The notes under the pieces are model-generated. The model saw only the letters and a list, made by a program, of their open reading frames with translations, did not search any database and was not told the origin of the DNA. A program made the translations under genes and the position numbers. 32,000 nt of DNA, from positions 5,370,001-5,402,000 of the forward strand of contig NC_010628.1 in the NCBI RefSeq assembly GCF_000020025.1, in the 5' to 3' direction. Source of the stretch: Nostoc punctiforme PCC 73102 (GTDB lineage: Bacteria > Cyanobacteriota > Cyanobacteriia > Cyanobacteriales > Nostocaceae). Each line of letters begins with the position of its first letter. The first letter of the stretch is position 1. This document shows positions 1-32,000 of the stretch, one piece after another.

Positions 1-925
1 AAGCAGCGATCGCAGCTATCACCACTCCCCAAACCTGAATTCTTCGCTCCCAATTTGGGTTAGTGTTAGAGGATACATTTAAGACAGGCTGAGGAGTTTC
101 CCCTGTTAACCCCAAAGAGTCGAGCCATTCTCGCATTGATTGAGGACGCTGCTTAAAATCTAGCTTCATGCCTGTTAGAATTGCGCGGTTGGTGCGATCG
201 CTAATCTGAGGATTAAGGTCTTTTGGAGACACTAAATGCTCACCGTTTAGTTTGCGATTTACTGCATCGACAGGTGTTTTCCCCGTCAGAAGTTTATAGA
301 GCGTAGCTGCCAGTGAATAAATATCGCTATACGCATGAGTTATAGTACCTTTAGCATAAAGTTCAGGGGGTGTAAATCCATCAGACACTTCCTTGGTTCG
401 CCTTGTGGTTAAGATATAGTCAAAATCTAGAGCTAGACCAAAATCTATTAATACCGCTTCTGACTGCCCCTCTCGGTTCCGCAACAAAATATTTCCTGGA
501 TGCACATCCCGATGAATCAGTTCATTTTCATGTACAACTATCAGTGCTTCCCCAATTTGCTGAATGTAACGTAGTGCGTCAACTTCCGAAAGTTTTGGTG
601 GACGGAGGTCAGCCAAACTCACTCCATCCACATACTCCATTACCAGACACGGATAATCTCCTTCCTTAAACGGTGTTCTGAACTGCACAATATGCTGATG
701 CTGACATCGGGTGAGATTTACCGCCTCCTGCCAAAACATAGTCTCTAACCGAGCGCGTTCGGGCTGGCTAAGGGATTGGAGCAGATTATCATTTAAGGTT
801 TTAATGACTAAGCGATCGCTATTTCTATTTTTTACCAAATAAGTAATACCAAATCGTCCCCTTCCTAATTCTTTTTCAATAGTATATTTGCCACCTTGCA
901 ATTGATCACCTGCCACCCAAGCCAT
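1..925 (-). CDS. Serine/threonine protein kinase (Hanks-type), N-terminal catalytic domain; 3' end lies beyond the left edge of the window
   Basis: Absent from the ORF track because it runs off the edge. My translation of the minus strand from ATG (925-923) gives MAWVAGDQLQGGKYTIEKELGRGRFGITYLVKN..LVIKTLN..LIHRDVHPGNILL..LIDFGLALDFD..GFTPPELYAKG. These are kinase subdomains I (GxGxFG), II (VIK), VIb (HRD..N), VII (DFG) and VIII (PPE). The frame is open to position 1, where a hydrophobic stretch (VWGVVIAAIAA) begins. Confidence 0.85.
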   Translation of the reverse strand, partial: MAWVAGDQLQGGKYTIEKELGRGRFGITYLVKNRNSDRLVIKTLNDNLLQSLSQPERARLETMFWQEAVNLTRCQHQHIVQFRTPFKEGDYPCLVMEYVDGVSLADLRPPKLSEVDALRYIQQIGEALIVVHENELIHRDVHPGNILLRNREGQSEAVLIDFGLALDFDYILTTRRTKEVSDGFTPPELYAKGTITHAYSDIYSLAATLYKLLTGKTPVDAVNRKLNGEHLVSPKDLNPQISDRTNRAILTGMKLDFKQRPQSMREWLDSLGLTGETPQPVLNVSSNTNPNWERRIQVWGVVIAAIAA

Positions 926-1096
926 CTTTGCAACTCCCAATATATTTGTATTAATCTTCACATAAGAAAGCCTGGAGAACTGGAACCTAGCTTTACAGAA
1001 ACAGCGCTATGTCTCAGAATAAGACTCTTTGCGTCTACACTTGCTAAACTAATTTTAAATCTTGAATAAAAGCAGAGAAAAAACAACCATAGAATT

Positions 1097-1351
1097 ATGG
1101 CTCAAATCTTAGTTGAAAATTTAGATCCCATTATTCTAGAAAAGCTAGAAACTCTTGCCAAACAACACGGTAGGTCTTTGCAAGAAGAACTAAAGCAGAT
1201 CCTACAACAAGCGGCTGAAAAAGCGACACACTATCACACTGGCGGCGACATGGAAAGAACCAGAGAAGCTGTAGCACGCGCTCAAGTTAGATATACAGGA
1301 AAAATTTTCAGTGACAGTACTGAACTTATCCGCGAGGATAGAGAACGGTGA
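1097..1351 (+). CDS. Type II antitoxin, ribbon-helix-helix type (VapB/FitA-like)
   Basis: 84 aa. The N-terminus MAQILVENLDPIILEKLETLAKQHGRSLQEELKQIL looks like RHH antitoxins. Its TGA stop overlaps the GTG start of the downstream PIN gene (GTGA at 1348-1351), the classic TA coupling. Confidence 0.7.
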   Translation: MAQILVENLDPIILEKLETLAKQHGRSLQEELKQILQQAAEKATHYHTGGDMERTREAVARAQVRYTGKIFSDSTELIREDRER

Positions 1352-1767
1352 GTCAGTATGTTTTAGATGCTAGCATTGCCATAAAGTGGTTCATCCCTGA
1401 AGTCTACTCTGATGCAGCTAGGCGTTTACTAGCAAGTAATCATACTTTCCTAGTTCCAGATTTTTTCTTCCCAGAAGTGGGAAACGTCTTGTGGAAACAA
1501 GTCCGTCGTGGTGAAGACACTGCTGAAAATGCAAGACAAATATTAGCAGATTTAAATGCAGTTCCTGTAGAGGTGTACTTATCTCAGCTGTTAATGCCAC
1601 TTGCTTTAGATATTGCCCTTCAGAGCGATCGTGCAGTGTATGACAGTTTATACTTAGTCCTTGCTATTACTCAACAATGCCAGATGGTAACAGCAGACGA
1701 AAAATTTTACAACGCACTGAAAACCAGTAGCTACGCAAGTAATCTTTTATGGGTAGAGAATATTTAA
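1348..1767 (+). CDS. vapC: PIN-domain ribonuclease toxin (VapC family)
   Basis: 139 aa. Acidic PIN signature residues are spaced as expected (YVLDASIAIKW near the N-terminus, ..FFFPEVGNVL.., ..VYDSLYLVLA.., ..VTADEKF..). There is a 4-nt overlap with the upstream small RHH gene. Confidence 0.8.
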   Translation: MSQYVLDASIAIKWFIPEVYSDAARRLLASNHTFLVPDFFFPEVGNVLWKQVRRGEDTAENARQILADLNAVPVEVYLSQLLMPLALDIALQSDRAVYDSLYLVLAITQQCQMVTADEKFYNALKTSSYASNLLWVENI

Positions 1768-1851
1768 AAAGCTTTGATGTAGACTACCGCAAGCATCTCT
1801 TCTTCCACTGCTAAACTAAAAAACAACCCTTACTCCTGCAAAGGTAGTCTT

Positions 1852-2553
1852 ATGACCTCTGCAACCGATCCATCCACCGCCCTCACACCGTTCCCAGACC
1901 ATACGCAGCTACCAGAGTCTGATGGTACTTTCGTGAAAAATTTTCAGGAACATCCCCAAAGCATTCTCCTAACGGACTCTATTAAGCCGATATTGCAAAA
2001 ACGTCATCCTGATGGGCAATACTGTATTGGTCAAGATAGTGATATCTACTGGCGCATCACTGACCCCCCAGAAAAAGGCGCAGAAGCACCAGACTGGTTT
2101 TATGTAGGGAATGTACCACCCACTCTAGATGGGCAAACGCGGAGGTCTTATGTACTCTGGCGAGAGTTTATTGCCCCATTGATTGCATTGGAATTTGTAT
2201 CTGGGGATGGTAGTGAGGAGCGAGATAAAACTCCTTGGAAAGGGAAATTTTGGATTTATGAGCAGGTGATTCGTCCTCCTTTCTACGGCATTTATGAAGT
2301 GAATAAAGCCAGCGTAGAAGTTTATGAATTAATTGGTGGACAATATCAATTATTAACGGCAAATGAACGCGGACATTATCCCATACATCCTTTAGGAGTT
2401 GAGTTAGGGATTTGGCAGGGAAAATATTATAATATGGAATTACCTTGGCTACGCTGGTGGGATTTGCAAGGTAATTTGTTGTTGACTGGTGAAGAAAGAG
2501 CTGATCGCTTAACTGCCCAATTGCGATCGCTAGGTATCGAACCAGAAGCCTAG
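1852..2553 (+). CDS. Uma2 family endonuclease (DUF820, restriction-endonuclease-like fold)
   Basis: 233 aa. It has the typical cyanobacterial Uma2 layout: PDHTQLPESDG.. at the N-terminus, the core ..PLIALEFVSGDG.. (the PD-(D/E)xK-like E-x-S strand), and the C-terminal helix ..GEERADRLTAQLRSLGIEPE. Confidence 0.8.
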   Translation: MTSATDPSTALTPFPDHTQLPESDGTFVKNFQEHPQSILLTDSIKPILQKRHPDGQYCIGQDSDIYWRITDPPEKGAEAPDWFYVGNVPPTLDGQTRRSYVLWREFIAPLIALEFVSGDGSEERDKTPWKGKFWIYEQVIRPPFYGIYEVNKASVEVYELIGGQYQLLTANERGHYPIHPLGVELGIWQGKYYNMELPWLRWWDLQGNLLLTGEERADRLTAQLRSLGIEPEA

Positions 2554-2592
2554 TACTCTGTCAATAAATAATTGATGGATAAATTCCTTGTA

Positions 2593-2615
2593 GAGACGGC
2601 GATTTATCGCGTCTC
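2593..2615. terminator. Imperfect palindromic hairpin between convergent genes (possible bidirectional terminator; member of a small repeat family)
   Basis: GAGACGGCGAT-TT-ATCGCGTCTC (one bulged G) lies in the 148-nt gap between the Uma2 (+) and MpaB-like (-) genes. Related copies are at 12182-12201 and 24972-24998. Confidence 0.35.
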
Positions 2616-2701
2616 TCTAACCGTCAAAATGAATTTGACAGACCACTATATTTTTGGATGAAGGGTTATGGCAAGAGTTACTGACACAAGACACCAATCG
2701 C

Positions 2702-3580
2702 TTAAACAAGTTTGTCAGAACTTTGCTGCTTAAAATTTTCCAATGGCCCCATATTTGCAATTTCATAGCCAGTGGGATAGCTGGGGATAGGAGAGTCAAT
2801 ATAAAAATTAGGCTGATTCCGAGGTGGGAATAACCGGATTAATCTGGCTCGGATTTTTAGTAGACTTACCATAGCCGATCGCAGCAATGGCGAAGGATAG
2901 GGAAAACCAAAGGCATCGAGCATTGGCTCATCCAGTAAAGCATAGATACCTGGTTTGATCGAAGAACGCATCCACGAAGGAAACCAACTCAAAAATAAAT
3001 CGCGTGTAGCTTCCCCAACCCGACGATTTGTATCTGAATAACGAAAGTTTTGGCGTTCATAGTCAAGGTTATAGCGCTCGAATTCTTCGTAGGTTTCAGG
3101 GATATTCTGAATCTGCATTTGCTTACCTACTTCTCGCCAGAAGTAAAAAGACGCTAATTTTTCTTGTTCGCACATCAGCCGCCAACCAAACTGCAGATTC
3201 CAGCGGATAGGTTCGAAAATGAAGGTTGAAAGTACATACAGGAAATCACCGTTGTCAATCTTGAAGCGTCCGTGGAGTGTATTCATGCGTTGTAGGGCTT
3301 CTTTGCCGCGATCGCTATCATAACCCCACTTAATCATCTCTCCAACAATTATTGACGTGTCATCGTAGCGTTTTTGTGGACAATGGGTAAATTCTCCTGT
3401 CTGATTCAGCAATTTAGAAATACTAGGAACGCAATAAGTTCGCATCAAAGCAACTTCAAGTGATCGCGTCATATCCCAAGGAAACTCATAGCCATTCATC
3501 AAGTGATAAATCTGGCAATGATCTTCCACTGGATCGAGTTGCTGAATCAGATGAAGATTTTTATAGCGATTGAGAAGCAT
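2702..3580 (-). CDS. MpaB/DUF2236-family oxygenase-like protein
   Basis: 292 aa. The sequence (..YHLMNGYEFPWDMTRSLEVALMRTYCVPSISKLLNQTGEF.., ..RMNTLHGRFKI..) matches my recollection of cyanobacterial proteins annotated as 'oxygenase MpaB family / DUF2236'. The assignment is from memory, not from a search. The gene starts only 26 nt after the cupB stop on the same strand. Confidence 0.6.
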   Translation of the reverse strand: MLLNRYKNLHLIQQLDPVEDHCQIYHLMNGYEFPWDMTRSLEVALMRTYCVPSISKLLNQTGEFTHCPQKRYDDTSIIVGEMIKWGYDSDRGKEALQRMNTLHGRFKIDNGDFLYVLSTFIFEPIRWNLQFGWRLMCEQEKLASFYFWREVGKQMQIQNIPETYEEFERYNLDYERQNFRYSDTNRRVGEATRDLFLSWFPSWMRSSIKPGIYALLDEPMLDAFGFPYPSPLLRSAMVSLLKIRARLIRLFPPRNQPNFYIDSPIPSYPTGYEIANMGPLENFKQQSSDKLV

Positions 3581-3606
3581 CTAAAATTTCTCTGTATTCA
3601 ATTCAG

Positions 3607-4737
3607 TTATTTATTCACATCCAGCAACCGCGAAGTTTCTAAACGACTCATCCACTTCTCTAAATAAACTCGATTACCTTTTTCTTCATTTGGATCTTTA
3701 GTATCCAAAGGATAAGGCATCAGTCCCAAAATCGTTGCTGTTGTTACGCAAAACATCGATTTTTGGAAACTCATGCAAATTTGTACCCGCAAATCATCTT
3801 CACCCCGAAGACTGCGACGATAAATTTCGTGCAAATACTCTGGAAGATAATGACGCATATCTTGCATCAACAATGTGGGTGGAATACCTGCGCCGCCGAT
3901 GGGTAAAGGATCGGCATACAATGCGCCATACTGAAATCGCGTTTGATCTGGGGGAATTTGATAACCTTGGGCGTTGTATGAAACTGTACCGTGGAAAGGA
4001 GTTCCCCGAAAGAATACCGCTTCTACATAAGGTATTGCTGTATCTGCTAAGAAAGTCAAACCAACGCTTTTAGGAATGATTTCATAGACTTCACCCCGAA
4101 TTTTGACGGCGTAGGTAATTGGGTTTGATGCATTTGCCACTAACCCTGCTTTAATATGTTCTACAACTTCGGAAATCGATTTTATTTTGCCTTGGTCGTA
4201 GAGGTCTGATAAGCTGAGGAAGATATCAGCCATGACTCGCCAAAATTGACCTAAACCTGTGTAGTAAGCAGATACGCGCAATTGTTCTGTTAAGAAATCT
4301 GGAAACAGTTGGTTAATACCCAAAATTAAAGGGTTGTTTTTAAATTTTGCGGCAATAACGGCTTGCGCTCTTTCTTTAAATTCTGTTGTATCTAAATATG
4401 TATCTAGTCCACCGCCACCGTGCCACATCATGGCTTTCATACAATATTCGGCATACTCAAAATTAATTCGATTATGCCACCAGTGTCGGAGCAATTTCTC
4501 AACAGAAACCTCTCCATTAAAGTATTTAAAAAATGGGAAAAATATTAAAAACTGATGCTCGGCAATATAGTTAAGATTTTTTGAGTAGGCATCTAAAACC
4601 ACACCATAGCTTTTAAGAATACCAACAACTTCTAGTACATTTTCTGGACTATTAGGGAGTAATGCTTCTCCTTTTTGCAGCCGTTCAATATACTCAGCTA
4701 AGGGATTGTGAGCCGCTTTCTTTTTAATAGTTACCAT
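3607..4737 (-). CDS. cupB: CO2 hydration protein of the NDH-1 CO2-uptake complex (ChpX/CupB type)
   Basis: 376 aa, on the same strand and immediately downstream of the ndhF/ndhD paralogues. Motifs of the ChpX/ChpY family as I recall them are present (..MWHGGGGLDTYLD.., ..YADPLPIGGAGIPPTLLMQDMRHYLP..). I prefer the B/X subtype over A/Y because of the shorter length, the absence of a cupS-like gene downstream and the position next to the ccm operon. The sub-typing is inference. Confidence 0.8.
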   Translation of the reverse strand: MVTIKKKAAHNPLAEYIERLQKGEALLPNSPENVLEVVGILKSYGVVLDAYSKNLNYIAEHQFLIFFPFFKYFNGEVSVEKLLRHWWHNRINFEYAEYCMKAMMWHGGGGLDTYLDTTEFKERAQAVIAAKFKNNPLILGINQLFPDFLTEQLRVSAYYTGLGQFWRVMADIFLSLSDLYDQGKIKSISEVVEHIKAGLVANASNPITYAVKIRGEVYEIIPKSVGLTFLADTAIPYVEAVFFRGTPFHGTVSYNAQGYQIPPDQTRFQYGALYADPLPIGGAGIPPTLLMQDMRHYLPEYLHEIYRRSLRGEDDLRVQICMSFQKSMFCVTTATILGLMPYPLDTKDPNEEKGNRVYLEKWMSRLETSRLLDVNK

Positions 4738-4758
4738 TGCTATCTCTCCAAAAAGTAT

Positions 4759-4897
4759 AGGGACTGGGTACTGGGGATTGGGTACTGGGTATTGGGTATT
4801 GGTTACTGGGGATCAGACATTGGGTATTATGTATTCAGAAAAATCTTCCCTACTCCCTAATTCCTAGTCCCCAGTCCCCAGTCCCCATTTCCTACTC
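4759..4897. repeat. Inverted pair of heptameric STRR arrays filling the ndhD4-cupB spacer
   Basis: The left array (about 4759-4836) reads gggactg ggtactg gggattg ggtactg ggtattg ggtattg gttactg. The right array (about 4848-4897) reads ctactcc ctaattc ctagtcc ccagtcc ccagtcc ccatttc ctactcc. The right units are the reverse complement type (CCCCAGT = STRR1-like) of the left units, so the transcript can fold into a long imperfect hairpin. Confidence 0.8.
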
Positions 4898-4898
4898 C

Positions 4899-6404
4899 CT
4901 AATCCTTAGCCCCCATTGCTTTCTCCAAGGACACTGCTACTACTACATTTTGGCTATTCACCATTGCTGTAATTGTTGGTTCAGTCCAGTGTGCTAACCA
5001 AGCGGGTTGAATGCCGAAAATCACAATCAACACAGCTAAAATTGCAGCTGGGATGCGATCGCTCCAATACACACGTGGTAAGTTAGTAACTTGTGCAGAC
5101 AAGCGGCCAAAAAAGGCCCGGTCGAGGAGTATTAGAAAGTAAACCGCAGTTAAGCCAGTACCAAGCATTGATAGTAAAGTTTGCACTGGAAAAACTGGAA
5201 AACTGCCCCGAAAAATGATGAATTCGGAAATAAACCCGACCATTCCTGGTATCCCAGCACTGGCCATAACTCCCAAAACCATTAGGCTACCAATTACAGG
5301 CATACCCCGTTCTGGGTTCAGCAATCCTTGAAGAACATCTAAATCTCGGCTGCCGGCTTTTTTATACACAACTCCTACCAGCAAAAACAGCATGGCGGAA
5401 ATTAAGCCGTGGCTAATCATCTGCATCACAGCACCTAAAACGCTTAAGGGTGTAGATGCCGCCGTCGCTAACAGCACATAGCCCATGTGTCCAATGGAAC
5501 TGTATGCTACCATTTTTTTCATATCGGTTTGAGCGATCGCGCAGGATGCACCATACAATACACTCACCACTGCCCAAGTCGCTAACCAAGGAGCCACATA
5601 AGCCCAAGCTTCTGGTAACAAGTTCATACCAAACCGCAGTAAGCCGTAAGTTCCCAACTTCAACAACACCCCAGCCAATAGCACGGAAATTGGTGTGGAA
5701 GCTTCAACGTGAGCATCTGGCAACCAAGTATGAAAGGGAACTAAGGGAATTTTAATCCCGAAACCGATCAAAATTCCCACTAGCAGTAAAAGCTGTGTCG
5801 CTAGAGGTAGAGTCGTAGCGTTTAAGGTTGCTAGTGCAAAGCTAGAGGAACCACTCAGCCAAACCATGCCGAGGAAACTTGCCAAAATCAAGATTCCCGA
5901 AACGGCGGTATAAATAAGAAATTTTGTAGCCGCATAACCCCGCTTTTCCCCACCCCAAATAGCTATCAACAGATATAGCGGAATTAATTCTAATTCGTAA
6001 AACAGGAAAAATAACAGTAAATCCTGTGCCAGAAATGCTCCAGTCACCCCAGCGCTCAATAATAGTATCAAGGAGTAATAAAATTTAGGGCGCTGTAGAG
6101 ATTCATCGCTACTGTAGATGGCAATAGAAGTTAACAGTCCATTCAAACCCAGGAGTGGCAAAGATAAACCATCAATTCCTAGGTTATAGTTTAAGCCTAA
6201 GACATCTATCCAAGGTACAGACTCAGCAAACTGTTGAGTTATTTCCCCTGGATGGAACTGAATTGCTAGTACGATTGTCCACAAGAAAGCGATAATGGCA
6301 AAGACCAAAGCCACCCCACGGGCAAATTTCCCATTGATACCAGAGGGCGAGAAACCAATTAAAGCTGCACCGATTAACGGCACTAGAATTAAAACACTAA
6401 GCAT
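4899..6404 (-). CDS. ndhD4: NAD(P)H-quinone oxidoreductase subunit 4 paralogue of the CO2-uptake NDH-1 complex (NdhD4 type)
   Basis: 501-aa polytopic membrane protein of the NuoM/NdhD family (..VPFHTWLPDAHVEASTP..). It lies between an NdhF paralogue and a Cup protein. The D4-versus-D3 call rests on context (see cupB). Confidence 0.85.
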   Translation of the reverse strand: MLSVLILVPLIGAALIGFSPSGINGKFARGVALVFAIIAFLWTIVLAIQFHPGEITQQFAESVPWIDVLGLNYNLGIDGLSLPLLGLNGLLTSIAIYSSDESLQRPKFYYSLILLLSAGVTGAFLAQDLLLFFLFYELELIPLYLLIAIWGGEKRGYAATKFLIYTAVSGILILASFLGMVWLSGSSSFALATLNATTLPLATQLLLLVGILIGFGIKIPLVPFHTWLPDAHVEASTPISVLLAGVLLKLGTYGLLRFGMNLLPEAWAYVAPWLATWAVVSVLYGASCAIAQTDMKKMVAYSSIGHMGYVLLATAASTPLSVLGAVMQMISHGLISAMLFLLVGVVYKKAGSRDLDVLQGLLNPERGMPVIGSLMVLGVMASAGIPGMVGFISEFIIFRGSFPVFPVQTLLSMLGTGLTAVYFLILLDRAFFGRLSAQVTNLPRVYWSDRIPAAILAVLIVIFGIQPAWLAHWTEPTITAMVNSQNVVVAVSLEKAMGAKD

Positions 6405-6413
6405 AAGCAGATA

Positions 6414-6494
6414 TGGAATGGGGAATGGGGAATTGGGAATGGGAAAAAACTCTTACCCAATCACAAATGACAAATGACCAATGATCAATGACAA
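6414..6494. repeat. Two adjacent heptamer (STRR) arrays in the ndhF4-ndhD4 spacer
   Basis: ggaatgg ggaatgg ggaattg ggaatgg (6414-6446) is followed by atcacaa atgacaa atgacca atgatca atgacaa (6460-6494). The same two unit families recur in the ccm operon spacers (12281-12322 and 10067-10135). Confidence 0.75.
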
Positions 6495-6499
6495 TATCT

Positions 6500-8356
6500 T
6501 TAAAAAGGCAATTTATCTAGTAAACCCGATGACCAGCCGATGAAGAAAACCAGGACGCTGACAACTGCGAGGATGGTCAACATATAGCCCTGAGATTGCC
6601 CAGAAATGCTGTACTTTAAAGTTTGTCCGCCAAAAATCGTCGCAAACCCAACTAAGTTTACTAGACCATCGACTAAATAGCGATCGCTCCAAGCAGAAAT
6701 TTTAGATAGCAGTGCGACTGCACTCACCACCGTTACGCGATAAACTCGGTCAATATAAAAATCATAACCTAATAAGTCTTGCACAAATCTCCACGCCAAA
6801 AATCTGGATCTTGACCAAGCCTTGTGCAGATAAACTGTAGAACCTATAACTACTCCCAGCACAGTAGAAGCAAACAACGCTAATGCTACATACCAATTAA
6901 TACTTTCCCAATCTGGTAGTAAGTACCATTGCTGTAACATCAAAGGCAAAAGTAAAGTCAAGATTGTGAGAGTCACCATCGGGAAGGCCATTTGCCAACC
7001 AACTTCTGGCGTGCGTCGGGTCTTTTGTTGCGGTTTCCCCCAGAAGACTAATCTGAATACTCTAGTTAAGTTCAATGCTGTCAAGCCATTGACTAATAGT
7101 AAAACCCCAATCACCCAAGGGCTAATATTCACGAAACCGTCCGCCCATCCTAGCATTGCCCAGAAGCTTCCCAATGGTAGAAACGTTACCATCCCCGCCG
7201 AACCGACAATAAAGGCGGTGGTGGTGGCTGGCATCCGTGACCAAAGTCCGCCCATTTCTGTTAAGTCTTGGCTTTGGGTAGTTAAGATGACTGAACCGGA
7301 ACTCATAAATAATAATGCTTTAGCGATCGCATGAGTTAACAGCAACATCAAGGCCACACCCCCTTGCTGCAACCCTACCGCTAAAAACACTAACCCCATG
7401 TATGCACTGGTAGAATGAGATAGCGATCGCTTAATGTCAATTTGAGCTATAGATACTAATGTTGCCCCAATTGCCGTTACTGTACCCATGATTACCAAAG
7501 CATTCAAGGCAACTGGCGACAGTGCTAACAATGGTTGAAATTTATACAGTAAATAAGCGCCACCAGCTACTACCAGCGAGTTTCGCATTACCGAAGCAGG
7601 ATTGGGTCCTTCCATCGCCTCATCTAACCACAGATGTAGTGGAAATTGGGCACATTTCCCAGCCGGTCCAGCAATTAACGCCAAACCCAGCAATGTTGAT
7701 GTCACTGGGCTTAAATTAGCTGTTTGTGCCCACTCATATAAATCTGAAAAGTTCAAACTGCCGGCTAAGTTGGAAAGTGTCACCGTAGCCATCAGCAGCA
7801 ACAAGTCTCCTACCCGTTTAGTCCAAAACGCATCTCGCGCCGCCGTCACTACTAGCGGTTGAGCATACCAGAATCCCACTAGCAAGTAAGTCGAAAGTGT
7901 CAGAACTTCCAAAAGGGCATAGCTGAGAAATAAAGAATCGCTGATTGCTAGACCAGTCAACGCTGCTTCAAAAAATCCTAGCAGCGCAAAAAAACGCGCC
8001 AGCGACCAGTCCTTTTCCATGTAACCCAGAGCGTAAACTTGTGCCAGTAAGCTTAAACCTGTAATTAAAACTGTTGCCCCAATACTGACTGCTGAAATTT
8101 CCAAGGTAAAAGATAAGTCTAAATCAGCAGCTTTGAACCACGGCACCAGTAACTTTTCTGGTTCTCTATCCCAGATATTTTTAAATACAAATAGACTATG
8201 GACAAAAGCCACAACAGTTGTCAACAAGTTTATGTATGCCGCAGGTCTTGGCCCTGTTCGCTGAATTATTCCTATTCCCCAGGGCAACGTCAAAATTGCG
8301 CCTAATAAGCTATATAAAGGCACAAACCAACTTGTTGAAAATAGAAATTGCTCCAT
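6500..8356 (-). CDS. ndhF4: NAD(P)H-quinone oxidoreductase subunit 5 paralogue of the CO2-uptake NDH-1 complex (NdhF4 type)
   Basis: 618-aa polytopic membrane protein of the NuoL/NdhF family (..CAQFPLHLWLDEAMEGPNPASVMRNS..). It is the first gene of the ndhF-ndhD-cup cluster. Confidence 0.85.
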   Translation of the reverse strand: MEQFLFSTSWFVPLYSLLGAILTLPWGIGIIQRTGPRPAAYINLLTTVVAFVHSLFVFKNIWDREPEKLLVPWFKAADLDLSFTLEISAVSIGATVLITGLSLLAQVYALGYMEKDWSLARFFALLGFFEAALTGLAISDSLFLSYALLEVLTLSTYLLVGFWYAQPLVVTAARDAFWTKRVGDLLLLMATVTLSNLAGSLNFSDLYEWAQTANLSPVTSTLLGLALIAGPAGKCAQFPLHLWLDEAMEGPNPASVMRNSLVVAGGAYLLYKFQPLLALSPVALNALVIMGTVTAIGATLVSIAQIDIKRSLSHSTSAYMGLVFLAVGLQQGGVALMLLLTHAIAKALLFMSSGSVILTTQSQDLTEMGGLWSRMPATTTAFIVGSAGMVTFLPLGSFWAMLGWADGFVNISPWVIGVLLLVNGLTALNLTRVFRLVFWGKPQQKTRRTPEVGWQMAFPMVTLTILTLLLPLMLQQWYLLPDWESINWYVALALFASTVLGVVIGSTVYLHKAWSRSRFLAWRFVQDLLGYDFYIDRVYRVTVVSAVALLSKISAWSDRYLVDGLVNLVGFATIFGGQTLKYSISGQSQGYMLTILAVVSVLVFFIGWSSGLLDKLPF

Positions 8357-9015
8357 TTAAATTTACCTTTATGACTCAGCCTTTATTTTAAAAAATCTTT
8401 CAAACAATTATTTATTTAAAAAAATAAATCTAGTAAAATATCAACATTTTTTTACTATTGTTTAAACTCAATTATCCAAAGTATTTTTACTTTACTTTCC
8501 CCTAATAAACTTTGATAAAATATAACTTTACATACGCAAAAGCATTTACTTGCCTTAACCTCACCTCTGTTTTTACATTTGTATTTCTACTTTGAGCAGA
8601 GTAATTTATACGATATATTTGAAAAGATTATATACTTTTCACCTAGTCGTTCTACATCCAGCAAAATTTCAGGAAAGATAGATACAGTAAAAGATACAGC
8701 CCCCGCTCTTCCCTCGCCAGATAGAATTAGCCTTGGTTATGAATATCGTTTTGTAAATGTGATAAAGAAATTATAAAGCATAAGTGGCTGCTCAAGTAAT
8801 TCAGTAAACTTTAATTGCTCAAAAGCCTAGATAAATATTTGTTAAGTTTTTTAAAACTTTCTTATCATAAACTATTATAGTAATTTATATTGCCAGGAAC
8901 GCCAAGCTTTCCTATGCTTAATTTGGAAGTGTTTTCTTAGCTATAAGATCAGGCTCTCCCCGTCAAAAAATTCAAACGACAGTACAGATTGCATTAATTT
9001 TGTAGGAGTTCTGCG
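8357..9015. promoter_or_regulatory. 659-bp AT-rich divergent control region between ndhF4 (-) and ccmK (+)
   Basis: This is the longest non-coding stretch in the window and is flanked by divergent operon starts. GGAG at 9005-9008 lies 7 nt before the ccmK ATG. The region contains a perfect 16-bp palindrome AAGTTTT-TT-AAAACTT (8844-8859) and TTA-N7-TAA strings (8842-8854, 8771-8783). No transcription start site can be assigned from sequence alone. Confidence 0.5.
8844..8859. promoter_or_regulatory. Perfect palindrome AAGTTTTTTAAAACTT, candidate transcription-factor site upstream of ccmK
   Basis: A 7-bp inverted repeat with a 2-nt spacer lies 157 nt upstream of the ccmK ATG. It shares AGTTTT/AAAACT half-sites with the palindrome upstream of the LysR gene (14102-14124). 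The AT-rich background makes a chance occurrence plausible. Confidence 0.25.
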
Positions 9016-9324
9016 ATGCCAATTGCAGTTGGAATGATTGAAACGAAAGGCTTTCCAGCAGTTGTGGAAGCTGCTGATGCGATGGTGAAAGCCGCCCGTG
9101 TCACCTTAGTAGGGTATGAAAAAATTGGTAGCGCTCGCGTCACCGTGATAGTTCGGGGAGATGTATCGGAAGTACAAGCTTCTGTAGCTGCTGGGGTTGA
9201 AGCCGCGAAAAGAGTTTTTGGTGGTGAAGTGTTGTCCACTCACATCATTGCTCGTCCTCACGAGAACCTGGAATACGTCTTGCCGATTCGTTACACAGAA
9301 GCTGTGGAACAGTTCCGTACCTAA
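9016..9324 (+). CDS. ccmK: Carboxysome shell protein CcmK (BMC-H hexamer), short paralogue
   Basis: 102 aa. The canonical BMC domain is present: [70 protein letters not shown]. Confidence 0.95.
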
Positions 9325-9414
9325 AAGCTGTTTAAAAAAAGTAATTAACGCTCTTTGCTTTTTTGAGCATCACTTTTGTCCAAAGCTAAAAACTTTAAAT
9401 AGGGATTAAAACTA

Positions 9415-9759
9415 ATGTCAATTGCAGTGGGAATGGTTGAAACGCTGGGCTTTCCAGCAGTTGTGGAAGCTGCTGATGCGATGGTGAAAGCTGCTCGTGT
9501 GACTCTAGTCGGCTATGAAAAAATCGGCAGTGGTCGAGTTACAGTAATTGTCCGGGGTGACGTTTCGGAAGTACAAGCTTCCGTAGCCGCAGGTGTTGAA
9601 TCAGTAAAGCGAGTCAATGGTGGACAAGTGCTGTCTACTCACATCATTGCTCGTCCTCACGAAAACTTGGAATACGTCCTACCAATTCGTTATACAGAAG
9701 ACGTAGAACAATTCCGGGAAAATGTGAACGCAATTCGTCCTTTTGGTAGAAGACCGTAA
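9415..9759 (+). CDS. ccmK: Carboxysome shell protein CcmK (BMC-H hexamer), paralogue with C-terminal extension
   Basis: 114 aa. It is nearly identical to the upstream CcmK over ~95 aa and adds a C-terminal tail, ..[15 protein letters not shown]. The arrangement resembles the short-then-long ccmK pair known in other beta-cyanobacteria. Confidence 0.95.
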
Positions 9760-9765
9760 TTTTTA

Positions 9766-10068
9766 ATGCAAGTCGCCAAAGTTCGCGGCACAGTAGTTAG
9801 CACCCAAAAAGATCCAAGTCTCAGAGGTGTGAAACTACTGTTGTTACAATTTGTAGATGAAGACGGAAACATCCTCCCACAATATGAGGTAGCAGCAGAT
9901 AGTGTGGGAGCAGGTGTAGATGAGTGGGTACTTGTCAGTCGTGGCAGTGTTGCTCGTCAAGTTATTGGCAACGAACAGCGACCACTAGATGCAGTGGTAG
10001 TAGCGATCATAGATACAATTTATGTTGAAGATCGCATGATTTACAGCAAAAAAGATCAATATCGATAG
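9766..10068 (+). CDS. ccmL: Carboxysome vertex protein CcmL (EutN/CcmL pentamer)
   Basis: 100 aa: MQVAKVRGTVVSTQKDPSLRGVKLLLLQFVDEDG..DEWVLVSRGS.ARQ. It starts 6 nt after the ccmK stop. Confidence 0.9.
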   Translation: MQVAKVRGTVVSTQKDPSLRGVKLLLLQFVDEDGNILPQYEVAADSVGAGVDEWVLVSRGSVARQVIGNEQRPLDAVVVAIIDTIYVEDRMIYSKKDQYR

Positions 10069-10135
10069 TCATTAGTCATTGGTCATTGGTCATTAGTGAA
10101 TAACAAAGGACAAATGACAACGAACAAATGACAAT
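10067..10135. repeat. Heptamer (STRR2-like) arrays in the ccmL-ccmM spacer, partly inverted
   Basis: agtcatt agtcatt ggtcatt ggtcatt is followed by gacaaat gacaacg aacaaat gacaata. GGTCATT is the complement type of AATGACA, so the two halves can pair partially. Confidence 0.75.
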
Positions 10136-10152
10136 ATAGGAGGAATCTCGCA

Positions 10153-12162
10153 ATGGCAGTCCGCAGCACGGCAGCACCCCCAACTCCGTGGTCAAGGAAT
10201 TTAGCTGAACCCAAAATCCATCAAACTGCTTTTGTACATTCATTCTCCAATCTGATTGGGGATGTAAGAATAGGTGCAAATGTAATCGTTGCTCCGGGGA
10301 CTACGATTAGAGCGGATGAAGGCACACCTTTTTATCTTGGTGAAAACACTAATATTCAAGATGGTGTGGTCATTCATGGGTTAGAGCAAGGTCGAGTAAT
10401 TGGCGATGACCAAGAGAAATACTCGGTATGGGTAGGTAAAAATGCTTGCATTACCCACATGGCTCTAATTCACGGGCCAGCTTATGTAGGCGATAATTCC
10501 TTCATTGGCTTTCGCTCTACAGTGTTTAATGCCAGGGTAGGTGCAGGTTGCATCGTGATGATGCACGCTTTGATTCAAGACGTAGAAATTCCCGCAGGTA
10601 AATATGTACCTTCGGGAGCGGTAATTACTAGCCAGCAGCAAGCTGACCGCTTGCCAGATGTGCAAGATCAGGATAAGGAATTTGCTCATCATGTGGTTGG
10701 AATTAATCAGGCGCTACGAGCTGGTTATCTTTGTGCTGCGGATAGCAAATGTATAGCACCCATTCGGGATGAGAACGCTAAATCTTATACAGGTAATGGT
10801 ATTACTGTTTTAGAGTTGGAAAGGAGTAGTGAAGTGGCGAGCAATAGCTTGGGTGCAGAAACAATAGAGCAGTTGCGCTATCTATTGGAACAAGGGTATA
10901 AAATTGGTACAGAACACGTAGATCAGAGACGGTTCCGCACGGGTTCTTGGACTAGCTGCCAACCAATTGAACCGAGATCCATCGGTGAAGCGATCGCAGC
11001 ATTAGAAAGCTGTGTAAGTGACCATAGCGGCGAATATGTCCGCCTTTTTGGTATTGATAAAGATAGACGACGTGTGTTAGAGAGCATCATCCAACGCCCG
11101 GATGGTGATTTTAAACCAGCTACCAATTTTAAGGCTCCGGCTAGTAATCATAGCAATGGCAGCTACAGCAATAATGGTAACGGTAACGGCTCTAGCAGTG
11201 GCAAAGTCAATGGCGAAACTGTAGAGCAAATCCGCCAACTTTTGGCAGGTGGTTATAAAATTGGCATGGAACACGTAGACGAGCGCCGTTTCCGTACTGG
11301 TTCCTGGACTAGCTGCAAGCCAATTGAAGCAACTTCCATAAATCAAGTAATTTCCGGCTTGGAAGAATGTATAGAAAGCCATCAAGGTGAGTATGTGCGT
11401 TTAATAGGCATTGATACCAAAGCCAAACGGCGGGTATTAGAAACGATTATCCAACGTCCAAATGGTCAAGTAGCCTCCTTTGGTAGTCAGAAATCATCAT
11501 TTACTAGCAGTGGAAGCTCTGGAAGTGCTACGGCAACAGCTACCAGTAATCGTTTGAGTACTGAAGTAGTAGACCAACTCCGGCAATTATTGGCTGGTGG
11601 GTATAAGATTAGTCTTGAACACGTAGACGAACGACGGTTCCGTACAGGTTCCTGGACGAGTACCGGTCAAATTCAAGCCTCCTCAGAAAGAGAAGCGATC
11701 GCAGCTATAGAAGGACACCTTGGCGAATACCAAGGGGAATATGTACGCTTAATTGGTATTGACCCCAAAGCCAAGCGTCGGGTATTAGAAACGATTATCC
11801 AACGTCCAAATGGTCAAGTAGCCTCCTCTGGCAGTCAGAAATCATTTACTAGCAGTGCGCCTTCTGCTACAGCAACAGCTACAGCAACAGCTACCAGTAC
11901 CCGCTTGAGTAGTGAAGTTGTAGACCAACTCCGACAATTATTGGCTGGCGGCTCTAAAATTAGCCTTGAACACGTAGACCAACGGCGGTTCCGTACTGGT
12001 TCTTGGACTAGTACCGGTCAGATTCAAGCCTCCTCAGAAAGAGAAGCGATCGCAGCCGTAGAAGGACACCTTGGCGAATACCAAGGAGAATATGTGCGCT
12101 TAATTGGTATTGACCCCAAAGCCAAGCGTCGGGTATTAGAAACGATCATCCAACGTCCATAA
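10153..12162 (+). CDS. ccmM: Carboxysome assembly protein CcmM: N-terminal gamma-carbonic-anhydrase-like domain plus four RbcS-like (SSUL) modules
   Basis: 669 aa. The N-terminal left-handed beta-helix region is ..[50 protein letters not shown]... It is followed by four repeats of ..[23 protein letters not shown]...I......I..... .GEYVRL.GID...RRVLE.IIQRP (aa ~236-316, 355-436, 470-552, 587-669). Confidence 0.95.
10818..10836 (+). promoter_or_regulatory. Internal Shine-Dalgarno-like element plus in-frame GTG: candidate start of a short, SSUL-only CcmM isoform
   Basis: GGAAAGGAG (10818-10826) is followed by a 7-nt spacer and then GTG (10834-10836 = Val228, in frame). This is 8 codons before the first SSUL module. 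Confidence 0.45.
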
Positions 12163-12181
12163 CAGTGAGTGAGGAGTAGGT

Positions 12182-12201
12182 AGACGCGATTAATCGCGTC
12201 T
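12182..12201. repeat. Perfect 20-bp palindrome AGACGCGATTAATCGCGTCT (hairpin repeat family)
   Basis: It lies 20 nt after the ccmM stop and belongs to the same family as 2593-2615. It could act as an intra-operon attenuator or RNA stabiliser, but no T-run follows it. Confidence 0.6.
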
Positions 12202-12280
12202 GTACGGGAGTAGAGAATAGGAAATTTTAATATCCACCACTTACTACTCCCTAGAACCGGGAGTAGGTAATTTTAATATT

Positions 12281-12322
12281 CCCCATTCCCCATTCCCCAT
12301 TCCTCATTCCCCATTCCCCATT
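12281..12322 (+). repeat. (CCCCATT)6 heptamer tandem array in the ccmM-ccmN spacer
   Basis: Six consecutive units (one is CCTCATT) end 24 nt before the ccmN ATG. They are the complement of the GGGGAAT units at 6414-6446. Confidence 0.85.
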
Positions 12323-12346
12323 CCGGCTTCCGAGGTTAAAATTTCC

Positions 12347-13120
12347 ATGTCTGTGCTGTCACTGCGCCTCAGCAATAACTTTGATTCTTACATTAGTGGT
12401 GAGGTGACTATTCATCCAAGCGCAGTACTTGCACCTGGCGTGATCCTTCAAGCAGCTGAAAACAGCAAGATCGTAATTGGGCCAGGGGTCTGTATTGGCA
12501 TGGGAGCCATTCTCCAAGTCCATGAAGGAACCCTAGAGGTAGAAGCGGGGGCAAACCTGGGAGCCGGTTTTTTGATGGTTGGCAAGGGCAAAATTGGAGC
12601 AAATGCTTGTATTGGTTCAGCAACAACAGTTTTTAACTATTCAGTTGAACCTGGACAAGTAGTTCCACCTGGATCGATTTTAGGAGACACCAGTCGGCAA
12701 ATTGCTCAAACAACGCAGCCGGAACCATCTACAAATAACTCCACGGCTACAAGTGTGCCACCGCAGAAGGAAGAAGAAAATGGCTCAGGAGGAGTTAAGG
12801 AAAAGGTAAGTTCCTCAACTAACTTCTCAGCTGCGGCTTTTGTGGATTTCAAACAAAATAAGTCGATTTCTTATTTTAAATCTCCAGCCACTCCTGAAAG
12901 CCAGCCTCCTCCCTTAGAGGAACCCGCGAAGGATGCTGAATCCCCCTTGCAAGAAGCCGTTCAAGAGCCTACAAAATCTGACTCAGACCCCAATCAGCTA
13001 CCTACAGAATCCCCTAACGGTTTCGGAACTCAGATTTATGGACAAGGGAGCATAAGCAGACTGTTGACCACATTGTTTCCTCATAGACAATCTTTGAGTG
13101 ACCCAAACTCTGACGATTAG
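12347..13120 (+). CDS. ccmN: Carboxysome assembly protein CcmN (hexapeptide-repeat domain, disordered linker, C-terminal encapsulation peptide)
   Basis: 257 aa. The N-terminal beta-helix repeats are ..VTIHPSAVLAPGVILQAAENSKIVIGPGVCIGMGAILQV.. They are followed by a ~110-aa P/E/S/T-rich linker and a terminal amphipathic segment, GQGSISRLLTTLFPHRQSL. The gene sits between ccmM and ccmO. Confidence 0.85.
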   Translation: MSVLSLRLSNNFDSYISGEVTIHPSAVLAPGVILQAAENSKIVIGPGVCIGMGAILQVHEGTLEVEAGANLGAGFLMVGKGKIGANACIGSATTVFNYSVEPGQVVPPGSILGDTSRQIAQTTQPEPSTNNSTATSVPPQKEEENGSGGVKEKVSSSTNFSAAAFVDFKQNKSISYFKSPATPESQPPPLEEPAKDAESPLQEAVQEPTKSDSDPNQLPTESPNGFGTQIYGQGSISRLLTTLFPHRQSLSDPNSDD

Positions 13121-13177
13121 TCTGAGTAAGTGTTAATTGTAAGTTGTCGGCTTTGTGATTATCTGGGTAAGTTCATA

Positions 13178-13975
13178 ATGGAAACATCTAATCAACGGTC
13201 TCTGAAAGCCATCGAAGGAACGAGTCATCGAGACACCTTCCAGGACACTGCTTTAGGTTTAGTTTCTACCCGCAGCTTTCCAGCAATAGTTGGGACGGCG
13301 GATATGATGCTGAAATCAGCAGGAGTTCACCTAGTTGGGTATGAAAAAATTGGTGGCGGATATTGTACTGCGATCGTTCGGGGTGGAATTGCTGACGTGC
13401 GTCTGGCAGTAGAATCTGGTGTGCAAACAGCTGAACAGTTTGGTCAATTAGTTTCTAGCTTGGTGATTCCTCGGCCTTATCCAAACCTAGATATAGTACT
13501 TCCCATCACAACCCGTTTTACTAAATTGATGGAGGAGGGCAATTCTAGCCGTCTGAGTAATCAAGCAATTGGTTTGGTAGAAACGCGAGGATTTCCAGCG
13601 ATGGTAGGCGCGTGTGATGCCATGCTCAAAGCTGCTGATGTTCATTTAGCAGCCTACGAAAAAATTGGTGGGGGTTTGTGTACAGCTATTATTCGTGGTT
13701 CCGTAGCAAATGTGGCGGTAGCAGTGGAAGCGGGAATGTTTGAAGCAGAACGCATTGGAGAATTAAATGCAGTGATGGTAATTCCGCGACCACTTGACGA
13801 AATGGAGCAAACCTTACCATTAGCAAGTTGCTGGATAGAAACACAACAGCCTTTAAACTTACCAGTCAATATTAAAGAACAAGTTGCCGAAATAGAAGTG
13901 CTAAGATTACCAGATTTAACTAAGCTACCTACAAAAATTGCAGAAGTTGTAGAAGAATTATGGAATGATGAATGA
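13178..13975 (+). CDS. ccmO: Carboxysome shell protein CcmO (tandem BMC domains)
   Basis: Two BMC domains are present: [45 protein letters not shown].. and AIGLVETRGFPAMVGACDAMLKAADVHLAAYEKIGGGLCTAIIRG... The ORF track begins at GTG 13130. I prefer ATG 13178 (METSNQ..) because the 16 extra codons (MLIVSCRLCDYLGKFI) do not look like part of a shell protein. Confidence 0.85.
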   Translation: METSNQRSLKAIEGTSHRDTFQDTALGLVSTRSFPAIVGTADMMLKSAGVHLVGYEKIGGGYCTAIVRGGIADVRLAVESGVQTAEQFGQLVSSLVIPRPYPNLDIVLPITTRFTKLMEEGNSSRLSNQAIGLVETRGFPAMVGACDAMLKAADVHLAAYEKIGGGLCTAIIRGSVANVAVAVEAGMFEAERIGELNAVMVIPRPLDEMEQTLPLASCWIETQQPLNLPVNIKEQVAEIEVLRLPDLTKLPTKIAEVVEELWNDE

Positions 13976-14005
13976 TGATAGATGAATTTGGGAAAATCAT
14001 CATTC
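13970..14005 (+). terminator. Hairpin overlapping the ccmO stop (weak terminator candidate)
   Basis: GAATGATGAT-(16 nt)-ATCATCATTC forms a perfect 10-bp stem, but it is AT-rich and no clear T-run follows. Confidence 0.3.
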
Positions 14006-14101
14006 ATCGGGAAGTGGAAGGAATCTTACGCTTTTCTTGTTGTTATGATAATAGCTTCTTCAATCTATAAATAAAATACCTTTATTTTAATAGAAATAAT
14101 A

Positions 14102-14124
14102 GAGTTTTATCTATAATAAAACTC
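14102..14124. promoter_or_regulatory. LTTR-box-like palindrome GAGTTTTA-N7-TAAAACTC upstream of the LysR gene
   Basis: A perfect 8-bp inverted repeat containing TTA-N7-TAA ends 93 nt upstream of the TTG start at 14217. A second AT palindrome, TAAAATA-CCTT-TATTTTA, lies at 14072-14089. Confidence 0.35.
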
Positions 14125-14216
14125 GTAAGTTTCTATTGGTATCGCTATACCATTTGCAACTGTTCAGTTAATACTAGTTTTATATCGATGAATAGCTATA
14201 TAGAGGAGAATCACCT

Positions 14217-15158
14217 TTGAAACAAGCGACGCTGCACCAGTTAAAGGTATTCGAGGCTGCGGCACGGCACAGTAGCTTTACGCGGGCTGCTGAGGAATTG
14301 TTTCTCACCCAACCTACCGTTTCTATGCAAATCAAGCAACTCACAAAATCCGTAGGGTTGCCATTATTTGAGCAAGTGGGGAAACGGTTGTATCTCACCG
14401 AAGCAGGACGAGAATTATTTGCCACTTGTCGGCAGATTTTTGAAAATATAGCCCAGTATGAAATGAAGGTGGCAGATTTAAAAGGGCTAAAACAGGGACA
14501 ATTACGCTTGGCAGTGATTACAACAGCAAAATATTTTATCCCACGTTTATTAGGGCCGTTTTGCGAACTTTATCCAGGGATTGATATCTCTCTGCAAGTA
14601 ACGAATCACGAACAAATTTTGGAACGGATGAGTCAGAACCTGGACGACTTATATATTATGAGTCAAGTTCCAGACAATATGGATGTGAATTGTGAGGCAT
14701 TTTTAGAAAATCCTTTGATAGTCTTTGCACCAGTTAATCATCCGTTATCCAAGGAAAAAAATATTCCGATCCAACGCCTATCTAACCAACCTTTTATTAT
14801 GCGAGAACCAGGTTCAGGAACTCGCCGCGCCGTGCAAAGCCTATTTGAAGAACAAGGGGTGACAGTAAAAGTCAAGCTGGAATTGGGAAGTAACGAAGCA
14901 ATTAAACAAGCGATCGCAGGTGGTTTAGGAATTTCGGTTTTATCTCGTCATACTTTACTATTAGACGCTTCAGATTTTAGCATTTTAGATGTCCAACACT
15001 TTCCCATTCAGCGACATTGGTACATGGTTTACCCCGCAGGCAAGCAGTTATCTATCGTCGCTCGTGCCTATTATGACTATCTCCTGGCTGCGGCAAGGAA
15101 TTTTGTAGATCAAAACACTGATACCACTGCTAGTAGCCTTGAACCAACTCACGGGTAA
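14217..15158 (+). CDS. LysR-type transcriptional regulator, CbbR/CmpR/NdhR(CcmR) subfamily
   Basis: 313 aa. The N-terminal wHTH is LHQLKVFEAAARHSSFTRAAEELFLTQPTVSMQIKQLTKSVGLPLFEQVGKRLYLTEAG, and the rest is LysR substrate-binding-like. The TTG start is preceded by GAGGAG (14203-14208). The gene is directly downstream of the ccm operon. I could not decide from sequence alone which named paralogue (CmpR-like or NdhR-like) it is. Confidence 0.85.
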   Translation: MKQATLHQLKVFEAAARHSSFTRAAEELFLTQPTVSMQIKQLTKSVGLPLFEQVGKRLYLTEAGRELFATCRQIFENIAQYEMKVADLKGLKQGQLRLAVITTAKYFIPRLLGPFCELYPGIDISLQVTNHEQILERMSQNLDDLYIMSQVPDNMDVNCEAFLENPLIVFAPVNHPLSKEKNIPIQRLSNQPFIMREPGSGTRRAVQSLFEEQGVTVKVKLELGSNEAIKQAIAGGLGISVLSRHTLLLDASDFSILDVQHFPIQRHWYMVYPAGKQLSIVARAYYDYLLAAARNFVDQNTDTTASSLEPTHG

Positions 15159-15162
15159 TTTG

Positions 15163-15266
15163 TAATTACGAATTACGTTAGCGTAGCGTAAAGCCTGCGG
15201 CATGGCTTCTCTACGAGACGCTGCGCGAACGCTTAGAGCGACGTAGGAGCGTCATTACGAATTACC
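15163..15266. repeat. MITE-like / structured dispersed repeat bounded by ATTACGAATTAC heptamer units
   Basis: gtaattacgaattacg ... cattacgaattac flanks a GC-rich, self-complementary core (gcgtagcgtaaagcctgcggcatggcttctctacgagacgctgcgcgaacgc). The same ATTACGAATTA unit follows stop codons at 24838-24852 (complement) and 30347-30365. Confidence 0.5.
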
Positions 15267-15343
15267 CAAAGGGGTTGACTGTTAGACCGGCAACCATTGA
15301 CAATTAACCAGCAGAATCAATTAAAAATGGGGGAAAACTCGCA

Positions 15344-16975
15344 ATGGTTAACCCGGAAATACCATCTTGGCGCAAAACAGTACAAAGCGAGATTGTAGCT
15401 GTTACAGTTTATGCTGACAGAGCATTGGTTACACGGCGAGGTGTAGTTGATTTAACAGGAATTGAACAGGAATTAGTAATTACCTCACTGCCAGAGACTC
15501 TAGAAATTGAGTCTATCAGGGTTAGCGGTACAGGGACAGTGGGAGTGCGTTTGATGGGAGTGAGTAGCGATCGCATTTACACCACTGAACCTGTAACGGA
15601 GCGAGTCGCACATTTGACAAGGCAAATTGAGCAGTTAGAAGCAGAAAAACGTCATCTACAAGCCCAAGTCGATGCTTTAGCATTACAATCTAGTTTTATC
15701 GCCGGTTTACGCGAAAAAACTGAAGAACCCTTTGCCCAAAGTTTGTCTCGGAAAAATCTCAGCCTGAGCGAAACTTTAGATTTTTTGAACTTTCTCGGAA
15801 GCCAGTATGGTGAATATGCGATCGCATCTGGAGAGTGCAAAACCCAACAGCAGGAATTAGACAAAGAACTGCAAGCACTCCGCGCCTCGTTGCAAAAAAT
15901 TCAAACACCCCATCCCAAAGAGAGTTTGAGCATAGTTGTAGGAGTTGAAGTTGCAGGTGAAGGCAAATTTGAATTAGAGGTATCTTACATAGTAAATCGC
16001 GCCAGTTGGACTCCGCTTTATGACTTGCGCTTTAACACTACCAGCGATATTGTGCATCTGGGCTACCTTGCAGAAATCACTCAAAGCAGTGGCGAAGATT
16101 GGATTAGTGCAAATCTCACCCTTTCTACCGCTAAACCTGGATTAGGTACACTCCCGCCTAAACTTGAACCCTGGTATATTGATGCACCACGTCCACAAAT
16201 GTTACGACAACGACAATTGGCTACCCAGCGACCACTGCTTCCTACCATACCAGAACAGGCTGCTTCTGCTGCTAGAGTAGATTGGCAAGAAGAAGACGAA
16301 GGTGCAGAGGATGTTCTTATCCAAGCAGAAACCGTTACAGCAGAAGTATCCAAAGAAGGGAGTGTAGTTACCTTTAAATTGAATGGTGGCGGTAATATTC
16401 CCAGTGATGGCGCACCTCATAAAACGACAATTTTTAATGATGATTATCCTTGTAACTTTGATTATGTGGCAATGCCGCGTTTGGTAAGTTTTGCTTATCT
16501 GCAAGCAAATGTGAAAAATAATCCCAATGGTGCGACTTTGTTACCAGGTAAAGCGAATATATTCCGCAACAATGTTTTTATCGGGACAACTCAGTTACAG
16601 AATATTGCGCCAGGACAAGAATTCAAACTAAATTTAGGGATTGATGAAGGTTTGAAAATTGAGCGCGAATTAGTTGAACGTCTGGTAGACAAGAGACTAA
16701 TTAGCAACCAGCGCCGGATTACTTATAGTTATCGGTTGATAATTACTAACTTACTCGACAAAGAAGTAAATCTGAAAGTAACTGAACAATTACCAGTTAG
16801 CCGCAACGAGCAAATTAAAGTGCGCCTCAGTCGCAGTAACCCACAAATTCAACTGGGTGAAATGGGCATTTTGGAATGGGAGTTAACTCTTCTACCACAG
16901 GAAAAAAGAGATATATATTACCAGTTTAATGTTGAACATCCGCCTGACTTAATGGTAGTTGGGTTAGATATTTAG
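15344..16975 (+). CDS. DUF4139/DUF4140 (mucoidy inhibitor MuiA-like) family protein
   Basis: 543 aa. The N-terminus ..IVAVTVYADRALVTRRGVVDLTGIEQELVITSLPETLEIESIRVSG.. matches my memory of the DUF4140 N-terminal pattern. It is followed by coiled-coil stretches (..LTRQIEQLEAEKRHLQAQVDAL..). The family call is from recollection only. Confidence 0.65.
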   Translation: MVNPEIPSWRKTVQSEIVAVTVYADRALVTRRGVVDLTGIEQELVITSLPETLEIESIRVSGTGTVGVRLMGVSSDRIYTTEPVTERVAHLTRQIEQLEAEKRHLQAQVDALALQSSFIAGLREKTEEPFAQSLSRKNLSLSETLDFLNFLGSQYGEYAIASGECKTQQQELDKELQALRASLQKIQTPHPKESLSIVVGVEVAGEGKFELEVSYIVNRASWTPLYDLRFNTTSDIVHLGYLAEITQSSGEDWISANLTLSTAKPGLGTLPPKLEPWYIDAPRPQMLRQRQLATQRPLLPTIPEQAASAARVDWQEEDEGAEDVLIQAETVTAEVSKEGSVVTFKLNGGGNIPSDGAPHKTTIFNDDYPCNFDYVAMPRLVSFAYLQANVKNNPNGATLLPGKANIFRNNVFIGTTQLQNIAPGQEFKLNLGIDEGLKIERELVERLVDKRLISNQRRITYSYRLIITNLLDKEVNLKVTEQLPVSRNEQIKVRLSRSNPQIQLGEMGILEWELTLLPQEKRDIYYQFNVEHPPDLMVVGLDI

Positions 16976-17021
16976 AATCGACGAGATGAGCGTTGAGCAG
17001 AATGCAATAATTCTGGTTTGG

Positions 17022-17057
17022 GAACTCAGGAGTCATAATATTATAACTCCTGAGTTC
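17022..17057 (+). terminator. Rho-independent terminator candidate after the DUF4139 gene
   Basis: GAACTCAGGAGT-(12 nt)-ACTCCTGAGTTC forms a perfect 12-bp stem 47 nt after the stop. It is followed by a moderately T-rich tail (tgtgtaagtgtatttc). Confidence 0.55.
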
Positions 17058-17150
17058 TGTGTAAGTGTATTTCATTCATCTGATAATCGCTATATTGTTT
17101 ACTTAAATATTGCTTCTCATTAGAGAGTATTTATAAAGTAAATCTTAAAT

Positions 17151-18153
17151 AGAGTTGTCGGGAAATAAAAGATAAGTGAGGCAATGCTGGTCTTGTAATT
17201 GGGATTCTCTTAAGCAGCCATCAAGTAGAAGTTCCATAATCCTGCTGCGGTCAGCATCAAATGGTCATCAAAGTTTTCAATCCGATTACGATAAATGACA
17301 CTGGCGGCGTTGTAGCGCTTCACACCAGCAAAGGCATTTTCGCAAACTACACGGGATTGACTCAATTGACGATTCTCCGTTTTTTGAAGGTCACTTAACT
17401 TGCCCCCTTTGGGCTTTTTGTGAGGAAGATGGAGATTGTCATACTGCTTCTGTAATCCCTGAAAGCCCGAGTCTACTTCAATCGGAATTTCATCAGGCAC
17501 ACTACCTGCAATGTCATCTTCGTCATGAAAACGTTTGTCATGCAGTTTGCCTTCTCGTGCTTTGCTTAAGATCAAGACCCGTTTGGTTTCATCAACTGCC
17601 GCCAAGTGTTTACGCGTATGACGTTTCTTTTTACCGGAGTAATTCTGTTGTTGTTGTTCTCTTTCTTGAGGTCGCGCAATTGGGCGTTCTGTCCCATCAA
17701 TCATCACTCGTTGCACTCCTGGAAAGCGTGACAAAAATGCTTCAATGCTTTCGAGATGGCGTTCCGGCAGCGCCATCTTCTGTCCCAAAGCCGCTTCTAA
17801 TATTGGCTGCAATCGATGCATCCACTCATGTGCCTGGGAGCGATGCATATCAAAGAGCAGTCCCGCCACATCGAAGGTCGGATAACATTTGAAATAGAAA
17901 AGGATGAAAAACAATTTGTCTTGGGCTGTAAGTAAGCGGGCTTTGCGTCCTCCACCCAGGCCACGTTGACGAGGCTTGGCCTGTTGAGTATCTAGGTACA
18001 TCGTGGTAAACGTGGGCAAAAGGGCATCAAATGCTTTCCGGTTCAACCCAGTTAATGCCCTCAACAGTCGGTCTTGCTTCAGCGCACCTTCAATATTCAG
18101 CATCATTCTTCCCTACCACTGCTGTCTATTCTCTCTTATTTCCCGACAAGTCT
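17151..18153 (-). mobile_element. Insertion sequence, 1003 bp, IS5-superfamily-like (DDE_Tnp_4 / Harbinger-type transposase), apparently intact
   Basis: The terminal inverted repeats are AGAGTTGTCGGGAAATAAAAGATAA (17151-17175) and the reverse complement of 18129-18153 (AGACTTGTCGGGAAATAAGAGAGAA), matching at about 22 of 25 positions. A 3-bp direct repeat AAT sits on both flanks (17148-17150 and 18154-18156). The element holds a single uninterrupted transposase ORF. Confidence 0.8.
17210..18106 (-). CDS. DDE transposase (DDE_Tnp_4-type)
   Basis: 298 aa. An N-terminal HTH-like region is followed by a catalytic triad pattern: ..VMIDGTERPIARP.. (D), ..IEVDSGFQGL.. (D), ..RVVCENAFAGVKRY.. (E). 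Confidence 0.85.
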   Translation of the reverse strand: MMLNIEGALKQDRLLRALTGLNRKAFDALLPTFTTMYLDTQQAKPRQRGLGGGRKARLLTAQDKLFFILFYFKCYPTFDVAGLLFDMHRSQAHEWMHRLQPILEAALGQKMALPERHLESIEAFLSRFPGVQRVMIDGTERPIARPQEREQQQQNYSGKKKRHTRKHLAAVDETKRVLILSKAREGKLHDKRFHDEDDIAGSVPDEIPIEVDSGFQGLQKQYDNLHLPHKKPKGGKLSDLQKTENRQLSQSRVVCENAFAGVKRYNAASVIYRNRIENFDDHLMLTAAGLWNFYLMAA

Positions 18154-18196
18154 AATTGGGTATGTTATGGCTTTGCTATCACGCACCCTGCTATGT

Positions 18197-18269
18197 GGCG
18201 GTGCATTAGGCAATTAAATTATTTTTTTCGTAACTAAAAATATTGAAATATGTGCCTAACACACCCTAC
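18197..18269. repeat. Long-loop inverted repeat (GGCGGTGCATTAGGC ... GCCTAACACACCCTAC), Nostoc-type dispersed hairpin element
   Basis: GGTGCATTAGGC (18200-18211) and GCCTAACACACC (18254-18265) are complementary apart from 2 positions. The element lies just outside the right end of the IS. Confidence 0.4.
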
Positions 18270-18513
18270 AGAAATTTTATTTTTACTTTATAAATAATTT
18301 TTTACAGCAATTTGCAAGTTAATACCAGTTTGAAAAAAATACCACAAATACATTAGATAGGGTATATGGGAGTGCAAGCTCTTGCACCTCTACAGCCGAT
18401 TTATGTGTTGTAAAGTGTAATTTCTTGAAATATGTTGTGTTTAATAATTACTATTTGCAAATTATTTTTTGATATCTAAAGCTACTTATTAACTCTTTCT
18501 TAATGTTTTCTTA

Positions 18514-18930
18514 AGGCGGGGTGAAGGTGCTAAGTATGGCAACGGCGGCTTGATCTACTTTACCTGTAATAGTGGTGGCAATGCAGGGCAAGGGCAGGTT
18601 TTTGCTTATAAACCTAATAATAACGATCCCAACAGTGGTACTATCACCCTGATTGTAGAGTCTCCCGCAGAGGATATACTGAATTTCCCCGATAATATTA
18701 CCGTGGCTCCCTTTGGAGATCTCTTCTTGTGCGAAGACGGTAGCAATACTGAATTCGTGATCGGCGTTACCCCGGAAGGCGATCTCTATCGGTTTGCAGC
18801 AAATGCTATTAACGGCAGTGAATTCGCTGGTGCTTGCTTCTCACCTGATGGTCACACAATGTTTGTCAATATTCAAGACCCTGGAATTACCTGTGCGATT
18901 TGGGGCCCTTGGAGCAGAAACCGAGCATAA
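18514..18930 (+). pseudogene. 3'-terminal fragment of a PhoX-like / DUF839 phosphatase gene (5' part missing)
   Basis: The frame is open only from 18493. The translation ..RGEGAKYGNGGLIYFTCNSGGNAGQGQVFAY..PDNITVAPFGDLFLCEDG..SEFAGACFSPDGHTMFVNIQDPGITCAIWGPW resembles the last ~140 aa of DUF839/PhoX beta-propeller proteins, which are normally 450 aa or more. The upstream 350 nt are AT-rich and full of stops in all frames. Confidence 0.6.
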
Positions 18931-18962
18931 GGTTAGTTACATCTAAGTGATTTGATAACTTG

Positions 18963-19002
18963 CAGGGGTACTCCAGTTTATTCTCGGAGTAGCCCTGTTT
19001 TT
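18963..19002 (+). terminator. Rho-independent terminator retained after the PhoX-like fragment
   Basis: CAGGGGTACTCC-(loop)-GGAGTAGCCCTG forms 5+6 bp with one G/G mismatch and is followed by TTTTT (18998-19002). Confidence 0.6.
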
Positions 19003-19157
19003 AGTAGATTTTGGGTGAGATTGCAAGAATGCAGATAAGACAATATGTGGACGAGATCATCATCGAACGGTTTTTAGAGATAGCATCTACACTCTTCACT
19101 GCTAGGCTAAACTTATAGTGCTTCTACGTCTGTAGCCCTTTTACTCCTGGTGGATAA

Positions 19158-19259
19158 CTAATTTCGACACCACAAGAAGTTGCACAACAAGAGAAACAAC
19201 GCTGCGATCGCTTGGCAGCAAAACTGCGAGAATTAAATATAGATCCAGATACTATTTAA
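19158..19259 (+). pseudogene. Remnant of a second Uma2-family endonuclease gene (C-terminal ~33 codons only)
   Basis: The translation LISTPQEVAQQEKQRCDRLAAKLRELNIDPDTI-stop parallels the C-terminal helix of the intact Uma2 gene (..TGEERADRLTAQLRSLGIEPEA). Just upstream, in another frame, is ..YSWWI.. (compare LRWWD in the intact copy). An in-frame TAA sits at 19155-19157. Confidence 0.4.
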
Positions 19260-19297
19260 GCTCCTCGCTGTCTTGCTTGTGCCTGTTGGTGCAAATG

Positions 19298-19498
19298 CTA
19301 TGGATCTTCAGGAAAAACCCATTTTGGCGGTTCAGTCATTTTTTTACGCAGGCGTTCTTGTGCCAACTCCAACATTTTGTCTAAGGGAGTCTCTTCAATA
19401 AATTTTGCAGCGGCCTCTCTAAACTCGATGTTGGGGCATTTATCCCCTAAAACACATCCGTTAACACAGGCTACAGCACAGTTAATCTTTTGCTCCAC
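19298..19498 (-). CDS. Small conserved-looking Cys-rich protein (Cx3Cx3Cx5C), function unknown
   Basis: 66 aa with a GTG start. The N-terminus is MEQKINCAVACVNGCVLGDKCPNIEF and is followed by an amphipathic helical tail. The gene is divergent from mnmE. Confidence 0.55.
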   Translation of the reverse strand: MEQKINCAVACVNGCVLGDKCPNIEFREAAAKFIEETPLDKMLELAQERLRKKMTEPPKWVFPEDP

Positions 19499-19645
19499 AG
19501 TAAATTCCTCTCTCTAAAACTTATAAGTTATAAAGTTGTGAGTTCTAATATTCACCCCTAACTCTTTACTATCAGGCATTAACCTCTAGGTAAATTTTAC
19601 CTTGCCAGTTGCTATCCTATTAGCCTAAACAGCTACCATTTAGAA

Positions 19646-19666
19646 AGTTATCAGTTATGAGTTATG
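19646..19666 (+). repeat. (AGTTATG)3 heptamer array in the mnmE upstream region
   Basis: agttatc agttatg agttatg. A related aagttat/aaagttg run lies at about 19520-19545. Confidence 0.5.
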
Positions 19667-19705
19667 ATTTTGACTCCTAATTTCTCACTCTTATGAAGGG
19701 CACTC

Positions 19706-21100
19706 ATGTCAGAAGTTTTTGCTACTACTGGAACTATCGCTGCGATCGCAACTGCTGTTGTCCCCCAACAGGGTAGTGTTGGTATTGTGCGGGTGTCTGG
19801 TTCTGAAGCAATGGCTCTAGCCCAAACTCTTTTTCACGCACCAGGGCGGCAAGTTTGGGAAAGTCACCAGATTCTCTACGGTTATATTCGTCATCCCCAA
19901 ACCCAACAACTGGTAGATGAAGCCCTATTGCTGATTATGAAAGCACCCCGTTCTTATACCCGTGAAGATGTAGTGGAATTCCATTGCCACGGGGGAATTA
20001 TGGCAGTGCAGCAGGTATTACAACTGTGTTTAGAAAATGGCGCTAGACTAGCTCAACCCGGAGAATTTACTCTCCGCGCCTTTTTGAATGGGCGATTGGA
20101 TTTAACTCAAGCCGAAGGTATTGCTGATTTAGTGGGAGCTAAATCGCCTCAAGCTGCCCAAACTGCCTTAGCTGGTTTACAGGGAAAATTAGCTCATTCA
20201 ATCCGGCAGTTACGCGCTAACTGTCTAGATATTTTGGCAGAAATCGAAGCACGAATCGATTTTGAGGAAGACTTGCCACCGTTGGATGATAAAGCAATAA
20301 TATCAGAAATCGAGAAAATTGCCGCCGAAATAACGAGGTTATTGGCAACCAAAGACAAAGGTGAGTTGCTACGCACAGGTTTAAAAGTGGCAATTGTTGG
20401 GCGGCCAAACGTGGGTAAGTCGAGCTTATTGAACGCTTGGAGCCGGAGCGATCGCGCGATCGTCACAGACTTACCTGGTACAACCCGCGATGTGGTGGAA
20501 TCTCAGCTAGTTGTCGGGGGAATTCCCGTACAAGTGCTAGATACAGCCGGGATTAGGGAAACCACAGACCAAGTGGAAAAAATTGGTGTGGAGCGATCGC
20601 GTCGTGCTGCAAATGCAGCTGATTTAGTCTTGCTTACCATCGATGCTTCAGCAGGTTGGACAGAAGGCGATCGAGAAATTTACGAACAAGTACAACACCG
20701 TCCATTAATTCTAGTCATTAACAAAATTGACTTAGTAGAAGAACGCCAAAGAAAAACTCTTCAATCTCAAATACCCAATCCAAATTCTAAAATTGCCACA
20801 GCAGCAGCACAAAATCAAGGTATTGATGCTTTAGAAGTAGCAATTTTAGAGATAGTAAAAGCAGAAAAAATCCAAGCTGCTGATATGGATTTAGCCATTA
20901 ACCAAAGGCAAGCAGCAGCTTTAACTCAAGCTAAAATATCTTTGGAACAAGTACAAACAACAATTGTCCAGCATCTTCCTCTTGATTTTTGGACAATTGA
21001 CTTACGCGGTGCAATCCAGGCACTAGGAGCAATTACTGGTGAAGAAGTTACAGAATCGGTTTTGGATAGGATTTTTAGCAAGTTTTGCATTGGTAAATAA
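19706..21100 (+). CDS. mnmE: tRNA modification GTPase MnmE (TrmE)
   Basis: 464 aa. The N-terminus ..[22 protein letters not shown].. is followed by G-domain motifs [19 protein letters not shown] and NKIDL, and the hallmark C-terminal ..FCIGK. Confidence 0.95.
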
Positions 21101-21211
21101 ACCCCAAATGTTCTATTTTTGCTAATATTGGTAGTCCGGTTGAAGCAGATAAAAGCACCATATCTATTCTAATTATTATCAATTTTAAATATTATTAAAT
21201 CCTAAAACTTT

Positions 21212-21982
21212 ATGTCTTTAAACGATGAAATAAATTCTGTAAACGCATTGATTGTAGGAGCCAGGCAAGGTATTGGTTTTGGTTTTGTAAAAAGATTGCT
21301 ACAGGATGAGAAAATAGCTAAAGTTTTTGCAACTTCTCGTCAGCTAGAATTAGCCACCGATTTAATAGCTTTTGCAGATGAACATTCTGAGCGATTAATT
21401 TGTTTAGAGATGGATATTACTGACGAGTTGCAGATTGTTGAAACTATTCAAAAAATACATACCCAAGTTGACAAACTGCATTTGGTAGTCAACTGTGTAG
21501 GACTGTTGCATGAAGATACTTTGCAACCTGAAAAAAGCTTAAGACAGATAAATTCAGAAAACTTGCTGCGCTACTTTCAGATAAATAGTATTGGTGCTGT
21601 CTTGCTAGCTAAACATCTATTGCCTCTGTTGCGTCATGGAGAACGCAGTGTGTTCGCTAGCATTTCTGCTAAATTGGGCAGTATTGGCGATAATAAACTT
21701 GGTGGATGGTATGGCTATCGCGCTTCTAAGGCAGCACTCAATATGTTGATGCGAACTGCGGCAATTGAGTATAAAAGAAGTTGTCCTAAAGCATTAATAG
21801 TCACATTGCATCCTGGTACAACTGATACGCGCCTTTCCCGTCCTTTCCAGAAAAATGTACCTGCGGAAAAATTATTCTCAGTGGAACACACCGTTACCCA
21901 ACTATTGGCTGTGATTGAACAGCTTCAAGAAGGCGATAGTGGGCAGTTTTTCTCGTGGGATGGAAGCAGATTGCCTTGGTAA
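21212..21982 (+). CDS. Short-chain dehydrogenase/reductase (SDR) family oxidoreductase
   Basis: 256 aa. The Rossmann motif is LIVGARQGIGFG and the catalytic motif is YGYRASKAALN (YxxxK). Confidence 0.85.
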   Translation: MSLNDEINSVNALIVGARQGIGFGFVKRLLQDEKIAKVFATSRQLELATDLIAFADEHSERLICLEMDITDELQIVETIQKIHTQVDKLHLVVNCVGLLHEDTLQPEKSLRQINSENLLRYFQINSIGAVLLAKHLLPLLRHGERSVFASISAKLGSIGDNKLGGWYGYRASKAALNMLMRTAAIEYKRSCPKALIVTLHPGTTDTRLSRPFQKNVPAEKLFSVEHTVTQLLAVIEQLQEGDSGQFFSWDGSRLPW

Positions 21983-22032
21983 CTGCGTTACGCTGATGCT
22001 AGTGAAACTCACATTACTTGTAACCAAAGCCT

Positions 22033-22362
22033 ATGAAGTTTTTTGTGCCAGCAGCTAAGGATGATATCAAAGCAGAGCAGGTGTATAATGCTTTTGCTCG
22101 GTCTGTCAAAGCACCAATAAACGAAAAGCGTATTTGGAAGTTACAGTGGCGCGATCGCGAAATTGATATGGAATGCGAGGTAGGTAAACCCTTACCATCC
22201 TCTTATCAAACTGGGAAAGAGCTAGTTATGGCAATCTTTGAGTGCGAAAACCTTTATAAAATTTGTACTCTTACCCGTGGAGGAGTAAAGGGAGAACCTA
22301 TCTTGGTTGGCAAAAACTCTGTATCCTCAGCAACATATTTTTCAGATAATGTACATAACTGA
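22033..22362 (+). CDS. Hypothetical protein
   Basis: 109-aa ORF with an ATG start and no motif I recognise. It is co-oriented with the upstream SDR gene. Confidence 0.45.
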   Translation: MKFFVPAAKDDIKAEQVYNAFARSVKAPINEKRIWKLQWRDREIDMECEVGKPLPSSYQTGKELVMAIFECENLYKICTLTRGGVKGEPILVGKNSVSSATYFSDNVHN

Positions 22363-22426
22363 CTTTGCATATTACATAGAGCAAAAAGCTATCAGTATTG
22401 GCGTAGTTTTTTAAAAGATATATTTA

Positions 22427-22508
22427 TGTAGGTTGAGTGGAGTGAAACGCAACCCAACATTACCACCTTATTTATATTGGATTACGCGATCGCTGCACCC
22501 AACCTACA
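22427..22508. repeat. MITE-like inverted-repeat element (TGTAGGTTGAGTG ... CACCCAACCTACA)
   Basis: The 13-bp terminal arms are complementary with 1 mismatch and enclose ~56 bp that includes a HIP1 site. The GTAGGTTGGGT/ACCCAACCTAC type is common in Nostocales intergenic DNA, to my recollection. Confidence 0.45.
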
Positions 22509-22705
22509 AAACTTACGAACGAAGTTAGTGGGCGTAAATAATTGTCGTTGGGATAAGGTAATAGGCAATAGGTATAAGGATTTTAGCTAGTTCATTTTTC
22601 TTTACAGTCAAGAGGTTAGAGAGGAATTTCTTAAGCAAAATTCTTATCCACCTTGAAAGTGCTAGTTCTAGATTTTATAAAAATTTTATACAAGCAAGTA
22701 TCTTA

Positions 22706-22742
22706 ACGCAATTTGAACTCAGTGTTTAAGTTGCGTATTTTT
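22706..22742 (+). terminator. Intrinsic-terminator-like hairpin 84 nt upstream of the first fimbrial-subunit-like gene
   Basis: ACGCAATTTGAAC-TCAGT-GTTTAAGTTGCGT forms a 13-bp stem (2 G-U pairs) and is followed by A-TTTTT (22738-22742). Confidence 0.5.
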
Positions 22743-22825
22743 GCTGTCGATATTGTATTTTTTGATAGATATTATGAAAATATGCACTGATACAGGATAA
22801 AGCTGAGTCATCAGGTAACTTCTTT

Positions 22826-23305
22826 ATGTTTTACCGTCTAGCGTTAATCTCTAGCCTGGTGCTGGCAAGTGCATTCGCTCTAAATCAAGCTGCGATCGCT
22901 CAAAGTGCAGATGTTCCCTTCAGTGGAACAGTTCCAGCTGAAGCTACCTTTAATGCTCCTGCGCCTGGCACTGCTGAACCAACTATTTCTAGCAGTTCTG
23001 GTGGAATTCCGACAAAGTTTGAATCACAAACTCCTGCGACTATGGGCGTGCAAACTAGCACACCTGCCACTATCTCTGTTTCACCCCCCAGATTTGTATC
23101 TGGCCCTAGTGCCGATCCTTCTGGGACAACGCACATCGGATTTTTAAAATTTGGTTCGGCTAACCTTCGCAGTGATGTCGGTGGTGGGAGTGCAACTTTA
23201 CCAGCAGGTAGTACCAATTTAGAGGTGGGTTTGCTGGTAGAGCGACCTGTAGCATTTACGCCGGGAATTTATACCTACGTTGTTACTTTAACGATCGCAC
23301 CATAG
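22826..23305 (+). CDS. Secreted fimbrial-subunit-like protein 1 (spore-coat-U/sigma-fimbria-like, Cys-free)
   Basis: 159 aa. It has a 25-aa signal peptide (..LNQAAIA|QSADVPF), a G/S/T/P-rich beta-type sequence and the C-terminus ..PGIYTYVVTLTIAP. It is a paralogue of the next gene. Confidence 0.65.
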   Translation: MFYRLALISSLVLASAFALNQAAIAQSADVPFSGTVPAEATFNAPAPGTAEPTISSSSGGIPTKFESQTPATMGVQTSTPATISVSPPRFVSGPSADPSGTTHIGFLKFGSANLRSDVGGGSATLPAGSTNLEVGLLVERPVAFTPGIYTYVVTLTIAP

Positions 23306-23346
23306 CTGTTTTCTGCAACCCTTATTTATTTGAGAAGGATTTAAAA

Positions 23347-23820
23347 ATGATTCGTCGTTCTTTATTAACTATTGCTTTGATAATTGTTGGTTCTGCTGCT
23401 CTTGCACCCAAAACAATGGCACAAACGGCTGATGTACCTTTTACAGCAAATGTCGGTGGTGTCTGCAACTTCGATCAAATCACCCCTGGTAAATTGGGAC
23501 TCAACCAACAGACTAACCCAACTTCACTAGCAGGAGGATATTCTGGAGGACAATTTGGTAAGGTTTTTGTTAGCTGTAACCAAGGTGCCAGAGTGAGTAT
23601 ATCTAAGCCACAGCAGACCGGAGGCCCTAGTTTTACACCCATTAACTCTGTTGGGATAATCAACTCACCTTTTGGCAGTACGAGTTCTCAGGGTGGTAGT
23701 CCTGTATCACTACCCTCTGGTAGCGGTTTGCCTTTGGATATAGACATGATAGTAGATAAGGGCAGTCCCCTTGTTCCTGGAAACTACAGCTATGTAACAA
23801 CATTGACTATCGTGCCATAG
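23347..23820 (+). CDS. Secreted fimbrial-subunit-like protein 2 (spore-coat-U/sigma-fimbria-like, one Cys pair)
   Basis: 157 aa. It has a 25-aa signal peptide (..APKTMA|QTADVPF), C40 and C77, and the C-terminus ..PGNYSYVTTLTIVP. GAAGGA lies upstream of the ATG. Confidence 0.65.
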   Translation: MIRRSLLTIALIIVGSAALAPKTMAQTADVPFTANVGGVCNFDQITPGKLGLNQQTNPTSLAGGYSGGQFGKVFVSCNQGARVSISKPQQTGGPSFTPINSVGIINSPFGSTSSQGGSPVSLPSGSGLPLDIDMIVDKGSPLVPGNYSYVTTLTIVP

Positions 23821-23871
23821 TCTAAAACTTTCCCAGTTTTCCTTCAATTTGGTTGAGAAAAATAGTTATTG

Positions 23872-23919
23872 AATATCTTGTCGCTAGAGAGTAAATCTTC
23901 AAGCGGCAAGATATTTTTC
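23872..23919 (+). terminator. Intrinsic-terminator-like hairpin between the subunit genes and the chaperone gene
   Basis: AATATCTTGTCGC-(18 nt)-GCGGCAAGATATT forms a 13-bp stem (one U-G pair) that runs into TTTTTCT. Confidence 0.5.
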
Positions 23920-23995
23920 TCATGACCGATAAATAAAATAAATCTCTTTTTGGGAACTATAAATCAGAAATTAACTTTACAATCCTGCCATAGTT

Positions 23996-24829
23996 ATGAA
24001 TATGCTCAAAAGTAATTGGCGCTCTCTAGCTGCTGTTAGTGCTGGCTTATTCGCCCTAGTTTTGTTTCCTGCTGCTGCTAAAGCACAAATGAGTGTTTCT
24101 CCGCTAGTGATTGAAGCCAAAGCGGAACGCGGACAAGCCCAAGGAATGATTACGATTTCCAATACTAGTAAAACCCCCTCTCGCATTCGCATCTATGCTG
24201 AACCTTTTACCTATAGCCGCGATGCAGGGTTTCAAACCTTATCCTCTAGTCCCAGTGACTTGACGAAATATCTGCAATTCTCACCGCGTGAATTGACTGT
24301 CAAACCAGGAGAAGTTCGCCGGGTACGCCTCATCAGTCGCTTGGCTCCTAATTTACCAGATGGCGAATATCGAGCGGTCGTATTTAATGAAACTCTTACT
24401 GAATCGAAAGATGCTGCTGGTAATAACATTACTTTAGTCGCACGAATTGGCGTGACATTCTATGTTAGAAAAGGCAATCTTTCTCCCCAACTAGCAATTG
24501 ATAGTGCCAGTTTTAACCCAGAGCAGAAACAGATTCAACTTTTAGTTCGTAATAGTGGCCAAGCAACTGTTCTCCCCAGTTTAAATTGGACGTTACGCCA
24601 AGGGCAAACTATTGTCAAAACTGGGCAGATAGATACTAATGCTGTAGTCGCAAATAGCGATCGCAATTTTTTATTAAATTACCCCAATAAAGACCAACCA
24701 GCCTTGAATCCTGGTCAATATCAGCTAAGTGGTGAGTTATTCTGGGGTGAAGACAATAATAAAAGTAAGTTGCCCTTCAATGTAAATATTACTATTCCTA
24801 GACAAACAGCTGCATCACAGAAAAAGTAG
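23996..24829 (+). CDS. Periplasmic PapD-like fimbrial chaperone candidate
   Basis: 277 aa. A signal peptide (..FPAAAKA|QMS) is followed by VSPLVIEAKAERGQAQGMITISNTSKTPSRIRIYAEPF, which has the strand pattern of chaperone N-terminal Ig domains. The size fits two Ig-like domains. The assignment is pattern-level only. Confidence 0.55.
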   Translation: MNMLKSNWRSLAAVSAGLFALVLFPAAAKAQMSVSPLVIEAKAERGQAQGMITISNTSKTPSRIRIYAEPFTYSRDAGFQTLSSSPSDLTKYLQFSPRELTVKPGEVRRVRLISRLAPNLPDGEYRAVVFNETLTESKDAAGNNITLVARIGVTFYVRKGNLSPQLAIDSASFNPEQKQIQLLVRNSGQATVLPSLNWTLRQGQTIVKTGQIDTNAVVANSDRNFLLNYPNKDQPALNPGQYQLSGELFWGEDNNKSKLPFNVNITIPRQTAASQKK

Positions 24830-24971
24830 CTTGTGTAATAATTCGTAATTCTTAATTAATAAATTCAGATTAAATCTGGCATCTTTAGTCTGATTTTGGA
24901 GAATTGGTATTACTGTAAAATACAGCATTAATATCGATAATTTTGTTTGGTACTTGGGAATTATATGTTGG

Positions 24972-25003
24972 TAGAGATGTTGCAATGCAATGTCTCTATT
25001 TCT
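24972..25003 (+). terminator. Hairpin (GTAGAGA..TCTCTA family) between the chaperone and usher-like genes
   Basis: TAGAGATGTTGC-AAT-GCAATGTCTCTA forms 12 bp including 2 G-U pairs and is followed by TTTCT. The 3-nt loop and its membership of a repeat family make its function uncertain. Confidence 0.3.
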
Positions 25004-25034
25004 ATAGGAAATTTTACAGAGAAGTTAAAAATTT

Positions 25035-27665
25035 GTGCAACTTTGGCTATTAACTAGTAGAGGCAAATGTCTGCTAGCTGCGATCGCTCTTATCTATCAA
25101 ATTATTATCACCCCAGCTAAGGCAGATACGCCTGCAATTTCCAATCTACAAACACCTACAAGTACCGAATTAGGAAAGGATTCAGACTTTAAAGTTTTTC
25201 CCATAGGATTGAATGTCGGCAACCGCAATGTCAATTCTAGCGTTTTGGTACGTGGTCAAGAAGATGGTTCCCAAGCAATTGATTTTCCAAATTGGCTGTT
25301 ACCTTATGATGCCGTCGTTCAAGGTTTGAAATTAAATGTCATCACTTTACCAGACGGTCAATTAGAAGTGCGATCGCTTAGTTTTGTGACTCGCATCAAC
25401 CCAACAAAACTTCGCACCGATCCAGAATTAGGATTAGTCTTTACAATTCAAGATTTACAAACTCTCTTTGGCGTAGGGGCAAAATTTGACATCAATGAAT
25501 ACGCCATTATTTTAGATGTTCCAGGAGTAGATCAATCCAGTGGCAAACTAGCAGAAACAGAAACTCCAATTCAACTAGAAGGATTACCACACATTACACC
25601 TAAAAAGTTTAGTGTTGCGGCAGTTGAACAGAAGGTAAATGCTAGCGGTGGTGCTACCAGATCGACAAGTTATAGAGGCGATTTTATTGCTGTTGGTAGT
25701 GCTTTGGGTGGTTCGTGGTTCATCCGCACCGATCAACCAAATTTACAAAATCCGCAAACTTGGAATATTGCTGAAGCGCAATTTTTGCGACAAACTAATT
25801 CATCTGATTATTTTGTGGGTTCCCAGCCAACTTTTTGGCAAACTCAAGGAACAGGAGACTATTGGGGGTTTACATCCATTCAACGACAGGGCTTTGTACC
25901 ACCTCAACCCTTTGGCGGTGGTTCTTCCGATCCTCGCCAACGTTTACAAGCAGATGCTATTGGACGCACAATTGCTGGTAAAGCTGAACCAGGTACATTA
26001 GTGCGCTTAGTACAAGGTTTTAGCGATCGCATAATTGCCGAAATTTTAGTTGATTCTTCTGGCATTTACCGCTTTGAAAATATTAAAAGTCAAAATCAAT
26101 TTTTGGCAAATAATTATCGCGTTTTGCTGTATCCCCAAGGGCGACTTACCGCCCAACCAGAAATTCAACAGGCTAATTTTTCTACAGTCCCAGGACAATT
26201 ACCAGCAGGTGCTTCAGGATTAATCGTTTCTGGCGGGTTACGACGGGATTCTTTGGGAAATCAAAGTCTGTTGGGCAACTTTTCTGAGTTTCGGGGAGGA
26301 ATTGCTGGACGTTGGGGTTTATCGGAAAATCTGACAGTAGGCTTAGGTGGAGTGTATGACGAATCGCCTAAAGCCTTAGCAGAATTATTTTGGCGTGCTA
26401 GAAACTTACCTTTGCAGGTAGCAGTTTCAGCACTGACGGGTAATAAGTGGGATGTGAATACAGATATTCGCTACGATCCAGCGTCTAACTTGAGTGCTAT
26501 ATTTACCAGCGATCGCTTATCTAGCCGTTTTAATCTAGATTGGCGAGTTTTGCCTCAATTCACTTTATTCGCCAGTAGTGACACGGGTGATGCGACATCT
26601 AGCGGAATGCAATTTAACTTGAGTGGCAAAGATGCCTTTACTTTTGCCCGTATCAGCCTAGATACTAAAAACCGTCTGCGCTGGAATTTGCTGCAACGTC
26701 TTGGAAAACTAGAATTAACGCAACGCGGTAACGAAATCAGCACTTTGTCGGAACTGAATTACAACTTATCTAAAAACCGCTTTTCTAGTAGTGGCAACTC
26801 ACTACTGTTAAATTATGAAACACAGAATCAAAATCGTAGCGACAGCTTGCTAAGTGTGAGTTGGCGCTATCGTTCACAACAACAGGCGATTGATGGTAGC
26901 TATCAGTGGGAAGCACAGTTAGGTTATGGCGTTGGTTCTCAGGGTAATGGAATACTAGCCACATTGTCAACAACAGTTTTACCCGGTTTGCTATTACGGG
27001 CACGTTATCAAGGTGTGTCGCCGAGTTCCGATGAAGCAACTTTCAGCATAGATTTAGCTTCTAGCCTGAATTTACAAGGAGGTATTAGTCCAGGCGATCG
27101 CCGTTCAAATTACTTCCGTACACAAGGCGGACTGTTGATTAAGCCATTTTTTGACCGGAACAATAATGGTAAACAGGATAGAGGCGAAGAAGTTTATACA
27201 GATAATGCTGATTTGTTATTGACTTTGAACAATAAACCTCTTAAGTCATTTTTGCCACAAATCCAGGGCAATCGCACTTTAGTAAGAATGCCTCCTGGTA
27301 TTTATCGCCTCGACCTCGATCCAGCAGGTTTACCCCCTGATTGGCAGCCTATGGTTGAGTCTACAGCCGTTGATGTAGTTGCTGGGAGTTATACCCCTGT
27401 GATGATTCCCTTAATTCGTTCTTACGCACGATCGGGGGTAGTCACGGATACTCAAGGTCAAGCGATCGCAGGCGCACGGGTAGAAGCCATACAACCAGAT
27501 CAAACAACTCGGCGTTTTTCTGTCACCAACGGGGCTGGAGTCTATTATTTAGAAGGCTTGTCACAGGGTAAATACACTCTGCAAATCAACGGTAAATCTG
27601 CTGGTAGCTTGAAATTAGAAGAGTCTTCTGAACCATTCCAAGAGCTTAATTTGCAACAGCCGTGA
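25035..27665 (+). CDS. Large secreted beta-rich outer-membrane protein, usher-like candidate with C-terminal Ig-like (SdrD-B-like and carboxypeptidase-regulatory-like) domains
   Basis: 876 aa with a GTG start and a signal peptide (..IITPAKA|DTP). The N-terminal region ..FPIGLNVGNRNVNSSVLVRGQEDGSQAIDFPNWLLPYDAVVQGLKLNV.. resembles the usher N-domain pattern. A long stretch of alternating beta-strand-like sequence follows. The C-terminus contains ..FFDRNNNGKQDRGEEVY.. and ..GVVTDTQGQAIAGARVEA..GAGVYYLEGLSQGKYTLQING... I am confident it is a CDS. The usher function is inference. Confidence 0.5.
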   Translation: MQLWLLTSRGKCLLAAIALIYQIIITPAKADTPAISNLQTPTSTELGKDSDFKVFPIGLNVGNRNVNSSVLVRGQEDGSQAIDFPNWLLPYDAVVQGLKLNVITLPDGQLEVRSLSFVTRINPTKLRTDPELGLVFTIQDLQTLFGVGAKFDINEYAIILDVPGVDQSSGKLAETETPIQLEGLPHITPKKFSVAAVEQKVNASGGATRSTSYRGDFIAVGSALGGSWFIRTDQPNLQNPQTWNIAEAQFLRQTNSSDYFVGSQPTFWQTQGTGDYWGFTSIQRQGFVPPQPFGGGSSDPRQRLQADAIGRTIAGKAEPGTLVRLVQGFSDRIIAEILVDSSGIYRFENIKSQNQFLANNYRVLLYPQGRLTAQPEIQQANFSTVPGQLPAGASGLIVSGGLRRDSLGNQSLLGNFSEFRGGIAGRWGLSENLTVGLGGVYDESPKALAELFWRARNLPLQVAVSALTGNKWDVNTDIRYDPASNLSAIFTSDRLSSRFNLDWRVLPQFTLFASSDTGDATSSGMQFNLSGKDAFTFARISLDTKNRLRWNLLQRLGKLELTQRGNEISTLSELNYNLSKNRFSSSGNSLLLNYETQNQNRSDSLLSVSWRYRSQQQAIDGSYQWEAQLGYGVGSQGNGILATLSTTVLPGLLLRARYQGVSPSSDEATFSIDLASSLNLQGGISPGDRRSNYFRTQGGLLIKPFFDRNNNGKQDRGEEVYTDNADLLLTLNNKPLKSFLPQIQGNRTLVRMPPGIYRLDLDPAGLPPDWQPMVESTAVDVVAGSYTPVMIPLIRSYARSGVVTDTQGQAIAGARVEAIQPDQTTRRFSVTNGAGVYYLEGLSQGKYTLQINGKSAGSLKLEESSEPFQELNLQQP

Positions 27666-27720
27666 AGTCGTTTTGCTCCAATTAAAAATTATTAATTCAA
27701 AATTTAAAAACTACACGAGA

Positions 27721-28629
27721 TTACTCTAACTCAGCGCTTCCCCGTCCTAACTGCACCACCTCAGATGATAGGTGTCGCTCCAACCAATTCTCTAAATCTG
27801 CCATTACCTCTCGATAATTGAGGTCACGCTGAATTTCATGATAGGCTTCTGGGTACTCAATTCTCAGCTTATCTGTATAATTTATCCGTTGATAAAAGAT
27901 GTCGCTTCCCGCAGGTAAAGCCACTCGGTCTGCACCACCGTGGAGAATCAATAATGGTAATTGCCAATCACCTGCTTTAGCATTAATCCAATCAACTGTT
28001 GCAAAGAATTCTGTAGCTAGACGGGCAGTACCAAGGGTATGTCGCAGTGTATCCTGAGCGATCGCAGCTAAAACCTGCGGGTCTCGTGAACCAGCACTGA
28101 TGTCAATGCCTGTATTCAATGTGAAACGCGGCCACACCCGTGAGAGCATTTTTCCTAAAAGCACCCGAATCGGTGAAATCCCAACTTTCCCCAAGGTTGG
28201 CGCGAGAGCGATCGCACCTTGCAAAACTGATGCTTGTTGGGGATAGCGCAGAATGTAATCTAAGACAATCACCCCGCCTAAGCTATGACCCAAAAGAAAA
28301 ATTGGGCAGCCAGGATTCTGAGTCTGAATTAACTGTAAAAAAGCTCCCAAATCTTCTCGAAACTCACTCCAAGCGTTGATATAGCCTCGCTGACCTGGTG
28401 AGCGTCCATGACCACGTAAGTCTAAGGCATAGACAGCATATTGTTTGGGAATCAAATGCTGAATTACATTACTGTAGCGATCGCTGTGGGCTCCGAGTCC
28501 ATGCACAATGGCTAATATTCCCCGTACTTTACCCTCTGGATGCCAGCTTTGATAATACAGGTCAAGTCCTCCAACACCTTGGAATGTGCCTTCTTTACGA
28601 GACGCGATGCGATCGCTATGGTCAATCAT
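27721..28629 (-). CDS. Alpha/beta hydrolase (lysophospholipase / monoacylglycerol-lipase-like)
   Basis: 302 aa. It has the oxyanion HG (..VHGLGAHSDRY..), the nucleophile elbow GHSLGG, the acid ..LHGGADRV.. and His ..AYHEIQRD... Confidence 0.85.
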   Translation of the reverse strand: MIDHSDRIASRKEGTFQGVGGLDLYYQSWHPEGKVRGILAIVHGLGAHSDRYSNVIQHLIPKQYAVYALDLRGHGRSPGQRGYINAWSEFREDLGAFLQLIQTQNPGCPIFLLGHSLGGVIVLDYILRYPQQASVLQGAIALAPTLGKVGISPIRVLLGKMLSRVWPRFTLNTGIDISAGSRDPQVLAAIAQDTLRHTLGTARLATEFFATVDWINAKAGDWQLPLLILHGGADRVALPAGSDIFYQRINYTDKLRIEYPEAYHEIQRDLNYREVMADLENWLERHLSSEVVQLGRGSAELE

Positions 28630-29059
28630 CTGGTTAATTTTTTAGGTATTGTCTCAGCAAGTTACTAACATGTCAACACTGTTTGTATAAAAATAGCTTC
28701 TGGCTATGGGAATAATTACAGCTAATTGAGTTACCCTGATGTATTTATTTAAAATATCGATAAGATCATTCCACAGCTTCTAACCGCGGGTTGGTTAATA
28801 ATATAACCTCAAGAATTATGATTGAATTCATGAATTCAAGGAGATTTTTATCAAAAATTCTTCTAAGGTATCTGTTCAGGAAGACCAAGCTGATGGGATA
28901 ATTTCCGAAGTTCATACCGATTCGAAATCTAGCCATCAGAGCCAAGATAGTACACAATTAGGAACTTTAACTGCTGCAAGTATAAAGCGGGTAAAAGAGG
29001 GTGTAGCTGCGGCTGGCGATCGCGCTGTTCGCCAGATTATCGAAAAAACCCTCAATCGC

Positions 29060-29857
29060 TTGGAAGGTGTTAATCAGGGGCATTCAGAACCTAGAGCCAA
29101 CTCTGGGCTGCGTCGTTTTGTGATGCGATCGCTCATCCATGCCTTTTTCAAGGTACGGGTCGAACACCTCGAAAGAATACCTCAGAAACCTGCAATTCTA
29201 GCTGTAAACCATCTCCACCATATCGATCCCTTACTCCTGTTAGCCGAACTCCCTACCCAACCCCACTATTACATCCTGGGCGATGCTCGTACTCTTTATA
29301 ACAAGTGGTGGAAGCGCTTCATCCTGGATTTTGCGGGGGGCGTGATTCCTTTGGAACGGGTGTGGAAAGAAGAAGTTGCTGTCATGGAAGCGGCTAAAGC
29401 AGGAAGGCAAGATTTTGTTGAGCTAGCTACAGCAATTAAACAGACAGTACCGACAGGGGAAGATATACACACACTCCGACAGATAGACCGGATTATCCTG
29501 GCAATTTTGGCTCGTGGAGATGGGATGATTCTCTTTCCCGAAGGACGACTGGGAACTGCTGAGGGTAAGTTGCATCTCCCTTTAAAACGCGGGACTGTGA
29601 TTTATGCCTTGCGGGCTGGTGTACCGATTATTCCAGTTGCACTGATTGGGACTCATGACCTCTATTTGGGAAAGGAGTTAACAATTCGGGTCGGTGAACC
29701 GTTACACTTTGCCCAAACAACCAGACCAAAGCGCCAGGAAGTAGAAGTAGCTTTGGAGAAGTTACAGAATGCGATGCTGGCTATGTTGCCAACTAACTAT
29801 CAAGAACCAACCGGAGCCAAACTGTTACGTTCTTTCCTCAATCACATGTTGTGGTGA
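29060..29857 (+). CDS. Lysophospholipid (1-acyl-sn-glycerol-3-phosphate) acyltransferase, PlsC family
   Basis: The HX4D motif is NHLHHIDP, and the FPEGRLG and ..VPIIPVAL.. blocks are present. The start is uncertain: TTG 29060 (ORF track), GTG 29120 or ATG 29123 are all in frame, and the frame is open upstream to 28826. Confidence 0.8.
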   Translation: MEGVNQGHSEPRANSGLRRFVMRSLIHAFFKVRVEHLERIPQKPAILAVNHLHHIDPLLLLAELPTQPHYYILGDARTLYNKWWKRFILDFAGGVIPLERVWKEEVAVMEAAKAGRQDFVELATAIKQTVPTGEDIHTLRQIDRIILAILARGDGMILFPEGRLGTAEGKLHLPLKRGTVIYALRAGVPIIPVALIGTHDLYLGKELTIRVGEPLHFAQTTRPKRQEVEVALEKLQNAMLAMLPTNYQEPTGAKLLRSFLNHMLW

Positions 29858-29861
29858 GAGT

Positions 29862-30158
29862 TTATTGCTCTAAAAAGTTAGTAACTTTGAAATTTGATGT
29901 TCCCTCCCAACAGTGGTTCAAAAACGCGTTTACCTGAGCATCTGCTGAGTCAATCGATTCTTTGGAAGCGTTAAATTGCACTGCTGTCACAATATACTCA
30001 AAGATAATTACAAACTGCTTTTGGAGTGAAATTCTTTCGACTATAATTGTTTCACCTATCTTAGGAATTTGAGGCACATTCACTAAAAATGTCTCAACTT
30101 TTGGTTTATCTAGTGGATTTTTGAAATTGAAGTATTTACAGTAAACAATAATTTTCAC
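29862..30158 (-). CDS. Hypothetical protein (weakly supported ORF)
   Basis: 98 aa with a GTG start, AT-rich, with no recognisable motif. It is convergent with the acyltransferase gene, and only 4 nt separate the two stop codons. Confidence 0.35.
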   Translation of the reverse strand: MKIIVYCKYFNFKNPLDKPKVETFLVNVPQIPKIGETIIVERISLQKQFVIIFEYIVTAVQFNASKESIDSADAQVNAFLNHCWEGTSNFKVTNFLEQ

Positions 30159-30278
30159 TTAGACAACCACCAATAACATCATAGATAATCAAAATTATCC
30201 TTTAATTTAAAAATTGTAAATATTATAATAGTTTATTAAAAATATCTACCAGCTTATACCAATCCTCAAAAATCAGGC

Positions 30279-30296
30279 TACAGATGTAAATCTGTA
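30279..30296 (-). terminator. Small hairpin downstream of the large hypothetical gene (weak terminator candidate)
   Basis: TACAGAT-GTAA-ATCTGTA forms a 7-bp stem. On the minus-strand transcript it is followed by gcctgaTTTTTg. Confidence 0.25.
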
Positions 30297-30368
30297 AACC
30301 AAAACGAAATTTGACAAGTTTACTATGTTAGCGAGACCTTGAGCCTCATTACGAATTACGAATTAGTG

Positions 30369-32000
30369 TTATTTCCCCTGCCACATCTGCCGTAACAACT
30401 GAAAAATCTTTACAAATCTCTCTTCAAGCCAGAGCATAGCATAATCAACCCATTCCAGAAGTTGCTCTAAGGGATGCTTCTCATAGCCTGTTGAAGTTGC
30501 TTTGGTTTCTATCCAGTCTGGCTGTGCCTCAACTTGACTGCTTTGATGAAACTGCTGTTGCAAAATTTCCCCTTTACGAATCTCGCGTTTAGTTAGGGAA
30601 GTATGGGCTTGGGTTTGTTTTGCAGCGGCAACTTTTCCAGATATTTTTTGACTTGAGGCAAGATTACTAATTGCTTGTTTCCTTTGCACCAAGCCAGATC
30701 CGATCTTAGGCTGTTTTACAGTTAAATTATTTTGTGGAAAATGCCCTACTGATAAACTTGCAGCTAAAGCAGGATTTTTCATTTGAGAAAGTGTAACTGA
30801 CTTGTCAGTAACGGTTTCGGTGTCACCAAATAAATCATTCCATGTTAGCCAAGGATCAATACCTAAATCCTGGTTCTCCAACAGAGGGCTTTTAGATAAG
30901 GCTTTTCTAAAGCGTGATGACAATAGTTTACCTGAAAATTGCTCATCACTAGTTGTTGAATCAAGTGTTTTTCTATTACCAACACCAAAAAAGTAATTAA
31001 GCGCCGCCTCAATCAAAGCCTGAATGTTCAGTGTATGAGTTTCCAAACCATCAGCAGTGGTTGCAATTTCTCCCCTAGCAGCTAATTGCTCTTTGCCATA
31101 AAGAAATATGTTTAACTGAGTTTGGGCAACTTGAACAATTTCCTGGCTACGTTCTTGCACAGGTACTAAAGCATTTGACTCCAACTTAGCAACAGCTATA
31201 TCTAGAAACGCTAGTAATCTTTTAGTATTAAGTAAATCTTTTGATATACCCTCAGCTAAAGCTGGAATTTTGGTTGTATTTCCATCAGTGAGTTTTGCTA
31301 ATAAACGGTCAATCTGTGGTAATAGCTCTGTTTCTTTTTTGACTATAATCAACCGCCAGGACTGCCAGTAATTAGCAACTTCGTTAATAATTCGATTTTC
31401 TAACTTTGCCTGCTGCTGGGGTGTCAAAATATCTAGAATTTCATTTTCGGTAGTAACAAGCACTAAACTCCGATTCATCAAATTTGTGGCAATTCCCCGC
31501 ACTGCTGGAAAATGCTGTTTTAGAGCGTTATCTAACTGTAAAGAGTTGATAATCTCCGCTTTATTCTCTGTAATACTTGAAGATTCTATATAACTTACGT
31601 TATTTGTCGAGTTTTTATCAACAAACTTCAGCCGAAAAATTCCCAATAAAGCCAAGGGATTGAAAGTTTCAGATGTTTTTGTAGGAGTGGAGACGGCTTC
31701 ATCTGACAACACGTAATTGACTGCTTCTAGTACTTGTTGAATAGGACTATCAGCATTTGGAATTTCGGGCTGGAAATCGGTATCATTTGGTTGTAACTTT
31801 AGTCTAGTTTGTGGCTCTTTGGTCTGTAGCGTTTTCCCGGATGATTCAGATGACTGAAACAGTAGATACACTGGGTAAAGTAGTGCCTCCACACCCCACT
31901 TAGTGGCAACTTGCAAATGCCGGAAGGTGTGTTCCCACTGTTGTGTCACCCGCCGAGATTGCTGGTGGACAAAGTTAAATAGTCTGCTTTGATAACGACC
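30369..32000 (-). CDS. Large hypothetical protein, probably continuing beyond the right edge
   Basis: The ORF track gives 526 aa from GTG 31949. The same frame stays open to 32000 (..RYQSRLFNFVHQQSRRVTQQWEH..) and there is no SD-like element before the GTG, so the true start is probably outside the window. I recognise no domain. The protein is Ser/Thr/Gln-rich and ends in a Trp-rich helix (..LLEWVDYAMLWLEERFVKIFQLLRQMWQGK). Confidence 0.6.
   Translation of the reverse strand, partial: GRYQSRLFNFVHQQSRRVTQQWEHTFRHLQVATKWGVEALLYPVYLLFQSSESSGKTLQTKEPQTRLKLQPNDTDFQPEIPNADSPIQQVLEAVNYVLSDEAVSTPTKTSETFNPLALLGIFRLKFVDKNSTNNVSYIESSSITENKAEIINSLQLDNALKQHFPAVRGIATNLMNRSLVLVTTENEILDILTPQQQAKLENRIINEVANYWQSWRLIIVKKETELLPQIDRLLAKLTDGNTTKIPALAEGISKDLLNTKRLLAFLDIAVAKLESNALVPVQERSQEIVQVAQTQLNIFLYGKEQLAARGEIATTADGLETHTLNIQALIEAALNYFFGVGNRKTLDSTTSDEQFSGKLLSSRFRKALSKSPLLENQDLGIDPWLTWNDLFGDTETVTDKSVTLSQMKNPALAASLSVGHFPQNNLTVKQPKIGSGLVQRKQAISNLASSQKISGKVAAAKQTQAHTSLTKREIRKGEILQQQFHQSSQVEAQPDWIETKATSTGYEKHPLEQLLEWVDYAMLWLEERFVKIFQLLRQMWQGK

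Follow-up and report, generated by a model that had tools for sequence, protein, structure and literature searches.

Cyanobacterial chaperone-usher (CU) clusters have been described in Synechocystis (CccS/CccP/Slr0019, also AdhA/ChpA/UshA) and in Nodularia, and are proposed to act in surface adhesion or in building the cell surface (10.1101/130278, PMC4390875, PMC5853447); they were defined by significant matches to PF05229, PF00345 and PF00577 (PMC4390875, PMC5853447). The order subunits, chaperone, usher is found in the archaic (sigma) pili Csu of Acinetobacter (CsuA/B, CsuC, CsuD) and CupE of Pseudomonas, and the alternative (alpha) CU pathway, to which EcpB of the E. coli common pilus and CfaA of CFA/I belong, was reported only from beta- and gamma-proteobacteria (PMC4654587). 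We identified in Nostoc punctiforme PCC 73102 a cluster that has the three component types of the Synechocystis and Nodularia clusters and the gene order of Csu and CupE, but whose products, in contrast to those of these clusters and of Csu and CupE, have no significant SCPU, PapD_N or Usher match, which sets it apart from its cyanobacterial counterparts by the published Pfam criteria. The gene arrangement differs as well, the usher gene being first in order in Nodularia and unlinked in Synechocystis. The first-pass annotation had correctly named slr1667/slr1668 as studied cyanobacterial relatives, although these belong, by the published criteria, to a different, Pfam-visible family, and the present cluster appears to be distinct from the CccS/CccP/Slr0019 type.

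The cluster occupies positions 22826-27665 of the window (the whole stretch of DNA that was analysed, 32,000 nt) and consists of four + strand open reading frames, here named g1 to g4, which are accompanied by several candidate regulatory elements:

22706..22746, + strand: terminator-like hairpin and T-run, 13-bp stem (consensus scan, pattern match only)
22747..22775, + strand: promoter-like -35/-10 pair TCGATA-17-TATTAT, ~50 nt 5' of the g1 start codon (9/12 matches)
22826-23305, + strand: g1, 159 aa (ACC82680/B2JA03)
23347-23820, + strand: g2, 157 aa (ACC82681/B2JA04)
23874..23922, + strand: intrinsic-terminator-like hairpin between g2 and g3, 40 nt, -18.9 kcal/mol, then UUUUUCU
23996-24829, + strand: g3, 277 aa (ACC82682/B2JA05)
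24972..24998, + strand: stable hairpin between g3 and g4, ~12 bp stem then a U-rich stretch (folding)
25035-27665, + strand: g4, 876 aa, GTG start (presumably ACC82683, from adjacency)

The gene calls of all four frames are identical in independent public assemblies, with g3 100% identical to ACC82682/B2JA05, and the ORF list gives exactly the gaps of 41, 175 and 205 nt noted in the first-pass annotation. We consider it likely that g1 to g4 constitute a single operon, which would encode a very divergent CU-type surface-fibre assembly system of a cyanobacterial lineage; the CU-type interpretation is supported by structure and profile comparisons, not by HMMs. The hairpin at 22706..22746 would close the preceding transcription unit and so delimit the cluster on its 5' side. 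The promoter-like pair is weak evidence, because shuffled sequence is expected to contain at least as many such sites as the region does, and the upstream scan found no CRP-type site 5' of g1, in contrast to slr1667.

None of the four proteins matched PF00345, PF02753, PF00577 or PF05229, even domain by domain or in precomputed faint matches, and no NCBIfam CU model was significant for g1-g4. Among the domains for which an hmmscan had been suggested, CarboxypepD_reg was indeed found in g4, whereas PapD, Usher and SCPU were absent from all four proteins, so that neither the chaperone (PF00345/PF02753) nor the usher (PF00577) could be recognised by Pfam. The same holds for the relatives: no PapD match occurs among 120 listed g3 homologues and no Usher match among 120 listed g4 homologues, and the putative usher itself lies far below the Usher HMM threshold.

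The gene neighbourhood is nevertheless strongly conserved. Of 80 related loci, 73 have a g4 homologue downstream of the chaperone gene in the same orientation, and 65 have subunit-like ORFs upstream of it. Only three families are co-conserved: the chaperone, in 80/80 loci; the subunits, in 70 loci with 139 ORFs; and the usher, in 69. The four genes are thus conserved together. Because g4 homologues and subunit ORFs recur around the chaperone while the flanking genes of the window do not (these are common to only 2 of the 80 loci), the cluster is no chance arrangement. A gene for a two-domain tip adhesin, such as CsuE in the Csu system, is not co-conserved with the cluster. Our literature search found no expression, localisation or phenotype data on the cluster.

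The two first genes are, judged from their sequences, paralogues (BLASTP, 31% identity, E=7e-18). As had been described, both have signal peptides at residues 1-25, which here end in AxA; Q[ST]ADVPF comes directly after the signal peptide in each, and both share the C-terminus PGxYxYVxTLTIxP. g1 is predicted to be a Cys-less pilin-like subunit, with an N-terminal amphipathic strand (QSADVPFSGTV, residues 26-36) and a C-terminal strand (PGIYTYVVTLTIAP), and g2 a Cys-pair pilin-like subunit, with a candidate donor strand (QTADVPFTANV, residues 26-36), a GG linker next to it, Cys40 and Cys77, and a C-terminal strand (PGNYSYVTTLTIVP). The UniProt label of g2 is 'Spore coat protein U domain-containing'. 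The subunit family comprises 591 clusters at 50% identity, and in 148 representatives we observed Ala at position -1 of the signal peptidase site (143/148), an alternation of V/A/I, V/I/L, F, G/A and V/I/L at positions 28/30/32/34/36, a Cys pair (138/148) and a distance of 11-12 residues from a conserved Tyr to the chain end (141/148). This layout matches the published description of the archaic pilin CupE1, namely donor strand, Gly-rich linker and conserved disulfide (PMC10104325). Like this family, Csu and CupE have small pilins exported by Sec, in which a donor strand at the N-terminus is followed by a short linker rich in Gly, and in which the Cys pair and the C-terminal G-x-Y...T-V/L-T strand are conserved; the g1 type differs in having no Cys pair. 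The suggested link to archaic SCPU-type subunits is supported only indirectly, since 9/148 relatives matched Pfam SCPU (best E 8.5e-6; one relative reached 17.3 bits, cutoff 22.4, in register), whereas g1 and g2 themselves had no match. The subunit profiles matched no solved pilin significantly and showed no similarity to EcpA or FimA, with a weak alignment of their C-terminal strand to that of Caf1. The Cys-pair type, represented by g2, is the universal subunit and probably the major one, and the Cys-less type of g1, which is first in order in 32/51 loci with motif-bearing subunits, is proposed to be accessory.

In g3, the string VSPLVIEAKAERGQAQGMITISNTSKTPSRIRIYAEPF, in which the strand pattern of PapD-like N-domains had been seen, is present as quoted. 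The protein has a signal peptide (1-30) and two domains (~31-160 and ~161-270). In domain 1, strand D1 has a kink at P97, strand F1 carries R126, and hydrophobic residues alternate along strand G1 from I145 to V157. In the confident AF2 model (pLDDT 84, pTM 0.76) strand D1 is interrupted at P97. Foldseek against the PDB retrieved CU chaperones of all classes, namely CsuC, CfaA, FimC, Caf1M, YadV and CupB2 (probability 1.00, E 6e-10 to 1e-7), CsuC and CfaA being among the top structural matches, although the best single one was a Gram-positive WxL-interacting protein; the g3 model has the two-domain chaperone fold common to Fim/Pap/Caf1, and is ~40 residues longer than CsuC. The family profile aligned with EcpB over 127 columns (hhalign, 88.9%, E 2.4e-6), but not with classical FimC (0.8%), and EcpB represents the only CU family with such a sequence match. 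A CU-superfamily proline and an arginine specific to non-classical chaperones are regarded as hallmark residues (PMC4654587); EcpB Pro60 and Arg89 align with P97 and R126, the spacing being 29 residues in both proteins, and P97 and R126, the latter being the Arg typical of non-classical chaperones, are invariant in 74 g3 homologues. The EcpB G1 donor residues also align with conserved g3 residues, while g3 has Leu at position 193; the family consensus here is an Arg, the counterpart of the secondary anchor Arg148 in the EcpB alignment. We observed no evident g3 equivalent of the Caf1M basic pair, Arg20 and Lys139, that anchors the subunit carboxylate (PMC4654587). Separate HMM matches to fimbrial chaperones were weak (TcfA, E 0.02; EcpB, E 0.15). 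NCBI and JGI label the protein 'PapD chaperone'. The model and the profile match together support g3 as a periplasmic two-domain Ig-like chaperone of CU type, and so agree with the structural part of the earlier proposal.

The fourth protein contains the strings FFDRNNNGKQDRGEE and GVVTD..GARVEA..GKYTLQING, as quoted in the first-pass annotation, and its AF2 model (pLDDT 80, pTM 0.68) presents, in order, an N-domain, 6 strands, an inserted domain, ~18-20 strands and 2 sandwiches:

Residues ~1-30: signal peptide, predicted
Residues 53-161: N-domain (AF2 model)
Residues 192-285: barrel strands 1-6 (AF2 model)
Residues 309-385: inserted plug-like beta-domain (AF2 model)
Residues 394-679: remaining barrel strands (AF2 model)
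Residues 698-781: C-terminal sandwich 1, weak SdrD_B-like match
Residues 786-870: C-terminal sandwich 2, CarboxypepD_reg

The predicted N-domain and two C-terminal beta modules of g4 are therefore both found in the model. In solved ushers, the plug sits after the sixth barrel strand. All entries at ranks 1-17 of the Foldseek search against the PDB are FimD or PapC (E 1.3e-21 to 8e-10), full-length usher entries aligning across 750-950 columns, whereas porins reached only ~1e-4. CarboxypepD_reg and SdrD_B are the only Pfam domains in g4, its C-terminal domains scoring as these, in contrast to Csu and CupE. The usher identity is based on predicted structure, with TM-scores of only 0.36-0.52, because the g4 profile has no similarity to FimD or EcpC; on this basis, g4 is supported as an usher-like outer-membrane protein with the full usher layout, an architecture common to Fim, Pap and Caf1.

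The hairpin following g2 (folding z = -2.8) is kept with wobble-compatible substitutions in Nostoc-clade loci (L001-L015 and L033), conservation beyond this clade not being demonstrable, and the whole g3-g4 intergenic region also has a folding z of -2.7. Owing to the terminator-like hairpin, transcripts of the subunits are probably more abundant than those of the chaperone and usher, which may contribute to stoichiometric control.

We propose that g1 and g2 would be exported by Sec and cleaved by signal peptidase behind AxA. In the periplasm, g3 would capture each subunit, its G1 strand (I145, L147, A149, I151, V153, F155 and V157) entering the open groove of a presumably incomplete subunit fold and R126 anchoring the C-terminal carboxylate, in the manner that has been reported of CsuC and EcpB, two non-classical chaperones. 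Chaperone-subunit complexes would then dock on g4, with its plugged beta-barrel, N-domain and two C-terminal domains, where the amphipathic strand at the N-terminus of each arriving subunit (xADVPFxxxV) would displace the chaperone strand by donor-strand exchange, a principle common to Fim/Pap/Caf1, and the growing polymer would pass through the barrel and emerge at the cell surface, forming a fibre.

The cluster could instead belong to the known archaic (sigma) family of cyanobacteria, which has SCPU, PapD_N and Usher domains and CccS/CccP/Slr0019 as its type, and be an ordinary member whose sequences have drifted to just below the HMM thresholds. The database labels of g2 (SCPU) and g3 (PapD), the few SCPU matches among the subunit relatives and the similarity of g3 to CsuC agree with this, but we consider it unlikely, since the published clusters have significant matches, all three domains are missing from the window proteins and PapD and Usher from the listed homologues, and the usher is nowhere near threshold. 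Nodularia has both the canonical type (N. spumigena, from the literature) and homologues of this cluster (Nodularia sp. NIES-3585 and N. sphaerocarpa), which hints at two coexisting families. The fold matches could also be misleading: g4 might be an unrelated porin or transporter of the outer membrane that carries Ig-like appendages, g3 some generic Ig-domain protein of the periplasm (WxLIP-like, for example) and g1/g2 unrelated secreted proteins. Such a reading would account for the missing HMM support for the usher, the modest TM-scores, WxLIP as top g3 match and the sole Pfam domains of g4, and is nevertheless very improbable: full-length usher entries span nearly all of g4 with E values ~17 orders of magnitude beyond porins, the inserted domain follows the sixth strand as in solved ushers, g3 matches the EcpB profile and keeps both hallmark residues, Pro and Arg, the three families are strictly co-conserved in canonical CU order, and WxL systems are Gram-positive and have no usher.

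It is likewise unlikely that the CU machinery makes no free-standing pilus and exports g1 and g2 to form a surface layer of non-fimbrial kind, a polyadhesin resembling a capsule, or an adhesin that stays monomeric, or that it modulates type IV pili, as proposed for Synechocystis ChpA/AdhA/UshA. Capsule-like polymers are formed by Caf1 and other simple CU systems that have one or two subunits, and both the weak alignment with the Caf1 C-terminal strand and the missing tip adhesin gene would fit; the Synechocystis system was, in fact, proposed to secrete an adhesin and minor pilins without fimbriae, although this model comes from an unreviewed preprint on the other, Pfam-visible family (10.1101/130278). 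Both subunits, however, have at the N-terminus the conserved amphipathic strand that one would expect in subunits that polymerise, and the CRP-type site of slr1667 is missing here. The CT pilus cluster also encodes a pilin and its pilin-like paralogue, together with a beta-rich protein and a protein of the outer membrane for which an usher-like function was proposed (PMC12397347), but that the present cluster is of this kind is highly improbable: CT pilin is formed by two long beta-hairpins and a C-terminal helix-turn-helix and is heavily O-glycosylated, whereas the C-termini of g1 and g2 carry a beta-strand motif and no helices, the subunit profiles match no CT pilin chain in the PDB, and the O-GlcNAc transferase and methyltransferase genes of that cluster are not co-conserved here.

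We favour, therefore, a divergent CU-type fibre-assembly system, which may have a role in adhesion, sheath or hormogonium biology. The cluster probably represents a new variant of non-classical CU assembly that Pfam and other standard domain searches do not recognise, and the system is conserved in many, mostly filamentous, cyanobacteria and has so far been found only in cyanobacteria.

The first-pass annotation had placed four same-strand open reading frames in a chaperone-usher (CU)-type cluster, i.e. two subunits (g1 and g2), a chaperone (g3) and an usher-like protein (g4), and we found all four on the + strand at exactly the positions proposed, together with every motif quoted for them:

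22826-23305, + strand, g1, candidate subunit, 159 aa (ACC82680, UniProt B2JA03)
23347-23820, + strand, g2, candidate subunit, 157 aa (ACC82681, UniProt B2JA04)
23996-24829, + strand, g3, predicted chaperone, 277 aa (ACC82682, UniProt B2JA05)
25035-27665, + strand, g4, usher-like protein, 876 aa, start codon GTG

The genes are separated by 41 (g1-g2), 175 (g2-g3) and 205 nt (g3-g4), and their calls are identical in independent public assemblies. As suggested, g1 and g2 are paralogues, at 31% identity (E=7e-18). Public annotation of the four genes is uneven and the system is partly annotated: g3 is named 'P pilus assembly protein, chaperone PapD' by NCBI and JGI, g2 is 'Spore coat protein U domain-containing' in UniProt, the name of g4 refers to its carboxypeptidase-regulatory-like domain alone and g1 is 'hypothetical'. 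Our literature searches found no published study of this cluster.

None of the PapD_N, PapD_C, Usher and SCPU families, with which the first-pass annotation had expected its CU reading to be checked, was detected in g1-g4 with Pfam and NCBIfam. With the whole proteins g1-g4, PF00345, PF02753, PF00577, PapC_N and PapC_C gave no match at E<=1, and the CU family HMMs gave none at E<=10 when the domains defined from the AlphaFold2 (AF2) models were scanned singly. CU family HMMs were also absent from the precomputed match tables, faint matches included, and no PapD/Usher-type match occurs among the 120 g3 homologues listed or, likewise, among the 120 g4 homologues listed. Significant domains in g1-g4 are limited to CarboxypepD_reg and SdrD_B, both at the C-terminus of g4, while g3 gave hints of the TcfA fimbrial chaperone (E=0.02, HMM scan) and of EcpB (E=0.15, profile against the PDB). 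The cluster matches no established CU family's HMM definition. For g3 and g4, the CU reading did not hold at the level of HMM similarity; it was borne out by the similarity of their predicted structures to CU chaperones and ushers.

The AF2 model of g3, built from 74 homologues, consists of two all-beta domains (pLDDT 84, pTM 0.76), and a Foldseek search of the PDB with this model retrieved CU chaperones of every class (archaic CsuC; alternative CfaA; classical FimC, Caf1M, YadV, CupB2, DraB and SafB) with probability 1.00 and E-values of 6e-10 to 1e-7. The model predicts a periplasmic chaperone with two Ig-like domains and the PapD-like fold of CU chaperones. In hhalign comparisons, whose targets were derived from actual E. 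coli genes, the g3 family profile matched EcpB (88.9% probability, E 2.4e-6, 127 columns) and had no significant match to FimC (0.8%).

Several hallmark residues have been described in the archaic chaperone CsuC and the alternative chaperone EcpB. The proline that kinks strand D1 (Pro59CsuC, Pro60EcpB) is conserved throughout the CU superfamily, Arg89 (CsuC and EcpB), which holds the subunit C-terminal carboxylate, occurs only in archaic and alternative chaperones, the donor residues of EcpB strand G1 alternate (Ala111, Ala113, Ala115 and Ile117) and the carboxylate anchor is completed by a pair in domain 2 (Arg174/Tyr196CsuC, Arg148/Tyr169EcpB) (Pakharukova et al., PMC4654587). The EcpB numbering was shifted by its 20-residue signal peptide, and with this offset Pro60, Arg89 and the four donor residues are the expected residue types in the precursor. 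In the hhalign alignment, mature EcpB Pro60 corresponds to P97 of g3, Arg89 to R126, and Ala113, Ala115 and Ile117 to L147, A149 and I151, respectively. P97 and R126 are invariant in the homologues (74/74), the distance between proline and arginine is 29 residues in g3 and EcpB alike, and the modelled g3 strand is interrupted at P97 (break at residues 96/99). P97 is the CU-wide D1 proline, and R126 appears to be the arginine of nonclassical chaperones, which would anchor the subunit carboxylate. The strand formed by residues 144-159 of g3 has seven alternating hydrophobic residues. At position 193, aligned with EcpB Arg148, the consensus of the family is Arg and the window protein has Leu193 (codon 193, window 24572-24574); with this residue, subunit binding by the g3 of Nostoc punctiforme PCC 73102 may differ slightly from that of most relatives. 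The EcpB anchor Tyr lies outside the aligned region, and domain 2 of g3 contains the invariant residues R223 and Y242. At the profile level, g3 falls with the nonclassical, i.e. archaic (sigma) and alternative (alpha), pathways.

For g4, an AF2 model in which 75 homologues were used (pLDDT 80, pTM 0.68) has the following parts:

residues 53-161, N-terminal domain
residues 192-285, six long strands
residues 309-385, small inserted beta-domain
residues 394-679, further ~18-20 long strands
residues 698-781 and 786-870, two C-terminal sandwiches

In PapC and FimD, the plug is placed between barrel strands 6 and 7, and the inserted domain of the g4 model is found at this usher-plug position, after strand 6; DSSP assigns ~25-26 strand segments to the model, 24 strands being expected from solved ushers. 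The first 17 ranks of the Foldseek search against the PDB are exclusively FimD or PapC (E 1.3e-21 to 8e-10), with alignments that span 750-950 columns for full-length usher entries and ~530-560 columns for isolated pore entries, and below the ushers come unrelated Ig-repeat proteins (5e-9) and porins (~1e-4). The barrel, the plug, the N-domain and the two C-terminal sandwiches of the model indicate that g4 is an outer-membrane usher. Since hhalign detected no sequence-profile similarity of the g4 profile to FimD or EcpC, this assignment is purely structural. A search of the PDB with the g4 HMM profile likewise returned nothing real, and the designed 'Pizza' repeat proteins among its matches were dismissed as noise.

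Subunits of CU systems have an incomplete Ig fold, whose missing seventh strand is supplied as a donor strand by the chaperone or by the following subunit; g1, g2 and their relatives were examined at the sequence level. The subunit family comprises 591 clusters at 50% identity in an exhaustive profile search, 286 of them at E<=1e-10. In 148 subunit representatives, the signal peptidase site AxA (Ala at -1 in 143/148) is followed by an amphipathic N-terminal strand, in which positions 28, 30, 32, 34 and 36 alternate as V/A/I, V/I/L, F, G/A and V/I/L with polar residues in between, and then by a short linker of small residues. A cysteine pair is present in 138 of the 148 (C40 and C77 in g2), and nine, like g1, are without either cysteine. 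The C-terminal strand, G-x-Y-x-[YF]-x-V-T-[LV]-T, is likewise conserved, with 11-12 residues between its conserved Tyr and the end of the chain in 141/148. This layout is the one reported for the archaic pilin CupE1, in which a donor strand of 13 residues, a GAG linker and the conserved disulfide C41-C85 are found (PMC10104325), and g2 has the cysteine pair of archaic pilins, which would form a disulfide next to the donor strand (PMC10104325, PMC4654587).

The link to SCPU-type subunits proposed in the first-pass annotation was upheld indirectly, for some relatives of g1 and g2 and not for the two proteins themselves, neither of which has an SCPU match at E<=10. SCPU is matched by 9/148 of the representatives (best E 8.5e-6) and is the most frequent family match of the subunit relatives, followed by Fimbrial, MrpH_C and SEF14_adhesin. 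For a subunit from one related locus, the SCPU score is 17.3 bits (cutoff 22.4), and the alignment is in register with the beginning of the SCPU model. The link of g1 and g2 to this family is thus transitive and not direct. No solved pilin was matched significantly by the subunit profiles in the PDB. The subunit profile matched Caf1 weakly, in its C-terminal strand and at a sensible position, and the hhalign comparisons with EcpA and FimA were not significant, the FimA alignment having the N-terminus in register at a probability of 8% only.

Relatives of g3, sought in one genome per species, are present in 186 species-level genomes, from which 80 loci were fetched. Nearly all of these loci come from filamentous cyanobacteria, the sources including Nostocales, Coleofasciculaceae, Symploca, Planktothrix, Leptolyngbya and Plectonema, as well as one MAG labelled Sericytochromatia. 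A g4 homologue lies 3' of the chaperone gene in 73/80 loci, the exceptions being mostly truncated contigs, and subunit-like ORFs lie 5' of it in 65/80. All-against-all clustering of the ORFs returned chaperones (80 loci), subunits (70 loci, 139 ORFs) and ushers (69 loci) as co-conserved families, and no other co-conserved family, two-domain tip adhesins included, was found among the 80 loci. The expectation that subunit, chaperone and usher genes would be clustered in related genomes is therefore confirmed across the 80 loci. The usual order is g1 type, g2 type, chaperone and usher (32 loci), and a Cys-pair subunit occurs alone in 14 loci. The genes that flank g1-g4 in the window are common to two near-identical strains only.

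Subunit and cluster numbers vary in some of these genomes. In a Rivularia locus (L029:2084-5436), six tandem subunit genes, five Cys-pair and one Cys-less, precede the chaperone gene, an array that suggests subunit diversification or antigenic variation. The whole cluster is duplicated in some genomes (fetched loci L023 and L068; L037 and L054; L048 and L049): a Calothrix contig (CAXTCQ010000090; L023 and L068) carries two clusters ~11 kb apart, and Coleofasciculus sp. LEGE 07092 and Mastigocoleus testarum BC008 have two loci each.

Six loci have extra genes between chaperone and usher, which we rejected as parts of the system, being sporadic and consisting of IS elements and a PspA/IM30-domain protein. 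In four loci, from Allocoleopsis, Coleofasciculaceae and two MAGs (labelled Chroococcales and Cyanobacteriota, respectively), the insert encodes a protein of 420-526 aa with no obvious signal peptide, on the same strand as the chaperone and usher genes:

L041:6916-8304, same strand, chaperone-usher insert ORF
L043:2815-4395, same strand, chaperone-usher insert ORF
L057:1380-2645, same strand, chaperone-usher insert ORF
L072:7007-8470, same strand, chaperone-usher insert ORF

A PspA/IM30-like C-terminal domain was found in all of the three copies scanned (L043, L057 and L072; best E 5.4e-9), and this protein may serve that subclade as an accessory or regulatory component, or may be an unrelated insertion. 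In a Symploca locus (L034:7084-10438), chaperone and usher genes are separated by a ~4 kb insertion with an IS630-like two-ORF transposase and two other ORFs, which probably disrupts the operon.

Transcription signals were assessed at the level of patterns only, and three candidates were located around g1 and g2:

22706-22746, terminator-like hairpin 5' of g1 (pattern match)
22747-22775, promoter-like site 5' of g1 (pattern match)
23874-23922, hairpin in the g2-g3 spacer (40 nt, -18.9 kcal/mol), followed by UUUUUCU

The g2-g3 spacer region has a folding z of -2.8, and its hairpin persists in the Nostoc-clade loci, where the substitutions are compatible with wobble pairing, and not clearly beyond them; a stable hairpin is also present in the g3-g4 spacer. 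We suggest attenuation, by which mRNA of the subunits would be favoured over that of the chaperone and the usher; control of this kind is used in CU operons. No CRP-type site like that of slr1667 was found near g1, and matches to it in the window are fewer than expected by chance.

Elsewhere in the window, we observed a carbon-concentrating-mechanism region (3607-15158), unrelated to the CU cluster and with a divergent stretch of low GC (0.33) around 8001-9000, and a few further genes; neither tRNA genes nor Rfam families were found across the whole window:

1852-2553, + strand, Uma2-family putative endonuclease
3607-4737, - strand, chpY
4899-8356, - strand, two NDH-1 antiporter-like subunits
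10153-12162, + strand, ccmM-like protein with RuBisCO small-subunit repeats
13130-13975, + strand, protein with two BMC domains
14217-15158, + strand, LysR regulator
17210-18106, - strand, DDE transposase (DDE_Tnp_4 and HTH_Tnp_4)
22033-22362, + strand, ORF without Pfam match, 109 aa
29862-30158, - strand, ORF without Pfam match, 98 aa
30369-31949, - strand, ORF without Pfam match, 526 aa

Directly 5' of the cluster, the 109-aa ORF does not belong to the system, since its conservation does not go beyond the two closest Nostoc strains.

Other assignments of these genes were weighed against the CU reading. The best single Foldseek match of the g3 model is the Enterococcus faecium WxL-interacting protein (WxLIP) 9i1y (E 3.7e-10), just above CsuC; this entry and 9i25, the WxLIP structures matched by the model, were released in 2026. 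The match points to a two-domain fold shared by CU chaperones and the WxLIP proteins of Gram-positive bacteria. WxL/WxLIP complexes combine a WxLIP with WxL-domain partner proteins in a monoderm cell wall, and we rejected g3 as a member of one given its diderm host, the adjacent usher-like barrel of g4 and the lack of a WxL Pfam domain in g1, g2 and g4. The CT pilus of Microcystis (MrpC) has a pilin with two long beta-hairpins and a C-terminal helix-turn-helix, and an O-GlcNAc transferase and a methyltransferase are encoded in its cluster (PMC12397347). Kinship with it was dismissed, as our subunit profiles match no CT pilin chain in the PDB and no transferase genes are co-conserved with the subunits, chaperone and usher; the CT pilus is a different system.

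CU systems are already known in cyanobacteria: sigma-type clusters, which were recognised through usher Pfam matches, CccS/CccP (slr1667/slr1668) with Slr0019 in Synechocystis, and a cluster in Nodularia. All of these were described via SCPU, PapD_N and Usher domains (PMC4390875, 10.1101/130278, PMC5853447), whereas the g1-g4 cluster fails the three Pfam tests and would therefore escape Pfam-based surveys of cyanobacteria. Nodularia species are also found among the sources of its homologues, which suggests that two CU families may coexist.

The g1-g4 cluster has the structure and organisation of the CU superfamily, together with hallmark residues of nonclassical chaperones, and we consider it likely that the four genes work like a nonclassical chaperone-usher fibre assembly system. 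A bolder reading, to which we give little credence, is that they belong to an unrecognised deep CU clade, so far almost confined to filamentous cyanobacteria, whose fibres are the peritrichous pilus-like structures on Nostoc hormogonia. Hormogonia are piliated all over, yet PilA is found in junctional rings, and pilD mutants still form short pili (PMC4390875). Linking g1-g4 to hormogonium pili is speculation; if this were true, the fibres would be distinct from the junctional type IV PilA rings and would aid surface attachment or plant infection.

The significance of the cluster is potential and not established. Cyanobacterial CU systems as such would not surprise specialists; a widespread lineage that Pfam models do not see is a useful lead. 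Few bacterial adhesins are understood as well as CU pili, whose surveys depend on Pfam usher and chaperone models, so that a lineage fully invisible to these models means that CU distribution outside proteobacteria is probably underestimated. Since the chaperone keeps the nonclassical hallmark residues, the family would be a useful outgroup for the evolution of donor-strand complementation, and in N. punctiforme, a tractable symbiotic model, the four genes would offer a handle on long-standing questions about surface fibres other than type IV pili.
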